Of a stretch of 59,381 bases of DNA, positions 1 to 59,381 are shown one piece after another. Origin of the DNA: a virus. Its lineage: Duplodnaviria; Caudoviricetes. The stretch lies in the IMG/VR virus record IMGVR_UViG_3300037603_000091, positions 1 to 59,381 of that record. One strand, given 5' to 3'. A program made the position numbers and the translations under genes. The notes beneath the pieces were generated by a model. That model was given only the letters and a program-made list of their open reading frames with translations. It searched no databases and had not been told where the DNA came from. The number at the start of each line of letters is the position of its first letter. Positions within the stretch are counted from its first letter, which is position 1.

Positions 1-127
1 TGCCGAGCACGCCGAACTCGCGAGCACCATAGTCCGTCACGCGCTCCACAACTGGACCGTCGAAGGTCTGAATGGTGCGATCGTATCCATATGACCACAC
101 TGGCTCGATGCCAGATGAGACGTTGTC
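1..127. repeat. 127-bp terminal overlap, identical to 59255..59381 (circular assembly)
   Basis: Exact match of window start and end; 127 is a common assembler k-mer; the RNR frame continues across the junction. Confidence 0.95.
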
Positions 128-1420
128 AGCGCACAGTGAGATGGTTCCGGTTGGTGCAATTGATGTCAGATGAGAGTTGCGGATGCCGTTCTTGACAATC
201 AGCTCCTGGACGTCCTCTGGGAGCCGCTGGACGTACTTGCCCTCCAGGTAGCGACCGTCGTAGAGAGGGAACGCTCCCTTCTCTCCTGCGAGGACTGCAG
301 AGGTGCGATAGCACTCGTCGCGTAGAACCGTCAGAACCTCCTCCGTGAACCTCACGAACTCGGGCGAGCCGTAGCTCCACCCTTGGGCCTCTCCAGCATT
401 GGCAAGTCCTGTGACTCCCAGTCCCATGCGCCGCTTGGCCTTGGCCTCCTTCTCCTGCTCATAGAGAGGATAGATGGCTCGGTCTACGACATTGTCCATC
501 ATTCGCACGATCGGGGCAATGTCAGCTCGGAACAGGTCCCAGTCAAAGACATGGGATCCGAAGGAGTCGGCAATGTATCGGGTGAGATTGAAGGAGCCCA
601 GGAGGCATGCACCATGCGGTGGCAGCGGCTGCTCTCCGCAGGGATTGGTTGCAGCAATCTGCTCGCAGTACCACAGGTTATTTTCTCGATTGATTGCATC
701 GATGAACAGCACACCGGGCTCGGCCCAGTCCCAGGTGGAGCGCATGATCTGCTCCCAGAGCGCTCGGGCATCAACCGTTGAGTATACACGTCCGCCGAAC
801 CTGAGATCGAACGGCTTGCCATCTCGCACACACTCCATGAACTCGTCGGTCACGGCGATTGAGATGTTGAAGCCTGTGAGCTCGGTGTCGTTGTTCTTGG
901 CGTGGATGAACTCCTCAATGTCCGGGTGGTCCACCCGAAGAACGCCCATCTGGGCGCCACGTCTGTGACCTGAGGATGCCACGCACTTGCAGACAGCATC
1001 GTAGATCTTCATGAACGAGATCGGACCAGAGGACTGGGACTTGAGCTTGGTGATCAGGTCGCCTCGCGGACGCAGGGTGCTGAAGTCGTACCCGATGCCA
1101 CCACCCATGCGCATTGTTGCTGCTGCCTGTGTGGCGCGTGACATGATGGAGCCCTCTCCCTCCACGAAGGAGTCCTCGATGGTTCCGGACACAAAGCAGT
1201 TGTATGGTGTCACGGCCTTCGGCGCGCCCATGGCAGCCTGAACTCTGCCAGCTGGCATGAATCGCATGTCGAGCAGGATGTCTCGTGTTGCATGGAAGTG
1301 CTGATCATCGTCCTTCAACGCGCTGGCCACACGGCTCATTGCCTCGCGGAAGGTCTCGCCTGTCAGGCGGTATTTTGTCTGGTGTATCTCTTGGGAAATT
1401 GGAAGCTCAGGGCCGTGCAT
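1..1420 (-). CDS. nrdJ: Class II (B12-dependent) ribonucleotide reductase, N-terminal part; continues at 59254..58959 (571 aa total)
   Basis: Hand translation from ATG 1420: MHGPELP...RFMPAGR...YNCFV...GGGIGYDFS...RRGAQM...TNPCGEQPL...SIAPTGTIS; no small subunit gene seen; absent from the ORF track because it crosses the edge. Confidence 0.9.
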   Translation of the reverse strand, partial: MHGPELPISQEIHQTKYRLTGETFREAMSRVASALKDDDQHFHATRDILLDMRFMPAGRVQAAMGAPKAVTPYNCFVSGTIEDSFVEGEGSIMSRATQAAATMRMGGGIGYDFSTLRPRGDLITKLKSQSSGPISFMKIYDAVCKCVASSGHRRGAQMGVLRVDHPDIEEFIHAKNNDTELTGFNISIAVTDEFMECVRDGKPFDLRFGGRVYSTVDARALWEQIMRSTWDWAEPGVLFIDAINRENNLWYCEQIAATNPCGEQPLPPHGACLLGSFNLTRYIADSFGSHVFDWDLFRADIAPIVRMMDNVVDRAIYPLYEQEKEAKAKRRMGLGVTGLANAGEAQGWSYGSPEFVRFTEEVLTVLRDECYRTSAVLAGEKGAFPLYDGRYLEGKYVQRLPEDVQELIVKNGIRNSHLTSIAPTGTISLCADNVSSGIEPVWSYGYDRTIQTFDGPVVERVTDYGAREFGVLG

Positions 1421-1500
1421 CTGGGTCCTCTTTGTGATTAGATTTGGAAGTGGAGGTCCGAGACGATAGCGGCCTTGGCAGTCGTAGGAAATATGGTGTC

Positions 1501-2688
1501 TCATGGCATCTTCAGGACGGTGAGCTTCTTCGCTGCTCTGGTGATTGCAGTGTAGAGCCAGCGCTTCCCATCAGCTCTGAAGGCACGTGACTCATCATAC
1601 ACGAACACGTGATCCCACTGCGATCCCTGGGCCTTGTGACAGGTCAGGGCGTACCCGAAGTCGAACTTCTCTGCCTCACTTGTCTCGTACCACTCTGGCT
1701 CCTCAGCCCAGACCTCGATCTTCTGGACCGCGCGCTCGTCGTCCTCGGGATGCATCTGCGCCAGATAGGTGCGGTCTCCCATCTCAGCCGGGGCAACAAC
1801 CTGCCAGATCTGACCATTCAACAGTCCGATCTTGTGGTTGTTCTTCAGACAGACCATCCGGTCGCCAGGAACAGGAAGGCCCTCGCGACCAAGTGCTGCG
1901 CGCATCTTGGTGTTTATCGCATGCCTCGTCTTGTTGCGTCCAACCAGGATCTGATCAGCAGCCATGAGATCGGAGCGGAAGTACTGGGACTTGGTCCCCG
2001 ATGCCCAGATGTCGCAGCCGCCATCAGAGAAGCCAGCGGGAAGAGACAGGCCCTCGCGAGCCATCGTGGCGAGCCGAATGATGGGTGACTCCTCGGCCTG
2101 TCGGTGAATCTCAGTGAGCATGGTGTCGGGCGTCGCGTTTGTGAAGGCTCCCTCTCCACCAACTGGTGGCAGCTGGGCTGGGTCGCCCAGAACAAGAACC
2201 TTGACACCAAAGCTGAGGATGTCCTCGGCCATCTGTGCATCGACCATGGAGCACTCGTCCACAACAAGAAGATCAGACTGCAAGAGCTCGCTCTCATAGT
2301 TGATGTTGAACATTGGTCTGCCAAGATTCAGCTTCTCCTGCTCTATGAGGTCAGAGACCTCCTCCAACTCTGCCAGTCTGCCCGCTGCAGCAAGGGCATC
2401 GCGCCTTGCCTCAAGCTGCTCCAGACGAGCCTTGGACTTGAAGGCAGGGACGTATATCAGCTTGTGAAGCGTCTGTGCTCCAGGACAGCCCTTCTCCCGA
2501 AGCACCAGAGCAGCCTTGCCAGTGTAGGCTGCGAAGAGTGGATTGGTGCAGGACTCTGCGAGGTGCATGGCAAGAGTGGTCTTGCCAGTTCCGGCATATC
2601 CGAAGAGCCTGTAGAGCTGCTGATCACTGTCGCGCAGCCACCTGTTCACATCTTTGAGCGCCTGCTCCTGCTGTGGTGAGAATCTCAT
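1501..2688 (-). CDS. RecD/Dda-like SF1 ATP-dependent DNA helicase
   Basis: GYAGTGKTT, VVDECSM, GDPAQLPPV, YALTCHKAQGSQW, LYTAITRA. Confidence 0.9.
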   Translation of the reverse strand: MRFSPQQEQALKDVNRWLRDSDQQLYRLFGYAGTGKTTLAMHLAESCTNPLFAAYTGKAALVLREKGCPGAQTLHKLIYVPAFKSKARLEQLEARRDALAAAGRLAELEEVSDLIEQEKLNLGRPMFNINYESELLQSDLLVVDECSMVDAQMAEDILSFGVKVLVLGDPAQLPPVGGEGAFTNATPDTMLTEIHRQAEESPIIRLATMAREGLSLPAGFSDGGCDIWASGTKSQYFRSDLMAADQILVGRNKTRHAINTKMRAALGREGLPVPGDRMVCLKNNHKIGLLNGQIWQVVAPAEMGDRTYLAQMHPEDDERAVQKIEVWAEEPEWYETSEAEKFDFGYALTCHKAQGSQWDHVFVYDESRAFRADGKRWLYTAITRAAKKLTVLKMP

Positions 2689-2858
2689 GTCAGTGGTCTC
2701 AGCTCCACGATCTTGGTGTGCTCGACTCCAGGCCTGTGATTGGCAATCTCTCGCACGACATCACAGTTTCTGGGCTTCCCCTGAGAAGATGTCACAATCT
2801 CCACCCTGGCATTCTGTGGGCACTTCTTGAGCTGCTCGATAAGTTCTTCGACGGTCAT
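2685..2858 (-). CDS. Small hypothetical protein, 57 aa (MTVEELIEQLKKCP...)
   Basis: Hand-read ORF, ATGA-coupled to both neighbours. Confidence 0.7.
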   Translation of the reverse strand: MTVEELIEQLKKCPQNARVEIVTSSQGKPRNCDVVREIANHRPGVEHTKIVELRPLT

Positions 2859-3169
2859 GCTGCGTAGTTCCTCCAGCCCTTGGTTGCGTGAAGCTGCTTC
2901 TGGCGCTTGCCAGAGTTGACATATGCCAGGATGCGACCGGAAGTCGCTCTCTTCTGAACGCTTCGCTTCTTCTCACTCTTGCGAGCGATGCGAGCCCACA
3001 TGGATATGATGCGCTGTGGCTCCCTGGAGATCTCTCCAGCGACGCAGGGAGCGAGCTGCCCCAGCTGTGCCGAGAAGCGCTTCTCAAGGTCCTCCAGTGA
3101 CTCTCCATATCCCGGCAACATCTTCTCCTTGGCGATGTCGCGAGCGGTCTCTAGTGCTGCTTGTCTCAT
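2855..3169 (-). CDS. Hypothetical protein
   Basis: ORF preceded by AGAAACGGAG RBS, fills operon. Confidence 0.7.
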   Translation of the reverse strand: MRQAALETARDIAKEKMLPGYGESLEDLEKRFSAQLGQLAPCVAGEISREPQRIISMWARIARKSEKKRSVQKRATSGRILAYVNSGKRQKQLHATKGWRNYAA

Positions 3170-3193
3170 TTCATGTTCTCCGTTTCTGAGGGA

Positions 3194-3221
3194 TGCCCGG
3201 TGATTGAAGGCTCACCGGGCA
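3194..3221 (-). terminator. 10-bp hairpin after the SSB-like gene (terminator or processing/stability hairpin)
   Basis: tgcccggtga N8 tcaccgggca; no clear U-tract. Confidence 0.45.
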
Positions 3222-3239
3222 AGGCCATCTCAGAGGCTC

Positions 3240-4067
3240 CTAGAACGGAACCTCGTCGTCATCAGCAGTGCCGCCCTTGGCATCAGACTTGTCCGCAGTG
3301 GACATGTCAGCCTTGGCCGCGCCATCAGACACCATGGCGTTGAACGCCTCAGCCTCTTGGAAGAGTGAGTCCGCAGGAGCATAGCGGCACTCCTTGGCCG
3401 TCTCTGCGTCAAACTCGATCTTGAAGTTGTGGTACTTCTGGCCCCGCTTGTTCTCATCGCGGAACGTCGTGAGACGATAGCGGTGAGCCCAGAGAGGAAG
3501 GCGGATCTTGCGACCGCCGTCCAGCGCAAGAACCTGAGAGGACGCCTTGGTCATCAGCTTCTTGTACTGCTTGAGCTTGGTTGATGTGAACGACACGACA
3601 ACGCGCTCAAAGCCGCCATCGTCATCCAGCAGGAGCGCATAGAGATAGATCGTCTCAACGAGCTCATGCTTGCCATCCGGCCCGCACCGGGGGTTCAGTC
3701 GGTCCTCAGCGGCGTCCAGCGCCTCTGTGACAAACTGCGAGTCAGGCTCGTGAATCGCAACCAGACCACCGCCGTCATCGACAGGGACCCACTCGACATA
3801 CACACGCTGACGCGCTACAGGAATGATTGCAACACCATCCGCACCAGGATAGACCGTCTCCATCACATTGTTGTAGAGGTCTCCCGCTGCGCCGTCACCG
3901 TTGCCGACCACCTCAGAGTTGGCCTGTAGCAGGTTCAGGAATGGGATTGCGAGCTCTGAGGAATCCATGCCCTCAAAGCCTGTGGCACCGTCATAGCCAT
4001 CATAGGCCGCTACTGCGCCGGAGGTGGCTTCCTTCTTTGCCACCGCTGTACTACTCTTACCAGCCAT
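3240..4067 (-). CDS. Putative single-stranded DNA-binding protein
   Basis: Acidic C-terminus DDDEVPF; IPFLNLLQ...YVEW pattern; lies in replication module. Confidence 0.6.
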   Translation of the reverse strand: MAGKSSTAVAKKEATSGAVAAYDGYDGATGFEGMDSSELAIPFLNLLQANSEVVGNGDGAAGDLYNNVMETVYPGADGVAIIPVARQRVYVEWVPVDDGGGLVAIHEPDSQFVTEALDAAEDRLNPRCGPDGKHELVETIYLYALLLDDDGGFERVVVSFTSTKLKQYKKLMTKASSQVLALDGGRKIRLPLWAHRYRLTTFRDENKRGQKYHNFKIEFDAETAKECRYAPADSLFQEAEAFNAMVSDGAAKADMSTADKSDAKGGTADDDEVPF

Positions 4068-4118
4068 TTCTTACTCCTTCTATGGCTTCTTCAACTGGGA
4101 TTTGAGAGGCCCCATGCC

Positions 4119-4667
4119 TCATCCGGTGGTTGTCTTCGCACGACGAACTCGCCGCACTCCCAACAGTTCCATCGGAATCTCCGTGCCCTCCTCAAGCTGC
4201 TCTCGAACCCAAGAGGAAAGCGTTGAGGGGTGAACACCGCGCTCGAAGCGACCCGGACGAGAGGCTCCTGCGATCATCTCGCGCGCCGCCTTCTCCTCGT
4301 CCTCACCCTTCCCGAACGCAAATATCGCCTGACGCTTCACAAGCGCGCCATGGCCGTTGTCTTCAAGCCAGTCCCAGGCAGATTCACGGTCGTCCTTCTT
4401 GGGCGACGCTGAGACCTTCTCCTCGATCTTGACCTTGACGCCGGACTTGGTGGTGAGCTCCTCGACCTCCATGTCTTCCATGCGCTCTGGGATCTTGACC
4501 TCTCGCAGCTCTCGTGCAGCGGCCTTGGCCTTCTTCAGCTCTTCTTCAAGACGCTCGACCTCCTCGTCGGCTCTCTGAAGATCGTCCACCAGCCCAGATA
4601 TGACAGCGATGGCGTTGTCGCCCGCGCCGGACTGTTCCTTGGTCCAGTTGTCCCAGTCGTTGCTCAT
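4119..4667 (-). CDS. Hypothetical phage replication-module protein (coiled-coil N-terminus)
   Basis: AWDWLEDNGHGALVK and VHPSTLSSWVRE motifs typical of genes beside the SSB in this phage type. Confidence 0.7.
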   Translation of the reverse strand: MSNDWDNWTKEQSGAGDNAIAVISGLVDDLQRADEEVERLEEELKKAKAAARELREVKIPERMEDMEVEELTTKSGVKVKIEEKVSASPKKDDRESAWDWLEDNGHGALVKRQAIFAFGKGEDEEKAAREMIAGASRPGRFERGVHPSTLSSWVREQLEEGTEIPMELLGVRRVRRAKTTTG

Positions 4668-4933
4668 GCTGTCACAAACTCCTCTCTGTGGCGGGCCAGG
4701 ATCGTGTCCCGGAACCAGTTTCCGCCTGTTCCTGTGTCGGGGAAGCCCAGGTCAACATGGGCGCTGAACATCTCAATTGACATGCCCTCGTACGGCGTGT
4801 GTCGAATAAGCTTCTTCTCACCTGTCTCAGTGTGGCGGGCCTCATGCCAGATCTTGCAGACATCGTCGTCACAGTCTGTCTCAGTCCAGTACTCCCAGTA
4901 CTTGTAGGTGAATCTGTGCTCTTTGGTTTCCAT
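4664..4933 (-). CDS. Hypothetical protein (start METKEH)
   Basis: AGAAACGGAG RBS and putative promoter upstream of ATG 4933. Confidence 0.65.
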   Translation of the reverse strand: METKEHRFTYKYWEYWTETDCDDDVCKIWHEARHTETGEKKLIRHTPYEGMSIEMFSAHVDLGFPDTGTGGNWFRDTILARHREEFVTA

Positions 4934-4958
4934 GATTACTGCTCCGTTTCTGAGAGCA

Positions 4959-4987
4959 TGCATGCCCGACCGTCCGACAGAAGTAAA
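4959..4987 (-). promoter_or_regulatory. Putative sigma70-type promoter TTTACT-N17-CATGCA
   Basis: Same -35 and spacing as other copies in the genome; weak -10. Confidence 0.4.
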
Positions 4988-5326
4988 CTAAGAAATATCT
5001 GCCTCAACAGGAACGTATCTTCCCTGATGTCCGTTCCACTGCAGCATGTTGACACGACCATCGTTGATGTCAGCAGCAATCGAACACGCAAGTGCCATCA
5101 AGATCGGATTGCCAATGCAGAGGATGAAGTCGTCGTCTCCATAGTTCTCCAACTTGACGTACAGCTCCTCGATTATGGGCTCAGGGTTGAATGGCTTCGC
5201 AGTCGGAGACAGCAGCTCAACCAGCTCACCATGCTCCTCAGCGGGTGTGATGTCGAACACAGGCTCTATCTCACCTGTGTCTCGGTTCCGGCGCTTGGCC
5301 AGCTGGACTACATAGACGTGAGCCAT
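4988..5326 (-). CDS. Hypothetical protein downstream of helicase
   Basis: ORF overlapping helicase stop, alpha/beta pattern. Confidence 0.75.
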   Translation of the reverse strand: MAHVYVVQLAKRRNRDTGEIEPVFDITPAEEHGELVELLSPTAKPFNPEPIIEELYVKLENYGDDDFILCIGNPILMALACSIAADINDGRVNMLQWNGHQGRYVPVEADIS

Positions 5327-6753
5327 TCTCTTCCCTCGTCACCCAACACAGACTGGGCGATGTCGTTCTTCTTCAACAGAGCCTCTGTGATGCGCTCGTC
5401 GATGCTGCCAGGTGCAACGATGTCAATATAGCTCACAGGATGCTCCTGGCCAATCCGGTGCGCTCTGTCTTCTGACTGAAGACGATCGGTCAGCTTGAAG
5501 GAGTTGCTGTAGTAGATGACCGTCGTGGCAGCGTGGAGCGTGAGACCAGTGCCTGCAGCTGCGGGGTTGGCGACGAACCACTTGGCATCTCCATTCTGGA
5601 AGCGTTCAATAGCATCCGCCCGATCTTCTGTCGAAGTTCCTCCATCATATCGAACCGCACTCTCTCCAAGTGCCTCACAAATGCTGTCGATGTCTCTTCG
5701 GAATCGAGCCCAGATGATGGCCTTGCCTGCGACACCCTCACACACGTCCTTGAGGGCGTTGAGTCGAGGGTTTGTCTTGAAGGAGTGCCAGACTCCCTCG
5801 TCTGGGTCCACAGGAAGGTATCCGCAGGTGATCTGCTGAAGTCGCAGCAGGCGAACGATTGCAAGCTGGGCTGTGACAAGCTCGCCGGAGTCCAGCCAGA
5901 GCATGAACTCTTCTTTGATCTGCTCATACATCTTCTCCTGTTCTGCTGTGAGTTCGAAGTAGCGATAGCTGTACAGCTTCGGAGGAAGATCAAGTGCGTC
6001 CTCCTTGGTCACACGTGAGACGTGCGGAGCCAGGATGCCATTGAGCTCATCAACGTTGCGATAGCCAACACAGTACTCATACTCTCTTCCATTCTCCCCG
6101 GAGGTGGCCTTGCGCCACACCCCGAAGTAGTGCTTGAACGCGGCATACGCGCTGAAGCCATGCGGGTGCCAGAAGTCGGCCTGCAAGAACTTCATGATGG
6201 TGTAGACGTCCAGCGGTCCATTGGCAACAGGTGTCCCCGTGAGCACACGACGGTATGGGGCATACTTGCTGGCAGCCAGGAGCGTCTTGGTGCGCTTGGC
6301 GCTTGGCGCCTTGATGTAGTGGGCCTCGTCCAGCACGAACAGACAGCGCCGCTTCTCGAGAAACTTCTTGGCGTAGGGCTTGCCTTTCGTTGTCATGAAG
6401 GCGTTGTACGACATGGCAAGGAACGCGAGCCCAGGTGTCTCGAGGCACAGCTTCTGTCCGGCCTGGTGAAGCTTGGTACCAGCCTTGCCTGAGTGGTAGC
6501 AGAACGGCTGCACAGGCACGTCGGATGGCATGTGAGCGGGAAGCTCCTTCGAGATCCAGTTGGTGTGCACCCCGTTGGGCGCGACCACGAACACAGCATC
6601 GATCAGCCCCTGTCTGTACAGCCACTGGGCGGTGTCAATTGTGAGCTTGGTCTTGCCAGTGCCCTGCTCCCACAGGATGGCGCGCATCTCCTCTTCGCGG
6701 GAGATGTCCCACTCTGTGCGCTGGTGCTCGAAGGGCTCGAATGTGAACTGCAT
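5308..6753 (-). CDS. SNF2-like SF2 DNA helicase
   Basis: EQGTGKT, LDEAHYIK, LTGTP, GTGLTL, QSEDRAHRIGQ. Confidence 0.92.
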   Translation of the reverse strand: MQFTFEPFEHQRTEWDISREEEMRAILWEQGTGKTKLTIDTAQWLYRQGLIDAVFVVAPNGVHTNWISKELPAHMPSDVPVQPFCYHSGKAGTKLHQAGQKLCLETPGLAFLAMSYNAFMTTKGKPYAKKFLEKRRCLFVLDEAHYIKAPSAKRTKTLLAASKYAPYRRVLTGTPVANGPLDVYTIMKFLQADFWHPHGFSAYAAFKHYFGVWRKATSGENGREYEYCVGYRNVDELNGILAPHVSRVTKEDALDLPPKLYSYRYFELTAEQEKMYEQIKEEFMLWLDSGELVTAQLAIVRLLRLQQITCGYLPVDPDEGVWHSFKTNPRLNALKDVCEGVAGKAIIWARFRRDIDSICEALGESAVRYDGGTSTEDRADAIERFQNGDAKWFVANPAAAGTGLTLHAATTVIYYSNSFKLTDRLQSEDRAHRIGQEHPVSYIDIVAPGSIDERITEALLKKNDIAQSVLGDEGREWLTSM

Positions 6754-6840
6754 CTATGTCTCGCTTTCTTGCCGTGAACTGTAGGCTGATCTCGGCTCCG
6801 AGCGATACGCCCAGGAGCGCTCGTGATGTCGATTGTTGCC

Positions 6841-7076
6841 AAAGGGAGTAAAGGGGAGTAATTTTCCTGTTAACCAAAGTAGCCTAAACCACTGAAAATA
6901 AAGGCTTTACTCCCCTTTACTCTATTTACTCTATATAAAAGTAATAGAGTTAGTTTCCTGCGACAGCGGTCGGATGGAAAGATGGAGAGCGATGGGGAGT
7001 ATTCAGAGTAAAAGGGAGTAGCACCCTGTAATTGCTAGTGTTTTGCTACTCCCTATGGAGTTTGAAAGGGGAGTAG
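6841..7076. repeat. GAGTA iteron element 1 (putative replication origin or other cis element)
   Basis: About 10 GAGTA/TACTC units; 16-bp inverted repeat 6846..6861 / 6907..6922; AT-rich core; 33-bp identity with 41047..41079. Confidence 0.8.
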
Positions 7077-7077
7077 G

Positions 7078-8946
7078 CTACGCCCGATATCTTCCGTTCC
7101 ACACCGTCAGCATGGTGCGGCATCCGTTCGGATAGGTCAGAATGTGACTGATGGAGTGCCCAGACGGACCTGACATGAACGCAAAGTCGAGGTGGCAGGC
7201 ACCTGCCGACCACACGTCATTGTCGATTGTTGCAGTGTGGTCGTGACCCTTGTTGATCTTGCGACCCAGCTTTGTGAGGTTGCGTGTGGAGCCACGAGCA
7301 CCATTTGGACCCTCGTCACCATGCAGGGAGAACTCGATGCCCACCAGCTCGAATGGCTCATCTGGCTTGAGGAACTCGATGCCCTCGTTCAGTCCGGAGC
7401 GCTTGAGAGCCCACTCGCTGTACTGCCACTGCTCTTCTGACTCCATGGCCTCGATGCGCGCAAGCCATGCGGTGAAGAAGTGCTTCGCATTGAGAAGGTC
7501 GTCCTTCCAGTTGGCGTCGTCAAGCCACTTCTCGCCATGCCGGTCGTGGTTCGAGTTGACAACGTACATCTGAGTGTGTCTTCCGGCGTCGTCGAACTCG
7601 TTTGCAACCTGTGCGGTCAGGCTGTTCTCGCCATCCACACTCTCCTCGCCACGCAGCATCTTCTCGTACATGCGCGAGGGAACCTTCATCTCATGGTGTG
7701 ATCGCGAGCGGAACGAGAGCAGATCGTGCATGAACTGATTCTCAGGCTCCAGGTCTTCAAGAATGGCGCAGCAGTCGCCAATGACCTCTTCCTCGATCTC
7801 GGCTGCATGAACGTCGCCCCAGTTGATGGCAATCGGACGAACGCCCCGAGTGATCTTTCCATCGTAGCGAGTTGTCAGATCATAGAAGACGCCGCTCTGA
7901 TCAGCCTCTAGCTGACGCACCCACCAGTTGCCGACCGAGTCCACCTCGACGAGCAGCGCGCTGTAGGAGTGCCAGAACTCGGCCTTCAGGCCTGCCCGCT
8001 TCTGAATGTAGTTGCGCTGAGTCACAGTGCCAGTCGTCCAGTTGAACTTGGTTGGCTCCTTCTTCAGCGATGCGACAGAGCGCATTGCCAGCTTTGCATG
8101 CGGGAAGATGCCCGACTCTCGACGGGTGTATCCCTCCAGCGATGTCAGCGGAGAGCTGTCTGTTGGCAGGATGTTCATCTCAGAGCACCAGACGAGCCCA
8201 GGAGCAAGTCGATATCTCTCTGGGCGACCCGGCCCATCGCAGAAGTGCGGTGCCAGGTGATCGTCGTACCAGCAGGATGCAAGGTCGTCCTGGGTTGGCG
8301 CGTGTCCCACCTTGACCGACTTCGCATTCGCATAGGATGACTTGTTGTAGGTGTATCGCGCGACCATGATCTCGGCCTTGAGATCCTCGGCGGCCAGCAG
8401 CAGGTTGTTCCAGAATGCCTCGTGAACAGGCGTGTTGTTCTGGGCACTCGTCAGGATGTAGCGCTTGACACGTCCATCCTCCGGAAGGGGAAGGTCCTTG
8501 GGCTCTCGGTACTCGACGCGCCCACCAGCCGTTGGCAGGTGCATGTTGTTCTTGCGAAGAATCTTCTTGAGTGTGGCATGCCCAATGCCAAACTGCTCCA
8601 TGGTGGCATTGACTGCCCTGTCATTCTCCAAGTAGAAGGCGCATATGGCCCCCTCGTCGTGGCCGGGCCTGCTGGTGTCAATGTTGTGCTCAGCCAAGAC
8701 CCTGCGTATTGTCCGCTCACCGTATGGGAGCTGTGCGAAGGTTGCTGCCAGCGTCCCCTCTCGACGATAGGTGTCGACGACGAGTACCTCGTCCACCTCC
8801 GTCTCGCTCTCCTTGCGAAGATCTCCTGCGTACTTTCGGACGGTTTCCGCGCCCACTTGGCAGATGCGAGCTGTCTCAGCTGCGTTCTGCTTTTCTGAGA
8901 AGACGCGCCGAATCTCAGCGATCTTCTGCTCAGTTAGTTGTGACAA
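7078..8946 (-). CDS. Metallophosphoesterase-fold protein with N-terminal HTH repeats, resembling T5 A1
   Basis: ILTSAQNNT, WGDVH, MHDL, NSNHDRH, LHGDEGPNGARGS, GHDHT motifs; TTG start. Confidence 0.7.
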   Translation of the reverse strand: MSQLTEQKIAEIRRVFSEKQNAAETARICQVGAETVRKYAGDLRKESETEVDEVLVVDTYRREGTLAATFAQLPYGERTIRRVLAEHNIDTSRPGHDEGAICAFYLENDRAVNATMEQFGIGHATLKKILRKNNMHLPTAGGRVEYREPKDLPLPEDGRVKRYILTSAQNNTPVHEAFWNNLLLAAEDLKAEIMVARYTYNKSSYANAKSVKVGHAPTQDDLASCWYDDHLAPHFCDGPGRPERYRLAPGLVWCSEMNILPTDSSPLTSLEGYTRRESGIFPHAKLAMRSVASLKKEPTKFNWTTGTVTQRNYIQKRAGLKAEFWHSYSALLVEVDSVGNWWVRQLEADQSGVFYDLTTRYDGKITRGVRPIAINWGDVHAAEIEEEVIGDCCAILEDLEPENQFMHDLLSFRSRSHHEMKVPSRMYEKMLRGEESVDGENSLTAQVANEFDDAGRHTQMYVVNSNHDRHGEKWLDDANWKDDLLNAKHFFTAWLARIEAMESEEQWQYSEWALKRSGLNEGIEFLKPDEPFELVGIEFSLHGDEGPNGARGSTRNLTKLGRKINKGHDHTATIDNDVWSAGACHLDFAFMSGPSGHSISHILTYPNGCRTMLTVWNGRYRA

Positions 8947-9204
8947 TTAGCTGCCTCCGTTGGACCATGACTGGAAGAACAAAAGTATAGCTGTCGCAAG
9001 CGCTGTGCCCAATGCTGACAGGCCTCCCCATAGCACTCTTCCTGTCACCTTTCCCGTGCCCAGGCGGAGGCGACGGAGGTAGGCGAAGTCCTGCTGCATC
9101 TCGAGAGCGTTCTCATGGTCGATCCCAAGAGTCGTCAAGACACGACGGACGCCATCAACGACAGCGTCCTCAACCTCATCTTTTGTAATTGGGTCACTGC
9201 TCAT
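8947..9204 (-). CDS. Small membrane protein of the lysis cassette
   Basis: C-terminal hydrophobic helix; follows spanins. Confidence 0.65.
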   Translation of the reverse strand: MSSDPITKDEVEDAVVDGVRRVLTTLGIDHENALEMQQDFAYLRRLRLGTGKVTGRVLWGGLSALGTALATAILLFFQSWSNGGS

Positions 9205-9634
9205 CCGTCAACTCATCCCGATAGTAGGTGAGTTGGTCCATGGCATCCTGGGCCCATCTCACGATCTCTGCAAGATTGAGAGATAGCCGCTCAACATCTT
9301 CAGGGCTCGCGACAAACACCTCTTCATTCAATGATTCACCCGGCTTTAGAGCACGGAACTCAATTTCAGCGAACTCAATCGGATCCGGAAGAGGAAGCGG
9401 TGGCTTCTTGGGCTCGGGAAGTTCGATCGGGACAGTCCTGACCTCCACCGGAGGTGGCACACTCGAGCAGGCTGCCAAGCTCATTGACAATAGAACTAGC
9501 AGCAGTCCCAGCTGCGGCAGGATCGGAGGCGGCAAGCGCGTTGAGATCGACTGCGTCAAGCTCCTCAGCCAGTCTAGAGACTCGTGCCCGATTGGCAGCG
9601 GCTCTTGTCTGTAGGGTTGCAACATCATCACCAA
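9194..9634 (-). CDS. o-spanin (Rz1-like lipoprotein); true start uncertain
   Basis: Lipobox LLSMSLAAC, Pro-rich stretch, overlaps i-spanin in another frame. Confidence 0.7.
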   Translation of the reverse strand: MVMMLQPYRQEPLPIGHESLDWLRSLTQSISTRLPPPILPQLGLLLVLLSMSLAACSSVPPPVEVRTVPIELPEPKKPPLPLPDPIEFAEIEFRALKPGESLNEEVFVASPEDVERLSLNLAEIVRWAQDAMDQLTYYRDELTDEQ

Positions 9635-9881
9635 ACTCTTCTAGCGTCGTCTGGAACGAGAGGATTGACTGCTGCGCCGCGTCGAGCGTCTCCGACTGGA
9701 GCGCGAGCCCCGCTTTGAGCTCTTCGACCTGGACTTCGAGGACTTCCCTGGCATTGATGGCATCCTTGTAGTTGAAATACAGTCTGCCAAGCGTACCCGC
9801 AATCGCGACAATCGCCAAGCCCCCAGCTATTGTGCGCCAGTTTGCCACTGCACCCCAGAAGATCTTTCCAATCATCATCAT
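9375..9881 (-). CDS. i-spanin (Rz-like)
   Basis: N-terminal TM helix followed by coiled coil, downstream of holin/endolysin. Confidence 0.7.
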   Translation of the reverse strand: MMMIGKIFWGAVANWRTIAGGLAIVAIAGTLGRLYFNYKDAINAREVLEVQVEELKAGLALQSETLDAAQQSILSFQTTLEEFGDDVATLQTRAAANRARVSRLAEELDAVDLNALAASDPAAAGTAASSIVNELGSLLECATSGGGQDCPDRTSRAQEATASSSGSD

Positions 9882-10129
9882 CTTGATGCCTGTCCTCCAC
9901 CAGCTGTGTTGATGTGCTGCCATGTTGCTCCGAACACATAGGAGCCCAGGGAGGCGCCAATCGTCAGGAAGGCTGAGGAGATGGCCGTGCGGGCTGTCTC
10001 TGTGTCGTTTCCGGACCAGAGGACGTATGCGATGACGGCCATGCAGAAGCCGACAATCACAATCATGAACCTGCGTCGATGGCGAAACAGATCCTTCTGT
10101 GTGACGATGTCAGTCTGGGAGGAGCTCAT
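9878..10129 (-). CDS. Putative holin (2 TM)
   Basis: RRRFMIVIVGFCMAVIAYVLW and second hydrophobic helix ending SYVFGA; follows endolysin. Confidence 0.65.
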   Translation of the reverse strand: MSSSQTDIVTQKDLFRHRRRFMIVIVGFCMAVIAYVLWSGNDTETARTAISSAFLTIGASLGSYVFGATWQHINTAGGGQASR

Positions 10130-10589
10130 AGTGTGGTCCGTCCGGGAAGGCTCGCTTGCCCTCCTCCAGCTTGCGTTGAACATAGTCGGCCTGGGCCTGT
10201 CTCAGGGACTGGTTGAGGCCGTTGATCTTGATCCATGCACCACCCCACCGGATGGGGACATCAAGCTCCTCTGCGGCGATCTGCATGGCGTCTGCGATGT
10301 CGTATATGGGCTCCCACTCCCAGCGCGGTTGGCCATCGATCCACGGCACGAGGTCCACGGCGTGGCCGAAGCCGTCCGACTGCTTCTGATGCTTGGAGAT
10401 CTTGTGATATCCGTCCAGCTGGCTCGCCTTCTTTCGGAACAGGCGGTTCTGTCGCCGCGCTGATCGAACGCCCTCGAAGACTGTGAAGTCGCTGTCAGTG
10501 AGGACGATGGCTCGCTTGACGACAGCCACCATTCGTGGGTGAACGCCCATGAGGCGCATCTTCGATCGGGCTCCCAGTCTGTATCCCAT
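10110..10589 (-). CDS. Endolysin, M15 family L-Ala-D-Glu peptidase
   Basis: EGVRS..RQ, SKH...GHAVD, RWGGAW, DGPHYEL. Confidence 0.9.
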   Translation of the reverse strand: MGYRLGARSKMRLMGVHPRMVAVVKRAIVLTDSDFTVFEGVRSARRQNRLFRKKASQLDGYHKISKHQKQSDGFGHAVDLVPWIDGQPRWEWEPIYDIADAMQIAAEELDVPIRWGGAWIKINGLNQSLRQAQADYVQRKLEEGKRAFPDGPHYELLPD

Positions 10590-10598
10590 CTTGTTCTC

Positions 10599-10814
10599 CT
10601 AGTTCACAATCGTTATGACAGGCTGGGGTGGTGTCGAGGGTGCAACCCCACCCTCTTTCAATACTACGTACACTGACACCTTGGAAAGGTTCGCCTTTGC
10701 GGCAGTTGCAGCGTCCAGCATGACAGCATAGGCGCTGGCTTTTGAGACGTTCGCCTGATCAGCTGTTGGCTGCTTCAGAACTGCATAGGCGCTGGCTTTT
10801 GAGACGTCGGACAT
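10599..10814 (-). CDS. Small tail-associated protein with three internal VSKASAYAV-like repeats
   Basis: Repeat visible in protein; 25-bp DNA repeat 10726..10750 / 10783..10807. Confidence 0.7.
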   Translation of the reverse strand: MSDVSKASAYAVLKQPTADQANVSKASAYAVMLDAATAAKANLSKVSVYVVLKEGGVAPSTPPQPVITIVN

Positions 10815-10820
10815 GGCTCT

Positions 10821-11840
10821 CTACGCCGCCGAGACCAGCAGCAGCTCCATTCCGTTGATGTCTGCGATTGTCCACTCGAGTGCCGTGGCCAGGTTGGTCT
10901 CGTACACCTCGTAGTGTCGGCCGAAGCCCGCTCCAAGCGTCTGTGCAGCGTTCAGAACGTCTCCAGAGCCCGTTTTGAGGCCCATCTGCACCCCTGTTGG
11001 GCCACCACCTGAGTTGCGTCCTCTGGCGCCCACGCACACGGCGAGGGGTGTCAGCCCCTGGGCTGTTGCTGTGAGGTCGCCCAGAGTGAAGGCGGCGCGC
11101 TGGCCCGCAGTGTCTGAAGCAAGGACTGCAAGGTCATCCAGAGTGACTGCATTGATGTCTGTGACCGCACCGCCGGACCACGTGTTCTCGGTTCCTGCTC
11201 CTGTGATCTCGAGAGTGGCAACTCGCATCTCAGTTGTCTGCTCGTCCGCCACTATCAACTCACGGAATCCCTGACCGTTGGTGGTCTCGTTGCCACCAGG
11301 TCTCACGCTGGTGAACAGAAGCGCGCCAAGTCCGGCAATGCTGCTGTCGATATTGCCAGAGTAGTTGGCGATTGAGATCTTGTCGAAGAACACGTCAATC
11401 GTGCCAGTTCCATCACCGTTTATTACGAGGTGCACGTCCACCTGCATCTCGCTGTCGGATGGGAGTCCAAAGGAAACGCCCTGGTTCACGTATGATCCTG
11501 AGACGTTGACCTCGAACTCCAGTGATCCATTTTCCTGATCAAAGCGGAAGATGCCCAGATCGTTGACCTCGTCTCGACACTCGAAGAACTGTCTGTCAGT
11601 CGAGGAGCCCAGGGGAGGGAAAGTTGTTACAAAGTGGATCCACACGTCGGTGGGCTGTGCGCCATCAAGGACGGCCACCGCGCCGTTGCGAGGGTTTGTG
11701 ACTCCGTCGCTGCTCGTTCCTGACAACACCAGGATCTGAGCGCGCTGAAAGTCGGCATCGTTCTCGGTTGCGGAGCTGTCAACTGTGCCACCGATGGTGG
11801 TGAAGGACTCGAACTCGTTCGCAGCAAACAGGATTGTCAT
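10821..11840 (-). CDS. Tail-associated beta-rich protein (putative receptor-binding)
   Basis: Position after tail tip genes; beta-strand-rich acidic composition. Confidence 0.6.
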   Translation of the reverse strand: MTILFAANEFESFTTIGGTVDSSATENDADFQRAQILVLSGTSSDGVTNPRNGAVAVLDGAQPTDVWIHFVTTFPPLGSSTDRQFFECRDEVNDLGIFRFDQENGSLEFEVNVSGSYVNQGVSFGLPSDSEMQVDVHLVINGDGTGTIDVFFDKISIANYSGNIDSSIAGLGALLFTSVRPGGNETTNGQGFRELIVADEQTTEMRVATLEITGAGTENTWSGGAVTDINAVTLDDLAVLASDTAGQRAAFTLGDLTATAQGLTPLAVCVGARGRNSGGGPTGVQMGLKTGSGDVLNAAQTLGAGFGRHYEVYETNLATALEWTIADINGMELLLVSAA

Positions 11841-12577
11841 GGCTTGGTTCCCTGCAGTGTGATTGTGATGTCGGCAAGAGTTGCGTCAGGCGCGGCAGGG
11901 GCCACCACCTCGAATGTGTCGCCGATGGCAAAGTTCTGCCCGGATGCGACCGTGAATGTTCCCGTGGTCGCTCCGATTGCGAAGTTGAGTGTTCCGATTG
12001 ATGCACCATTCTTCTGAAGATCGAAGTCTGTGGATGCAGTGGCTGCAACTCCTGAGACGGCCAGAGAGCCAGCAAGATTCACAGATGTGTCAACGGCCTG
12101 TGCAAACAGGAGCCTTGAGAGAACCTGACTCGCAACAGGCACACCAGGAAGATACAGACCATAGTCTGCAAGTGAGGAGCCACCTCCCCCACCAGAAGAT
12201 CCGCCACCATAGGACTTAACGTCTGTGGCATCAGAGTGTAGGAGAAGCTGCTCGCCATCTGCAACATCAACTGATGCACCGCCACCGCCAGTGACCTGGA
12301 CCGTGGCCGTCTGTCCGGACTGATTGTCAACTGCGAAGAGGCGCTCGTTGGCTGGCACCTCAAGATTGTAGGCTCCAGCTGGAGCACCTGTGAGGGCGAG
12401 AACAACCGCGCGGTTGAACACGGCTGCTGCCACGGCAATGGTTCCTCCAGCAGCCGTGTCTACGTCCGAGCTTGCATTGCCTGCATTGTCAAGGGCGACG
12501 ATGGCCTCGTTGATTGTCACAACCTTGTTGGACTGTGACTCTAGAACCTCTGTTATGCCAAGATTCGGTGTTGCCAT
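11837..12577 (-). CDS. Tail fibre/adaptor, DUF2793-like N-terminus
   Basis: MATPNLGI...SQSNKVVTINEAIVALD resembles GTA-type fibre attachment domain. Confidence 0.65.
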   Translation of the reverse strand: MATPNLGITEVLESQSNKVVTINEAIVALDNAGNASSDVDTAAGGTIAVAAAVFNRAVVLALTGAPAGAYNLEVPANERLFAVDNQSGQTATVQVTGGGGASVDVADGEQLLLHSDATDVKSYGGGSSGGGGGSSLADYGLYLPGVPVASQVLSRLLFAQAVDTSVNLAGSLAVSGVAATASTDFDLQKNGASIGTLNFAIGATTGTFTVASGQNFAIGDTFEVVAPAAPDATLADITITLQGTKP

Positions 12578-12578
12578 T

Positions 12579-15500
12579 CTATGTCGTCTCCAAGGTCACA
12601 TCACCGGGGAAGCCCCGGCCCACGACCGCACTGATCTGATAAACTACTACACTCAACTGCGCTGGAAGGCTACCGAAGTCAGTCGCGATATCGGCAGCTG
12701 CGTAGTTGACGGTCTCCGTGGCCGATGCGAGCGTTCTGAGCACAGTCCCTCCTGGGCCGTCCAGAATGTCAACCTCGTAGGACTCTGACTGCTCGCTGAG
12801 CGGAACGTCACCAGAGAGCAGGAAGTCGTCCTCCCCACCAATCCGCGTTCGGCGCACCCAAGAGAGGTCAAGCCCAGAGGCACCGTCGTCAGCAAGCGCG
12901 ATGTGCACGGGAGAGTAAGGCTTGAGATCTCGGCCCGTGTCAGTGTAGCTCACGTCCTCCGCGTCCTCATAGAGCTGTCCAATTGTGACAGGACGATATG
13001 TCTGGGTGGAGTTGATGATGGATACAGCCTCGCTGAAGATGTCTGTCACAGTTGCATCCAGAAGATAGACTGCGTCCCCAACCTGATGCCCAGAGGCGAG
13101 GGCGTCGGTTCCTCGTCGACCGCGCAGCAGACGTGAGACCTCCACAGTGTCTGTGTCCACGATTGTTGCGTTGGCGAACTGGAGATACTCGATGTTGCCA
13201 TCTCGCACGATTGCGAGCAGGTTGCGACCAGCCAGAACATCGTCGTCATCAACTGACTCGAACGAGTCAATGCCCTGTGTCACTGTGATCTGGAAGCTCT
13301 CTTCCACGAAGCGATTGACAGTCTCGTCCATGTCCGTGGGCGCGGTCTCCAACACACCGTGTGCAGCACCCTGCAGCTGCTTGCCAACCTCGCTCACGGT
13401 CGACGAGCCAGTCTGTCGGAACAGGATTACACCGGGCCATGTGGGTTGTCCATTGGATGCCCAGTACGTGACGGTCTGCTCCTGGCCAGCACTGTCCTGA
13501 TCTCGAAGCAGTGGACCGTCGATGATGAACACCAGGGAGTCGCCCGTGTTGGGGATGTTCGCCTGGAAGTGGTTGTCAGATCCAGCGCCTGTGATCTCAG
13601 ACAGATAGAGCCCCGTTGTCTCAACGACCTGCTCCATCTCGATGTTGAAGTTGGCACCGATGTCTGCACGGCGCATGCGACCCTCAATGGTGTCACCGTT
13701 GTCAAGATTCAGAGTTATGACGTCTCCAGCATCTAGATGCAGGTATCTCTGAGGCAGTCTGGAGCGAACACGCTCTCGCTCGGCCCATGCTGCATACAGC
13801 TTCACCTGTGCCGATTGTCGAGGAAGGTCAGGGTCGCAGGCGCCATTGTACGCAAAGCTGTCAACTGTCTGAGAAAACTGCGTCACAGATGATCTCTCGT
13901 CCGCTTGGACCGACTCCTGGTAGTCGAGATCGATGTCTCGGTAGCCAACCTCGAACCGTCGAGGCAGCTCGTCCTCCTCGATGAAGGCTCTGAGATATGG
14001 CTCGCCCTCGTTGTCCTGCGTGGGAACCAGATCTGCCTCTGGAATTGTCTGGGCGCTGGCACCACCACGCGGGAAGAACTTCAGAACAAAGTCGCTCTCC
14101 ACCACCTCGATCTCAAGCAGGTCAAGGAGTGGGCCGACGGCGTCAGCAGCCGTTCCTCTCTCAGTGACAATCAGGGATCTCAGGCCAGCCTTCGAGGTTG
14201 GCACCTGGGAGACATCTATGTCGCTCTCTGACAGCCCAGACCGGAGACACATCTGACGCACGACGCTCTGTGGGTCCATGTCCGATCCACCCTCAGCGCC
14301 GAAGGCGAGAGTGTATTGGAAGTATCCCGTTGGACCAAGTCCAGGGTTGGAGTTTGCCAGATAGAAGCTGTCGCTTGGCCCGTGCCAGAATATTGATGTG
14401 AAGTTGTTGATTGAGAAGCTCAGAACTTCTGGATTGCTGTCCGAGCCATCAAACACCGTGCTGCCATCATAGAGGTCATCAACCTCCCCAGTGGTCAGAT
14501 TTATTGATATCACCCTCTGAGACCTGGCCCAGGCCCACGTGCCTCCATCCAGCACAAGGCCACCTGCCACATTTGGCTGGGGAAGGAATGCCAGGTTCTG
14601 TGAGATCCATGATGTCACGTTGTTGGTCGACCATCTCCACATGAAGTTGCCTGTGTCCGTGGCGATGGCCATGATCAGACTCTTAAGGGTCGTGTCGTAG
14701 TGAAGCTGCATGCTGAACGTTGACAGGTCAAAGTTCACAGCTGAAGCATCGATCTCACTCGGCAGGAATGTTCGGGCCAGAACAACTCCGCCAGAGGTTG
14801 CCCTGTAGAGCTTGATCTGCGTGGCAGAGTAGATGGCCACGAAGGCCTCCCCTGTGTCCCCAGAGACAGGGTTGGTCACATCCTCGCCAGCCACCGTGAG
14901 AATGTCAGCAAGAAGCGGCGCGTTTGGTGTTGAGCCAGATGGTGCCGTGGTGAAGTTGAGAAGCTCAAAGCCCTCATCCGAGAAGACATCATTCAGCTTT
15001 CTCATCAGCCATATGTCCTGAGCGATGCCAGGAATGGGCGCGACCGCTGCCACCCTGCTGAGAGGTCTGGTGATCTTGATCTGCGACAGATCTACAGCAG
15101 ACCACTTGGCGATGTCTCGTCCGAGTGACGAGGTGGTTGGGGCGACAATCAAGTTGCCATCATTTGCAATTCCAACGAGAGCGTTGGAAACGCTCGGTGG
15201 ATCCAACTCTCCGAGCTTGAGCCCTGTGTTGGGATCAAATACCAACCAGTCTTCAGATGACGAGTTTGGGACACCAGCCCTGCCATAGGCTCTACCAGTG
15301 AGTCGGTCGAACAGCGTCACCCCACCAGCTCCTCCAGCATCTGTGAGGAGGGCATGGTCCTCTCTCTGAAGCGCTGCAACCACGTCGCCTGAGAACACCT
15401 CGAACGAGAATGCCGGAATCCGATTGCCAAAGTTGGCCAGCGGGAAGCGCTCGAAGACGATGTAGCAGATGCCGCGATAGGCGGGTGTGTTGTTGACCCC

Positions 15501-15911
15501 AACGCTCTCTTCGATCAGAGGATCAGGTAGCTGCGTCTCTGAACCAGTGTAGAGCCGGAACTGAAGGCCATCGATCTGCTCGCCATTGAATGCATCGAAC
15601 ACAATCTTGCCATCAGCCCAGATGCGAGACACAGACTCGATTGGTCCCTCGCAGATCAGAGCTGCCAGATCCACATAGTACAGGAATGTTGTCGTCGTGG
15701 TCTGCTGCTTGGGCGATCCCTTGCCACCCGTTGTCTGAGTCGTGGTCGACTTCTCTTCAACAATGTTGTTGGCCCAGATGATGTTGCCCAGGTAGCGATC
15801 CTGACCAAAGCCAAACGGGATCTCCTTGTCGTACTCAGACGAGGTGATTCCGAACTCGCTGGTCTTTCCCTGCGAGGTGCTGATCTTGGTTGTTGGAAGA
15901 AGAAAGCCCAC
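12579..15911 (-). CDS. Central tail tip / host-specificity protein (GTA-like)
   Basis: GNIIWA, CEGPI...RIWADGK, PAYRGICYIVFERFPLANFGNRIP, LLRGRRGT, WVRRTRIGG. Confidence 0.85.
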   Translation of the reverse strand: MGFLLPTTKISTSQGKTSEFGITSSEYDKEIPFGFGQDRYLGNIIWANNIVEEKSTTTQTTGGKGSPKQQTTTTTFLYYVDLAALICEGPIESVSRIWADGKIVFDAFNGEQIDGLQFRLYTGSETQLPDPLIEESVGVNNTPAYRGICYIVFERFPLANFGNRIPAFSFEVFSGDVVAALQREDHALLTDAGGAGGVTLFDRLTGRAYGRAGVPNSSSEDWLVFDPNTGLKLGELDPPSVSNALVGIANDGNLIVAPTTSSLGRDIAKWSAVDLSQIKITRPLSRVAAVAPIPGIAQDIWLMRKLNDVFSDEGFELLNFTTAPSGSTPNAPLLADILTVAGEDVTNPVSGDTGEAFVAIYSATQIKLYRATSGGVVLARTFLPSEIDASAVNFDLSTFSMQLHYDTTLKSLIMAIATDTGNFMWRWSTNNVTSWISQNLAFLPQPNVAGGLVLDGGTWAWARSQRVISINLTTGEVDDLYDGSTVFDGSDSNPEVLSFSINNFTSIFWHGPSDSFYLANSNPGLGPTGYFQYTLAFGAEGGSDMDPQSVVRQMCLRSGLSESDIDVSQVPTSKAGLRSLIVTERGTAADAVGPLLDLLEIEVVESDFVLKFFPRGGASAQTIPEADLVPTQDNEGEPYLRAFIEEDELPRRFEVGYRDIDLDYQESVQADERSSVTQFSQTVDSFAYNGACDPDLPRQSAQVKLYAAWAERERVRSRLPQRYLHLDAGDVITLNLDNGDTIEGRMRRADIGANFNIEMEQVVETTGLYLSEITGAGSDNHFQANIPNTGDSLVFIIDGPLLRDQDSAGQEQTVTYWASNGQPTWPGVILFRQTGSSTVSEVGKQLQGAAHGVLETAPTDMDETVNRFVEESFQITVTQGIDSFESVDDDDVLAGRNLLAIVRDGNIEYLQFANATIVDTDTVEVSRLLRGRRGTDALASGHQVGDAVYLLDATVTDIFSEAVSIINSTQTYRPVTIGQLYEDAEDVSYTDTGRDLKPYSPVHIALADDGASGLDLSWVRRTRIGGEDDFLLSGDVPLSEQSESYEVDILDGPGGTVLRTLASATETVNYAAADIATDFGSLPAQLSVVVYQISAVVGRGFPGDVTLETT

Positions 15912-16333
15912 TACGCACCTCCCTCAATCTTGGGGAAGCGCAGCACATGCGTGATGTCCGGCACCCAGACCGCGAGTGGCTCCTCAACCACCTTCCGGCG
16001 GAGGGCGTAGCCATGGATGTAGTGATCCTCGCCACGCTTCTGACTGAAGAAGCCACAGTGACATGGGAAGCCACTTGCTCGGGTGAGAATGACATCGCCA
16101 GGAAGTCTGTGTGTGAACGGCACGTCCACCATGCCAGCTGCTCGGAAGTACTCCACGAACTTGTCGCCAGATGTTCGTCTCGGATAGTTGTTGGGGTTGG
16201 TGTCCTGAAGCCCAAACTTGGAAGCGACGACAATGATCAGTCCGGCACAGTCGATGCCGTGCTCGTTGCGGCCCTGATGGCGCCATCGAGTGCCGATCCA
16301 GCGGCGAGCTTCTTCTACAACATCATTGCGCAT
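15911..16333 (-). CDS. NlpC/P60 tail peptidase
   Basis: ARRWIGTRWRHQGR...GIDCAGL, HCG, IHG. Confidence 0.9.
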   Translation of the reverse strand: MRNDVVEEARRWIGTRWRHQGRNEHGIDCAGLIIVVASKFGLQDTNPNNYPRRTSGDKFVEYFRAAGMVDVPFTHRLPGDVILTRASGFPCHCGFFSQKRGEDHYIHGYALRRKVVEEPLAVWVPDITHVLRFPKIEGGA

Positions 16334-17444
16334 CTGGATATGTCAGGACAAAGTCCCGCCCCGGTGTGTCAGGCTCACCTCTGAAGTTGAAGATGTTGCC
16401 GTTGGAAAATTCTATTGAGTTTGCCATCTGAAACTTGCTCACACAAGTTCCACGTATGCGGTCGCATCCAGGATGTATTGTGAACACGTTGCCAACTCCG
16501 ATGTCGAATGGCATGGGAAGAAACAGCGTGAGAGTGAGAGTGGCCTCGTCCCAGTCCTTGACCTCCATTGAGAGACCTGCGTTGGCACCGGACTCAAATG
16601 TGATCTGACCCTGATTGAACCAGTCGTCCACAGCTCTGGGCTCTGTCACGTTGAGAACCAGAGTTCTTCGATCAGAAGCGGAAATTACGGAGCCATGTCG
16701 CGTCCATGCCTCATGGGCCTTGAACATTGCGGTTCCATCGGTTGTGTCATCTCCCACAACGGTGCTGTACACGGGCTGACTGGCGTCAGTCTCTCCCGCA
16801 GCGACGCACTCGTACACCAGGTTGCCGTAGATCTCGCTGGTGGTCCCTGGAGCGACTGGAACACGCACAAACTGGCCCACCTCATACTCAGTGGAGCGCT
16901 GTATGACATCCGGCGACAGAGGAATCTTGCAGCGATTGTCGCCCAGGAGGGCTCGACAGGTCGGAGAGGTCTTCTCAACAAGGCGGCGCTGCAGAACTGT
17001 CTTGAGGGACTTGAGCTCAGTCTGGAAGCGACCTGATCCTGAGACTGTGACCTCGCCGAGCAGTCCACGCTTCAGGGCCAGAGCTCCCTGTGTGAGATCT
17101 CTGTAGTTGACCATGAAGATCTTGAGGTCTGCACCATCGTAGAGGCTGGCACGAACATCCTCCTTGGAGATGCCAGAGCTGTTCAGAAGACCGTTTATCT
17201 CAGCGGTGTCCACCTCGAAGCCTGTCTTGTTCTCAACCGCTGTTCTGTCAAATCCATCGACGGATGTGTAGCGTCCACCACCAATTGTGATTGAGCCCAC
17301 GGCGATGGGTGGGATTTCCAGTGCGACATCAAGCTCAGTGAGTCGGACCACCGTGCCATCCAGACGTGTGATCTCCCAGCAGGTTGTGAGGGTTGTGGCC
17401 TCTCCCTGGATGTGATCCAGGAGCGTGGTTGAGATCATCTTCAT
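16323..17444 (-). CDS. Baseplate hub (DUF2163/GTA-like)
   Basis: TTLTTCWEITRLDG, CRALLGDNRC, PGCD...C..KF.N, NFRGEP. Confidence 0.85.
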   Translation of the reverse strand: MKMISTTLLDHIQGEATTLTTCWEITRLDGTVVRLTELDVALEIPPIAVGSITIGGGRYTSVDGFDRTAVENKTGFEVDTAEINGLLNSSGISKEDVRASLYDGADLKIFMVNYRDLTQGALALKRGLLGEVTVSGSGRFQTELKSLKTVLQRRLVEKTSPTCRALLGDNRCKIPLSPDVIQRSTEYEVGQFVRVPVAPGTTSEIYGNLVYECVAAGETDASQPVYSTVVGDDTTDGTAMFKAHEAWTRHGSVISASDRRTLVLNVTEPRAVDDWFNQGQITFESGANAGLSMEVKDWDEATLTLTLFLPMPFDIGVGNVFTIHPGCDRIRGTCVSKFQMANSIEFSNGNIFNFRGEPDTPGRDFVLTYPDAQ

Positions 17445-18058
17445 GGATTCAGCTCGACAAGATCCTGTCTGAGCTCGACGATGTTGACATTTGGTATCGA
17501 GCCAGCGTCCACGTACTGAAGTGCCACTTCCAGATCATCCTCATCGAAGCGAACTGGAACATCGAACTCAAAAGATGCTGTCACCACCACACCAGCGCCT
17601 GGAGGGGAGCTGAACGTGACGACACCTGTGGCATGGTCGATGGTGAAGGCAGATGTCTCAACGCCGTCCAACTTCACAACAACAGTTCCCATCACGGGCT
17701 TTGTGATGGGTCGGTTGTAGACAAAGCCAGCAGGCTCATACTGCTTTCTGAGTTGGAACTGAGTGATTGTGCCATCGCCTGTCCCAAGGTTCTCATCCAC
17801 GGCGATGTAGTCCAGCCAGTCCTTGAAGCGAAACCCAAAGAGACGCCCGTTGCGAGCGAGGAAGAACTCCAGGAGAGCCTGATAGTCCTCCTGCTTGCGA
17901 ATACCATACCCGATGTTCCACTCGCCGCGCGACTGCTGCCAGTCACCGTTGCGCTGCTCGTGACCGGATGAGAGCACTGTGATGGTTGTCTTGAAGCGCG
18001 GACCGCCACGAGCGCCACGCTCGTAGTCGGGGTCAAGTCTCACGTTGTGAAATGTCAT
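17441..18058 (-). CDS. Distal tail protein (DUF2460/GTA-like)
   Basis: GGPRFKT...SGHEQRN, FFLARNGRLFGFRFKDWLDY, FEFDVPVRFD. Confidence 0.9.
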   Translation of the reverse strand: MTFHNVRLDPDYERGARGGPRFKTTITVLSSGHEQRNGDWQQSRGEWNIGYGIRKQEDYQALLEFFLARNGRLFGFRFKDWLDYIAVDENLGTGDGTITQFQLRKQYEPAGFVYNRPITKPVMGTVVVKLDGVETSAFTIDHATGVVTFSSPPGAGVVVTASFEFDVPVRFDEDDLEVALQYVDAGSIPNVNIVELRQDLVELNP

Positions 18059-18061
18059 TGT

Positions 18062-21000
18062 CTACGCGCTTTCTTGTCTGGTTCTAGCATCCCTGTCTAG
18101 CTGACGACGACTCTTGCGGAAACTCTCAACATCAGTTCCAGGTGGGAAGTTGAAATTGTTGATGGTGGTTCCACCAACGCGCTCGCCACGGTTCATCGCT
18201 GCCACGACACCAGGATTCATGTTGTTCCCTCGGGCATTGACGACGCCCTCATCGCGAGAGAGTCTTGCCAGAATGCTGTCGGAGCGACTTGTCCCTGGGC
18301 CAATGATGCGGTCGATGCCGTCCTGGAAGCCGGGAACTGCGGACAGGGCATTCGTCAGCGCGAACGTGGATGCGATGCCTGCGGCAGCCGGAGCTGCGTT
18401 GGCGCCTGCTGTGGCGAGAGATGCTGCGGCAGCAGCGGGAGCCCAGGCAGATGACAGAATGCCAGCCTGGGTCGCTGAGAATGCCGTGGCAGCAGAGCCG
18501 AGCGTGGCACCAAGGATCTGGTTTGCCACGAACTGAATGCCAAGCTGGATCAGTGAGCTTATGAGCTGCGAGATCGCGTCCCGAGCAACAGCCTTGAGAG
18601 ACTCTCCCAGGTTGTCAATGTCGAACACCGCCGCACCAATGGTGTCTGCGAAGCCCTTGCCAATGGTGTCAAAGAAGTTTCCGAAGATGCGACCCGACTC
18701 AGCTGTGAAGGATCTGATTCCTCCGGACATGCGCTCCAGAGATGACAGGAAGCCATCAGCAAATGTGCCGTCGCCGGACTGGATGCGGAACTGTCTCTGC
18801 TGCTCATTGACATCCCGAAGGACGAAGCCATACTGCTCGGAGCTGATTGCTCCCTCCTGGAAGAGCTGGTTGGCAGCTGAGAGCTGTCTATTGACCTCCT
18901 CCTGAGGATTGCGGAACTGATTGACAATCTCCTCACGTGCCTGGAGAACTCGGATCTCCTCGCGGAGTCCTGTGACACGGTCACGCTGCTCCTCGTTGAG
19001 TCTTGACAGGCGATTGATCTCGTCTTCTGACAGCTCCAGATCAGAGCGGCGGAGCTGCTGGCGAAGCTGAGCCTCAACCTGCAGGATCTGATTGAGGTCA
19101 TCTCTCTCCTCGCCCTGAACACGAAGGATGTTTGCCTCTGCCTCAAGATCTCGGATGGTCTGCCCAATCAGAGCGCCACGAGCCTCATCGAACTGCTGTC
19201 TCTGGGCCTCGATGGCGTTGCCACGAATCAGAGCGTCAAGCCTCTCTCGCTCAGCAGCAGTGAGGCGGGACTGTCCGTCGATCTGGGCCTGTGTCAGGCC
19301 GAGCGACTCGTTGCTGAGTGCGTTGCGCAGGCTGTCCTCAGCCGAGAGCTGAGCCAGGAACACGTCTCTGTCCAGTCCTGTGCGCTGGAGTGCATCTGAC
19401 TCCCGCTCAAGGGCTGTGACCACCTCGCCGATTGCCTCGGCACGAGCAAGCGCAGCACTTGCGTCGGAACCTGATCCAGAGGTCCCTCCAGTCCCTCCAG
19501 GCGCGATTGTTGGAACATTGGCGGCAGCTGCGGCTGCAGCGCTGTCTCGCGTTGCTGCACGAGCCTCTGCATCGCTCAGCAGACCAGCGGCAAATCGCTG
19601 TCCAGCCCCATCTTGGATGGCAGCTTCAAACTCCTGTGTGAATGCCTCGCCTGAGGTGCGCCCTGCGTCAGAAAATCTTGGCTGGAACCGAAGTCCGAAG
19701 TCTGCAACAACGGATGCGTCAACCTCTTGGAAGGTTATGCGCCTTCCGATGACGTTGAGTCCTGTGACAAAGTTCTCGGCGAGACCCACGGCCTGATTGA
19801 GAGTGTCTGACACAATCCTGCCAAGTCGGTTCACACTGTTGATGACAAATGTCTCAATCGCAGCAAATGTTGCTCGGAAGTTGGCAAAGATGATGTCAAG
19901 TCCGCGTCCGAAGTTGACAACAAGCTCCGCCAGGGAGAGGTTGCCAAGATCAACCTGGAAGCCAGTCAGGAGGTTGCCCAGGAAGGAGAAGGTGCTTCCA
20001 GCAAAGTTGGCGATGCGTCCGAGAACCACGTTTATGAGGTCAAGCGCCGTTGCTGAGCTCTCCGCTGAGAGACGGATGCGATCAGAGAACGCAACGAACA
20101 CACCAACAGCTGCTGTGACGGCTGCAGCGAAGGCGGTTATGGGATTGGTTGCGAATGCCAGAGCTGTTGAGGTTGCGAAGCCGCGAATGGCGTTCACGGC
20201 CACGGGAATCAGTCTTGATGCAAGCGTGACACCAATGAACGTTCCGAACACTGTCAGAACTCGGAAGACCTCGTCAATGTTGTCGGCCAGGAAGCGGATC
20301 GCGGGGACAGCTGCCTGCAGGATGACGCCAACGAACTCCTCGAAGCTCGTGTTGATGTTTGCAACAAGTCTGTCAATCTGGAAGCCAGGAGAGTTGGCAA
20401 TCTTGTTGAAGGCCTCCTCGGTCGTGCCAGCTGCGTCTTCAAGATCACGCAGGATCTCTGTGAAGTCCTCGCCCGCTGCACCTGTGAGTGCCAGAATTGG
20501 CACGAGGGCCTCGACGCCACCGAAGAGCTGAGCCAGCTCCTCTGTGTTGCCGTCTGTGGCTGTGATGAGATTGTTGAGGAATGTCTCAAGTCCCTGGGAC
20601 TCAAGTGCTGCAGCGTTGAACTGGATCCCGAGCCGCTCGGCTGCCTCCTGGGCCTCCTGGGTGGGCTTGACGACAGATGCCAGAACTCCACGAACGCCAG
20701 TCACGGCCTCTCGAGTGGAGATGCCACCCTTGGTCAGGGCTGCAACAGAAGCAACGAGCTCGTCGAAAGAGACACCTGCGGTTGCGGCAAGAGGTGCCAC
20801 GCGGCCCAGAGAACCGGCCAGCTCGTCCACTGTGGTCTTGCCTGCTCGAACGCCCACGAAGAGGGCATCAGAGACAGCGGTTGCGGACTCAACAGCGTCG
20901 CCATACGCATTGAGGACAGATGTCAGGCCGTCTGCAGCAGTCTCAACGTCTGTGACACCAGCAACGGCCAGGGTGTTGGCAGCATCAAGTGTCTCAAGCG

Positions 21001-21364
21001 CCTCGGCAGCGGAGCCAGCCCCCGCCGAGATTATCTGGTATGCAGCACCAGCCTGTTCCACGTTGGAGAGACCGAACTCTCGAGACTGCTCGCGCAGTCC
21101 CTGCGTCAGTCTGCGAATGTCAAAGTCGGCAGCGTCAACAAGGGTGCTGACCTCAGCAACGGCTGTGTTGAACTGGAGCGCGTTCCGAACGCCCGCTGCG
21201 AAGGCAGCGCCAACGGCTGCGCCTCCAGCGAAGCGAATGAGTGTGCCCTGTAGACTGCGGACCTTGCCGTCTGCCTGCTCGGACACATCTCCAAGATTGT
21301 CAATGCTTCTGGTGACGCGCTGCGTGCCGCTCTCGCGGACTACGATATTAATGCGATCAGTCAT
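18062..21364 (-). CDS. Tape measure protein
   Basis: 1100 aa, Ala-rich helical; GKTTVDELA core; GPGTSRSDSILARLS C-terminal motif. Confidence 0.92.
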   Translation of the reverse strand: MTDRINIVVRESGTQRVTRSIDNLGDVSEQADGKVRSLQGTLIRFAGGAAVGAAFAAGVRNALQFNTAVAEVSTLVDAADFDIRRLTQGLREQSREFGLSNVEQAGAAYQIISAGAGSAAEALETLDAANTLAVAGVTDVETAADGLTSVLNAYGDAVESATAVSDALFVGVRAGKTTVDELAGSLGRVAPLAATAGVSFDELVASVAALTKGGISTREAVTGVRGVLASVVKPTQEAQEAAERLGIQFNAAALESQGLETFLNNLITATDGNTEELAQLFGGVEALVPILALTGAAGEDFTEILRDLEDAAGTTEEAFNKIANSPGFQIDRLVANINTSFEEFVGVILQAAVPAIRFLADNIDEVFRVLTVFGTFIGVTLASRLIPVAVNAIRGFATSTALAFATNPITAFAAAVTAAVGVFVAFSDRIRLSAESSATALDLINVVLGRIANFAGSTFSFLGNLLTGFQVDLGNLSLAELVVNFGRGLDIIFANFRATFAAIETFVINSVNRLGRIVSDTLNQAVGLAENFVTGLNVIGRRITFQEVDASVVADFGLRFQPRFSDAGRTSGEAFTQEFEAAIQDGAGQRFAAGLLSDAEARAATRDSAAAAAAANVPTIAPGGTGGTSGSGSDASAALARAEAIGEVVTALERESDALQRTGLDRDVFLAQLSAEDSLRNALSNESLGLTQAQIDGQSRLTAAERERLDALIRGNAIEAQRQQFDEARGALIGQTIRDLEAEANILRVQGEERDDLNQILQVEAQLRQQLRRSDLELSEDEINRLSRLNEEQRDRVTGLREEIRVLQAREEIVNQFRNPQEEVNRQLSAANQLFQEGAISSEQYGFVLRDVNEQQRQFRIQSGDGTFADGFLSSLERMSGGIRSFTAESGRIFGNFFDTIGKGFADTIGAAVFDIDNLGESLKAVARDAISQLISSLIQLGIQFVANQILGATLGSAATAFSATQAGILSSAWAPAAAAASLATAGANAAPAAAGIASTFALTNALSAVPGFQDGIDRIIGPGTSRSDSILARLSRDEGVVNARGNNMNPGVVAAMNRGERVGGTTINNFNFPPGTDVESFRKSRRQLDRDARTRQESA

Positions 21365-21794
21365 TGATCACACTGGCACCACGCACGAATGCAGCTGCCT
21401 CCTGAACTGCCTGCTCCACGAAGCCTGCTGGCGCTTGAGCAGAGGATCCCTCGTTGAGGCGAGCGATGTATGGAAGGTTGTTTGTGATGTGGATTTCGCC
21501 GTCGCCTGCATCGTATGTCTCAATGACGGTTCGAGCTCGCTCCAAAGCCGCCTGAGAGTTGGCGCCCGAGGTGCTGCCGCCCTCGCCCGCTGCGAACGCT
21601 GGAAGGACTCCACGGGACGCTGAGCCAATGTCCACCTGCCAGTTTGACCGGGCTCGACCTGTGTCAACGGGGGTTGCGGATACAACAGTCTGAGTGATGC
21701 CGAGCGCGACCTCACGCACCACCTTGGGCACGTTCGCCTCCACCTGCTTGGCGCGGCGGCGCATTCTACGACTTAGATCCCTCAGAGTTGCCAC
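21357..21794 (-). CDS. HK97 gp10-like tail completion protein (probable GTG start MATLRD)
   Basis: TPVDTGRARSNW, NNLPYIARLNEGSSAQAPAGFV. Confidence 0.85.
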   Translation of the reverse strand: MATLRDLSRRMRRRAKQVEANVPKVVREVALGITQTVVSATPVDTGRARSNWQVDIGSASRGVLPAFAAGEGGSTSGANSQAALERARTVIETYDAGDGEIHITNNLPYIARLNEGSSAQAPAGFVEQAVQEAAAFVRGASVIND

Positions 21795-22071
21795 TTCCGC
21801 TATCTTCACCTTTCTTGTGATGGACTGATTCCATCTTCCGGATAATATGGCGAAAGTCGTGATAGTCGCTACCCCGAATGCCATGCACTTCAGCATATCG
21901 GAGTATCTTTGACCATGGAATAGGCCCAAGACCAAAGCCAGATGCAGCCTCAGTCATGAGATCTTCAAAGGCGACAAGATAGAACTCCATCCATGGCTCT
22001 ATCTTGTCTTCTAGGTCAGCAAGCTTCTTAGGCAGGCCACGGCGCTGTGCCTTGGCCTGCATCATCAGCAT
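21766..22071 (-). CDS. Tail assembly chaperone, frameshifted (GT-like) part
   Basis: GLGPIPWSKILRYAE; in -1 frame from slippery site at 22119..22125. Confidence 0.75.
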   Translation of the reverse strand: MLMMQAKAQRRGLPKKLADLEDKIEPWMEFYLVAFEDLMTEAASGFGLGPIPWSKILRYAEVHGIRGSDYHDFRHIIRKMESVHHKKGEDSGSGNSEGSKS

Positions 22072-22112
22072 GTTGGCCCGTCCCCCGATCTCCTGGATCA
22101 GGGTCTGGACCT

Positions 22113-22532
22113 CTAGGAGTTTTTTATGTCTTCATCCCGCACGACGAAGTACTCGTCGTTGGTGCATGCAGTCATGACCTTGGCAAACAGGATCTTCCCG
22201 GGACGGCCTGTGTCCATGAAGATGGCCTTCATGACCTCTGGACTATATGCCACCTCGGATCCATCATCCTGCTTGAGCGGACGATCGCCCCAGCCAATGA
22301 TGACAGTCTCAACGAACAGTTCCACGTCTGCCTCTTCAGAGCCAGTCAGCGTTCCCTTGTCAACTGCAAGAGACTTCTTCTTGACAGCGAGGTTCTTCTT
22401 GGCCACAGCGGCCTTGAATGCTGCATTGTGCGGAGCCGCCTGCCGGACGACAAGATCGAAGGTGCCACAGTCCAACTGGGCCTCTTCAGCAAGATCAAAG
22501 CCCCCAAGGGCATTGGAAAGATTAAGTTGCAT
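22113..22532 (-). CDS. Tail assembly chaperone (G-like)
   Basis: Between major tail and tape measure genes; ends at A AAA AAC heptamer. Confidence 0.8.
   Translation of the reverse strand: MQLNLSNALGGFDLAEEAQLDCGTFDLVVRQAAPHNAAFKAAVAKKNLAVKKKSLAVDKGTLTGSEEADVELFVETVIIGWGDRPLKQDDGSEVAYSPEVMKAIFMDTGRPGKILFAKVMTACTNDEYFVVRDEDIKNS
22119..22125 (-). other. -1 programmed ribosomal frameshift site A AAA AAC
   Basis: In-frame X XXY YYZ heptamer; -1 frame open into 21766..22071; GC hairpin downstream. Confidence 0.8.
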
Positions 22533-22564
22533 TTTCGCTCTATCCTCTAGTTCTGGATGACTGG

Positions 22565-22593
22565 AAGATAGAGCGATTTGCGGGCCGGGTAAA
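22565..22593 (-). promoter_or_regulatory. Putative promoter TTTACC-N17-TATCTT overlapping an RBS-occluding hairpin
   Basis: Exact 17-nt spacing; inverted repeat 22535..22544 / 22567..22576. Confidence 0.55.
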
Positions 22594-22594
22594 C

Positions 22595-24232
22595 CTAGCA
22601 GATGTCCTCATCAGCGAGGTCAGGCAGGTAGCTGAACTCGGAGAGGAGAAGAGTGTGTCCGAATGGCTCGTACTCAGCAGCGTCGGTCTGGAGTGGCAGG
22701 GTGATTGCCTGATCCTGCTCGACGCCCAGACGACCATCGCCCAGAGCAATCAGAGGCACGTCGATGAAGATGCCTGACTTGCGGGTGAAGCCATTCTCTG
22801 TGAAGTCCTTGACAAGTGCAACGTCAAGCGTCACGTCAGCATTGTCACGCACGGCCTTGACAGCATTGACAGACTGGAAGTATGCCTCGATCGAACCAGA
22901 GACCTCGAAGGTCCCAGGAGTGATGGAGAAGCCACCGAGCTTGCCGATCGCCTTGTCGACATTGGCTGAGTTGCCAACATTGAGCGTCAGCTCTGTGACA
23001 AAGGCAAACAGAGCCTCAGGAGCAGCGTCAGTGACGGCATTGACCTTGGCCAGGCGAATGCGGGAGAAGTCAGTGGAGGTGTTGTACGCGGTTGCAGATG
23101 TGATGACACCCTGTGTTCCGACGCTGGTTGAGAGACGAAGCTCGTCCTCGCCCTCCCCGCGCTGAACGGCGGTCAGGCCATCACGCTGCTCGTTGTCAAT
23201 TGACACGAACGTGAAGTCCATGTTGATCTTGTCACCCTGTCCAACGTTCAGAGCAAACTCATTGAGCAGCGAGCCCTTGAGAACCTCGGACTGAACGACA
23301 GTTGGGAAGCTGACAGGATCAGCGATGCCCAGGGCACGTTCGATGTGGTAGGTGCAGCAGTCAAACTCACTGGACAGCGAGGAGACGTTGCGAATGACCT
23401 TGCCTGTGAAGACTTGGATCGAGAGGCCTGTGCCAGTCTCGTTGCTGGGCTCGGTCTCGCCGTCAGCGCCACCATCGGCCTTGTCAAACTCCAGATAGTC
23501 CGCGCCGATCTCCCGGATGCGGAACCAACCGTTGTTCTCCTCGTTGACGAAGCGGTTTGCAGCCGCATCGCCGCCGATGAAGACGGGCTGGCCTGGAATC
23601 AGGCCGAAGGTTGTGAAGTCGATTGTGCCAGCAACTCGTGTGAGCCGTGCGCCCTGGTTTCCTGATGCAGCTGTGAAGTCAGCTTCTGCATCTCCCAGCT
23701 GAATGCCAACAACTTCCACCTTGGCTGCTGCCGGAGGAGCTGCCTCATCAGTCAGGTCTTCTGCAACCGTGACCTCGCCAGCGGCGACAGTTGTCACGGT
23801 CTTGAGGCCGTTGTTGCCAGCCTCTGTGAATCCGGTTGCCAGGAGGATGTTGCCAACGGCAACACCAGTCTCGATTGCAGCCTTCTCGTACTGCTCGTTG
23901 GTGCCGTCAACGTTGGTCAGGGCCGTCGTTACACCAGGCTCGAGCTTGGTTGCCAGGAAGAGACCCGGCCAGAGGAAGGAGACGTTTGAGAACGTCAGAT
24001 CCTGATTGTAGCCGCCCGCTGCGTCAAGATCGGTGATGACGCCCTTCTTGCGCTGTCGACCAGCATTGATTGGGTTGCGTGCCACCAGGGCAAGCGTGCC
24101 ACCGAAGTCACTGTAGGAGTTGGGCTCCAGATCGTACCAGACAGGAGCTGCGCCGAGTACACCGAGCGACTCCTCCTTGGCAATCCGTGCCTCCGTGGCG
24201 TTGGAGGAGATGTTCTTCGCTTCAGATGCCAT
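22595..24232 (-). CDS. Major tail tube protein
   Basis: LEPNSYSDFGG...VARNPINAGRQRKKGVITDLDA, YuA-like; position. Confidence 0.85.
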   Translation of the reverse strand: MASEAKNISSNATEARIAKEESLGVLGAAPVWYDLEPNSYSDFGGTLALVARNPINAGRQRKKGVITDLDAAGGYNQDLTFSNVSFLWPGLFLATKLEPGVTTALTNVDGTNEQYEKAAIETGVAVGNILLATGFTEAGNNGLKTVTTVAAGEVTVAEDLTDEAAPPAAAKVEVVGIQLGDAEADFTAASGNQGARLTRVAGTIDFTTFGLIPGQPVFIGGDAAANRFVNEENNGWFRIREIGADYLEFDKADGGADGETEPSNETGTGLSIQVFTGKVIRNVSSLSSEFDCCTYHIERALGIADPVSFPTVVQSEVLKGSLLNEFALNVGQGDKINMDFTFVSIDNEQRDGLTAVQRGEGEDELRLSTSVGTQGVITSATAYNTSTDFSRIRLAKVNAVTDAAPEALFAFVTELTLNVGNSANVDKAIGKLGGFSITPGTFEVSGSIEAYFQSVNAVKAVRDNADVTLDVALVKDFTENGFTRKSGIFIDVPLIALGDGRLGVEQDQAITLPLQTDAAEYEPFGHTLLLSEFSYLPDLADEDIC

Positions 24233-24679
24233 CTATTTAACCTCTCGGTAGATGAAGTCCGCTAGGACGTTAGACTTGAACCACGCGCCGTCCTGACCAA
24301 CCTCGTTCAAGCGGACATTGCGAAACCAGATGCCCGAGGTGGTCTCGCGACCTTCTAGAGCGTCAGCCGCCACTTTATACAGATCATCGCCAATTGACAA
24401 CCCTGTGCCAAATGGTGAGAATATCTCAACGAACACCACGCCCTCTCGGTCGAAGCATCTCTTGCCACCAGTCGTGCCCAGAGCACCCTGTCGTCCGGTG
24501 TTGTGTCGAACTGTGATTCGGACCCACGGCTCGGGCGTTCCACGGACATCGTCCTTGGGCTCGTCACCTACCTTGTCCCACCAGAACAGCTGATCGTCTT
24601 CGAGCCCATGGGCCTTGAAGGCATCATAGACCAGCTTCAGCATCTCGTCTCGGGCTTGCTTGAATGTCAGACTTGTCAT
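24233..24679 (-). CDS. Tail terminator protein
   Basis: PWVRITVRH...REGVVFVEIFSP; precedes major tail. Confidence 0.75.
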   Translation of the reverse strand: MTSLTFKQARDEMLKLVYDAFKAHGLEDDQLFWWDKVGDEPKDDVRGTPEPWVRITVRHNTGRQGALGTTGGKRCFDREGVVFVEIFSPFGTGLSIGDDLYKVAADALEGRETTSGIWFRNVRLNEVGQDGAWFKSNVLADFIYREVK

Positions 24680-25086
24680 CTCTTAAGCGCCGCAAAGTAC
24701 AGCACGATCGTGTCGGCTGGCTTCAGCTTCTCCCACTGCATGACGCGCCAGACCAGATTGTCTGTGTCGCAGATCTCATCATACTCTGTGAAGTCGTCGG
24801 TGCCATCCTGCGGCTCGATAATTGCAATCTGCTCGGGACGGGGCGTGAGCTGATCGAACATCTTCGTGAGTCCCAGTCCTCCACCAGAGCCAGGGACAAA
24901 CACGCCAACAACATCGGCTTCTGCCTCTGGAAAGATCCTCTCTTCACTCTGCGAATCATCGCTGTTTGCACGCCAAGGCTTGTCACAGTCGTCCGACTTC
25001 CGAGGGAGTCTGCGAAGTGTCACGGTGCGCCCGTTCTCACGAATGAGTCTGTTGGCGAGGCTCTGGAACCTTGTAAAATCAACCAC
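24676..25086 (-). CDS. Head closure/head-tail joining protein
   Basis: ANRLIRENGRTVTL; synteny. Confidence 0.7.
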   Translation of the reverse strand: MVDFTRFQSLANRLIRENGRTVTLRRLPRKSDDCDKPWRANSDDSQSEERIFPEAEADVVGVFVPGSGGGLGLTKMFDQLTPRPEQIAIIEPQDGTDDFTEYDEICDTDNLVWRVMQWEKLKPADTIVLYFAALKR

Positions 25087-25618
25087 GGAACCGCCGTCCC
25101 GAGCTTCGGGACAGCGCGCCTGACTTCAAGAACTGCTCCAGCCAGCGATCCGCGATGGGATATGGCCGAAGCAGGATGTCAATGCCAGAGCCGTCCTGGA
25201 ACTCTGTCTCAGTCTCAATGGGTCCAACCTTCTCGCGGGTGCGCTTGACAGCCTTGCCACTCTCGTCCACGGTCGGAGTCTGCAGGAGCGACTGACTGAT
25301 TGCGATCCGTGCATACTCTATGACAGCGCGCTTCACCTGCTTTGGAACGACTCCGTCCAACTCCTCACCAGCATAGTCACAGATGCCGTCTCGAGGAAAC
25401 GACACACACTGATTGTCATGCTCCCTCTGGCCTAGAAGACAGCTCTCCCATCTCTGTTCTATGTAGTCCGTGGCGACGACGATTGCGGCCTGAACAGTAG
25501 CGTCGTCTTGGGCACTCGTGTCCACACCTCGATCCGTGAAGTGGGCACGGTACTCCGCCAGTGTGATCAGAGCGTTTGCGTCGTCGACGCCTGTCCCGTC
25601 CTCTACGATGAATGTCAT
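25079..25618 (-). CDS. Head-tail adaptor
   Basis: FIVEDGTG..DAN, ATDYIE, SFPR, REKVGPIETE. Confidence 0.8.
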   Translation of the reverse strand: MTFIVEDGTGVDDANALITLAEYRAHFTDRGVDTSAQDDATVQAAIVVATDYIEQRWESCLLGQREHDNQCVSFPRDGICDYAGEELDGVVPKQVKRAVIEYARIAISQSLLQTPTVDESGKAVKRTREKVGPIETETEFQDGSGIDILLRPYPIADRWLEQFLKSGALSRSSGRRFRG

Positions 25619-25632
25619 GGCCTGTCTCTTTC

Positions 25633-26052
25633 TTACTTCTCAACGTCTGTAGCGCCATTGAGGATGTCTGTATAGCGTTGCCAACCAGCCCCACCAAATG
25701 CTCTGATTGCCCAGTAGATGCAAGCACGCTCAGCTCTGCTGACACCGTCCTCCCTCATGAAGGATCTCATCATGTCATCTGCTTGAAGACGCGTTATCGG
25801 AACCCATGTCTGATTCTCGTCGTCCCACAACTTCTGCTTCTCATAAGCCCTGTCGTGGTGAACAGCAGCTTCGGCGTATCTTCCAAGTGGTGGTATGGCC
25901 CACCAGAGGAGACGAGGCACAGAGGCGAAGTCTGTCTTGTAGAACCTGCTGACGACCGATGTCAGGCCATGCTTCCATGGACGCTTGGAGCCCTCTAGAA
26001 GCAGCGCTGTCACACGCCCCCGACGCTTCTCTCCTAGAAGTTCAAACTTCAT
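25633..26052 (-). CDS. DUF1353-like protein
   Basis: TDFASVPR.LW, AAVHHD..Y, ADD, YWAIRAFG. Confidence 0.8.
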   Translation of the reverse strand: MKFELLGEKRRGRVTALLLEGSKRPWKHGLTSVVSRFYKTDFASVPRLLWWAIPPLGRYAEAAVHHDRAYEKQKLWDDENQTWVPITRLQADDMMRSFMREDGVSRAERACIYWAIRAFGGAGWQRYTDILNGATDVEK

Positions 26053-26888
26053 TGTGGCCTCACCTTCTCCAGTCTGTCAATGATGACACTTCGAATTGTG
26101 ACTCCGGGAGCAACCTCCGCTGCGATCCAGTCGGTGTCCCTGTCAGCTGTCACTGCTCCGATGAGACCGAGCTCATCGCCGATGTCCAGGAAGGTGGCAA
26201 TCTCAGCCTGGTGCTTTTGGAAGAAGCGCTGACCAGCCGTGACAGCCTCCCTCTGGGTGTAGCCAAGCATGAAGGACAGGAGTCCAAGAAGGTGAACTTG
26301 GAGCTGGTCCATGATGTTCTGGCGCCTGCGAGATGTCTCACGGATGGACTCCGCTGTGTCGTATAGCTTGACACGCGTCTTTGTGTCGGGGTGGTCCCGG
26401 CGAGCTCTGTCGTACCAGGTGATGGACAGGATGCGAGCCTGTGCAAAACCGTCTCCGTCTCGCGTGTAGCTGTAGTCTTCCCTGACGACAGGCAGTGTGT
26501 ATTCGATCTGGAACGTGGCAGGGTTGAAGGCTGCCTGCTCGTGGTAGATGACAGTGGTGATGACGCCGTCAAGACCCATGATGATCTGTGGGTGAAGTCT
26601 CTGCTGAAGACCAACGCGATAATCGACCTCCTGGAACTGCTGACCGCTCTTCATGAGATCAAGAATGGCTGGCTCAGCATCAGCGTACGAGCGCCCGTCC
26701 TGAACATACTGTTCGATTGCAGACCCGACTGCTGCCTGATCTTCAGTCGAGATGGGGTTCTCGAACATGATCTCAAGCTGATCAGATCCTCTCAGGACGC
26801 ACCCCTGGAATCCTGTGATGCCAAGCTCCCGAACTGCGATGTCAGCGTCATGTGCGCTGATGTCAGATCTCTGGAATGTCAAGCTCAT
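26049..26888 (-). CDS. Hypothetical protein
   Basis: 279-aa ORF, ATGA-coupled. Confidence 0.75.
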
Positions 26889-28039
26889 GAGATTCTCAGC
26901 GCGTAGATGCGCGCCTCCCTGATTGTTGCTTCAACTCCAGCAGTTGAGGTGCGCCACTGAAGATCGATGGTGTCCCCTGCTGTCAAGGCAGTTTGGAACA
27001 CGCGCATGCTGGGGTGAGCCTGGTCCGTTGCGGCAAGACCACCCTGGAAGTCAGCACCCGCCGAGTCCTTGGCCTCCTGCTTGTGCAGAGTGGTGATCAG
27101 AGCACCACCTGCCAGCACCTGAGCTTCAAAGTCACTTGTGGTGCCATCCAGGGCCCAGTTGTAGTAGACGAACACCAGATAGGTGCCGCTTGTCACGATG
27201 CTGGCTGAGCCGAACGTGGTGAACGCAGTGGATGTCGAAGTGGCTGGAGTCAGTCCTTCAAATTGAGCGACCTCAGCGACGCCCGGAACACCCTGTGGTC
27301 CCTGAGCCCCCGTTGCACCAGCAGGGCCAGCAGGGCCTGGGTCACCCTGGGGTCCCTGGGGTCCAACGGACCCTGCATCAACATCGGTGATGACAACCAG
27401 GTTGAAGTCAGCATCTGTTGGGACATCAGTGCCCGTGCCGTTGTCTCCGAGACGAATGTTCACATCAAAGCCCGTCACGGTCTCGTTGGCAACGAAGGCG
27501 TTGGTGTCTGTGAAGACAGTTGAGCCGCGCGGCGTCACAACCACGACATAGTTTGCGTCAGGAGGAGCCGTGGTGAATGTGAAGCTGAAGTCTCCAGTTC
27601 CATTCTTTGTGACCGTGACACCCACTCCTGTGAAGCTCCCAGCGGAGGCATCCACACGTCCAAAGGCAAACGCTCCAGGCGCGGCGTCAGCACCGTCAGC
27701 ACCAGCTGGCCCTTGTGGTCCCTGGGCGCCAGTCGGTCCCTGTGGACCATCGTTGCCCTGTGGACCCTGTGGACCTGTCGCTCCCGTTGGTCCGGTTGGA
27801 CCTGTCGCTCCGTCATTTCCCTGCGGACCCGCAGGTCCAACTGGACCCTGTGGTCCCTGTGGACCTGTCGCTCCTGCTGGTCCCTGTGGACCTGTCGCTC
27901 CTGCTGGACCCTCCAAATCTGACAGAAGCGCCCAGCCGTTGGCAACATCCGGATCGAATGCTGGCACCCGGAGTGTTCCCGAGAACGGCGCAGTAAACTG
28001 CGGCAGGCTTGGATCAGATAGCTTCTTGTTTGTTGCCAT
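26885..28039 (-). CDS. Collagen-like fibre protein (two Gly-X-Y tracts, beta domains)
   Basis: GPAGATGPQ repeats separated by beta-rich domains. Confidence 0.85.
27700..27912. repeat. Coding tandem repeats of collagen tract (9/27-bp units)
   Basis: ggtccctgtggacctgtcgctcctgctgg repeated. Confidence 0.8.
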
Positions 28040-28040
28040 T

Positions 28041-28319
28041 CTAGTACCTCAGGAACATTGTGCCGTCTTCAGATAGAATCAGACCCGTCATGTCTTCCAG
28101 AATAATGCGAGACTCCTCGCCAAGAAACTCAACACATCGCTGCCCAGAACTATCAAGAAATCCGATCTCTTTGCAGTCCTCGTCTATGTAGAGAGTGGCA
28201 GCAAGCATGGAAGCTTGCACCGGAATAGCTCCGAATACAATGTTGCCAGTGCCTCCGTTCTGGAAGGCACTGACACCATCTAGTTCAATATCAGAGACAG
28301 CCTTGATGAAGCCGCTCAT
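28041..28319 (-). CDS. Hypothetical protein
   Basis: AGGA RBS, fills gap. Confidence 0.65.
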
Positions 28320-28331
28320 GGGCGGTCCTCA

Positions 28332-29138
28332 CTAGCCGAGGACGCAGACCCGATACTGGTTCGAAGTTGGCGGGTTCTTGAAGCAGATCCGCGCCGTGTT
28401 CGCATCCACACGCTCAGTCTGGACAAGAACGGTGCCCTGAGGAGCAGCATTCTCGTAGACCTCGATGTGGATGTCTTCAGTGTTCAGGTTGTGCGTCACG
28501 TTGAAGACAGTGTTTGTTCCGTCACCAATGTCAGCGCAGAACTTGAGCTTGCGACCTGCCCAGTTGGCAAGTGTCAGAGGTGTTACGGCAAGATTGTTGG
28601 CAACACCAGCATCAACCTCGGCCTGTGTCGCAATCTCGATGATACCAGCAACGGTCTCAGATGCAACCGGGGTGGCGGACAGGAATGAAGACCAGAGAAC
28701 GTCGTCAACGTCGATGGTGCCGTTGAGTTGTGTCTGGCGCCAGAAGGTCGAGGCGTTGGCCGTGCCCTCCTCGACAGCTACGATGGCCTGTTCTAGCTCG
28801 TCAAAGATGTCAGCATCTGTTGAGCGTGTGAGGGGAGTTGAAGCACCGTTGAAGATGTAGATGCCGTTCTGGCTCGCAGTGGTCTGATCCTTCAGGAGGA
28901 TGCGGTCACCAGACTGCAGTGTTACACCGTCAATTGCAGCACCAGGGTTGGCCACGTCCACGTTGCCTGTTGAGGCGGCGCGAACGGCGTCCTTCCACGA
29001 GATGACAAGAGCGGCGACAGCGGCGTCGAGCTGTTGAACGTTGACGGCATCCTGAGGATCTACACCGTTTGGGATTCCCTTGAGGGTTGCAAAGCCGTCG
29101 GAGATGATATCCTGAACCAGCTTGATTTCACCTGCCAT
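28332..29138 (-). CDS. Fibre/head decoration-like structural protein
   Basis: WKDAVRAAST.N, IDGVTL..GDRILLKDQT...NGIY, ASETVAGIIEIATQAEV, VTHNLNT. Confidence 0.7.
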   Translation of the reverse strand: MAGEIKLVQDIISDGFATLKGIPNGVDPQDAVNVQQLDAAVAALVISWKDAVRAASTGNVDVANPGAAIDGVTLQSGDRILLKDQTTASQNGIYIFNGASTPLTRSTDADIFDELEQAIVAVEEGTANASTFWRQTQLNGTIDVDDVLWSSFLSATPVASETVAGIIEIATQAEVDAGVANNLAVTPLTLANWAGRKLKFCADIGDGTNTVFNVTHNLNTEDIHIEVYENAAPQGTVLVQTERVDANTARICFKNPPTSNQYRVCVLG

Positions 29139-29189
29139 TGATCGACTCCTGTTGTGCGGGTGGACAAATTCGCGATGACCCTACTCTAT

Positions 29190-29636
29190 CTACAGAAGGG
29201 TGACTATCCCTGTTTGTGGCTGCTTAAAGCAGACTTGAAGAACATTGTTGTTCAAATGCATTATGGATCCCCACAGGACGCATCCTCCGAGATCTGTGAT
29301 CTCAACAACGGGACGGCGTCCAAAGTTGTGGACGACCTCCCACTTGTCAAGAGGAGAGTTGAACTGCTGTGTGAAGAATGTCCCAGCTGAGGCCCCTGGA
29401 GGCCCCTGTGGCCCAACGCAGGAGATCTGGGCAACCTCCTCGCCCTGCTGCTCGATGAGGATCTCGTCCTGGCGCTCGACAACGACGAGACCATCACGAG
29501 TTGTCTGCTCGATTGAAACGGAGCCAAATCTACTTGACTCGTTGATGACTGCGATTGCGCTGACGGCATCGAGCTCTACAATGCTGGGCTCGTTGACAAT
29601 GACCGTGCGCTGGTCGGAGACGAGCACCTCTGCCAT
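29190..29636 (-). CDS. Structural protein with short collagen motif
   Basis: GPQGPPG followed by WEVVHNFGRRPVV domain. Confidence 0.65.
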   Translation of the reverse strand: MAEVLVSDQRTVIVNEPSIVELDAVSAIAVINESSRFGSVSIEQTTRDGLVVVERQDEILIEQQGEEVAQISCVGPQGPPGASAGTFFTQQFNSPLDKWEVVHNFGRRPVVEITDLGGCVLWGSIMHLNNNVLQVCFKQPQTGIVTLL

Positions 29637-30026
29637 CTAGATCACCGTGATGGCCTCTGTGATGATCACAGAGCCTCCGAACAGCACCTTGCTGACACCT
29701 CCGGAGGACGTGTATAGAATGTCATAGAAGTACGTTCCAGCACCTGCAGGAGTGAGGATCTCTGTCACCACGTCAGCGTTCGCCATGTCCACCTGGAACT
29801 TGCCAAGGTTGGCGGCGACTGACTGATCGAGAGTGACAATGCGACCGTTGCCAGTGCTGAGAGTTGAGAGCAGGTTGCCACCAGCCCCAGTCTCGCGGAT
29901 CTGCATGGTGAAGGTGCCACCTGTCAGATCAACGGGCTGCTTGTCAGCTTGATAGAGAAACTCTTGAAAGATTGACTCGGAAGACTTCAGATTGAAGTCG
30001 AAGGTGCCAAGATCTCGACGTGCCAT
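29637..30026 (-). CDS. Putative virion protein (Ig-like beta sandwich)
   Basis: PVDLTG...MQIR...YFYDI...LFGG pattern. Confidence 0.6.
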   Translation of the reverse strand: MARRDLGTFDFNLKSSESIFQEFLYQADKQPVDLTGGTFTMQIRETGAGGNLLSTLSTGNGRIVTLDQSVAANLGKFQVDMANADVVTEILTPAGAGTYFYDILYTSSGGVSKVLFGGSVIITEAITVI

Positions 30027-30035
30027 CTAGCCCTC

Positions 30036-30167
30036 CTAGGTTCCGGGTGGAGTGGATACGCCGCGACGCTCCTTGTTCTTCTCTTGTACGCGCTTGGCCC
30101 AGAACTGCCTACCCCTCAGAGATAGAGGAGAGAGCAACCGGCGACCGCGTGGAAGCCGGGTTGCCAT
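30036..30167 (-). CDS. Small Arg-rich protein, 43 aa (MATRLPRGRR...)
   Basis: Hand-read ORF exactly filling the gap between two genes. Confidence 0.55.
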   Translation of the reverse strand: MATRLPRGRRLLSPLSLRGRQFWAKRVQEKNKERRGVSTPPGT

Positions 30168-30170
30168 GGC

Positions 30171-30743
30171 CTAGTCTTCCTTCTTCTTGCCAGGACGATT
30201 CAGACCGCGCTTGTTGCGCCGTGTGAATGCCTTGTCAATGGTGGCACGAGTGTCAGGTGCGAGATCGCCCAGAGAGTCTCGAAGCTTGGCCTGGTCCTCG
30301 GCGCGCTTGACGCGTGCCGCGTTCTGAGAAGCCAGATAGTCCATGATGGTCTTCTGGTTGTTCTCAGGAGGAGTCACAGTCTCAAGGATCTGAAGAGCCT
30401 CGTCATATTCGAGCTGAGCAATGTCAAAGGCAGTCTGCGCGTCCTTGAGTGGACCGCGAGCCTCTTCCAGTGCTGCCTTCTTCTCTTCGACAAGCAGCTT
30501 TGCCTGCTCGACGTCGCTCTCAAACTCGAGAGGCTCGTCGTCAGAGGGCTGCTCTGGCTTGGTCTCTGACTCAGTGTCAGGATTGGTGCGAGAGAAGTTC
30601 GGAGCTGCGTCGGTGATGTCCTTGCGCTTCAGATCAGCATTGCCAACCAGCTTCGCAACAACGTCAACCTTGGGCGCTCCATCAGCGGTCCAGAGGGCGT
30701 CGTCTTGGGTGTCAAGGCTTGCCAGTGCTTCTTTAATGTCCAA
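30171..30743 (-). CDS. Hypothetical virion-associated protein
   Basis: D.LWTADGAPKV...KRKDITDAAPNFSR; follows capsid gene; TTG start. Confidence 0.7.
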   Translation of the reverse strand: MDIKEALASLDTQDDALWTADGAPKVDVVAKLVGNADLKRKDITDAAPNFSRTNPDTESETKPEQPSDDEPLEFESDVEQAKLLVEEKKAALEEARGPLKDAQTAFDIAQLEYDEALQILETVTPPENNQKTIMDYLASQNAARVKRAEDQAKLRDSLGDLAPDTRATIDKAFTRRNKRGLNRPGKKKED

Positions 30744-30778
30744 GGTCCTAGCTCCTTAGTGAATCAGTTGAGGGTGGG

Positions 30779-30798
30779 AAGGGGGCAGAAGCCCCCTT
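30779..30798 (-). terminator. Hairpin after major capsid gene
   Basis: aagggggc agaa gccccctt stem. Confidence 0.55.
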
Positions 30799-30803
30799 GC
30801 CGA

Positions 30804-31823
30804 TTAGAACTCGCGGGTGACCAGACGGGCAACCTTGATCTGCTTCCGCTCGGGATAGACGCGCTGGAAGGAGGTTGCAGCCTGAAGAACCGCGTTGGTC
30901 GGACCACCAGAGGCAGTCGTCGGGCCAACATAGGCGTGGCCAACCGGGTGGTACATGTACTCGTTGCGGTGCGTGAGGACCTCCTGGCCGCCACCGTTGC
31001 CGCGCAGAGAGAACCGCTCGATCTCAACGGGAACCTTCGGAGCACCGTTGCCCAGGGCAACTGCGCCAGATCCAAAGATCCAGGTGTCAAAGACGCCGCC
31101 AGTGTTCGGCATAGAGTCATCAACGATGACCTCCTTGCCAAGGAAGGTGGCAATCATGACCTCGCCGCGCGCGTCCGGGATGAAGTCGATCAGGTTGTTC
31201 TTCTTCATGCGGTTGTACACGACAGAGTGGACCAGAACACCGCCGAGGTCGTCCTGACTGTCACCCATTGTCTGAGCCGCGTCAAGGAAGACTTCTGCAG
31301 AGAAGTTGGTCATGCCGTCGATGAAGCCTGCGCCGGAGACATCGTTGCTAAGGTCGCCCTGAACGTGCTCGGTGCCAGCCGGAGCTGCGTCGTTGTCAGC
31401 AAACACACCGTTCATTGTCGCAATGAACATCGCCTGACGACGGCCAAGCCAGTACTTCGCAACGCGTGATGCGATGGCGTCCATCGGATCAGGGCCAGCC
31501 AGAGCAGCTGTCAGGTCCATGCTGGACCAGGACTTGTTGCGTGACAGGCGAACGGCGACCTCAGTGGAGGTTCCGATCTTGCTTGGTGTGGACTCAGTTG
31601 TCTCGTCGTCGGTTGAGACGTTGTCATCGTCTTGATCCAGATCCTGGAAAGACGGAACGTTCACGGTCAGGCCACCACCGCCCAGGAATGCATCCAGGAA
31701 TGGTGCGGATGTCACGATGCCGGACTGAATGAGACGGTCCTTGCGCTCCGTGAGCTGTTGAACGTAGGGGAGGAAGACCTCAGGGACGACGATGTCCGCG
31801 ATCTTCGTGATACCTGTGGCCAT
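30804..31823 (-). CDS. Major capsid protein (start MATGIT)
   Basis: IADIVVPEVF, DPMDAIASRVA.YW, VHSVVY, TFLGKEVIVDD, HPVG; AAGGAG RBS. Confidence 0.9.
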   Translation of the reverse strand: MATGITKIADIVVPEVFLPYVQQLTERKDRLIQSGIVTSAPFLDAFLGGGGLTVNVPSFQDLDQDDDNVSTDDETTESTPSKIGTSTEVAVRLSRNKSWSSMDLTAALAGPDPMDAIASRVAKYWLGRRQAMFIATMNGVFADNDAAPAGTEHVQGDLSNDVSGAGFIDGMTNFSAEVFLDAAQTMGDSQDDLGGVLVHSVVYNRMKKNNLIDFIPDARGEVMIATFLGKEVIVDDSMPNTGGVFDTWIFGSGAVALGNGAPKVPVEIERFSLRGNGGGQEVLTHRNEYMYHPVGHAYVGPTTASGGPTNAVLQAATSFQRVYPERKQIKVARLVTREF

Positions 31824-31920
31824 GTGAAACTCCTTGTGGCATGGCGTTGAAGTTTTGATTCGAACATCCAGCGCCATGGCCGGATAAGATTGGGTGATCC
31901 CATGATCACCGTCGATTCGC

Positions 31921-31949
31921 AGAATGCCTCAGGATTATCAAGATGACAA
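31921..31949 (-). promoter_or_regulatory. Putative capsid promoter TTGTCA-N17-CATTCT within a 14-bp imperfect inverted repeat (31927..31957)
   Basis: Spacing and palindrome read directly. Confidence 0.55.
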
Positions 31950-31973
31950 CCCCGAGGATTCAGTGAAGAGGCT

Positions 31974-32789
31974 CTACTTCTCCGCTGGAGCCGTGGCTCC
32001 GACGTAGCTTCCTGCCTGCTTGGCGAGGGCATCAGCCTTCTCGCGGCCCTCCTCGCGGATGACCCGACCCTGCTCGGTCAGGTTCCAGTGAGACTTGGAC
32101 CATGGGTTCTTGGTTCCGCCTGGGCCGCTGGAGCCCGGCTTGCCACCGCCACCCTCGGAAGGTGCCCACCAGTGTGGGCGCTTCTCAGCCATGTCCTTGA
32201 GCCAGACCTCGGCGTCTACGCCGGGTGTGACACCCACGTCGCCCTTGGTGACAACCTTGCCATCGTCGGTGATCTCGAACATGCGGTCCGAGAGCATGAG
32301 AGCGTCGTCGTGGGCGGTCTGGAGCACGTTCTCCTTGACAAGAGCAGCACGCACTGCGTCGTGGATGGTGCGCTGGTTCTTCTCTGCCTTGAGAGCCACG
32401 TTCTCCTCGACAGCCGCGTCCCGCTCCTGCGTGAGGGTTGCGACCTGTCGGTCAAGTGGCCCGGTGGCAGTCTTGAGGCGGGCTGCAACCAGCTCCTCCA
32501 TCTTGCCCTCGTCCAGCTTGCCATCAGCAGCGATCTTGTACTCGGCGATCTTGTCCAGATCGGCGAGCGTCGCAGCTGGGTCGCGGTCGCCCCAGAGTGC
32601 CAGCTTGTCCTTGGTGGCGCGGTGCTCATCCCGCTCCTTTGCGGCAGCAGCGGTCAGGCGGTCGATGTCGCCCTGTGTCTTGATGCCTGTGATTCCGGTG
32701 AGCTCGAACTTGCCATTGCGCTCTGTGTACAGCTTGGCGACGTTCTCGTCGACTCCGTCGAGGGAGTCCATAACAGCCTGAAGACTCAT
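31974..32789 (-). CDS. Capsid scaffolding protein
   Basis: Coiled coil, KNPWSK.HWNLTEQG C-terminus, upstream of capsid. Confidence 0.8.
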   Translation of the reverse strand: MSLQAVMDSLDGVDENVAKLYTERNGKFELTGITGIKTQGDIDRLTAAAAKERDEHRATKDKLALWGDRDPAATLADLDKIAEYKIAADGKLDEGKMEELVAARLKTATGPLDRQVATLTQERDAAVEENVALKAEKNQRTIHDAVRAALVKENVLQTAHDDALMLSDRMFEITDDGKVVTKGDVGVTPGVDAEVWLKDMAEKRPHWWAPSEGGGGKPGSSGPGGTKNPWSKSHWNLTEQGRVIREEGREKADALAKQAGSYVGATAPAEK

Positions 32790-32832
32790 GTCTCAGATCC
32801 TTTCAATTGTCCGCACCACATGGTGCTGGCTC

Positions 32833-32861
32833 GTGATATCAACATTTCTTCGACTTGTAAA
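32833..32861 (-). promoter_or_regulatory. Putative leftward promoter TTTACA-N17-TATCAC for scaffold/capsid
   Basis: -35 overlaps the first half of the CtrA-like box. Confidence 0.5.
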
Positions 32862-32909
32862 CCTTTTCTTAACTTTTGCGAAGTAGAGTGATTCTCATAG
32901 AAACGGAGA
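32858..32909 (+). promoter_or_regulatory. Island promoter 1: TAAA-N7-TTAA-N11-TAGAGT...CATAGAAACGGAGA (CtrA-like)
   Basis: Same geometry as copies at 34290 and 39956. Confidence 0.7.
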
Positions 32910-32915
32910 ACAGCA

Positions 32916-33119
32916 ATGGAACTCAACAAGCAGCACACTCGCTTCTACAAGAGCAAGGCAAACCTCGAGGCAGGCTTAGCGCGCTTCGACTTTGATCGCT
33001 TTCGACCCCTGATGGTCGAGACGGTCGACGGATGGACTGCCATCTTCAATGGCGTGAGTGTTCACAATGCTGGCGGCCAGCCCATCTGGATGGCTCAGCG
33101 TGGCTTCACAACGATCTAG
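32916..33119 (+). CDS. Hypothetical protein (island 1)
   Basis: GGAG RBS after island promoter. Confidence 0.75.
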   Translation: MELNKQHTRFYKSKANLEAGLARFDFDRFRPLMVETVDGWTAIFNGVSVHNAGGQPIWMAQRGFTTI

Positions 33120-33128
33120 GAGGAAGAC

Positions 33129-33818
33129 ATGACAGAGAAGTTCAAGCGCACGAGCATCGAGAGCTATCACAACAACTGCACCCTGGTCGCTGTCAAGCTG
33201 ATGGCCCAGGGGAGGCACACCGACGAGGAGATCCTGACAGCGTTCCGTGCCAACGGATACAAGGACGACGATGGGATGAGCCACTACAAGTGGACGAAGG
33301 CAGCTGCCGATCTCGGGTTCGAGCTGGAGACCGTCAAGATCCCTCGTCCGAAGGGCAGCAAGTACATCACCTATGACAACGACTATGCCTGGTGGGGCGA
33401 GGTGACTCGCCGCGTTGACCACGGCAAGTACACGCTGGCACAGTTCATCAAGGACAATCCCCAGGGAGACTTCTTCATCTCTGTCGTGGGCCATGCCCTT
33501 TGCGTCCGGGACGGTCGTGTGATGGACCCGAACTGCCGCAGCAGCTCCCTGAGTCGTCGAGTGACAGGCGCCAAGCGCGTTCTGAACGCTCCGGCACGTC
33601 TCGCCGACGGTCGCCGCCTGGAGATCCTCGTGCTGAAGGGGAAGTGGGACTCAGCGGCACGTGCTCGCCGCGCGGCAGCCTGGCAGTGGTGCGAGAACTA
33701 CAAGGCCACGCACGGTGGTCAGGCACCGCTCCTGGAGGACGTGCTGGAGAACACCCCGCTGACCAAGGCCGATGTCAACTGGGACCTGAAGCGCGGTCGC
33801 ATGGAGCTGGTGAACTGA
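33129..33818 (+). CDS. Papain-like (C39-like) fold protein with C-terminal AD..WD..RG domain
   Basis: NNCTLVA, GHALCVRDG..MD give a Cys-His-Asp set; C-terminus resembles 57192..57611. Confidence 0.6.
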   Translation: MTEKFKRTSIESYHNNCTLVAVKLMAQGRHTDEEILTAFRANGYKDDDGMSHYKWTKAAADLGFELETVKIPRPKGSKYITYDNDYAWWGEVTRRVDHGKYTLAQFIKDNPQGDFFISVVGHALCVRDGRVMDPNCRSSSLSRRVTGAKRVLNAPARLADGRRLEILVLKGKWDSAARARRAAAWQWCENYKATHGGQAPLLEDVLENTPLTKADVNWDLKRGRMELVN

Positions 33819-34048
33819 TGGCTGGGAAAGACGAGAGAGCGTATCGCAAGGCACTCATCAAGCTCCTGGAAGAGGAGGGCGTTGAGAGCTGGGTGGAGGG
33901 GCGAGGGTCCAAGCATCCGTACATAGAGTTCATGGTGAACGGCAGACGGATCAGACAGTCCTACGGGACATCGCCCAGTGACAGCCGTGGTCTGAAGAAC
34001 TTCAGGTCGCAGGCTCGCCGCAACATCAACATGGCAAGGGAGGACTAG
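33818..34048 (+). CDS. HicA-like protein, 76 aa
   Basis: GRGSKHP...YGTSPSDSRGLKNFRSQARR; TGATG-coupled. Confidence 0.6.
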   Translation: MAGKDERAYRKALIKLLEEEGVESWVEGRGSKHPYIEFMVNGRRIRQSYGTSPSDSRGLKNFRSQARRNINMARED

Positions 34049-34257
34049 ATGGTGCCTCGGAGGTCGACTGGCTTGGGCGCGCAGTGGCCTGTCACGAAGA
34101 GGTGCTTGGGCACGGACTTGGCCCACTCCTTGACATCCTCGAACACAGCGGCCTTGCAGTCCTCGATTGTCTCATGGTAGGCAACCCGCTGACCAACTGG
34201 CTTGCAGGAGGCAACGTCGGGGCTGGTGCAGAGTAGAAGAGTCATGATGAAGTCCAT
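34045..34257 (-). CDS. Small Cys-containing hypothetical protein, probably leaderless mRNA
   Basis: ATG 7 nt after a putative -10 AATACT; no RBS; four Cys. Confidence 0.6.
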   Translation of the reverse strand: MDFIMTLLLCTSPDVASCKPVGQRVAYHETIEDCKAAVFEDVKEWAKSVPKHLFVTGHCAPKPVDLRGTI

Positions 34258-34289
34258 GTCAGAAAGTATTTCGGAAAATCTTCGATCTG

Positions 34290-34340
34290 TAAACCTTCTA
34301 TTTACACATTTGACGTAGACTGATCACATAGAAACGGAGA
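34290..34340 (+). promoter_or_regulatory. Island promoter 2: TAAA-N7-TTTA-N11-TAGACT...CATAGAAACGGAGA (degenerate CtrA-like)
   Basis: Same geometry as other two; overlaps -35 of leftward TTTACA-N17-AATACT (34265..34293). Confidence 0.65.
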
Positions 34341-34346
34341 CCAGCA

Positions 34347-34460
34347 ATGGACCACAAGCAGAGAGCCCTGAGCAGCCTGATACAGTTCGGACTGACTGGC
34401 GCACTTGGCGCGCTGGCCTTCGCACAGATCATCAACGCAATAGCAGGAGCAATACAATGA
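34347..34460 (+). CDS. 37-aa hydrophobic micropeptide MDHKQRALSSLIQFGLTGALGALAFAQIINAIAGAIQ
   Basis: First ORF after island promoter 2, GGAG RBS, ATGA-coupled to next gene. Confidence 0.75.
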   Translation: MDHKQRALSSLIQFGLTGALGALAFAQIINAIAGAIQ

Positions 34461-34642
34461 GCAAGATCTGGTGGATAGTCGTGAACGGCGAGCGGTTCGA
34501 GGGCATCTCTGCCCGAGCGCTGGCCCGTGTCACCCGCCTTGCATTCCGACACGATCTGGAGTGCACATACGGAATCGCTGGCGTGGCATCCTTCACCCAG
34601 CCAACCTTCAGCGAGATGATGGACAGGCTCGCTGCTGCATAG
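34457..34642 (+). CDS. Hypothetical protein (island 2)
   Basis: AGGAG RBS. Confidence 0.7.
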   Translation: MSKIWWIVVNGERFEGISARALARVTRLAFRHDLECTYGIAGVASFTQPTFSEMMDRLAAA

Positions 34643-34669
34643 AATCTAACCCAGAAAAGGAGACACATC

Positions 34670-35419
34670 ATGGGAACAGACATACACACGGCCCTCGAGG
34701 TCAAGATCGGTGGGGCGTGGACCTGCCTCACAACCATAGAGCCGTACGATGATGACGACTCATGGCTGAGTCCGAAGGACAGCATCGCGGACGACCGCAA
34801 CTATGGCTTCTTCGCTGCCATGGCCGATGTCCGGAACGGCTTCGGATTCGCAGGATGCGACACGGGCGACGCGATCACTCCGATTGCCATGCCACGTGGC
34901 ATCCCGGAGGATCTCTCACCGGAGGTTCAGGCATGGTACAATCAGGGCATAGAGCACACCCCGAGCTGGCACACTCTTGCCGACATCCTTGCGTATGACT
35001 GGACACAGCCCAGAACACAGCGCGGCTGGGTGACTCACAGAGAGTGGGCTCGCTACGCATGCGCCGGACAGCCTGACGCATGGTCGGGCGACATCTCTGG
35101 TGGCATGATTGTGCATGTCCCACCCTCCGCCTTTGCCCTCCGCTGGGCAGAGGCCAAGCGCCACTTCAATCTTCCCGAGCAGCGCTGGGCACAGTCTCAC
35201 CTGTGGCATCCTCGTGGTGAGGACGACGAGGCACTTGAGAAGTGGTTCCTTGAGAAGTGGGACGGCAAGCGCCCGTACACACAGGTCCAGTGGACCAGGC
35301 CGCTGTACGACAGCATGGGGCACCAGATGGGAGAGCTCATGGCAGAGATGCTGGCCGTGTCCATCAAGCACGGTGTACCACACGAGGACGTGCGAATCGT
35401 CTTCTACTTCGACAGCTAG
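34670..35419 (+). CDS. Conserved phage hypothetical protein (island 2)
   Basis: MGTDIH, RNYGFFA.MADVRN, PRGIPEDLS, HTPSW.TL, RIVFYFDS. Confidence 0.8.
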   Translation: MGTDIHTALEVKIGGAWTCLTTIEPYDDDDSWLSPKDSIADDRNYGFFAAMADVRNGFGFAGCDTGDAITPIAMPRGIPEDLSPEVQAWYNQGIEHTPSWHTLADILAYDWTQPRTQRGWVTHREWARYACAGQPDAWSGDISGGMIVHVPPSAFALRWAEAKRHFNLPEQRWAQSHLWHPRGEDDEALEKWFLEKWDGKRPYTQVQWTRPLYDSMGHQMGELMAEMLAVSIKHGVPHEDVRIVFYFDS

Positions 35420-36639
35420 AGGAAGTCCTCAGGATTGAGTCCGGCGCGGGTGAAGGCATCCGCGTCGGCACGGGCCAACTGGGCCAGTGTGAGCTCGTCG
35501 CCGCTTCTGTTCACGAACTTGCGGAGTGGCAGGTCACCATCCCGGAACAGCTTGCCCCTCGTGGGCCCGAGGACATCGTCCTGGAACTCTGCTGACTGGC
35601 GCCCCAGCCAGTCCTGATAGGTGATCTTGGCGTCCACCTGTCCCGTCATTCCTCTGATGCGAGTCCTTGAGAAGTCGTCGAAGGCTCCCTTGTGTCCTCG
35701 TGGAAGGTCAGCGCGGGATGTGACGGAGGCTAGGCCATTCTCTCGAGTGTACTGACGCAGGAGCTGACGGGTGGTGACTGGCTTGGCAGGTCTGCGACCG
35801 AGCACCTCCCCACGGATGATGGGAACTCTAAGGGATCTGCAGTTGAAGTGCAGCGGCGGGATCGGTCCCTTGCCCACTGGGTGCATAGTTCCGTCCAGTG
35901 AGGAGCAGACACGCGTCGTTCTCTCGTCCAGTGTGGCAACGTACATCTCCTCTTCGAACAGGTCGGCATTGGCCGTGTAGAACTCTCGCTTGGCAGCGTT
36001 GGAGATCGCATTGACAGCGGTCCTGGTGATCGCTGCAGCGCCGTTCCGTGTGATCTGGGTCGCTCCGTCTCGGCCACGGCCCAGGGTGGTGCCGTTGATC
36101 CTGGAGGCGATTTGTCGAGGCGTCTCGCCCTGAACGATGCCCATCTTGATCTGCTGATCGATGCGAGCAAGGTCGGCACGGCGGATGTCCCTTGCCCATT
36201 CCCGCATGGTGCGTCCCTCAAAGGGGAATGTTGTCACGATGGCACGGAGCTGGCTCGCTGAGGGAAGGACCATGTCCAGCTCGACAGGCGCGATGGATGC
36301 CACGGCGGCTGCCACGAAGGCGGGCTCCGCCTTGGCCAGTGCGAACATCTCCTCCATCCAGACGTCGATTGCCCGGTCCCACGCGCCGCCTCTGATTGAT
36401 CTGATCTGCTTCAGCAGAAGCTTCTGGCGCTGAGCAGTTATGGTGCCACGAGAGAGGCGGTCCTCGATCTCAAGGCGCATGTCGCGCTCCACCTCGTCCA
36501 GGATCTTCAGCACGCGGTTGCGAACCGAGCCGGACAGGCGCAGAAGACCGATCTGATGCCGAATCAGAGCGTCGAACAGCGCCTCGTTGACGTTGTCAGG
36601 CAGCTCGCCGCCGAACTGGGTGCCTGGGTTGATGGTCAT
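35416..36639 (-). CDS. Head morphogenesis protein (SPP1 gp7/Mu gpF-like), start MTINPG
   Basis: ITRTA, ATLDERTT.VCSSLDG, PPLHFNCRS. Confidence 0.88.
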   Translation of the reverse strand: MTINPGTQFGGELPDNVNEALFDALIRHQIGLLRLSGSVRNRVLKILDEVERDMRLEIEDRLSRGTITAQRQKLLLKQIRSIRGGAWDRAIDVWMEEMFALAKAEPAFVAAAVASIAPVELDMVLPSASQLRAIVTTFPFEGRTMREWARDIRRADLARIDQQIKMGIVQGETPRQIASRINGTTLGRGRDGATQITRNGAAAITRTAVNAISNAAKREFYTANADLFEEEMYVATLDERTTRVCSSLDGTMHPVGKGPIPPLHFNCRSLRVPIIRGEVLGRRPAKPVTTRQLLRQYTRENGLASVTSRADLPRGHKGAFDDFSRTRIRGMTGQVDAKITYQDWLGRQSAEFQDDVLGPTRGKLFRDGDLPLRKFVNRSGDELTLAQLARADADAFTRAGLNPEDFL

Positions 36640-37004
36640 GAGGCAGGGTCCGTGTGGAAGTCGTCTTCTCGATTGAGAAGCATGTCGGTCTGAAGGCACT
36701 TGGCAAGCCACATGGTGGACTTGAGGTCTGGCAGGGAGCAGATGTACTCGCGATACGAGCCATTCTTGTCAGCCAGAATGACGACCATGTGCTGGATGTC
36801 AGGATCCTGCTCGAGGCGTCCGACAAGTGTGAACAGGCACTCCTCGACCGAGTTGTCATAGCTGTCCTGCTCGAGAGGGGTCACCTCCGCTGGGAGGTCG
36901 TCCCAGGGCTGTCGGTCTCGATCAGGCGTCCTCTTCTGGATCACGCTCAGGATCTTCGACAGGATCGCCCGTCCCAGTCGGGGTTCTTGCGATGGCATCC
37001 TCAA
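36636..37004 (-). CDS. Hypothetical protein; start uncertain, probably shorter
   Basis: Fills portal-to-gp7 gap, ATGA-coupled to next gene. Confidence 0.5.
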   Translation of the reverse strand: MRMPSQEPRLGRAILSKILSVIQKRTPDRDRQPWDDLPAEVTPLEQDSYDNSVEECLFTLVGRLEQDPDIQHMVVILADKNGSYREYICSLPDLKSTMWLAKCLQTDMLLNREDDFHTDPAS

Positions 37005-38406
37005 TCTCCTCGATGATCAGCTCTGTCTCTTCCTCAAAGGTCAGACCAGTGAAGTCCCGCTTGCGGAGGTTCTCGTGGATCGTCTGAAGCGAGATTGGCA
37101 GACCAAGGTTCTTCGCCTGCATATACTTTACCAGGAGGTCCCCGGTAAGTGGGTCGTCCGCGAACTCCAGATTGGGCTCCACAGTCACGTCATTCGGATT
37201 GAGACCCATCCACTCTGCCGCGTGGCGCAGGGACTGCTGCAGTCCTGCTGCTCCAGCAATGGCCACCTGTGTCAGGGTCGCCGTCTGAGCTGAGATGCGC
37301 ATCTTGAGAGCCTCTCCCGACTCGCGCTCGGAGCCAGAGCCTGTCGCAAGGATCTGCGCACCCTTGTCGGCCGCCATCTTGCGATCGTTCATGAGAGCCT
37401 GACGCTGCTCGGGCAGGCCCGTGCTGGACACCCCGACGAACTTGGCATCACCACCCTGCGGCACGTGGATCACACGATTGGCCCCGGTGCCGATGTCGTC
37501 ATCGTCCTCTCCTGCACCAATGATCACAAGAGTGTCCTGTGCCTGCATGAAGAGGTTCTGTCGATAGTCTGCCTCGCCGCGATACACGGTCAGGGCAAGC
37601 TCCGCGAGCCCAAGAAGGGGCGGCTCCTCGGGCTCTGCCACGAGGTCCTTGGAGTTGACGAATGTCCATGGGATGAAGTCGATGGTGCGTCCGCGAAGGG
37701 AGGGCACGAGCTGCTTGCTCTCGGTGAAGGAGGTTCCCTCGTCCTCTCGATAGACGCCGACGGAGTAGGCACCGCTGGCCTCGTTGGCCAGTGTCTCACC
37801 GAGGATCAGAACGCGGGTCTTCTCGCGGAACTCCCACTCGAAGTCCTGGTCGCGCTCGAACTCTGACTCGTCAAGAGCCAGGAAGTTCAGAATCTGTGTC
37901 TCGAGGCCGTCGCGACGGCCCACGTCCCAGTTCAGGATGGACGGTGCGTTGTACATGGCGATGTACGGGACGATGTCGCCCAGGCCAGCGTTCTCAGGGA
38001 AGTCGACGAGCAGGCCGCAGCGGCCAGGAACGAGCTGCTGCTCCGTGATGCGCTGCAGAAGCAGCTGAAGAGGCTCGCCACGAGGGGTTGCTCGCTCGAG
38101 GATCGGTTCCATTCGAGTTGGCACCTCCACGACCGCAGGCTTGCGGTGCATGACGCCGAGTGCGGCCTCGACCGCGTCATTCACGAAGTCTGGGAAGTGT
38201 GCGCGCTTCTTGTAGGCATCGTACGCCAGATATCCTGCAGACTTGGTGTCTCCGGACTTCAGGCCGTCCTCCAGCATGCCAGACGTGGCAGGGAGGTAGG
38301 TCTGTCCCTTCGCCTTCACGGCGCGGGAGCCACGATACGTGTCGAGCATCAGCTGCCAGTCAGGGATGAACTGCGTGTATTGCGGGTGCTTGCTGTCAAC
38401 TGCCAT
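36922..38406 (-). CDS. Portal protein (DUF4055-like)
   Basis: KHPQY...W, YLP, AYKKRA.F, GRCGLLVD, PPLL.LA, ESGEAL. Confidence 0.9.
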   Translation of the reverse strand: MAVDSKHPQYTQFIPDWQLMLDTYRGSRAVKAKGQTYLPATSGMLEDGLKSGDTKSAGYLAYDAYKKRAHFPDFVNDAVEAALGVMHRKPAVVEVPTRMEPILERATPRGEPLQLLLQRITEQQLVPGRCGLLVDFPENAGLGDIVPYIAMYNAPSILNWDVGRRDGLETQILNFLALDESEFERDQDFEWEFREKTRVLILGETLANEASGAYSVGVYREDEGTSFTESKQLVPSLRGRTIDFIPWTFVNSKDLVAEPEEPPLLGLAELALTVYRGEADYRQNLFMQAQDTLVIIGAGEDDDDIGTGANRVIHVPQGGDAKFVGVSSTGLPEQRQALMNDRKMAADKGAQILATGSGSERESGEALKMRISAQTATLTQVAIAGAAGLQQSLRHAAEWMGLNPNDVTVEPNLEFADDPLTGDLLVKYMQAKNLGLPISLQTIHENLRKRDFTGLTFEEETELIIEEIEDAIARTPTGTGDPVEDPERDPEEDA

Positions 38407-38459
38407 GGAGGTTCCTCAGGGATCTGCGGTCGGAAGATAGTCGTGAAATCAGCACGGCG

Positions 38460-39965
38460 CTAGTACATTCCACTAGTGCGACCAGACTTGACGGATGTGC
38501 CCTGGTCACGGATCATGTAGCGTGCCTCGTCGGCGATGTGGTCCTCGGTGTCCGTGTTCACGTCATCAAGGTCCTTGTCAGACCGGGGAAGCACCGGGAC
38601 TGTACGGCGAAACTGCGCGCAGCCCTCGAACACGAAGAGACCGGGCTTCTCTCTTGGGCCACCCTCCTTGGGTGGGTGCGCGTTCTTGAAGTAGGTCCGC
38701 ATGGTCTGCCACCCTGCCTTCCTGGAGCCAGGACGCTTGTCGGCACGGGTCCACTTGACCCCCTTGTGAAGCTTGTTGCTCGCCAGTCGGATCGGCTTCT
38801 CCATGTCTGTCGCAATGGACGGACCGTTCTCCTCTGTCCAGATGGACGTGTCGGCAGGCCCAGGCTTGACTCGCTCGTCCAGGTTCCAGCTGAGCTGTCG
38901 CTCCACGATGCCCTTGGCGATGTCAGCGGCCAGCATGCGAACGCCCTCGTTCGGCTCCCCGGTCCAACCGTACCACTCGGCGATGCGGAATCGGTCGCCC
39001 CGCACGGAGGACCGCCACTTGCCGTCGCCGTCCACGTAGTCAGAGCCGTCGGAGATGGCCCACCAGCCAACGGAGAAGGGGGCGGAGGAGCCCCAGTCGA
39101 AGGATCGAGTGATCTTCCAGGAGTGGGGGATGTCGAACTTCTTCACCACGTTGTGCTTCTCGGACCACACATCATCGAACATGCCACCAGCGACGATGTC
39201 CCACGAGCCATGGAGCCATGCCTGCAGCTCTGCCTCGTTGCGGGCGGAGCTCTCGAGCTGAGCGATGTACGTGGGCTGTGCCTTGAGGAGGATGGTGTTC
39301 TCGTGCACGGTGCCCTTGATGGTGAGGCGTGACAGCTCCTCGCACTTGACCTCGCCTGTCTCAGGATCCTCGAACTCGAACTCCCTCATGCGGCAGATCT
39401 TGTCCTTCATGGGCAGCTCGAAGTAGTGCTTGACAGCGTTGTGGCCTGGACCATAGGGGTTGGTCGTTGATCGGATCATCCGTGGAACGTTCGGATTGGA
39501 GGATCGACAGCAGGAGATCATGCGCTTGTATGCGTTCATGGTCGGCCAGTTGGTGAGCTCGTCCCATCCAATGAAGGGATACTCGTGACCGTGATAGTTC
39601 CAGTAGTCATCGTCGCGATTGAACTGCCTCATGAGCAGCTCCTCGCCATCGGGCCAGACCCACTTGTGATCGGACCCGTTCCACTTGGCCTGTGGCCAGA
39701 TCAGGGGGAACCACTTCTTGCTCTTGGTGATGAGATCCTGAAGCTGCTTGTATGTCTGACGGAAGATGATTCCTCTCCAGTCAGAGCCATGGCCCTTGCC
39801 GGTCTGAGTGGCAAAGCACATGAGGAGCGTGTCCGACTTGCCGGGACCACGCGTGCCATGATACAGGAGCTCGAAGACTCCAGGGTTGCCCAGGACAGCC
39901 TGCTGGGAGCCCGGAAGGGGACGCCAGATGCGGGGTGCGGTCTTGTTCTGACTTCTTAACTTCAT
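38460..39965 (-). CDS. terL: Terminase large subunit
   Basis: GTRGPGKSD, IGWDELT, STTNPYGPGH, SFDWG, EDHIADEARY. Confidence 0.95.
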   Translation of the reverse strand: MKLRSQNKTAPRIWRPLPGSQQAVLGNPGVFELLYHGTRGPGKSDTLLMCFATQTGKGHGSDWRGIIFRQTYKQLQDLITKSKKWFPLIWPQAKWNGSDHKWVWPDGEELLMRQFNRDDDYWNYHGHEYPFIGWDELTNWPTMNAYKRMISCCRSSNPNVPRMIRSTTNPYGPGHNAVKHYFELPMKDKICRMREFEFEDPETGEVKCEELSRLTIKGTVHENTILLKAQPTYIAQLESSARNEAELQAWLHGSWDIVAGGMFDDVWSEKHNVVKKFDIPHSWKITRSFDWGSSAPFSVGWWAISDGSDYVDGDGKWRSSVRGDRFRIAEWYGWTGEPNEGVRMLAADIAKGIVERQLSWNLDERVKPGPADTSIWTEENGPSIATDMEKPIRLASNKLHKGVKWTRADKRPGSRKAGWQTMRTYFKNAHPPKEGGPREKPGLFVFEGCAQFRRTVPVLPRSDKDLDDVNTDTEDHIADEARYMIRDQGTSVKSGRTSGMY

Positions 39966-40006
39966 CTTAACAGATCCGAGCTAGACTGAGTCCATAGAAA
40001 CGGAGA
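39956..40006 (+). promoter_or_regulatory. Island promoter 3: perfect TTAA-N7-TTAA CtrA-type box, N11, TAGACT...CATAGAAACGGAGA
   Basis: TTAA CTTCATC TTAA at 39956..39970 covers the terL start codon on the other strand. Confidence 0.75.
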
Positions 40007-40011
40007 ACATC

Positions 40012-40221
40012 ATGTCCATCAAAGTCGAAATCAGCTTCAGCATCTACCACTGGACAGGAGAGACCGACTCGTACACGACCGACTCCCTGGGTCTCCACAT
40101 CCTTGACAACCGCATCATGGTTCGTGACGACATCACTGGTGAATACATCCTCATCAAGAAGATGGACGGGCACTGGCAGATCCAGGATGGCGCCAAGTGC
40201 AAGGTCCGAGTTCTCAGCTAG
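40012..40221 (+). CDS. Hypothetical protein (island 3, between terS and terL)
   Basis: GGAG RBS after island promoter. Confidence 0.75.
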   Translation: MSIKVEISFSIYHWTGETDSYTTDSLGLHILDNRIMVRDDITGEYILIKKMDGHWQIQDGAKCKVRVLS

Positions 40222-40876
40222 CATCCTCGTCGTCCTTCACATACTCGATGGTGATTCCGTGAGCGGCAAGGTCCTCCTCCATGGAGCCACTGGACATGGG
40301 GATCTCGACAACGCCACCAGAGACAGTCTGGTTGACGTCCACCTTGTTGCCATAGCCCTCTGGGTCGTGCTTCTTGGCGGCCATCTCGAGCATCTTGTCC
40401 GAGTGCACCAGCTTGTGGCCGATCAGCTGTCCAGTCTTGACGTTGAACACGGGCTCTAGCCAGCCCTCGATACCACGCCGATAGACCTCTCTGTCGATCT
40501 TGTCAACGAACATGTGTCGGGCCTCCTCGACCATGTCCGCGAATGCATCATTGTTGACCTCCATGTCCCGAATGACATTGTAGGAGATGCCTGCTGCACG
40601 TGCCGAGGCAGCCTTGCGGCCCGTCCTTGCGTAGTTGATGAGGAACTGTCTGGCGACATCAGGAGTGAATCGGCGCTGAGGCACGATCTCCTCGACCAGG
40701 ATGTTCTGACCAGTCTCCTCGTCGATGAGTCCCCAGTCATGGGTCTCCGGATCTGGCATGATGTCCTGATCGGTGGCTGGCTTTATCAGATGCAGAAAGT
40801 TGCCGAGAAGCGCCTTGCGCTCGTCCTCGGTCATGTCCTCTATCTCTTGGCGGATGTCATCACCCACTTCGTCCAT
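40214..40876 (-). CDS. terS: Terminase small subunit (start MDEVGD)
   Basis: HTH FL...ARTG...SARAAGIS, RRGIEG..EPVF, HSDKML; GAGGAG RBS; upstream of terL. Confidence 0.85.
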   Translation of the reverse strand: MDEVGDDIRQEIEDMTEDERKALLGNFLHLIKPATDQDIMPDPETHDWGLIDEETGQNILVEEIVPQRRFTPDVARQFLINYARTGRKAASARAAGISYNVIRDMEVNNDAFADMVEEARHMFVDKIDREVYRRGIEGWLEPVFNVKTGQLIGHKLVHSDKMLEMAAKKHDPEGYGNKVDVNQTVSGGVVEIPMSSGSMEEDLAAHGITIEYVKDDEDAS

Positions 40877-40980
40877 TCTCGGTTCTCCTCGCGCCCATGC
40901 GCATGCGATGGAGCCATGCCCCATCTGCTGAGTCTCGCCAGAACATAGCCCAGAACACACGAATCGCCAAGTTGAGGATT

Positions 40981-41225
40981 GAATCAGAGTAAAGGGGAGT
41001 AAATTGAGGTGGATGGGGAGTAGCCTAGAACCTTGATTCTAAACCGTTTACTCCCCTTTACTCTATTTACTCTATATAATTATATAAGATATAGAATCCC
41101 AGTCACCCGGTCGGATCCAGAATCACACGAAAAATCAGAGTAATCAGAGTAATCAAAGTACTCCGTTGAAATCACTGAGGAAAAATTACTCCCCATCCGA
41201 TCCGAAAGGGAGTAACTACTCCCCT
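40981..41225. repeat. GAGTA iteron element 2
   Basis: About 11 GAGTA/TACTC units; 18-bp inverted repeat 40986..41003 / 41047..41064; AT-rich core; matches element 1. Confidence 0.8.
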
Positions 41226-41452
41226 CCCCTGGGCTCCCCATCGAAGTACCTTGGAGCATCACACACGGTCGCAGCACCACGATTCAGGAAGCTCACCATC
41301 CCCTCCGGATCCCAACGGGGCTTCAAGTACTCCCCATGGACATTGCGAAGAGCCCACGCTCCCTCATGTCTCTTGACCTGAAGCCTCCCCACTCCAGGGA
41401 TGAACACCCACCCCTCACGCGCCTCGGTCCACGGAACAAACTTCACTGCCAC
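41216..41452 (-). CDS. Hypothetical protein
   Basis: Last ORF of small-gene cluster. Confidence 0.6.
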   Translation of the reverse strand: MAVKFVPWTEAREGWVFIPGVGRLQVKRHEGAWALRNVHGEYLKPRWDPEGMVSFLNRGAATVCDAPRYFDGEPRGGE

Positions 41453-41709
41453 TTAGACCTGTCCCCCTCTTCGTGCCTGATGATCTTTGCCAGAGAGTAC
41501 CCATTGCCTGGCTTGCGCCACGTTGGCTCGAAGAACTTCCCACCACCGTGCATCTCCCAGCCCTCATTCTCCAGGAACTGGGCTGCCTCCTCAGCGGAGG
41601 AGAAGATGTCTGTCTTGTAGCCAGGCACCATGTAGCCAACACCACCGCCATCGACAGATCCTCGACGCACGTGGTACTGAACCTGCTTCTCAACTACATC
41701 GTATGACAT
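41443..41709 (-). CDS. Hypothetical protein (start MSYDVV)
   Basis: GAGGAGG RBS. Confidence 0.65.
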   Translation of the reverse strand: MSYDVVEKQVQYHVRRGSVDGGGVGYMVPGYKTDIFSSAEEAAQFLENEGWEMHGGGKFFEPTWRKPGNGYSLAKIIRHEEGDRSKWQ

Positions 41710-41950
41710 GAGCCACGTCCTCCTCACTCGGCAGTGCCTCTATGTAGTCAATCGCCATCTGCTTCATCACCCCCAGATCATCGGTCTCAGTCCAGATCTC
41801 ATGGTCCCAGTCACCATAGTCCACGTGGACATGGCCTGTGCCATCCCCCTCACCATGGATGGTCACCAGGGCACCGTGGATGACCCACTGCTCCTCCGGA
41901 CACCCGCACTCCTCCGACGGCCCGGACCAGTCAAGGTAGATGTCGGTCAT
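41690..41950 (-). CDS. Hypothetical acidic protein (start MTDIYL)
   Basis: GGAGG RBS, TGATG coupling. Confidence 0.65.
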   Translation of the reverse strand: MTDIYLDWSGPSEECGCPEEQWVIHGALVTIHGEGDGTGHVHVDYGDWDHEIWTETDDLGVMKQMAIDYIEALPSEEDVAHVIRCS

Positions 41951-42420
41951 CAGACCAGACCCTCCATGTTGGCCTTGCGCCATCCCTCAGGCTTGACGAC
42001 GCGCCCTGCCTCGTTCAGGATCGGCTTCCCGTCCGGACCCAGCTTGGCCATGTTTGCCATGTGAACTCGGGCGAAGGCCATTGGGAACACATCCTTGAGC
42101 CCCCACTCAACCAGCGTCCCGTCCGTGACGTAGCGGACGTCGACCATCTCGTGCAGCACCTGCCCCACGTCTCCATGGAACACCGCCGATGCCACCTCAC
42201 CCAGCTCCTCAACCATGAGTTGAAAGCGGAGCAGGACACCGCTGTTGTCAGTCGCAGCAGCATTGTGAAGGGCCTGAGCCATGATTGCCAGGTCTTCGGC
42301 AGCGCTCTCAAGCACCATCCTTGCCTCATGATCCATCACAGGAATGAATGGTGACAGCCGCACCCTGAGATTGAAGGCGGTGTGAAACTCGAGCAGAGCC
42401 TCTCTGGTGTTGATGCTCAT
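41950..42420 (-). CDS. MazG-like/PRA-PH family NTP pyrophosphohydrolase
   Basis: EELGE, HEMVDVRYV..G, VHMANMAK, GRVVKPEGW. Confidence 0.85.
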   Translation of the reverse strand: MSINTREALLEFHTAFNLRVRLSPFIPVMDHEARMVLESAAEDLAIMAQALHNAAATDNSGVLLRFQLMVEELGEVASAVFHGDVGQVLHEMVDVRYVTDGTLVEWGLKDVFPMAFARVHMANMAKLGPDGKPILNEAGRVVKPEGWRKANMEGLV

Positions 42421-42533
42421 GACATCAGAGCGCTCCCGCCCGCGATTATGAGCCACCACAGGCCAGCCGTGATGGCTGCCACCAGCAGTAGCATCGCCCA
42501 CTTGGGCCAGTTGCTAGGAATCAGTTGCTTCAT
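42417..42533 (-). CDS. 38-aa membrane peptide (MKQLIPSNWPKWAMLLLV...)
   Basis: Hand-read ORF, GGAGG RBS, ATGA-coupled. Confidence 0.6.
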   Translation of the reverse strand: MKQLIPSNWPKWAMLLLVAAITAGLWWLIIAGGSALMS

Positions 42534-43005
42534 CGAGATATGTCCTCCAGTGCTTGCGTCGTCGCCTACCGGAGCCATCCTTCACGTAGAAGCCCCAGTC
42601 GTTCTTGTCCCTTGTGAACTCTGTCCACACGATTGTCAGCACGGGTCTGTCCGTCACCACGCGGTGAACGTGGTCGGCTGTCCGCCTGTGCCATCGCCAG
42701 GGCTCCACGAACCGGGTCATGCGAATGTCCTTGACGAGCAGTTCATCAGAGTCAAGCTCCGATGTCGGCCACACCTCCTCGCTGTAGCCTCGGAACAGTG
42801 GCATGGTCCAGAAGTCGAACGGGTGATCGTGCGGGTCCGGGTCCTCGTCTCCCCGATGGAACCAGTGGATGCGGAGCGAGCCCACTGTCACGCGCGTCAT
42901 GTATGGTGAGGGATCGCGTCGGCCCAGTATGCGGTCCACCCGCACTCCGAGCACCTCGATCTTCCACGCGTCTCCCGGACGCCTCTCCCAGCTAAGCAGC
43001 CTCAT
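42514..43005 (-). CDS. Cupin-like protein (start MRLLSW)
   Basis: PYMTR, IHWFHRGD...PHDHPF...GYSE, HVHRV. Confidence 0.65.
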   Translation of the reverse strand: MRLLSWERRPGDAWKIEVLGVRVDRILGRRDPSPYMTRVTVGSLRIHWFHRGDEDPDPHDHPFDFWTMPLFRGYSEEVWPTSELDSDELLVKDIRMTRFVEPWRWHRRTADHVHRVVTDRPVLTIVWTEFTRDKNDWGFYVKDGSGRRRRKHWRTYLDEATDS

Positions 43006-43474
43006 GTTGTCGCCTCCACCACGGTGCCTGTCGGTTGGTCCATGTGGGAGCGCGCTTGTCGTCGCGCCACTTGTCGCACATGTACATCTGATACGCCCTG
43101 TGCACGTCCGGCTCGTCCTTGTATGGCGTGCAGTTGACAAAGTCGCTGGCCTGGCGCCAGTCCGCACCCTGGTGGGATGCGAACCAGTACTCGAACGCCT
43201 CCATGTGCTCGGCGCACTTGTGCGTCTTGCCGTAGCGGTGCGTGTACTCGGCGCAGAGCGCCTTGAAGTGCAGGAATGTCCAGTAGCCATTGTCAGGTGC
43301 GGAGCGCACCCACACGGCGCAGGGGTGGTTGACGTGTGTGGGCCTGTACGGTCCGGCATCGCCCATGGCAACGGACAGCAGCTGCGCTGTCTCGAGCACC
43401 ATCTTCACAACGCGCTTGTCGTCGAGCGCTCGGGCAGAGCAGACAGGACACCTCTTGGTGGCGAATATGTTCAT
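42992..43474 (-). CDS. Pyrimidine-dimer DNA glycosylase-like protein
   Basis: MNIF...DKRVVKMVLETAQLLS, YRPTHVNHPC.VW, LCAEYTHRYGKTH. Confidence 0.8.
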   Translation of the reverse strand: MNIFATKRCPVCSARALDDKRVVKMVLETAQLLSVAMGDAGPYRPTHVNHPCAVWVRSAPDNGYWTFLHFKALCAEYTHRYGKTHKCAEHMEAFEYWFASHQGADWRQASDFVNCTPYKDEPDVHRAYQMYMCDKWRDDKRAPTWTNRQAPWWRRQHEAA

Positions 43475-43677
43475 GCCTGGTCCCCGATCACAATCACTCG
43501 CAGAGGCGAGTGTGTGCCCGTGAATCGGACTATGACCTCCGTGGAGGTCACAGCCACTGCAGCATCTACGATCACGTCCCCGGACATCACCTGCACGATG
43601 GGCCTCTGCCTGCAGTTGTGTGCGCAGCGCGCCTCTCCGTTGGCAAGCTCGAACTCAAATTCCTGGTGGACAACCAT
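43471..43677 (-). CDS. Hypothetical protein
   Basis: AGAAAAGGAG RBS and promoter upstream. Confidence 0.6.
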   Translation of the reverse strand: MVVHQEFEFELANGEARCAHNCRQRPIVQVMSGDVIVDAAVAVTSTEVIVRFTGTHSPLRVIVIGDQA

Positions 43678-43701
43678 GCCCCTGCTCCTTTTCTATGCCC
43701 C

Positions 43702-43730
43702 ACCCTAGCGCGTCACACTCCAGAAGTAAA
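43702..43730 (-). promoter_or_regulatory. Putative promoter TTTACT-N17-TAGGGT
   Basis: Repeated promoter family. Confidence 0.55.
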
Positions 43731-44039
43731 GTCGTGGTCGATGTAGTGGCGACGACCGAACCGCATCCGCTCCTTGAGCTCGATGCACAGTATCAGTCTT
43801 GTCTCAATCGCAGCCCGGTTGGGATCGTCCATCCTGACGGTCTCTCGTCGGGCCACCGTCACGTAGGGGAGTCCCATCAGCTTGCGGTCAAGGTCCCACC
43901 AGCGGGCCGGGAACACCCGATGCACCTCCTGCTGCGTGAGCGGGTCCCATCGCCATCTCAGTGGCTGGTAGTCCGGGTTCTCATCGCAGAAGTCTTCGGC
44001 CCTGCGGCGCATCTGGTGCATGGTCTCGGACAGAATCAC
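43713..44039 (-). CDS. Hypothetical protein
   Basis: GTGA-coupled ORF. Confidence 0.55.
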   Translation of the reverse strand: MILSETMHQMRRRAEDFCDENPDYQPLRWRWDPLTQQEVHRVFPARWWDLDRKLMGLPYVTVARRETVRMDDPNRAAIETRLILCIELKERMRFGRRHYIDHDFTSGV

Positions 44040-44356
44040 GGCAGTGCCCTTCCCATGCGGCCACCAGCACCCACGACCGACGGACCTGGAGACAGGGGGA
44101 GGATCTCCGCCATGGTCAGTGGCCGTGGGGCTGTGGCAAGAGGCTCGCTGGTCTGGGGATCCCAGTGTGCCTCGAAGTGAAGACCGCTGTATCCGAGCCA
44201 GAGCTGAAGCTCCCTCTCGGACAGGCGGCGTGACTCCACGATGTTGCCGTCCAGGTGGCCCTGATGTCGAGCCCAGACAACGGCGGACGATTTGAGCGCG
44301 GCGTCAACGACGACAGCCTGGCCCCGGTCGGTTCTTAGATACCAGTGGTGGCTCAT
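44036..44356 (-). CDS. Hypothetical protein
   Basis: ATGA-coupled ORF. Confidence 0.55.
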   Translation of the reverse strand: MSHHWYLRTDRGQAVVVDAALKSSAVVWARHQGHLDGNIVESRRLSERELQLWLGYSGLHFEAHWDPQTSEPLATAPRPLTMAEILPLSPGPSVVGAGGRMGRALP

Positions 44357-44787
44357 GATGGCATGACCATCAGCGCGCCGAAGAACACGACGACGAAGAA
44401 CACGACGACGAGCTTGCCGAAGTGTGACTGACGACCGATGCGACTCTCTCGCTGGGCCATGTGGTATGCTGCTCTCTTTCCAAGTGACAACGGTGATTCT
44501 CCTTCTCTGACAAAGCCATTCTGCGCTAGAAGTGTAAAGAATCTGTTAAGAGTCAAAGAAAGTTCCTCGCGAACCGCCTCCGACTGAAGCAGCTTCTGTG
44601 CATTTTCATGCAGCTTTGTCTGCACCCGAGCAATGGTCTTGGAAGATTCAGAGAGTTGATTTTCCAAATCGTATATCACAGCCTGCTTGTCGTTATTTTC
44701 CTTCTCGGCTTGTTTTTGCAGCTCTTCTAGTCGAGCAATTTCACTGTTGGCATCGTGCAGATGTTCCCTGAGTGTCTTTCTAGGCAT
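44353..44787 (-). CDS. Coiled-coil protein with C-terminal membrane anchor (start MPRKTL)
   Basis: Heptad pattern, hydrophobic C-terminus, visibly AT-richer DNA. Confidence 0.7.
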   Translation of the reverse strand: MPRKTLREHLHDANSEIARLEELQKQAEKENNDKQAVIYDLENQLSESSKTIARVQTKLHENAQKLLQSEAVREELSLTLNRFFTLLAQNGFVREGESPLSLGKRAAYHMAQRESRIGRQSHFGKLVVVFFVVVFFGALMVMPS

Positions 44788-45992
44788 CAGAAGGGCACCT
44801 CCTCTTGTGGTGGAAGCTGCTGCGCGCATCGCATCAGCATGTCAATGATGGTGTTCTGCATCTCGCGAGTCTCGTCTTCCACGTTGCGTGCCAGGTGCAG
44901 CCACTCCTCGTAGAGGGTGCCAGCAAGCATGATGACGCCCATGTCGAGTGCCTTGCGAGCTATGTAGATGCGGTTTGGGGAGCGCTTGGCCATTCCCAGA
45001 ACGCCCGTGCCAAGGGACTCCACGAATGTGATGTCGTACACCTCGGGACTTGCGCCTGCTCGACGAGCAATGCACATGGCGTTCTGAAAGTCGCGCTTCT
45101 CGTGCTCGGTCAGTTCGTACTCAGCATAGTCGACGTCCCGGCCCGTGCGTCGCTTCCAGATGTCCACGGCAGAGGTGTTGCAGCTGTTCGGGCAGTCCCT
45201 CTCCAGCTCCTCCACGACCTCCAGGAACTCGGGCGATGGAGTGTAGGCCGCCATGTCATGGAACTTGAGCTGATCGCCCTCGAAGGTCCCCCTGGGCGCT
45301 GTCAGCACGTCCCTCAGGAAGTCCCTGTTCTTGCACTGCAGCACTGTGAGTCGGATCGGGTCCACGAACTCCCAGTCGTACTTGATGGAGCGATCCTCTG
45401 TCAGAGTGCACTGTGTGATGACGTTGTAGGTCCAGATGCTGTTCTTTCGGATGGCGCCAGCGGCGATGCCACGATAGTACACGACGCCCGCCTCCCCGGC
45501 GTGGATCTCCACCTGTGACTGGGCGATCTCGGGGATGGTCTGGAGCACGATGGCCGACTTCTTCTGATGAGCCTCCTCGATGCCAGCACCCCTGACGATG
45601 ATCTTGGTTTGGCCCTCCTCCGGTGAGACAAGGCCTGATGGCCCAAGGGAGAAGGAGTCACCGCCCTCGTCGAGGGCGTTGCAGTACAGCTCGCGATACG
45701 CCTGCCAGACCTCCCAGTTCTTGCCCATCTGGTCTGTGAAGCCGAGGTCCTCGCCGTTCATTGTGACGATGTTGAATCTCTGACCTCGGATCTCCGTCTG
45801 TCGGGTGTCGAACTTGAAGCGCTCCTCGCCCCGCATCAGCTCCACCTCGTGGTTGCTGCGGAGCAGGATTGCGATGGCATACTTGAGGCCCGTGCCGAAG
45901 TAGCCGATGGGGTTCTCGCCCTCCTTGGCAGAGACGCCCATGGTGCGCACTGCCTCCAGGGGAACGAGTCCGGTGTTCTGAAAGACTATCAC
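44787..45992 (-). CDS. GHKL (Hsp90/rIIA-like) ATPase with C-terminal zincin-like motif
   Basis: GVSAK...IGYFGTGLKYA, YRELYCNALDEG, LYEEWLH. Confidence 0.7.
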   Translation of the reverse strand: MIVFQNTGLVPLEAVRTMGVSAKEGENPIGYFGTGLKYAIAILLRSNHEVELMRGEERFKFDTRQTEIRGQRFNIVTMNGEDLGFTDQMGKNWEVWQAYRELYCNALDEGGDSFSLGPSGLVSPEEGQTKIIVRGAGIEEAHQKKSAIVLQTIPEIAQSQVEIHAGEAGVVYYRGIAAGAIRKNSIWTYNVITQCTLTEDRSIKYDWEFVDPIRLTVLQCKNRDFLRDVLTAPRGTFEGDQLKFHDMAAYTPSPEFLEVVEELERDCPNSCNTSAVDIWKRRTGRDVDYAEYELTEHEKRDFQNAMCIARRAGASPEVYDITFVESLGTGVLGMAKRSPNRIYIARKALDMGVIMLAGTLYEEWLHLARNVEDETREMQNTIIDMLMRCAQQLPPQEEVPF

Positions 45993-46288
45993 TGCATGAC
46001 TCCGACTGTCTGTCCCTGAAGCTGCACCACGCCTGTGACACCGCCGTCAGAATTGTTGTTGGCCCTCGCCTTGAGGACTGTGAAGACGACCTTCTCCTTC
46101 TGGCCCGGCCAGCTTGTCTGGAGAATGATGTCTGCGAACAGTTCCATGACGGCGAAGCTTGACAGGTTGATGTACACCTCGACGTAGAGGCCGTCAGCCG
46201 CGTGTGTCACGGACCAGTTGTAGATGTTCGAGTCTTCGTCCTTCAGCTTCGAGGAGATGGACTCGATGAGGTCATTGATCTTCTGCAC
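45989..46288 (-). CDS. Hypothetical protein
   Basis: AGAAACGGAG RBS, GTG start. Confidence 0.65.
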   Translation of the reverse strand: MQKINDLIESISSKLKDEDSNIYNWSVTHAADGLYVEVYINLSSFAVMELFADIILQTSWPGQKEKVVFTVLKARANNNSDGGVTGVVQLQGQTVGVMQ

Positions 46289-46387
46289 TTGCTAGATTGT
46301 CTCCGTTTCTAAATCAGTTGCAACGGAGCCGGAGAGGCTGGGGGTTCAGGGGAGGAAACAGGGCCTCCCCGGCCCGTCACTGTCACG

Positions 46388-46420
46388 TCCATAGCCTAGG
46401 ACGTTGCAGGAGTAAACCCC
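46388..46420 (-). promoter_or_regulatory. Putative promoter GGGG-TTTACT-N17-TATGGA
   Basis: Near-identical GGGGTTTACTYCTGCAACRTCCT also at about 57650..57672. Confidence 0.55.
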
Positions 46421-48708
46421 TAGAAGGGAATCTCTCGTGTCTCTTCGCCATCGTACACGGGCCAGTCGTATGGACCGCCGAAGTTCTTGTCGAAGACGTC
46501 GCGGCATGTGTCAACGCCCGGCATCTGGTAGCAGTACTGGCGCGAGCCACCCTCCATCTTCTGCTTGCGAGTCAGGTTCGGCACGACGGTGTTCATGAAG
46601 CGCCCCCAGGCCACGCGACCCTCGTGTCGAGACTTGTGCTCGTCCTTCATGCGCTGGATGTAGTGCTGCCAGAGACCCTCGATTGGCATCCAACAGTCGA
46701 AGCCATGGCCCTCGCAGAGGCGGTCATACCACCACTGCTGAAGAGGCGACATCGTGAGCAGCTTCTGCTCCTGCAGAGCCTCTGTCTGTGGCACCTTGCG
46801 AATGTTGAACTCAGAGAGGTCATAGTTCATGAGGAAGTGCAGCAGGTTCTCGTATCCTCCTCCCCGCAGCAGCTTCTTCATCTGGGCAAAGTATGCTCCG
46901 TCGTTCTGTCGGCCTGAGCCCACGTCCAGCACGAAGAAGCGGCGATCGTCCAGTCCAGCTGGCACAACCCACTCGGAGTTGGAGCCCATGATGAGGTGGA
47001 TGAAGTTCGACTCCATCGAGATGTCGACACCCTTGAACTCGACTGGCATCATGCTCTCTGTGATGAGCATCTTGAGAGCCGCCTCGTGCTGCTTGTCGCC
47101 TGCGAAGAAGGCCTCGTTGGCGTAGACCAGGAGCTTGTCGCGCAGGTGGGCGTTGAAGTTGCCCAGGAAGGCATTGCTGCGAGCTGCCATGAAGAAGTGC
47201 TCTCGCATGAGCGCGCCGAGCGTCTCCACGAAGCTGTTCTTGCCCGTGCCCTGCCCGCCACGCAGCACGATGGCTGTCTCAGACTGGCTGGCAGGGTTCT
47301 GCACGAGCCGCGCACACCATCCGATCAGATAGTCATAGTGCTCCCGGTTGCCGGAGCAGATGTTCTCAAAGACGTGGTCCAGCCACATCTGGTGCTTGTC
47401 GCCCGCATGAGGCATGTAGCTGAAGCCCTGCCAGAGGTTGAGCATGTCCTCGGGGAGCGTTCCGTTCGGAAGGAAGCGCACACCCATGTACGAGCGCCGC
47501 TGTGGATGCTCGAGCCACCACTTGCCCTTCTTCTTGGTGATCGGCAGACCCTCCTGTGTCTGGGCCACCACCACCTTCTTGTTGCCATGGTGCAGCTCGA
47601 ACGCGTCCTTGGCCATGAACTCTGGAACTCTGAGTCCGTCCAGCGTGGGATCCTTGATCCATCTCATGATGCGGAACTTGCCACCCTGGATCACCGTGCA
47701 GTACTCGTTGTTCATGCGAGACAGCTCGGGATCGATGGCATGCTCCTTCGCCCTCTGGATCTGCCTGATCGCGGAGGCCTCTGGCTTCTTCTGGTCGAGG
47801 ATGTGGCCGGATATGGCAAGGTCGCGGTCAAGAACGACAGCCGCCATGACATCGTCGGGGAACTCGCAGCGAGCCATCTCGCACAGCACTGCCCAGAGCA
47901 CCTCGGATCGCGAGCCATACTTGGCCGGATTGTCAGGATCGCAGCCCTGCACGATGAGCATCTTGTGATAGTCGGAGAGCCGCTCCTTGCCCCACTGGTC
48001 CAGATCGTCGATCTCACCGATGCGTGGCAGGTTGCCAGAGATCTCCACCTTGACGCGGCCTGGGTCTCCCAGGTCTGTTCCACCGAGGGCGGGTGCCTGG
48101 CTGAAGACGGAGATGTCGTAGATCTCGTTGTCCAGGAAGACAACAGAGGCCGGGCGCTTCTCGCGCCCCTTGCTGCGCTTCTTCTTGTTCGGGACGTTGA
48201 CGGTGCCAGGAAGGCGCATGATGCGATCAACGTTGTGACAGTGGTCACCGCCCAGGTCAGACTCGAGCTGGCGGTTGTAGCGCTCGAAGTCGGACCAGTC
48301 GCCCTCGTCCGAGGTTATGGCATCTGACAGGCGCCAGAATGCCTGGTAGCCACCACCTGAGTCAATGATCAGGGAAGGCTTGGGGATGTGGTTCTCGAGC
48401 TTCTCAAGAATCTTCTTGCGCTCGGCAGCCACCATGCCAGTGGTGGGATCCACGTCGACGTGCAGCCACTCGGCAGCGACGATGTCCTTCTTCTGGGCCT
48501 TGTCAAACAGAGTGGCCTCGCCCGTGCTGTTCACGTGGAAGTAGAGGTTCTCCGTTCCGTTGACGGCGTCTATCCAGTCATGTGCGCTCTTCTCATCGCG
48601 GAATGTGTTGGTGCGGATCTTCCCGTCCGGCACGATGGATGTGAGCACCCATGGCCCGCCCGGTCTGAACCACTGCAGAAACTCGACTGCGGCAGCTGTG
48701 TCCTTCAC
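46420..48708 (-). CDS. DNA primase-helicase (RepB-like primase plus SF3/D5-like NTPase)
   Basis: HVDVD, DSGGGYQAFW, RIMRLPGTVN, GGQGTGKN, YANE, DRRFFV. Confidence 0.9.
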   Translation of the reverse strand: MKDTAAAVEFLQWFRPGGPWVLTSIVPDGKIRTNTFRDEKSAHDWIDAVNGTENLYFHVNSTGEATLFDKAQKKDIVAAEWLHVDVDPTTGMVAAERKKILEKLENHIPKPSLIIDSGGGYQAFWRLSDAITSDEGDWSDFERYNRQLESDLGGDHCHNVDRIMRLPGTVNVPNKKKRSKGREKRPASVVFLDNEIYDISVFSQAPALGGTDLGDPGRVKVEISGNLPRIGEIDDLDQWGKERLSDYHKMLIVQGCDPDNPAKYGSRSEVLWAVLCEMARCEFPDDVMAAVVLDRDLAISGHILDQKKPEASAIRQIQRAKEHAIDPELSRMNNEYCTVIQGGKFRIMRWIKDPTLDGLRVPEFMAKDAFELHHGNKKVVVAQTQEGLPITKKKGKWWLEHPQRRSYMGVRFLPNGTLPEDMLNLWQGFSYMPHAGDKHQMWLDHVFENICSGNREHYDYLIGWCARLVQNPASQSETAIVLRGGQGTGKNSFVETLGALMREHFFMAARSNAFLGNFNAHLRDKLLVYANEAFFAGDKQHEAALKMLITESMMPVEFKGVDISMESNFIHLIMGSNSEWVVPAGLDDRRFFVLDVGSGRQNDGAYFAQMKKLLRGGGYENLLHFLMNYDLSEFNIRKVPQTEALQEQKLLTMSPLQQWWYDRLCEGHGFDCWMPIEGLWQHYIQRMKDEHKSRHEGRVAWGRFMNTVVPNLTRKQKMEGGSRQYCYQMPGVDTCRDVFDKNFGGPYDWPVYDGEETREIPF

Positions 48709-48710
48709 CC

Positions 48711-49043
48711 CTATGCCTCCCAGAAGAAGATGAGCTTCTCACAGGACTCCAGTCCTCGCTCCATTCGGTTCACCCAGAGACGGGACACTCCCATCTGGTG
48801 TGCCACCTGCGCCTGTGTCCAGTCTGCTCTGCGACGATACAGCACACAGCAGTCAGCTGGTGTGAGCTCGCGCTTCAGTCGACGACGCAGCTTGCCTCGA
48901 ATCGGATCGCGACCGTGCTCGAGCCGCACGTATGTCTGGCGCTTGTATCCCAGCGCGTCTGCAGCCTGCTTCTGATTGTACCCGCGTCGCCTGCGCCAGA
49001 GGAAGAGAAGCTCCGCGTCGGTTGGGCTGTCGCCGTCCTGCAT
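48711..49043 (-). CDS. Tandem XRE-type HTH regulator (start MQDGDS)
   Basis: YNQKQAADALG...RLEHG and WTQAQVAHQMGVSR.WVNRMERG. Confidence 0.8.
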   Translation of the reverse strand: MQDGDSPTDAELLFLWRRRRGYNQKQAADALGYKRQTYVRLEHGRDPIRGKLRRRLKRELTPADCCVLYRRRADWTQAQVAHQMGVSRLWVNRMERGLESCEKLIFFWEA

Positions 49044-49044
49044 C

Positions 49045-49455
49045 TCATGTGTTGTCGAGCTCACTCTGCAGCTCCTTTCTGAAGTTCTTGCCAGCGGGCC
49101 AATATGCCTGGGCATGCTCTATGAGCTCGGCCTTGGTGGAGCGACCCAAATAGCGTGCTGCGACGTCGCCGCGTAGCAAAAGTATATCCCTGCCGATCTT
49201 CAATAGAAGATGAACACGCCCCCCAGCATGATGTCTTTGAACCGCCCAGACGCGCTGCTCCTGGGTCATGTCGTGGTCGAGGCGCACGAGGGTCTCCTCC
49301 CGCACGGGCCAGCGGTCCTGCTGCTTGAGCTCTATCCAGCCCTCGACGTAGTTGACGTCAGGCGTGCCTGGGACAGCTGGGTTCTCAACCCGAACCGGGT
49401 CACGCCCCTTGAGAGCCGGACGAACCTGTGACCCCCAGAAGGAGGCCTCACTCAT
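49045..49455 (-). CDS. PD-(D/E)xK nuclease, Holliday-junction resolvase/VRR-NUC-like
   Basis: RVEN...PGTPDV...WIELK, EQRVW. Confidence 0.8.
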   Translation of the reverse strand: MSEASFWGSQVRPALKGRDPVRVENPAVPGTPDVNYVEGWIELKQQDRWPVREETLVRLDHDMTQEQRVWAVQRHHAGGRVHLLLKIGRDILLLRGDVAARYLGRSTKAELIEHAQAYWPAGKNFRKELQSELDNT

Positions 49456-49735
49456 AGCCCATGTCCTTCAGCATTCTTGCAACGAGGTGCCAGACCGTGA
49501 TGGAGAGTCTTGGATAGTCTTCCACACGACCTGTCCGCGTCGCCTTCTTCTTGCCCTGCATGACATCTCTGAACCTGTCGTACAGACTGGACATGGACCT
49601 TGTCTGTCGCATGACCCATCCATCATAGTCGCCCTTGGTCCTGCTGCCACCGCCGTCGTTTGCGATGACCATCTCACCAATGGTCTTGACCTGGCCCGTG
49701 ATGGCCGAGTGCAGCTCTATCTTGACAACTAGCAC
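49448..49735 (-). CDS. Hypothetical protein
   Basis: MLVVKIELH...IANDG...GDY...YPR pattern. Confidence 0.7.
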   Translation of the reverse strand: MLVVKIELHSAITGQVKTIGEMVIANDGGGSRTKGDYDGWVMRQTRSMSSLYDRFRDVMQGKKKATRTGRVEDYPRLSITVWHLVARMLKDMGYE

Positions 49736-49929
49736 AGCTTCTTCTCCCTTGCGAGCCAGTCCGGAACCTCGACAGTGACAATGTCACCCACCTTGTATCC
49801 GGGCTGAATCTCTATCTCTGACATTGGCAGCCACTCGCCGACGCACTTGTCGCCGTCGTTCACCTTGATTGCCAGCTCCGAGCAGACCTCTATCTCAACG
49901 TCATACTCTTGCAAGCTGAGTGCCTCCAT
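49729..49929 (-). CDS. Hypothetical protein (start MEALSL)
   Basis: WLPMSEI...VEVPDWLAREK. Confidence 0.65.
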   Translation of the reverse strand: MEALSLQEYDVEIEVCSELAIKVNDGDKCVGEWLPMSEIEIQPGYKVGDIVTVEVPDWLAREKKLC

Positions 49930-50482
49930 TTGTCTCGCGGTAGGCCACAATCTCCACGCCAGCCTCCTGATACATGTCCAGACCGTTCTGACAGGAGCGC
50001 TTCCAGCGCTCGCTGAAGCCAGCCTCCTCTAGATGCACATAGACGACCCGCTTTATCCCAGCCTGTATGACATGTGCCGTGCAGCGGGCACAACTTGGTC
50101 CATGTCCTGGTGGCCAAGTGTACATAGTGTATCCACGGACGGGCTCCACAGCAGAGAGGATGGCATTGAGCTCTGCATGTACCACGCGCTCGAGCTTCAA
50201 CTCCCGATCATCATACTTCTCCTGGGCATCTGAACACCCACGGGGGAAGCCATTGTATCCAACCGATGCGATTGTGAGGTCAGGTCGGACTATGGCAGCC
50301 CCACACTTCGTGCTGGGATCCTTGGACCAGCCTGCAACCATGGCTGCGAGCCCAAGGAAGCGACGGTCCCACTTGTCTTGTCTGAGAACACGCTGAGCCT
50401 GCTGATAGGTCTGGCCACGAATATAGCCCTCGTTCTCCTGCCAGCGGCGGACGATGTCTTCTGCTTCTGAAACCTTCATCAC
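49901..50482 (-). CDS. dCMP deaminase
   Basis: SKDPSTKCGA, GYNGFPRG, HAELNA, SCARC. Confidence 0.92.
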   Translation of the reverse strand: MMKVSEAEDIVRRWQENEGYIRGQTYQQAQRVLRQDKWDRRFLGLAAMVAGWSKDPSTKCGAAIVRPDLTIASVGYNGFPRGCSDAQEKYDDRELKLERVVHAELNAILSAVEPVRGYTMYTWPPGHGPSCARCTAHVIQAGIKRVVYVHLEEAGFSERWKRSCQNGLDMYQEAGVEIVAYRETNGGTQLARV

Positions 50483-50724
50483 TTCCCATCCAATGGCTTG
50501 AGAACCTTGCCCGCGCGGCGACTGACGCGCTGAGCAAAGTAGTTGTAGACGTGTGGACGAACGCGCTTCTGTGTCAGGAACACCTCGCCTCGCTCTGCAG
50601 CCCGCCTCATGAAGGCGCTGACCTCGGGATCCCTCTGTGCGTGATCAGCCTGAAGATAGAGTATCCGAGCGGGTGGCTCACTGCCCTCGAGCCAGTCCCG
50701 GAATCTCTGTAGTCTGTCTGTCAT
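50479..50724 (-). CDS. Hypothetical protein (start MTDRLQ)
   Basis: AGAAAAGGAG RBS; GEVFLTQKR motif. Confidence 0.7.
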   Translation of the reverse strand: MTDRLQRFRDWLEGSEPPARILYLQADHAQRDPEVSAFMRRAAERGEVFLTQKRVRPHVYNYFAQRVSRRAGKVLKPLDGK

Positions 50725-50737
50725 GTTGTCTCCTTTT

Positions 50738-52660
50738 CTATGACACATCGCCCCAGTTGGGGCCAAGCTCCACGTCAACCTTGCTCGGAACGTTCAGGTC
50801 AACGCATGTCTTCATGATCTCAGCTGCACCCTCGGCGTATGCTCGGTCTGGCACGGAGAAGTCGAACTCGTCGTGCACCTGCAGCTGAAGTGGGTATCCT
50901 GCCCGGTCTAGGTCGACCATGGCTGTCTTTGTCTGGTCTCCGGCCCCGCCCTGGATGAGGCGGTTGAGAGCCTTGTTTGTCCAGTCCCAGTTGAGGCCGT
51001 CCTTGGCCCGAGGGAATCGACACTTGCGCCCGGAGAGGGTGCGGATGAAACCGTTCTTGCGGGCTCGCTTGTCACACCATGTCTGGAGTGCTGCGACCAT
51101 GGGCACGCGCTTGTGGAAGCGGTTGAAGAGCTGCTTGCCCTCGTCTCCGGCCACGCGCATCATTCGGCCCTTGTACTCTATGACCTTCGTTGGCAGGCCC
51201 AGGTCGTTGCACAGCTTGACCTCTCCCATGTTGTAGCAGAGCCCAAGGAAGATGATCTTGCATTGACCGCGCTTGAACTTCCAGTCCTTGGGATCGGTCT
51301 CCTCCTTCTTCAGGCCGAAGACCATCTCCGTCATCATGTCGTGGTTGTCCATGTCGGGGTCGTCGCGGTACTTCTGCGCGGCCTCCTCGCCACCCGGAAC
51401 GCCCACCACCTCGGCACAGTGTGCCAGTAGACGTGGCTCCTGCTGCGAGTAGTCCAGACACGCCCACTGGGCACCGTCATCTGGCACGTACACCCTGCGC
51501 CACATGGTTCCCACCTCGGGATCCCGTGCTGGCTGCTGCTGCATGTTTGGATCCTGCGAGCTGAGGCGACCGTATGCCGCCCCGCGCAGGTTCTTGCCGT
51601 CATCGTCGGAGCGACGCAGCTGGTTGAAGGAGCAGTGCACTCGACCGTTGACCTGATAGTCCTTGACCTGCTGAACGAAGGTGCTCACCATCTTGTTGTG
51701 CTTGCGGCCCTGACTGATCATTGGGATCATCGGGTGCTTGTCCGCGTTGCCACGAAGCCAGTCCGCGTCGAGGGACTCGGACATTGAGAATGGGATGCCG
51801 ACCTCGTTCAGGATGCGAACCAGGAGCTCCTTCTTGTCAAAGTCGCCGGGTGTGAAGCCAATCGTTGTGAGATTGTCGATGAAGTCTGCAGCCTCCGCCC
51901 GCTTGCCCGAGCAGTATGTCTCAACGTGCATGAGCTGGTCGAAGTCGACCTTCACGCCGCGACGACGCATCTTGACCAGCACGGGCTGCACGGCACACTC
52001 CAGATCATAGACCTTGCGCAGGTCCTGCTTGTCTATCTCAGCCTCCTGCGCCCTGATGAGCTGCAGTGGCGCGGTGGCATCGCGCTCGGCGTATGGGCCC
52101 ACGTAGCGGCCAGGAAGGTCGGAGATCCAGGCGCCAACCTGGTTGTCCTTCTTCATGCCGTATGCCTTGGCTGCCTCGATCATGCCCTGGTCGTCCTTGA
52201 GATCGAAGCCCCAGTCCTTCAGAATGCTGTTTAGAGAGTAGCTGAACTTCAGCTCGTTCAGGAGTGGCTCGGCCACCTGAGTGTCGCGGAATGTGACGTC
52301 CGGGTGGAACTCAAGTCCCCACTCCATTAGATAGTCGATGTCGTACTGAAGGTTTGCCCCGGTGATCTCACCACGGAAGCGCTTCAACTGGGCCTGCATG
52401 TAGCGCCTGACCTGGTCCGGATCGAGGTTGTCCTCGGGATGCCCAAAGGGGAGATACCAGCCGCGCTCGGTCGTCGTTGCGAAGGAGATGCCGACCATGC
52501 GACCCTCTCGCCTGACACCTGGACCCAGCTCCCTGAGAGTCGGGTCGCTTGTCTCGGTGTCCAGAGAGATGAGCCCCCTCTCGCCCCAATCGGGCAGAGC
52601 TGACATGTCTGGCAGCTTCCAGTTGGAGTCCGGGGCAAGAAGGGGAAGTTGTATTGGCAC
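50738..52660 (-). CDS. polA: DNA polymerase family A with 3'-5' exonuclease
   Basis: LDTET, NLQYD, YAERD, GRLSSQDPN.QQ.P, DYSQQEPR, QVHDE. Confidence 0.95.
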   Translation of the reverse strand: MPIQLPLLAPDSNWKLPDMSALPDWGERGLISLDTETSDPTLRELGPGVRREGRMVGISFATTTERGWYLPFGHPEDNLDPDQVRRYMQAQLKRFRGEITGANLQYDIDYLMEWGLEFHPDVTFRDTQVAEPLLNELKFSYSLNSILKDWGFDLKDDQGMIEAAKAYGMKKDNQVGAWISDLPGRYVGPYAERDATAPLQLIRAQEAEIDKQDLRKVYDLECAVQPVLVKMRRRGVKVDFDQLMHVETYCSGKRAEAADFIDNLTTIGFTPGDFDKKELLVRILNEVGIPFSMSESLDADWLRGNADKHPMIPMISQGRKHNKMVSTFVQQVKDYQVNGRVHCSFNQLRRSDDDGKNLRGAAYGRLSSQDPNMQQQPARDPEVGTMWRRVYVPDDGAQWACLDYSQQEPRLLAHCAEVVGVPGGEEAAQKYRDDPDMDNHDMMTEMVFGLKKEETDPKDWKFKRGQCKIIFLGLCYNMGEVKLCNDLGLPTKVIEYKGRMMRVAGDEGKQLFNRFHKRVPMVAALQTWCDKRARKNGFIRTLSGRKCRFPRAKDGLNWDWTNKALNRLIQGGAGDQTKTAMVDLDRAGYPLQLQVHDEFDFSVPDRAYAEGAAEIMKTCVDLNVPSKVDVELGPNWGDVS

Positions 52661-53124
52661 TAGAAGCCTCGATCAATCATGGTGTCCAACTTCTCAAGGG
52701 CGGCCTGCAACTGCTCCTGCCGCACGCCGCAGACAATCAGTGAGATGATCTCAGCCTCTTCTGATGGAATGCGATTGCCCGAGCTGAACTCGTGCGGAGC
52801 CACCATGATCTCAGCGTCATTGGAGAAGTGCCCTGCCTGATAGCCCTCCATGAGCTTGATGACGTAGTGTCGAGCCTTCTTCAGGTCCTCGACGCCATTC
52901 TTCTTGCGCCATCGCGTTATGTACTTCGTGGCATTGCCAATGAGGTATCCCGGTCCGAAGTTGTAGGAGATGAAGTCCCAGTGCTGGATCCCATCCTTTG
53001 GATAGTGGTCGCCTCCGACCTGCATGTCATTTGCTTGTGTCATTCTTCTATAGTCCCTGCATATTTTGCAACCAAGGGGGTCAGGCACGAGCCCGCACAC
53101 CCAGCACACGTCACTTGTGCTCAC
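52660..53124 (-). CDS. DUF3310/SaV-like (T7 gp1.7-like) putative nucleotide kinase
   Basis: QVGGDHY, GNATKYITRWRKKNGVEDLKKARHY. Confidence 0.8.
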   Translation of the reverse strand: MSTSDVCWVCGLVPDPLGCKICRDYRRMTQANDMQVGGDHYPKDGIQHWDFISYNFGPGYLIGNATKYITRWRKKNGVEDLKKARHYVIKLMEGYQAGHFSNDAEIMVAPHEFSSGNRIPSEEAEIISLIVCGVRQEQLQAALEKLDTMIDRGF

Positions 53125-53560
53125 TCTCTGTCACCTCCGACCAGTGAACGCGACCCTCGGGCGTGTGATAGTACCACTCCCGCACCTTGGGCCCCATGAG
53201 GCAGAGCGACCACATGCCACCCTTCGAGACCTCGAGGATGCGGTGAGCGTCCCAGTCGCAGCCTCTCATGTAGTTCCAGAAGCGGCGCTTGATCTTGAAG
53301 TCCTTTCGAGTAATGTCGGCCTCGGAATGCTTGATGATCCGCCGCTCCACGTACCAGCCCTTCAAGAAGATCGAGAGAAACGCGCTGGTGTGGTCGTGGG
53401 GATGGCCCACGTCAGCCTGCTTGATGTGATTGAGCGACAGGGCGAACCAAGGTGTCTTGAAGATGAACAGTCGGTTCAGATACGGCTCCTGGGCATCCGA
53501 CCAGCGCCAGAAGCACCACCGGATCCCAGTGCCCGACTTGTATACCCTACTTCGAAACAT
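53111..53560 (-). CDS. Cupin-like protein, paralogue of 42514..43005
   Basis: PYLNR, HPHDH...GWYVE, AHRI, W.Y. Confidence 0.65.
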   Translation of the reverse strand: MFRSRVYKSGTGIRWCFWRWSDAQEPYLNRLFIFKTPWFALSLNHIKQADVGHPHDHTSAFLSIFLKGWYVERRIIKHSEADITRKDFKIKRRFWNYMRGCDWDAHRILEVSKGGMWSLCLMGPKVREWYYHTPEGRVHWSEVTESEHK

Positions 53561-54104
53561 TGTGGTCCCTCCCCATGATGGCCTTCCACCAGCCCGTGGT
53601 TTCTGAGACCTCGAACTTGTGAGCAGCGATGAACAGCTTGAGCTCCTCCGGAAGAGGCATCTCCTGGAGCTGCTCGATGCAGCTCTTCATGGTTGGACGC
53701 ACCAGCTGATTGCCCATCTGGAGCTGCTCGTGTGTCCACATGAGGCACTCCAGCACGTCGCACGCTGCCAGCCACTGACGCTCCTCCTCGCTCAAGGGGA
53801 TGCGGATGCCGAGCTCGTCCTCGATCATGCGCTCCGTCATCTTGAGCTCCCTGCCGAGCTCCGGATTAAGCCAGTACTTGGCAGGTGCAGGCGTGTCACC
53901 GACCCACCGCTCGGGCACGTCGTGCCAGAGGGCAGCCATGATGAGGTTGTTCGATGCGTTGGGGCACAGCAGAGCTATGAGCGATGCAACCGCCCAGGAG
54001 TGCTTCGCGACGGAGTACTCTCCGTGGTGGGGAACGCAGTGCATCCGCTCGGTCCACCCTCCCTCTCTGATTGCCAGAACGACCTGGCTCGGTGTCTTAT
54101 CCAT
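53547..54104 (-). CDS. HD-domain 5'-deoxynucleotidase (YfbR-like), start MDKTPS
   Basis: SVAKHS, ALWHDVPE..VGD.PAPAK, ACDVLE. Confidence 0.85.
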   Translation of the reverse strand: MDKTPSQVVLAIREGGWTERMHCVPHHGEYSVAKHSWAVASLIALLCPNASNNLIMAALWHDVPERWVGDTPAPAKYWLNPELGRELKMTERMIEDELGIRIPLSEEERQWLAACDVLECLMWTHEQLQMGNQLVRPTMKSCIEQLQEMPLPEELKLFIAAHKFEVSETTGWWKAIMGRDHNVSK

Positions 54105-55170
54105 TCTTGCTTCTCCAGCGTCTGTGTCTCTGTTCAATCCAGTCCCGTGCTGCAAACTTCCAGTCGCAGTTGTCTGGCATCTGGTCCAGTATCTCGAGCG
54201 CGCCTAGGAAGCGGTCCTCACCCTCGCCCTTCTTGTAGTGTCGATGAGCCATCCACATCGGGACGGCACACTTGCGCCAGAAGGGGTGAACGAAGCCCAC
54301 CGCGCTGGGATCCTCGAAGAAGAGGGCCATGTCCTGGTCCCACAGCTTGGGATCTCGACGTGCCGAGAACAGCCTCGTGGGCTTGACGAGCCCATCCCTG
54401 TAGGGGCATGCATTATCGATGGCGAACTCGTCCATCTCGCGGATGCCAGCACACTTGTCGTATGTGTCATCGTACGCGTGATAGTTCGTGCTGACCTGCC
54501 AGTAGCGTCCGATGGGGACCTCCACCATGCCGGCCACGTACTCCTGGAGGATGGACATGTGCACGGCGTTGGCGCCATAGGCACCCCAGACGATGTCATT
54601 GGAGCGGTTGAAGACGTACATGTTGAGCGCGCCGTCCGACCCGATCTCGAACTTCAGGGACAGGTTGCACGGAACGTCCTTGCCGCCACTGTCTGCAACA
54701 AGTTGATCAATCGGCCCAGCCCACATGTTGATGACAACCCGGCGATCAGTCTTGTCCTTCTTGAGGCGGTCAATCGCCCAGGATAGCTGGTCCCATGATT
54801 CGTACTGATGATCGCTGTTGCCTCTGCTGGGATGTTCGAAGAACGAGCGCCAGCGCCATCCATATGCACCCCACATGGTCTTGCCATCATCGGAGTAGCT
54901 GCGCATGTTCTTGGCAAAGCTCTCCACGAACTTCAGGTCATTGCGACCTGCGAGCATCCAGATGGACTCGAACAGGTGAAAGAATGGGTTGGCGTCCCGT
55001 TCTCGATAGAAGATGACCCTCTCGTCAGGCCGCTCGTAGAGAGTTGTGACGGGCTCGGGGTGCACGTGCACGGAGCCGTTGCGGGAGGGGCGCTTTTCTC
55101 CCTCGTCTCGAAGGAGCTGGAGTCCTCGAGGAAGAGCTTCTTGCACGTTCCTGACGCGTAGGGTCTTCAT
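54097..55170 (-). CDS. Thymidylate-synthase-fold dUMP hydroxymethylase (start MKTLRV)
   Basis: ANPFFHLFE..WML.GRND, GAYG.RW, KDVPCN, RSNDIVWGAYGANAVH (Asn implies dUMP specificity), NYHAY. Confidence 0.85.
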   Translation of the reverse strand: MKTLRVRNVQEALPRGLQLLRDEGEKRPSRNGSVHVHPEPVTTLYERPDERVIFYRERDANPFFHLFESIWMLAGRNDLKFVESFAKNMRSYSDDGKTMWGAYGWRWRSFFEHPSRGNSDHQYESWDQLSWAIDRLKKDKTDRRVVINMWAGPIDQLVADSGGKDVPCNLSLKFEIGSDGALNMYVFNRSNDIVWGAYGANAVHMSILQEYVAGMVEVPIGRYWQVSTNYHAYDDTYDKCAGIREMDEFAIDNACPYRDGLVKPTRLFSARRDPKLWDQDMALFFEDPSAVGFVHPFWRKCAVPMWMAHRHYKKGEGEDRFLGALEILDQMPDNCDWKFAARDWIEQRHRRWRSKNG

Positions 55171-56021
55171 GTCTCTGCGTCCTCTACTGGAGGATCCTGT
55201 GGGAGCTCCTCTTCGGGCGGGATGGAGGATGCAAATGCCTTCTTCCAGTAGACAGTCACCTCCGTGCGGGTGCCGAAGCCCTCGCGGTCTGTCTTGTTCT
55301 GCTTCTGGCGTGTGCGCACGAACCCAGGGTGAAGCTCTGCGAGCTTCTCGGCACCTGCGTTGTGAACCTGGTGTGTTCGCCACACGGAGCAGCCCCCGTC
55401 GGCCTGTGTCTTGCTCTGCCCCTGGGCGAACCTGTAGAAGACGAGTGACGGGAGGCCAGCACGCAGCATCTGGAGCGCGACGTCGAAGTCCTCCATGATG
55501 TGCACACGACCACCCTCTGTGGCGAGATAGTCCGCAGTGCGATAGGCGAGAAGTCTCATGTAGCGGGTGTTCTCAACCTCTCCCTCGCGCGTCCGGTTGT
55601 TGCCCTCGCGCCCCGAAACACCCACGTGAGCGTACTGGTGAAGTGCTCTAGAGATAGAAGCAAACATCTCATAGATGTCTTCCGGACCAGGAGCAGTCAG
55701 CTTCCACCACTCATCGTGATCAGCTTCCTGGTCGCGGCGAATGTAGAACTCGATGTCATCATCCAGCATGCAGAACTTCTCAACGCCGACCATGTCACAT
55801 GCCTCAGCGATGTGGCGGCGAGTTGGCTCGATGCGAGTGATGCTCTTTGGCAGCACCATGAGCTCCACGTCTGGTGTGTTCAGAAGCGCAGCGCGGTACG
55901 CGCTTGCCTCGTGTGCCTGACAGACCACGGTTGTGTTTGAGTGAAGAGATGTTGGCAGCTTGCCAAGCGTTCCCTGATGTATGCGGTCTGCACGACCAAG
56001 GGATGGGATGAATAGGCGCAT
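55167..56021 (-). CDS. GT-A glycosyltransferase, TAGT/JGT/GREB1-like
   Basis: IPSLGRA, TR.HI, MLDDD, EDFDVALQ.LRAG, GGCS.WRT, V.WKKA. Confidence 0.8.
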   Translation of the reverse strand: MRLFIPSLGRADRIHQGTLGKLPTSLHSNTTVVCQAHEASAYRAALLNTPDVELMVLPKSITRIEPTRRHIAEACDMVGVEKFCMLDDDIEFYIRRDQEADHDEWWKLTAPGPEDIYEMFASISRALHQYAHVGVSGREGNNRTREGEVENTRYMRLLAYRTADYLATEGGRVHIMEDFDVALQMLRAGLPSLVFYRFAQGQSKTQADGGCSVWRTHQVHNAGAEKLAELHPGFVRTRQKQNKTDREGFGTRTEVTVYWKKAFASSIPPEEELPQDPPVEDAET

Positions 56022-56043
56022 GTGTCCTCCGTTTCTAGGGGCG

Positions 56044-56072
56044 ACCCTAGCGCCCCTCGTTCCAGTTGTAAA
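56044..56072 (-). promoter_or_regulatory. Putative promoter TTTACA-N17-TAGGGT for glycosyltransferase operon; -10 flanked by 7-bp inverted repeat
   Basis: aggggcg accctag cgcccct at 56037..56057. Confidence 0.55.
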
Positions 56073-56075
56073 GTG

Positions 56076-56267
56076 CTAGCTGCTCTTGGCCATGGCAGCA
56101 CCAGCCACCACCGCGCTGAAGACAAGCACGAGAGCGCTGGGCACTGCGACACCGAGCCACACTCCAATTGGGATCTGCCCAAGAGCGGCGCTCTCTGTCA
56201 GCTGGGCCAGCCACTCATCGTAGGAGTACCACATTAGTAGAAGTCCGGATGTGATGTTCTTGATCAT
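56076..56267 (-). CDS. Small membrane protein
   Basis: ATGA-coupled, hydrophobic C-terminus. Confidence 0.55.
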   Translation of the reverse strand: MIKNITSGLLLMWYSYDEWLAQLTESAALGQIPIGVWLGVAVPSALVLVFSAVVAGAAMAKSS

Positions 56268-57199
56268 GTTCTATACCTGTTCTTCAGTCTACCGCCCTGC
56301 TGGGCGCGCTCATACTTGTCGAACTCACACAGCGTGTGCTCGACGGTTCTCATGTCCCATGGCTTGGACTTCCAGGGCCAGTTTGCCGTGTCCTGTGACA
56401 ACTCAAGCAGGCGCTGCATCAGGAACATCATGTCGTCCCGGTCCTCGGCGCTGTGGCGCTTGAAGAAGTCCTTGTCATAGTCGCAGAGGCGAGAGAGCCC
56501 ACGGGCACATCCCGGTCCTGGGTTGGCCCAGGTCATGATGTCCGGAGCCTTGTCAAGCAGCGGCGTGTGATAGAGGTCGGTGACGATCTCGTATGCCATG
56601 AACTGCCCGAGGAAGGGGAACGATTGGAGCCAGTTCCAAACTTGTTCTAGCCTCAAAGTTCCAGATTGAATCTTCATGAGATTGGAAAATTCTCGTGCAT
56701 CAAATTTCGGATGGTGTCCATACTTGCGATAAGTTTCATCGTGCAAAAGCTCACCGTCTTTGGTGCGGAACCACTCGATGCACTGAAGCACACCGTCCAG
56801 CTTGTTCATTCCGTTGGGCGTCTTGATGATGTAGGCACCTGTGACAACAGGCGCAACTCCAGCAAGCTGTAGTCCAACTTCAAGAGATGACCACTCTCGC
56901 TCTCCGAGGAGCCACGGCAGGATCCTCTCTCCCGTCTCGACGCGGTTGAACCACCTGAAAGCCACAGTGGCAAAGAGCTGCTGGGCAGGATCCTCATCCA
57001 GTTTCGATCTAACGTTCTCTGCAAACCAGCGCGTGACTCGGTCGTCTTCTCTCTCGACATTGCAGAACCTCCAGTTCTGTAGCACAGGGTCAGCGGTGTA
57101 CTGTCCCGATGGCACGCCGGAGCGAGGGATGCCCATGTCTTTTGCAAGACGGACCTTCTCCCGCTCCCGCGCATATGCGAAGAAGTCGTCGCTACGCAT
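56264..57199 (-). CDS. aGPT-Pplase1 / 5-hmdU DNA kinase helical-domain protein (start MRSDDF)
   Basis: DPVL..WRFCNV.REDDRVT, FRWFN..ET, GAYII, G.FMAYEIVTDL, GPG..RGL, EHTLCEFDKY.R. Confidence 0.85.
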   Translation of the reverse strand: MRSDDFFAYAREREKVRLAKDMGIPRSGVPSGQYTADPVLQNWRFCNVEREDDRVTRWFAENVRSKLDEDPAQQLFATVAFRWFNRVETGERILPWLLGEREWSSLEVGLQLAGVAPVVTGAYIIKTPNGMNKLDGVLQCIEWFRTKDGELLHDETYRKYGHHPKFDAREFSNLMKIQSGTLRLEQVWNWLQSFPFLGQFMAYEIVTDLYHTPLLDKAPDIMTWANPGPGCARGLSRLCDYDKDFFKRHSAEDRDDMMFLMQRLLELSQDTANWPWKSKPWDMRTVEHTLCEFDKYERAQQGGRLKNRYRT

Positions 57200-57611
57200 C
57201 TGGTGCAGTGACCTCGATGTAGCCACGCTCAGAGTCCCAGCGGATGTCGGCCAGTGTGCCTCCCATCTCGCGGAACTTGCCAACAGTACCACAGGTGCGA
57301 TACAGCTCGTAGTGAGCACGGGCCGTGGACCCATGGCGCTTGGGATTCTCCAACTCAACCAGGTAGATGCGACTGTCCGGATGAATTGAGGACTTGCGGC
57401 CAGCGCCAGTGTTGCGAGGACGGGGCTCCTCGATTGGCGGGGCGATCTGTTCCAGGATCGGCACGATGCGCTTGATGGCAGTCGCCTTGTCGCTGAACTT
57501 CTTGAGCGATTCACCAGTCACATCATTGTAGAGCTCGACCAGCTCAGGCCCGCTCAGGCCCTCAAGGTCTTCTTCAGACGTGATCATGGTGTCTTTGAAT
57601 TGGTACTTCAT
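57192..57611 (-). CDS. Hypothetical putative DNA-binding protein (NPK..GS...ADIRWD..RG domain)
   Basis: Strong RBS and promoter; first gene of modification operon. Confidence 0.75.
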   Translation of the reverse strand: MKYQFKDTMITSEEDLEGLSGPELVELYNDVTGESLKKFSDKATAIKRIVPILEQIAPPIEEPRPRNTGAGRKSSIHPDSRIYLVELENPKRHGSTARAHYELYRTCGTVGKFREMGGTLADIRWDSERGYIEVTAPDA

Positions 57612-57639
57612 GTTCCTGTCTCCTTTTCTAGACGAGACC

Positions 57640-57672
57640 TCAATACCTCAGGATGTTGCAGAAGTAAACCCC
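57640..57672 (-). promoter_or_regulatory. Putative promoter GGGG-TTTACT-N17-TATTGA
   Basis: Repeated family; twin of 46388..46420. Confidence 0.55.
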
Positions 57673-58148
57673 ACTGGCGAATATTTTTCCAAAACCTCTC
57701 TAAAGTACTCCCGAGCCCTGGCCCTGTTCTCATCGCAGTTCCAGAACCTGTTGCACCCGGAGGTGTGGGGAACCACGGTGCATGTGAAGCCCCAATCAGA
57801 GTTGTTGCGGTGCTCGAAGAAGTCCATCGTTGCCTTGGGATATCCGAACGCCACAGCAGTGTTGCGTCCCAGGAATATCACGTGTCGACCACCAAAGTGC
57901 TGGCGGTGAACCGCAGCTGCCTCCCGAGCCTTCTTCATTGGGAACTTGTCACCCTTGATGTTCTTGTCAGATCCAGGATAGAACGGAAGACAGTTCACTC
58001 TGTCAAATGCTGAGAGATACGTCTCCGGTGATATTCCGATGAGCTTGACGAGGCGATCGCCCGAGCTGTGCTCTGGCAGGGGATGAAGAGGCTCCCTAGG
58101 ATTTGTCTTTCTTCCTGGAGCCATCCCCACGAGAATTGGTCTCTTCAT
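57648..58148 (-). CDS. Uracil-DNA glycosylase superfamily protein
   Basis: ILVGMAPG, SGDRL, RVN, VIFLG, PHTSGCNRFWN. Confidence 0.7.
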   Translation of the reverse strand: MKRPILVGMAPGRKTNPREPLHPLPEHSSGDRLVKLIGISPETYLSAFDRVNCLPFYPGSDKNIKGDKFPMKKAREAAAVHRQHFGGRHVIFLGRNTAVAFGYPKATMDFFEHRNNSDWGFTCTVVPHTSGCNRFWNCDENRARAREYFREVLEKYSPVGFTSATS

Positions 58149-58962
58149 AAACTTCTCTCCCTTTCTTCTCCCACCATCTCTTGAACCCTGACACCTGTTG
58201 AGCAGTTATCCCATACTCTTCAGCCAGGTCAACTCCACGCTCGCCCGAGAGGCGACGCTTGGCTATCTCAATCTGCTTCTCAAGAGGCACGCCACTCCGG
58301 CCCCTCGTGGACCTGCCACGGCGCACCATGTCCATGCTGTTCTCAGCATGTGTTCCTGTCTCAAGATGCTCGGGGTTCACACATCCAGGATTGTCGCACT
58401 TGTGTCGCACAACATGTCCATCGGGGATGTCCCCGCCGTGTATGCGCCAGCTGATTCTATGCGCTTGATGACAGGTTCCATTGATGTACATGACACCATA
58501 GCCACCAGCGTTCTTGGTTCCACCCCACTCCCAACAACCGCTGTCAGGATTAGAGTGCAGGGGAGTTGAGTACCACATCTCCAACTCGTTGGGAAGAATG
58601 CCAATCTCATTGGCTGCCCTGAGAAGGTCCAGTCGCACGGCATTCTTGTCGCTCGGACAGACCCTGTCATCAATCAGCATGTCATGAAGCTGAGCGTCCA
58701 GAATTATGGAAGCAGTTGCTATTATGTGCGCAAAGTGAGACAGTCCTGACTCAACATCATGATCTTGTCCGTTTTCCAGAGCAATTAGATGCCTGTAGAT
58801 TGCTCCAATGTATCCAGTGAGAGATATGGGCTTCTCCCGCCAGTTCATTGGACCATACTTCATGGCACCAAGGCGACAGGCCATGGCTGCCTCAACCATG
58901 CCTGTCTTTGGCAGGAGATGCATCGGAACTCTGTTCAGAGCCGCCCTGTCCTTGGGGTTCAT
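58096..58962 (-). CDS. dATP/dGTP diphosphohydrolase-like domain (DUF5664) fused to HNH endonuclease and HTH
   Basis: GAMKYG..NWR, RHL...GQD.D.ESGLSH.AH; then CWEW.G...GYG, AHRISW, RHKCDNPGCVNPEHL..GT..EN..D. Confidence 0.85.
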   Translation of the reverse strand: MNPKDRAALNRVPMHLLPKTGMVEAAMACRLGAMKYGPMNWREKPISLTGYIGAIYRHLIALENGQDHDVESGLSHFAHIIATASIILDAQLHDMLIDDRVCPSDKNAVRLDLLRAANEIGILPNELEMWYSTPLHSNPDSGCWEWGGTKNAGGYGVMYINGTCHQAHRISWRIHGGDIPDGHVVRHKCDNPGCVNPEHLETGTHAENSMDMVRRGRSTRGRSGVPLEKQIEIAKRRLSGERGVDLAEEYGITAQQVSGFKRWWEKKGREVYEETNSRGDGSRKKDKS

Positions 58963-59381
58963 GAGCACTCCTTCTGTCCAGTATCAGGATCGATGTAGCA
59001 GGCAGCGCCCTCCTCGACCTCCGGGCCATTGCTGCCCTCGTCGGTTCCGAGAATGCCGAAGCGCTTTCCGCCTGCGTTGAATGTTGTGCAGCCCTTGGCA
59101 CCGCCCTCCCATGCCTTGACATAGATGGCCTTGAAATCCTCCCATGCCATGTTCGGAGACACGTTGCAGGTCTTGGACACAGCTGAGTCAACAAGGCGAG
59201 CGCATGCTGCCAGAACTGTCACATGCTCCTCCGCTGTGACCTCCTCCGCGCGCTTGCCGAGCACGCCGAACTCGCGAGCACCATAGTCCGTCACGCGCTC
59301 CACAACTGGACCGTCGAAGGTCTGAATGGTGCGATCGTATCCATATGACCACACTGGCTCGATGCCAGATGAGACGTTGTC
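58959..59381 (-). CDS. nrdJ: Class II ribonucleotide reductase, C-terminal part (joined to 1..1420)
   Basis: VSSGIEP, VDSAVSKTCN, AKGCTTF, C-terminal CYIDPDTGQKECS. Confidence 0.9.
   Translation of the reverse strand, partial: DNVSSGIEPVWSYGYDRTIQTFDGPVVERVTDYGAREFGVLGKRAEEVTAEEHVTVLAACARLVDSAVSKTCNVSPNMAWEDFKAIYVKAWEGGAKGCTTFNAGGKRFGILGTDEGSNGPEVEEGAACYIDPDTGQKECS
59255..59381. repeat. Duplicate of 1..127 (assembly overlap)
   Basis: Exact identity. Confidence 0.95.

Follow-up and report, generated by a model that had tools for sequence, protein, structure and literature searches.

A shared promoter element without a −35 hexamer heads three antisense cassettes in a PhiJL001-like phage and may respond to host CtrA

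Three small gene cassettes lie backwards within the head and packaging genes of a phage related to PhiJL001, and each of them is preceded by its own copy of a common ~70-nt element. Together the three sites form a promoter family without a −35 hexamer, here called class B. Class B would be an activator-dependent promoter type in which a direct repeat, T[A/T]AAC-N6-TT[A/T]AC, takes the place of the −35 hexamer. Judging from the sequence we lean, with little more than even confidence, towards reading this box as a site at which host CtrA activates transcription, its 5′ end lying near −38. Alphaproteobacterial phages with CtrA sites are already known (Mascolo 2022, PMC9437464); what differs here is the antisense-cassette arrangement in a PhiJL001-like phage.

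The window, meaning the whole stretch of DNA that was analysed, is a complete phage genome of 59.4 kb from a pond, with kinship to an alphaproteobacterial phage. Its credible genes all run leftward except for the three cassettes at 32916-34048, 34347-35419 and 40012-40221. The plus-strand ORFs of the cassettes have GC3 values of 0.61-0.81 and GC2 values of 0.33-0.50, which is the coding signature of the genome. Minus-strand ORFs overlapping the cassette genes lack this signature, for example 39967-40224(-) with GC1 0.76 and GC3 0.45. Further plus-strand ORFs from a crude ORF caller overlie minus-strand genes with Pfam support and were rejected. The stretch is contained in 20 listed pond-metagenome runs and in no listed RNA run; the four compared as contigs had 0 differing letters, so there were no natural variants to compare.

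The original prediction held that the three islands are the sole credible plus-strand genes and that a common box, −10 and leader layout precedes each of them. Both points were confirmed, as the coding signature is on the plus and not the minus strand and each of the three sites has the sequence layout that was proposed. The element consists of the box, 10 nt, TAGA(G/C)T, 5-6 nt, the leader CATAGAAACGGAGA and an ATG. Counted from the 4-nt half-site, TAGA(G/C)T lies 11 nt on and is followed by GA and CATAGAAACGGAGA, with the ATG another 6-7 nt downstream. In copy 1 the box (32858..32873, plus strand, as are all class B parts) is TAAAC-N6-TTAAC, or TAAA-N7-TTAA, with one mismatch to TTAA-N7-TTAA. 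The predicted −10 hexamer TAGAGT (32884..32889) has 0-1 of 6 matches to a −35 at a distance of 15-19 nt, and the conserved leader (32896..32909) contains the Shine-Dalgarno sequence GGAG, with a predicted start near its first A. Copy 2 has the box TAAAC-N6-TTTAC (34290..34305; TAAA-N7-TTTA, two mismatches, one per half-site), the predicted −10 hexamer TAGACT (34316..34321) and the conserved leader (34327..34340). The box of copy 3 (39956..39971) is a perfect TTAAC-N6-TTAAC that overlaps the start codon of the large terminase gene terL (CAT 39963-39965); it is followed by the predicted −10 hexamer TAGACT (39982..39987) and the conserved leader (39993..40006). A repeat search recovered two three-copy families; the other copies are 74% and 63% identical to the reference in the 46-nt family, and 88% and 65% in the 34-nt family.

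At a spacing of 16-18 nt, the three class B sites and their PhiJL001 counterpart match TTGACA at only 0-2 of 6 positions, versus 4-5 of 6 for five leftward promoters of the same genome (class A, TTTAC[A/T]-N17). A sigma-70 promoter scan called none of the three class B sites, and the −10 elements lack a preceding TG. Alignment by eye with consensus sequences for sigma-28, for ECF-type promoters (AAC ... CGT) and for a −35 shifted to the second half-site left the conserved blocks out of register, and these options were dropped. The leaders are unstructured on folding, and Rfam gave 0 matches within the window.

The leader CATAGAAACGGAGA occurs exactly three times in the window; with up to three mismatches there were 16 occurrences versus 3.66 expected, a number reached by 0 of 100 shuffles. 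TTAA-N7-TTAA with at most one mismatch gave 4 matches, copy 2 not among them, versus 1.25 expected; this count was attained by 2 of 100 shuffles. The combined pattern T[AT]AAC-N6-TT[AT]AC-N10-TANNNT was found 3 times versus 0.0 times in 300 first-order Markov simulations, which form a crude null. A caution on such nulls came from the CcrM site GANTC, which was tried as a pointer to the host: it looked twofold depleted under a first-order null, and relative to third-order expectation the ratios were 0.80 in the window, 0.77 in PhiJL001, 0.81 in PAE1 and 0.80 in SN1. Since the ratios are alike in all four phages, the GANTC signal is uninformative, and the first-order nulls for the box share this caveat. 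A sequence model built from four sites (the three copies and that of PhiJL001) found no others at E<0.01 when run over 50 sources totalling 769,528 bases. By match to the consensus, the candidate CtrA sites in the window lie at 32.9, 34.3 and 40.0 kb, with a weak one at 44.5 kb. This fourth box-like site (44534-44549(-), E 0.071) lies inside a coherent ORF, with a GGAGA that has no start codon after it, and was attributed to chance. TTAAC itself is rare: its seven loci in the window include three in the boxes, one adjoining a twin element and one in the weak fourth match, and four of its five loci in PhiJL001 are at promoters.

PhiJL001, the closest cultured relative, which infects an alphaproteobacterium, is collinear with the window phage, sharing 43 of 81 proteins at ~50% protein identity. 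Its 63.6-kb genome has only one perfect TTAA-N7-TTAA, at 27907-27921, within a promoter (AY576273, 27907-27967) that reads TTAAC-N6-TTAAC, 10 nt, TATGAT, 5 nt, CATAGAAGAGGAG and the ATG of gp47. It resembles class B in box, spacing, type of −10, leader and distance to the ATG. Unlike the class B sites of the window, it is a single copy in an accessory-gene region and runs co-directionally with all other genes. We found no published description of the gp47 promoter in the literature searched. The half-site bases of this box and of copy 3 are identical (10/10) and the spacer bases agree at 1 of 6. Thus the check for motif conservation in relatives showed half-sites kept within the same architecture and a diverged spacer. 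Conservation of the box rests on one genome, and one inherited promoter may account for the likeness.

Elsewhere among the relatives the box was absent, namely in PAE1 (Pseudomonas), SN1 (Sphaerotilus), the roseophage RDJLphi1 and five metagenomic relatives; among the Yuavirus relatives, those whose hosts are gamma- or betaproteobacteria lack a perfect TTAA-N7-TTAA of this kind. Terminase scans of IMG/VR (32 loci) and metagenomes (22 loci) gave a best identity of 62% and no close relative, a search with the 249-aa cassette protein found no relative, and no prophage relative was found in genome contigs. An exact-pattern scan returned one match, in AT-rich coding DNA and ascribed to chance. Another TTAA-N7-TTAA, at the start of locus L003, adjoins an adapter-like contig end ~700 nt upstream of terL and is not comparable.

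With a transcription start at the first A in CATAG, which lies 6-7 nt past the predicted −10, the 5′ end of the box would fall at −38/−39. The 5′ nucleotide of a full CtrA motif is reported near −35, and at −39 in ctrA P2 (PMC4287350). Functional CtrA sites may have a degenerate upstream half-site, such as CTAA-N7-TTAA at fliQ and AAAA-N7-TTAA at fliL (PMC11264516). Caulobacter promoters of the full-site class, with TTAA-N7-TTAA across the −35 region (among them ctrA P2, fliQ, fliL and pilA site 1), resemble class B in the motif, in a single site replacing the −35, in the predicted 5′ end at −38/−39 and in tolerance of a degenerate upstream half-site. In contrast to these, class B is found on a phage genome and is known from sequence, and copy 2 deviates in both half-sites. 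The proposal that the islands share CtrA promoters was partly supported, by the motif, the 11-bp phasing, the predicted position, the lack of a −35 and the PhiJL001 counterpart; against it, the half-sites deviate (TAAA in 2 of 6, TTTA in 1 of 6) and one box in three is perfect. The likeliest activator would be host CtrA~P, occupying the repeat at its 11-bp phase from about −38/−39 and recruiting RNA polymerase as at CtrA-activated Caulobacter promoters.

CtrA binding would require a suitable host, and the proteins of the tail-fibre region together with the host of the closest phage point to the Alphaproteobacteria. All 18 phage records matched by the 339-aa protein (10821-11840) have alphaproteobacterial hosts, as do 36 of 50 for the 246-aa fibre and at least 82 of 123 for the tail-tip protein. 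Over its last ~110 aa this fibre is 38.5% identical to tail proteins of the phiCbK group, a first hint of pilus- or flagellum-dependent adsorption. The tail tip is an RcGTA-like module, and such tail genes are also known in betaproteobacterial prophages (PMC3070671). No tRNA genes were found in the window. The OmpR/CtrA-type DNA-binding domain Trans_reg_C (PF00486) is absent from the window phage and PhiJL001 in all six frames.

The box could instead be the operator of a phage regulator that activates −35-less promoters, an explanation we consider unlikely though it has several points in its favour. A candidate is the 134-aa tandem helix-turn-helix protein encoded at 48711-49115(-), whose two HTH_3/HTH_31 stretches could read a direct repeat and which is conserved at the syntenic position of PhiJL001 with 41% identity. 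Class A and class B promoters are both confined to these two phages among those compared, and the twin elements, with their three TTTACTC repeats, are evidence of repeated operators belonging to the phage itself. Lambda CII, acting at its antisense promoters, would be a parallel. However, PAE1 and SN1 have the syntenic regulator yet no such box, and the usual binding target of XRE-type proteins is an inverted repeat. A phage-specific operator also gives no reason for the exact CtrA consensus TTAAC-N6-TTAAC in both phages.

If the sites were instead plain sigma-70 promoters of the host type, with a good −10 and no usable −35, active early without an activator and copied along with the cassettes, the likeness to CtrA sites would be a matter of chance in AT-rich promoter DNA. 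Copies 1 and 2 are similar far past the half-sites (CTTCGAnnTGTAAACCTT), as duplication would give, and their 74% identity over 46 nt resembles a recent event; two of three boxes are imperfect. In PhiJL001, the orthologues of genes a and b from cassette 1 are under a class A promoter, so class B is not needed by these genes. Furthermore, the roseophage RDJLphi1 has small accessory genes with their own promoter (gp64-66, in the gap between terL and portal genes) that also run backwards among packaging and head genes, and this island uses an ordinary TTTACA-N17-TATCCT promoter, with no TTAA-N7-TTAA even at one mismatch. The retention of the half-sites and divergence of the spacer between phages only ~50% identical in protein argue against this explanation, as do the pairing of the rare TTAAC at an 11-bp phase, the poor −35 matches and the −10 without TG; we regard it as distinctly improbable. 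A different host regulator of the OmpR/PhoB family is very improbable: the direct repeat with 11-bp period ending 10 nt before the −10 has the geometry of pho boxes and neither phage encodes such a domain, but the repeats match the pho-box consensus by eye at only 3-5 of 7 positions, copy 3 worst, and the half-sites equal the CtrA consensus.

Cassette 1 comprises gene a (32916..33119, 67 aa), whose product is weakly like PhiJL001 gp44 (phmmer E 0.005 in a 27-protein set), gene b (33129..33818, 229 aa) and gene c (33818..34048, 76 aa, HicA-like by PADLOC, E 8.4e-5). The gene b product, orthologous to PhiJL001 gp45, is a predicted papain-like Cys peptidase with a C-terminal domain, in which C17, H122 and D128 are invariant. 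Cassette 2 encodes a 37-aa hydrophobic peptide (34347..34460), taken to be a membrane peptide, a 61-aa protein without functional match (34457..34642) and a 249-aa protein of the phrog_10141 family (34670..35419), for which a confident model has no solved fold match. The single gene of cassette 3 (40012..40221, 69 aa) retrieved only itself in a homologue search. Against Pfam, PHROGs, NCBIfam and PADLOC the cassette proteins gave a weak C39 match, families without known function and the HicA-like match; PDB sequence searches had no match below E 0.2. In fold searches the 229-aa model had only weak C39/DUB-like matches and the 249-aa model had none, and an Atlas search found only unnamed viral clusters. 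Identical cassette proteins were found in 15 contigs.

The cassettes are embedded tightly in the leftward genes. A 70-aa gene (34045..34257, minus) between cassettes 1 and 2 is weakly like PhiJL001 gp63; in PhiJL001, gp63 is next after the Mu F-like gene. The 3′ end of the Mu F-like head morphogenesis gene of the window (35416..36711, minus) shares 4 nt with that of cassette 2, and the gene in small-terminase position (40214..40960, minus; homologue of PhiJL001 gp58) likewise shares 8 nt at its end with the end of cassette 3. No intrinsic terminators were called past the cassettes. Only cassette 2 is followed, 22 nt past its stop, by a GC-rich hairpin without U tract (35441..35470, plus; z −3.54, 0 of 200 shuffles fold equally well), possibly the 3′ end or a stabiliser of the rightward RNA. 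Compared with morons, which are accessory genes bearing a promoter and a terminator of their own among the genes of a late operon, the cassettes have their own predicted promoters and no called terminators, and their antisense orientation falls outside the usual definition.

Under the CtrA reading, each class B promoter would drive an accessory cassette that faces rightward within the leftward late operon, and expression would track host CtrA activity rather than the phage late programme. Because the cassettes run towards late genes, overlap them at the stop codons and lack intrinsic terminators, a head-on encounter with late transcription is expected; we infer that these encounters would occur in the terS/terL region and ahead of the scaffold and capsid genes. 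That such antisense firing defers lysis, as first proposed, is speculative. Since terL (38460..39965, minus) has no room for its own promoter, its mRNA must traverse cassette 3 in antisense. Two candidate leftward promoters, TTTACA-N17-TATCAC for the scaffold gene (32833..32861, minus) and TTTACA-N17-AATACT for the 70-aa gene (34265..34293, minus), have as their −35 the reverse complement of the upstream half-site of box 1 and box 2, respectively. This identity of TGTAAA with TTTACA on the other strand and the likeness of copies 1 and 2 past the half-sites mean that part of the box may have another use. A bolder and rather improbable extension makes each box a two-way switch by which CtrA controls virion production, turning cassettes on while holding back leftward head and packaging expression. 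CtrA~P at copies 1 and 2 would then fire the cassettes and block the leftward −35s that feed the scaffold and capsid genes, whereas at copy 3 it would cover the terL start and send polymerases against the oncoming terS-terL transcript. High host CtrA activity would restrain packaging and head assembly, and its fall would release them.

CtrA-regulated promoters are established in other alphaproteobacterial phages, and clusters of CtrA-binding sites are described in phiCbK-like phages, vB_BsubS-Delta, MMDA13, Palo and Pasto, where, as here, CtrA motifs precede small genes without known function (PMC9437464). According to that study, their many sites cluster in terminal repeats or in a ~1-kb gap between divergent blocks, and its low-entropy class is defined by many PSSM-scored sites in one region with normalised positional entropy <0.75. 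The window phage, in contrast, has single −35-type sites, each heading an antisense cassette in the packaging/head operon. Lytic deferment was proposed there as the rationale for CtrA sites in pili- and flagellotropic phages, by a mechanism that the source itself calls speculative. JL001 has 0 occurrences in its main text, although the supplementary phage lists may include PhiJL001. The literature searched contained no description of CtrA boxes in PhiJL001-like phages or of antisense cassettes under CtrA boxes.

If the CtrA reading is true, host cell-state sensing reaches another phage lineage, the PhiJL001-like Mesyanzhinovviridae, with a different wiring: single activation-type sites over antisense cassettes instead of site clusters in terminal repeats. 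The layout would link a signal from the host with the output of late genes by way of promoter occlusion and head-on transcription, and the seven uncharacterised cassette proteins, including a widespread phage family without a solved fold, would be candidate effectors. In that case the phage could use its promoter copies to sense what state the host is in.

All credible genes of the phage lie on the minus strand except for those of three rightward cassettes (32916-34048, 34347-35419 and 40012-40221). Codon-position GC supported coding in these cassettes and not in the ORFs antisense to them, which bears out the original prediction that they are real genes. The virus record is complete at 59,381 bases. 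An identical repeat of 127 bp occupies its ends (1-127 and 59255-59381) and the ribonucleotide reductase gene continues from one end to the other (ORFs 2-1504(-) and 58959-59381(-)), so the record is a circular assembly. The sequence was found again, unchanged, in pond metagenome runs. The minus-strand genes include a replication and DNA-modification module, running from ~6.75 kb through the ends of the record to 41.2 kb, and a late module from 40.96 to 7.08 kb with the terS, terL, portal, Mu F-like, scaffold, capsid, tail and lysis genes. The two largest intergenic gaps contain twin elements of 81 nt (6878-6958 and 41019-41099, 77% identical; repeat family D6). Both have three direct TTTACTC repeats as well as a TATAA stretch. 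They are placed at the starts of the replication and late modules and probably serve the phage itself as control sites at module level.

Each cassette is preceded by a single copy of an element of ~70 nt (repeat families D5 and D8), the boxes of copies 1-3 starting at 32858, 34290 and 39956. The coordinates and letters originally reported for these sites proved exact on re-reading. The aligned copies share the order T[A/T]AAC-N6-TT[A/T]AC, 10 nt, TAGA(G/C)T, GA, 3-4 nt, CATAGAAACGGAGA, 5-6 nt and ATG. Exact matches to the leader 14-mer occurred three times in the window and a relaxed composite pattern matched at the three cassette sites only; with a looser -10 element one extra match appeared, inside a twin element. 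The TTAAC motif is rare, with seven loci in the window, of which three are in the boxes, one is beside a twin element and one is in a weak fourth match. This fourth TTAAC-N6-TTTAC (44534-44549(-)) has a weak -10-like hexamer and is located inside a coiled-coil/membrane ORF. It was rejected as a class B promoter, the term used here for the box-bearing promoters of the cassettes, and probably arose by chance since no start codon follows its GGAGA.

The minus strand uses another promoter type, class A. Its five members have the sequence TTTAC[A/T]NCTG. A spacer of 17 nt separates the TTTAC[A/T] hexamer from a hexamer starting with TA, and in four of the five a close variant of the TAGAAA(A/C)GGAG leader seen at the cassettes follows. 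The class A -35 hexamers match TTGACA at 4-5 of 6 positions, versus 0-2 of 6 at 16-18 nt for the plus-strand sites. The -10 hexamers of the latter match TATAAT at 4 of 6 positions, and a generic sigma-70 scan called none of the three. The lack of a -35 match together with the box sets the plus-strand sites apart as the distinct class B, and the simplest reading is that these promoters need an activator that binds the box. We are confident that class B is a conserved, activator-type promoter class.

The closest cultured phage is Alphaproteobacteria phage PhiJL001 (terminase identity 63.6%), which has collinear homologues of 43 of the 81 predicted proteins. Homologues of 30, 28 and 17 of the 81 are found in Pseudomonas phage PAE1, Sphaerotilus phage SN1 and roseophage RDJLphi1, respectively. 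Both promoter classes are present in PhiJL001: TTTACTTCTG boxes occur six times and the class B promoter once. The latter consists of TTAACCCTCGCTTAAC, 10 nt, TATGAT, 5 nt and CATAGAAGAGGAG, followed by the ATG of gp47, and contains the sole perfect TTAA-N7-TTAA of the 63.6 kb genome. Its box is identical to that of copy 3 at 10 of 10 half-site positions and at 1 of 6 spacer positions. Because the half-sites were kept while the spacer diverged between phages that are ~50% identical in protein, the alignment points to selection on the half-sites. When a sequence-only model of the four sites was run on 769,528 bases from 50 sources, no other member passed E<0.01; the next match (E 0.011) was in PhiJL001, at a class A promoter that has TTAACC upstream. 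Four of the five TTAAC loci in PhiJL001 are at promoters, these being the class B box and two sites (24993-24998 and 26474-26479) where cTGTTAACCA occurs 23 nt upstream of the -35 box in the class A promoters of the gp39 and gp44 operons. A similar sequence, GTTAACCAAA, is found at window position 6869 beside the first twin element.

Among the phages compared, PhiJL001 alone shares the box: neither a perfect TTAA-N7-TTAA nor a composite box was found in PAE1, SN1, RDJLphi1 or the metagenomic relatives (52-60% terminase identity; two sets of five records, with three complete genomes). The class A motif TTTAC[A/T]NCTG was absent from PAE1 and SN1 and occurred at control level only in the metagenomic relatives. 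RDJLphi1 (NC_015466) also has an antisense three-gene island, located between terL and portal and preceded by a plain TTTACA-N17-TATCCT promoter. In addition, RDJLphi1 contains one GANTC site where a third-order model predicts ~163, and its gp37 is a Trans_reg_C protein annotated ctrA.

Cassette 1 encodes a 67-aa protein with weak likeness to PhiJL001 gp44, a 229-aa orthologue of PhiJL001 gp45 (33129-33818) and a 76-aa HicA-like protein (33818-34048; PADLOC E 8.4e-5) for which no HicB partner was recognisable within the cassette. Cys17, His122 and Asp128 are invariant in the 229-aa protein, whose fold has a weak likeness to C39 peptidases/deubiquitinases; three relatives besides itself were found, plus gp45. 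Two relatives of the 229-aa protein stand at 44% and 38%, and 15 contigs encode proteins identical to those of the cassettes. In PhiJL001 the gp44-gp45 pair is co-directional, in an accessory region and under a class A promoter. Class B control and antisense placement are therefore traits of the phage studied here and not of the genes. Cassette 2 encodes a 37-aa hydrophobic peptide, a 61-aa protein and a 249-aa member of phrog_10141 (34670-35419) with 245 homologues at E<=1e-5, mostly from metagenomes and phages, and with invariant residues that include D4, H6, E10, R55, N56 and H96. Its AlphaFold model is confident (pLDDT 88.7) but had no match in the PDB (best Foldseek E 0.31, best VIA-align Z 3.8). 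Cassette 3 encodes a single 69-aa protein without detected relatives.

No tRNA genes were found in the window, nor relatives in bacterial genome contigs. Kinship with PhiJL001 favours an alphaproteobacterial host. The tail tip is an RcGTA-like module, and a tail-tip protein has at least 82 of 123 phage matches in Caulobacter, Rhodobacter, Brevundimonas, Roseobacter and Dinoroseobacter phages. For the adjacent 339-aa protein all 18 matches are in Caulobacterales and Rhodobacterales phages, and for a 246-aa fibre 36 of 50 are in alphaproteobacterial phages. Some caution on the tail genes is needed because RcGTA-like tail genes are also described from betaproteobacterial prophages (PMC3070671). 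Judged from these sequence relationships, the host is very likely an alphaproteobacterium.

The original prediction assigned the boxes to the response regulator CtrA. According to Zhou et al. 2015 (PMC4287350), where CtrA activates a promoter the 5' nucleotide of the full motif falls near the -35 region, and that of ctrA P2 at -39. Working sites whose upstream half-site is degenerate are also described (fliQ, CTAA-N7-TTAA; fliL, AAAA-N7-TTAA; PMC11264516). With the first A of CATAG, 6-7 nt past the -10 hexamer, as the predicted start site, the boxes would begin at -39, -38 and -38. No OmpR/CtrA-type winged helix was found in any frame of the window phage or PhiJL001, while RDJLphi1 has one; any OmpR-family reader of the repeat would therefore need to be a host protein. 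Activation by host CtrA is the best single explanation and, on balance, a somewhat probable one. A less likely activator is a phage protein of 134 aa (48711-49115(-)) with two tandem helix-turn-helix domains. This regulator is kept in both phages, with a syntenic counterpart in PhiJL001, and is a candidate for binding direct repeats, such as the twin-element TTTACTC or the class B box. It is more doubtful still that the sites are plain promoters that resemble a CtrA site by chance. Binding of the box by a different host response regulator is very improbable.

Read on the opposite strand, the upstream half-site TGTAAA of copies 1 and 2 becomes TTTACA. It is spaced 17 nt from TATCAC in copy 1 and from AATACT in copy 2, giving candidate leftward promoters (32861-32833 and 34293-34265) of the scaffold gene and a 70-aa gene, respectively. 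The unusual TAAA half-sites may be kept for these promoters, and this possibility makes the CtrA reading weaker for copies 1 and 2. The terL start is inside box 3, with no room for its own promoter, and thus the terL transcript must cross cassette 3 in antisense. The end of each cassette runs into the stop codon of a late gene that converges on it, the overlap being 4, 4 and 8 nt for cassettes 1, 2 and 3, and no intrinsic terminator was called after any of them. A strong hairpin follows cassette 2 only; it is GC-rich, of 12 bp (35441-35470, z -3.54), lacks a U tract and is located 22 nt past the stop codon, within the 3' end of the Mu F-like gene. The true start of the Mu F-like ORF, from the PhiJL001 alignment, is probably an internal ATG that lies ~24 codons further in than the listed GTG, which leaves a stretch of ~280 bp with small ORFs after the portal gene (36640-36921).

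Alphaproteobacterial phages with CtrA sites are on record in the text of Mascolo et al. 2022 (PMC9437464). In the papers found by literature searches, including that text, there is no description of the present lineage or of single-site wiring of antisense cassettes. In the boldest reading, one protein bound at copies 1 and 2 may switch both directions. The head-on geometry makes the originally proposed, hypothetical role of cassette firing in deferring lysis plausible.

What the first reader, a model, noticed from the sequence alone, without database searches (positions are those of the whole stretch)
52660..57611. Thymine-hypermodification operon with a glycosyltransferase in place of the amino-acid transferase: candidate new sugar-modified base
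Seen: a contiguous gene run encodes an aGPT-Pplase1/5-hmdU-kinase helical protein, a TAGT-type GT-A glycosyltransferase ATGA-coupled to a dUMP hydroxymethylase, an HD nucleotidase, a cupin, DUF3310 and then Pol A, with dCMP deaminase nearby. Known: M6/YuA, ViI and phiW-14 incorporate hmdU, phosphorylate it in DNA and then transfer amino acids or amines using aGPT-Pplase2 (with PLP or radical-SAM enzymes in some). The trypanosome base J glucosyltransferase belongs to the TAGT family. I see no aGPT-Pplase2, stand-alone P-loop kinase, PLP or radical-SAM gene in this complete genome. Inference: the DNA carries glycosyl-hmU (base J-like, made without TET/JBP), or a glycosylated phosphomethyl-dU, or two parallel marks.
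Basis: partly seen in the sequence, partly recalled or inferred. Interest (0 to 1): 0.9.

Follow-up and report, generated by a model that had tools for sequence, protein, structure and literature searches.

The report
Kinase-free sugar-on-hydroxymethyluracil phage DNA operon
This complete pond phage genome carries a tight operon that most likely swaps thymine for hydroxymethyluracil and then hangs a sugar on it, a widespread but chemically untested way of disguising phage DNA.

Summary
On the minus strand lie an HMUDK_hel (old aGPT-Pplase1) protein, a TAGT GT-A glycosyltransferase ATGA-coupled to a thymidylate-synthase-like enzyme with the uracil-type Asn, an HD nucleotidase, DUF3310, Pol A and dCMP deaminase. 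The record is a complete genome. Six-frame HMM searches find no amino acid:DNA transferase, P-loop hmU kinase, radical SAM, PALP or TET/JBP gene.

The reading is partly supported. Glycosyl-hmU is the best reading (about 0.55). The "glycosylated phosphomethyl-dU" option has no basis: the "kinase helical" protein has no P-loop. It is a paralogue of the amino acid:DNA transferases and keeps their Cys and metal-binding Glu.

The operon is not unique. 74 of 80 IMG/VR loci holding a relative of this GT carry the same HEL-GT-TS triad. So do the cultured phages PhiJL001 and LuckyBarnes. 0 of 35 long records have the kinase or the transferase. Three GT relatives sit beside Tet_JBP instead, and lack both HEL and TS.

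HEL follows the hydroxymethylase. It has three mutually exclusive neighbours: kinase, GT, or a SAM methyltransferase-like gene. Its reaction is unknown.

This scan noted the same kinase-free module earlier in at least six other genomes. My paper searches found no measurement of the product.

The parts
57192..57611 (-). 139-aa first gene of the run, function unknown; overlaps the start of the next gene by 8 bases
   Evidence: No Pfam hit. Local blastp: 39.7% over 136 aa to PhiJL001 gp18, 37.7% over 122 aa in L006, 39% over 59 aa to the M6 gp49 region; hits in 15 of 86 related loci.
56264..57199 (-). HMUDK_hel / former aGPT-Pplase1 protein (311 aa): helix-hairpin-helix glycosylase-like fold, paralogue of amino acid:DNA transferases, not a kinase
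   Evidence: PF18723 E 8e-37. AF2 pLDDT 92.3. VIA Z 10.7, rmsd 3.8, 221 aligned to 8z2n PaMx11 gp46. No Walker A. 2578 homologues, the 120 listed all single-domain.
56324..56344 (-). Motif V-E-H-T-L-C-E (residues 286-292) holding the candidate nucleophile Cys291 and metal-binding Glu287
   Evidence: C291 and E292 invariant, E287 and H288 at 90% or more, in 40 sequences. Local hhalign puts it on the E-T-x-x-C motif of M6 gp51 (E 0.033). In PaMx11 gp46, Glu243/Thr244 bind the metal and Cys247 is the nucleophile (PMC11472151 passages).
56076..56267 (-). 63-aa hydrophobic ORF, ATGA-coupled to the gene before it
   Evidence: Sequence read. No homologue in 86 related loci. No Pfam or PHROG hit.
55167..56021 (-). 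TAGT-family GT-A glycosyltransferase (284 aa), predicted DNA hydroxymethyluracil glycosyltransferase
   Evidence: PF20691 E 1.1e-29. phrog_842 E 1.5e-48. AF2 pLDDT 92.5. Foldseek E 6e-6 and weaker to GT-A enzymes. D87-D88-D89, D178 and D180 invariant in 40 sequences. 57.6% identical to PhiJL001 gp22.
54097..55170 (-). Thymidylate-synthase-family enzyme (357 aa), predicted dUMP hydroxymethylase
   Evidence: PF00303 E 4.1e-18. Asn201 aligns with the pyrimidine-specifying Asn of thymidylate synthase, where CMP hydroxymethylase MilA has Asp. P-C-N catalytic Cys168. 50.3% identity over 338 aa to M6 gp58 and 56.4% to PhiJL001 gp24.
53547..54155 (-). HD-domain YfbR-like 5'-deoxynucleotidase, probable pool-clearing enzyme
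   Evidence: PF12917 E 6.7e-12. Homologues in M6, Ab18 and PhiJL001, and in 43 of 86 loci.
53111..53560 (-). Cupin-like accessory gene, not part of the conserved module
   Evidence: phrog_4786 E 1.8e-22. No Pfam hit. Atlas neighbours are viral 'cysteine dioxygenase family' clusters. 0 of 86 related loci have a homologue.
52660..53124 (-). DUF3310 protein
   Evidence: PF11753 E 6e-14. Homologues in PhiJL001, M6 and Ab18.
50738..52660 (-). Family A DNA polymerase
   Evidence: PF00476 E 9.9e-49.
49901..50482 (-). dCMP deaminase, supplies dUMP
   Evidence: PF00383 E 4e-15.
57648..58148 (-). Weak UDG-superfamily protein conserved in M6-type phages
   Evidence: PF03167 E 0.0015, below the cut-off. 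phrog_12275 E 4e-43. 50% identical to a PhiJL001 ORF and 45% to M6 gp48. M6 gp48 gives the same weak UDG hit.
58096..58968 (-). dATP/dGTP-diphosphohydrolase-type N-terminal domain fused to an HNH endonuclease
   Evidence: PF18909 E 3.6e-23 and PF13392 E 3.5e-15. PhiJL001 matches only 121 aa of it.

Best explanation
This is a kinase-free thymine-replacement and glycosylation operon.

Before replication (inferred from the families): dCMP deaminase makes dUMP. The thymidylate-synthase-like enzyme makes 5-hydroxymethyl-dUMP. Host kinases raise it to the triphosphate. The HD nucleotidase and the pyrophosphohydrolase-type domains thin out competing nucleotides. The phage Pol A then builds hmU-DNA.

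After replication (inferred): the TAGT GT-A enzyme takes a host NDP-sugar and puts the sugar on the 5-hydroxymethyl group of hmU in DNA. The genome holds no sugar-nucleotide genes. The product is a base-J-like glycosyl-hmU that shields the DNA from host nucleases.

The HMUDK_hel protein is not a kinase. It is a paralogue of the amino acid:DNA transferases and keeps their Cys/Glu site. It very probably acts on 5-substituted uracil in hmU-DNA. It goes with the hydroxymethylase route rather than with the sugar step, and its own reaction is not known.
For: Families and coupling:
- Gene families, the ATGA coupling and the complete genome are shown.
- The TS-like enzyme has the uracil-type Asn. It is 50% identical to the M6 enzyme. 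M6 modifications are built on 5-hmdU (PMC8989533 passages).
- The GT has a GT-A fold with an invariant D-D-D. The preprint 10.1101/2023.12.21.572611 (passages) treats phage GT-A enzymes of this kind as DNA glycosyltransferases and finds a trypanosome JGT homologue as their structural match. I did not test whether its enzymes are of this window's family.

Conservation:
- 74 of 80 IMG/VR loci holding a relative of this GT carry HEL, GT and TS together, nearly always in the order HEL-GT-TS. In 3 more the contig ends at the GT.
- In 35 records (34 of 30 kb or more, plus the best hit): HMUDK_hel 35 of 35, TS 35 of 35, P-loop kinase 0 of 35, ADDT 0 of 35. M6 and Ab18 served as positive controls.
- The remaining 3 GT relatives lie beside Tet_JBP (E 1e-26 to 3e-29) and have no TS and no C5-methyltransferase. 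So this GT clade follows whichever gene supplies a hydroxymethyl group on DNA.
- The cultured phages PhiJL001 and LuckyBarnes have the triad and lack the kinase.

HEL as a transferase paralogue.
Against: - No chemistry was measured. The product, the sugar and the fraction of T replaced are all inferred.
- Hydroxymethylase versus ordinary thymidylate synthase rests on orthology and context, not on a diagnostic residue.
- The strict presence of a Cys/Glu transferase-like enzyme next to the GT leaves open that the sugar base is an intermediate and not the end product.
- The acceptor of this GT clade has not been assayed by anyone, as far as my searches show.
- The three Tet_JBP-linked records are fragments (11-52% complete), so their lack of a C5-methyltransferase is weak evidence.
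Confidence: 0.55

Rival explanations
1. The sugar is an activating group, not the final mark. The GT does the job the kinase does in M6. The Cys/Glu HMUDK_hel enzyme then attacks C6, expels the O-substituent and lets another nucleophile add. The mature base is then a non-sugar thymine derivative, or a mixture.
For: - HEL keeps the nucleophile Cys and the metal-binding Glu of the transferases.
- HEL is next to the GT in 74 of 80 loci.
- Kinase and GT never co-occur: 0 of 80 HEL loci, as expected if they are alternative activators.
Against: - A glycoside is a far poorer leaving group than phosphate (general chemistry, my own knowledge).
- HEL also stands beside the complete kinase plus ADDT set, where M6 gp55 was not needed for glycine transfer in lysates (PMC8989533).
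- A third class of HEL loci has a methyltransferase-like neighbour instead. Its product would be a worse leaving group still.
- GT relatives beside Tet_JBP lack HEL.
Confidence: 0.1
2. HMUDK_hel is a non-catalytic or base-flipping partner that binds the GT and presents hmU to it. In other phages it would do the same for the kinase or the methyltransferase.
For: - Its three mutually exclusive neighbours are all enzymes that would derivatise the hydroxyl.
- Gene pairs are adjacent and often overlapping.
- Complex prediction gave weak support: score 0.42 (runs 0.42, 0.51, 0.23), best control 0.00. That mark was reached by 58 of 80 solved complexes and 2 of 110 mismatched pairs. At 0.60 or under it was reached by only 7 of those 80, and by both mismatches that passed. 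The runs agree in at least 92% of contacts, and the partner's pLDDT is at least 87.
Against: - Such a weak pass is more often wrong than right.
- Invariant Cys/Glu argues for catalysis.
- GT relatives beside Tet_JBP do without HEL: 3 of 3.
- The M6 kinase and transferase work without gp55 in lysates.
- HEL sequences of GT-type and kinase-type phages are intermixed near the window's protein.
Confidence: 0.2
3. The thymidylate-synthase-like enzyme is an ordinary dTMP synthase or a dCMP hydroxymethylase. The DNA then carries T or glycosyl-hmC, as in T-even phages.
For: - The nearest solved relatives by sequence are CMP hydroxymethylases (E 1e-17).
- PHROG names the family only 'thymidylate synthase'.
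Against: - Asn, not Asp, stands at the pyrimidine-specifying position.
- It is 50% identical to the enzyme of M6, whose marks derive from 5-hmdU.
- dCMP deaminase is present.
- In 34 of 80 related loci the same enzyme sits beside an hmU-specific kinase family.
Confidence: 0.07
4. The glycosyltransferase acts on something other than DNA (host envelope, a protein or a small molecule), and the DNA carries plain hmU.
For: GT-A folds serve many acceptors; the structural neighbours include TarP, GnT-I and a nucleoside glycosyltransferase.
Against: - Translational coupling to the hydroxymethylase.
- The triad in 74 of 80 loci.
- The switch to Tet_JBP neighbours in the other informative loci.
- The Pfam family is named for its link with DNA-base dioxygenases.
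Confidence: 0.06

Closest known systems
Thymidine hypermodification clusters of Pseudomonas phages M6/YuA and PaMx11/Ab18 (Mesyanzhinovviridae)
   Same: The replication-module synteny is the same: RNR, weak UDG-like gene, HMUDK_hel, TS-like hydroxymethylase (48-50% identical), HD nucleotidase, DUF3310, Pol A, dCMP deaminase. The logic is also the same: hmdU is incorporated first and DNA is modified afterwards.
   Different: No P-loop 5-hmdU DNA kinase, no amino acid:DNA transferase, and no PLP, radical SAM or FAD tailoring enzymes. A TAGT glycosyltransferase is present instead. No Nmad5.
Alphaproteobacteria phage PhiJL001 gp19-gp24 (Keylargovirus), the nearest cultured relative
   Same: HMUDK_hel, TAGT GT (57.6% identical) and TS-like enzyme (56.4%) lie in the same order. 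Like the window, it has no kinase and no ADDT over the cut-off.
   Different: PhiJL001 has an Nmad5 gene between GT and TS and no cupin-like gene. Its DNA product is not reported in any paper I could search. The 2005 genome paper is not held.
T-even phage glucosyl-hydroxymethylcytosine system
   Same: A TS-family hydroxymethylase makes the hydroxymethyl nucleotide before replication, and a phage glycosyltransferase sugars it in DNA. The window's GT falls in the PHROG named for the T2/T6 beta-glucosyl-HMC-alpha-glucosyltransferase and matches about 480 T-even-type records at about 25% identity.
   Different: The base is uracil, not cytosine (Asn). The T-even relative of this GT adds a second sugar onto a sugar (recalled, not tested). 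The T-even system has no HMUDK_hel partner.
Base J of trypanosomatids (JBP hydroxylase plus JGT glucosyltransferase)
   Same: The predicted product class is the same: sugar on 5-hydroxymethyluracil in DNA. Phage GT-A enzymes were matched structurally to a T. cruzi JGT homologue (bioRxiv 10.1101/2023.12.21.572611 passages).
   Different: Here the hydroxymethyl group comes from a nucleotide-level TS-like enzyme, not from oxidation of T in DNA. There is no Tet_JBP gene. The sugar is unknown.
Phage 5mYOX/TET plus GT-A hypermodification pathways (Burke 2021; Pyle 2023/2024; T-dioxygenase work 2026)
   Same: Same GT family. Three relatives of this GT at about 41% identity lie beside Tet_JBP genes. 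That work already tallied GT-A enzymes beside ThyS in metagenomes.
   Different: Those characterised pathways start from 5mC or T oxidised in DNA. None of the passages I read mentions the clade-1 protein ('aGPT' occurs 0 times) or a product for the ThyS-linked class.

Membership tests
TAGT (PF20691) DNA glycosyltransferases | Match to the family HMM above the curated cut-off | tested here: met
   104.3 bits against a cut-off of 27.5, E 1.1e-29, covering profile positions 1-205 of 205.
TAGT (PF20691) DNA glycosyltransferases | GT-A fold with an acidic D-x-D-type metal and nucleotide-sugar site | tested here: met
   AF2 model pLDDT 92.5. Foldseek E 6e-6 to 1e-4 to many GT-A enzymes. D87-D88-D89 invariant in 40 sequences.
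TAGT (PF20691) DNA glycosyltransferases | Neighbourhood with a gene that makes a hydroxymethylpyrimidine (TET/JBP or a TS-like hydroxymethylase) | tested here: met
   TS-like gene ATGA-coupled. No Tet_JBP in this genome. 3 relatives lie beside Tet_JBP.
TAGT (PF20691) DNA glycosyltransferases | Sugar transfer to hydroxymethyl bases in DNA | not testable with these tools
   Needs an enzyme assay or nucleoside mass spectrometry.
HMUDK_hel / aGPT-Pplase clade 1 (PF18723) | Match to the family HMM above the cut-off | tested here: met
   127.6 bits against a cut-off of 25. Six-frame 126.5 bits.
5-hmdU DNA kinase (PF18748, M6 gp54 type) | P-loop kinase domain with a Walker A motif | tested here: not met
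   No PF18748 match at E <= 1 anywhere in the genome. M6 control 1.1e-19. No Walker A in 56264-57199.
Amino acid:DNA transferase (ADDT, PF18724, old aGPT-Pplase2) | Match to the family HMM | tested here: not met
   No match at E <= 1 in the genome. M6 control 2.3e-48. The PhiJL001 clade-1 protein gives a sub-threshold hit (14.1 bits, E 7.8e-4) on profile positions 131-227.
Amino acid:DNA transferase (ADDT, PF18724, old aGPT-Pplase2) | Fold of PaMx11 gp46/PUGT | tested here: inconclusive
   Best VIA match: Z 10.7, rmsd 3.8, 221 residues aligned. But for helical proteins a Z under about 13 can be a common arrangement, and Foldseek E was 0.3.
Amino acid:DNA transferase (ADDT, PF18724, old aGPT-Pplase2) | Nucleophile Cys with a metal-binding Glu four residues before it | tested here: met
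   C291 invariant and E287 at 90% or more in 40 clade-1 sequences. They align with E-T-x-x-C of M6 gp51 by local hhalign, E 0.033. Residue roles come from PMC11472151 passages.
Thymidylate synthase family, dUMP hydroxymethylase type | Family HMM, catalytic Cys, and Asn that selects uracil | tested here: met
   PF00303 65.9 bits. P-C-N with Cys168 and Asn201.
Thymidylate synthase family, dUMP hydroxymethylase type | Product is 5-hydroxymethyl-dUMP, not dTMP | not testable with these tools
   Inferred from 50% identity to M6 gp58 and from kinase or GT neighbours in relatives.
M6/ViI-type thymidine hypermodification pathway | hmU kinase plus amino acid:DNA transferase acting in turn | tested here: not met
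   Both are absent here and in 35 of 35 related records.

The most novel reading that the evidence does not exclude
The invariant Cys/Glu protein misnamed a 'kinase helical domain' is a DNA-base enzyme in its own right. It works on hmU that carries any of three O-substituents: phosphate, sugar or methyl. In this phage the sugar put on by the GT would then be a handle or leaving group for a second reaction. The mature base would be a thymine derivative of a kind not yet described, made without ATP activation.
Probability: 0.12. Interest if true: 0.9.

Novelty: new variant of a known kind. Interest (0 to 1): 0.62.

Why it matters
Sugar on hydroxymethyluracil is known as base J in trypanosomes, where thymine is oxidised in DNA. 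Sugar on hydroxymethylcytosine is known from T-even phages.

A phage route that joins the two is predicted by this operon and by hundreds of related contigs: the nucleotide-level hydroxymethylase of the first kind of system and a DNA glycosyltransferase of the second, with no kinase. My searches found no measurement of its product.

It can be tested at once, because PhiJL001 and LuckyBarnes are cultured.

The module also frames an open question. The clade-1 'aGPT-Pplase' is present in every class of thymine-hypermodifying siphovirus examined here. It keeps the catalytic residues of the transferases, yet it has no assigned reaction.

Such bases matter for phage escape from restriction and CRISPR, and as enzymatic tools for labelling hmU in DNA.

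Tried and rejected
- A profile of the clade-1 alignment against all PDB sequences found nothing at E <= 10.
- Foldseek on the clade-1 model gave no match at E <= 0.001. The fold claim therefore rests on the VIA second look.
- hhalign of the clade-1 profile against single M6 gp51 was weak (probability 0.3). The global mode against an 8-sequence ADDT alignment gave a meaningless alignment. Only the local mode (E 0.033, 42 columns) placed the Cys motifs together.
- I considered that HEL might turn leftover hmU into thymine, as I recall for PhiW-14. I dropped the idea. No Delftia phage is among the 95 phage records that match this protein, and no call bears on it.
- Read-level evidence for modification was not obtainable. 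The 20 listed runs (17 with all sampled words, all labelled pond metagenome, possibly one campaign or the source itself) are held as contigs only, so I did not use read laying.
- The search of this scan's notes by GT sequence found nothing.
- Paper search was badly framed (39,708 papers) and gave nothing.
- Iyer et al. 2013 and Lohr et al. 2005 are not held. Whether they already predicted glycosyl-hmU for PhiJL001 is unchecked; what I say of Iyer 2013 comes from citations in PMC8989533 and from recall.
- PMC3070671 holds none of my terms, and PMC5889632 gave nothing on this question.
- Supplements were not opened. Table S4 of the GT preprint (NCBI viral genomes with GT-A homologues) and the supplementary figures of PMC8989533 on M6 gp55 may bear on novelty.
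- Rows left out: for the whole-record census I used 35 of the 80 GT loci (all 34 on contigs of 30 kb or more, plus L006). HEL ORFs under 200 aa were dropped from the tree. Several contigs appear in both locus sets, so the 158 tree rows hold duplicates.

Full report
**What the record is.** The window is a whole IMG/VR virus record of 59,381 bases with a 127-base direct terminal repeat. CheckV estimates it at 100% complete. The ribonucleotide reductase gene runs across the contig ends, so the ends are an assembly cut of a circular or permuted map. The nearest named phage is Alphaproteobacteria phage PhiJL001 (Keylargovirus, Mesyanzhinovviridae). Only protein-level similarity is left: its GT is 57.6% identical. 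The tail genes are of the gene-transfer-agent type seen in PhiJL001 relatives.

**The observation.**
- HMUDK_hel (PF18723, E 8e-37) at 56264-57199.
- TAGT glycosyltransferase (PF20691, E 1.1e-29) at 55167-56021.
- A thymidylate-synthase-family gene at 54097-55170, whose ATG overlaps the GT stop as ATGA.
- A YfbR-like HD nucleotidase and DUF3310.
- Pol A and dCMP deaminase.

A second ATGA couples HMUDK_hel to a 63-aa hydrophobic ORF. The 'cupin' has no Pfam match and rests on a PHROG named cysteine dioxygenase and on like-named Atlas clusters. It has no homologue in 86 related loci, so it is an accessory gene and not part of the module.

**The absences.** Six-frame HMM searches of the whole record at E <= 1 find none of these: the amino acid:DNA transferase family (ADDT, PF18724, the old aGPT-Pplase2), the P-loop 5-hmdU DNA kinase (PF18748), Nmad5, Tet_JBP, radical SAM, PALP. 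The ADDT and kinase searches ring in phage M6 (2.3e-48 and 1.1e-19). In Ab18 ADDT rings at 3.5e-28, and the kinase only at 3.9e-4, below the cut-off. Pfam scans of 60 further ORFs show helicases, primase, a T4-endoV-like glycosylase, a MazG-like domain and virion proteins. They show no kinase, PLP enzyme, sugar-nucleotide enzyme or second GT. Walker-A-like motifs occur only in terL, the Dda-like helicase and an antisense ORF over the reductase gene.

**What the hydroxymethylase is.** In the alignment to a solved thymidylate synthase, the window's enzyme has Asn (residue 201) where thymidylate synthase has the Asn that reads the pyrimidine. CMP hydroxymethylase MilA has Asp there. The catalytic P-C-N is present. 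The enzyme is 50.3% identical over 338 residues to M6 gp58, 56.4% to PhiJL001 gp24 and 48-50% to the Ab18, Pam3 and RHph_I65 enzymes. All of those stand in hmU-kinase clusters. That it makes 5-hm-dUMP rather than dTMP is inferred from this orthology and context. I did not test it.

**What the glycosyltransferase is.** The AF2 model is confident (pLDDT 92.5). It matches GT-A enzymes at Foldseek E 6e-6 to 1e-4. D87-D88-D89, D178 and D180 are invariant in 40 homologues. It also falls in the PHROG named for the T2/T6 beta-glucosyl-HMC-alpha-glucosyltransferase. The sugar donor cannot be read from sequence. No sugar-nucleotide gene is present, so a common host NDP-sugar is expected.

**What the 'kinase helical' protein is.** In M6 the kinase is gp54, a separate P-loop protein. 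The HMUDK_hel homologue is gp55. Lee et al. (PMC8989533, passages read) report that lysates with gp54 and gp51 alone sufficed for glycine transfer when gp52, gp53 and gp55 were left out.
- The window's protein has no Walker A motif.
- Its AF2 model (pLDDT 92.3) is a helix-hairpin-helix glycosylase-like fold.
- The best VIA match is the PaMx11 gp46 glycinyltransferase (Z 10.7, rmsd 3.8, 221 residues). Queuine-salvage Qng1 and Ogg/MutY glycosylases follow.
- Foldseek alone was weak (E 0.17-0.7). For helical proteins such Z values can arise by chance, so the fold match alone is inconclusive.
- Sequence adds to it. In 40 homologues C291 and E292 are invariant, and E287 and H288 are conserved at 90% or more.
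- The local profile-profile alignment lays E287-H-T-L-C291 on the E-T-x-x-C of the transferases (E 0.033).
- The ADDT model gives a sub-threshold hit on the C-terminal half of the PhiJL001 clade-1 protein.
- In PaMx11 gp46, Glu243 and Thr244 hold the metal and Cys247 attacks C6 of the base (PMC11472151, passages).

So this protein is best read as an active paralogue of the transferases and not as part of a kinase.

**How common the module is.**
- A scan of IMG/VR with the GT alignment matched 305 stretches. 238 of them encode relatives, and the best 80 were kept.
- With local HMMs, 74 of the 80 loci hold HEL, GT and TS together, nearly always in that order. Three have the GT at a contig edge, and three have the GT alone.
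- Whole-record searches of 35 of the 80 (the 34 on contigs of 30 kb or more, plus the best hit) give HMUDK_hel 35/35, TS 35/35, kinase 0/35 and ADDT 0/35. Among the 13 records at least 90% complete the figures are 13, 13, 0 and 0.
- The three GT-alone records each carry a Tet_JBP gene close to the GT (E 1e-26 to 3e-29). They have no TS and no C5-methyltransferase, though they are fragments.
- Brevibacterium phage LuckyBarnes has TS, two TAGT genes and HMUDK_hel in a row, and no kinase or ADDT.
- Genes that sit between HEL and GT in relatives include dUTPase/dCTP-deaminase-like genes (19 loci), HD nucleotidase (5), an endoV-like glycosylase (6) and an FkbM-type methyltransferase (3).

**What HEL goes with.** A second scan, with the HEL alignment, kept 80 loci. 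Within 8 kb of HEL:
- 34 have the kinase; 16 of these also have ADDT.
- 13 have a TAGT GT.
- 33 have neither.
- None has both kinase and GT.
- 78 have the TS-like gene.
- In 28 of the 33 with neither, a class-I SAM methyltransferase-like gene lies directly upstream of HEL. It is found in no locus of the other classes.

On a FastTree tree of 158 HEL rows (duplicates included), the partner class changes at least 16 times, against 56-69 in 200 label shuffles. The rows nearest the window's protein are of both the kinase and the GT type. Kin share labels, so this shows repeated cassette exchange and nothing more. HEL thus follows the nucleotide-level hydroxymethylase, not the kind of group added. 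GT relatives fed by Tet_JBP do without it.

A complex prediction of GT with HEL gave weak support only. The score was 0.42 with a best control of 0.00. That mark was reached by 58 of 80 solved complexes and 2 of 110 mismatches. At 0.60 or under it was reached by only 7 of those 80, and by both mismatches that passed. Contact agreement was at least 92% and the partner's pLDDT at least 87.

**Mechanism.**
- Shown: the gene families, their coupling, the absence of the kinase route, and the comparative pattern.
- Inferred: hmdU replaces dT before replication. The GT then sugars hmU in DNA, giving a base-J-like mark. I put this at about 0.55.
- HEL's reaction is open. My odds are about 0.2 that it is a presenting partner of the GT and about 0.1 that it displaces the sugar. 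The rest goes to an independent reaction on hmU-DNA that I cannot name.

**Comparison and novelty.** The system works like the T-even glucosyl-hmC pathway transposed to uracil, and would end in the product class of base J. By its defining steps (kinase, transferase) it is not a member of the M6/ViI pathway.

The GT-A/ThyS association was tallied in metagenomes by Pyle et al. (preprint passages). GTs beside phage T-dioxygenases are noted in PMC13229309 (passages). None of my eight paper searches found a measured product for the ThyS-linked class or a function for the clade-1 protein. Iyer et al. 2013 and Lohr et al. 2005 could not be read.

This scan had already noted the same kinase-free module in at least six other genomes. 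Those are AI notes. I reached the same reading before seeing them and tested it here independently.

I class the finding as a new variant of a known kind: real, widespread, testable in cultured phages, and not unique to this window.

Noticed in passing
L134:7114-7974 and 27 further loci of L092-L171: A third class of HMUDK_hel loci has neither kinase nor TAGT. Instead a class-I SAM methyltransferase-like gene (Methyltransf_23/11) lies directly upstream of HEL and the TS-like gene. This might give an O-methylated hmU.
   Followed up: partly
L039:7883-8581, also L020 and L043: An FkbM-type methyltransferase sits between HEL and the GT in 3 relatives, hinting at a methylated sugar on the base in those phages.
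   Followed up: no
L061, L066, L069: Relatives of this GT at about 41% identity lie beside a Tet_JBP dioxygenase. They have no TS, HEL or C5-methyltransferase in the record. So the same GT clade serves both the oxidative and the nucleotide-level route.
   Followed up: partly
window 56076-56267 (minus): A 63-aa hydrophobic ORF is ATGA-coupled to HMUDK_hel. It has no homologue in 86 related loci and no family match.
   Followed up: partly
window 58096-58968 (minus): A dATP/dGTP-diphosphohydrolase-type N-domain is fused in one frame to an HNH endonuclease with an HTH. PhiJL001 matches only 121 residues of it, so the HNH part looks like a later insertion or fusion.
   Followed up: no
window 1-127 and 59255-59381; reductase gene across the ends: The 127-base terminal repeat cuts through the ribonucleotide reductase gene, so the contig ends are an assembly artefact of a circular or permuted genome and not true genome ends.
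   Followed up: partly
window, one ORF of alignment A1 (coordinates not resolved); also L009:8273-8827 and L134:6638-7138: A T4-endoV-like pyrimidine-dimer glycosylase (Pyr_excise) is encoded in this genome. In relatives it often sits inside the modification operon.
   Followed up: no
L003:2768-4321 (LuckyBarnes gp41): The TS-like enzyme of LuckyBarnes is 517 aa, with a long C-terminal extension of unknown function, and is followed by two tandem TAGT genes.
   Followed up: no
window 52660-57611: The stretch is held in full by 17 runs labelled pond metagenome (2019-2020, possibly one campaign or the source itself). All are kept as contigs only.
   Followed up: no
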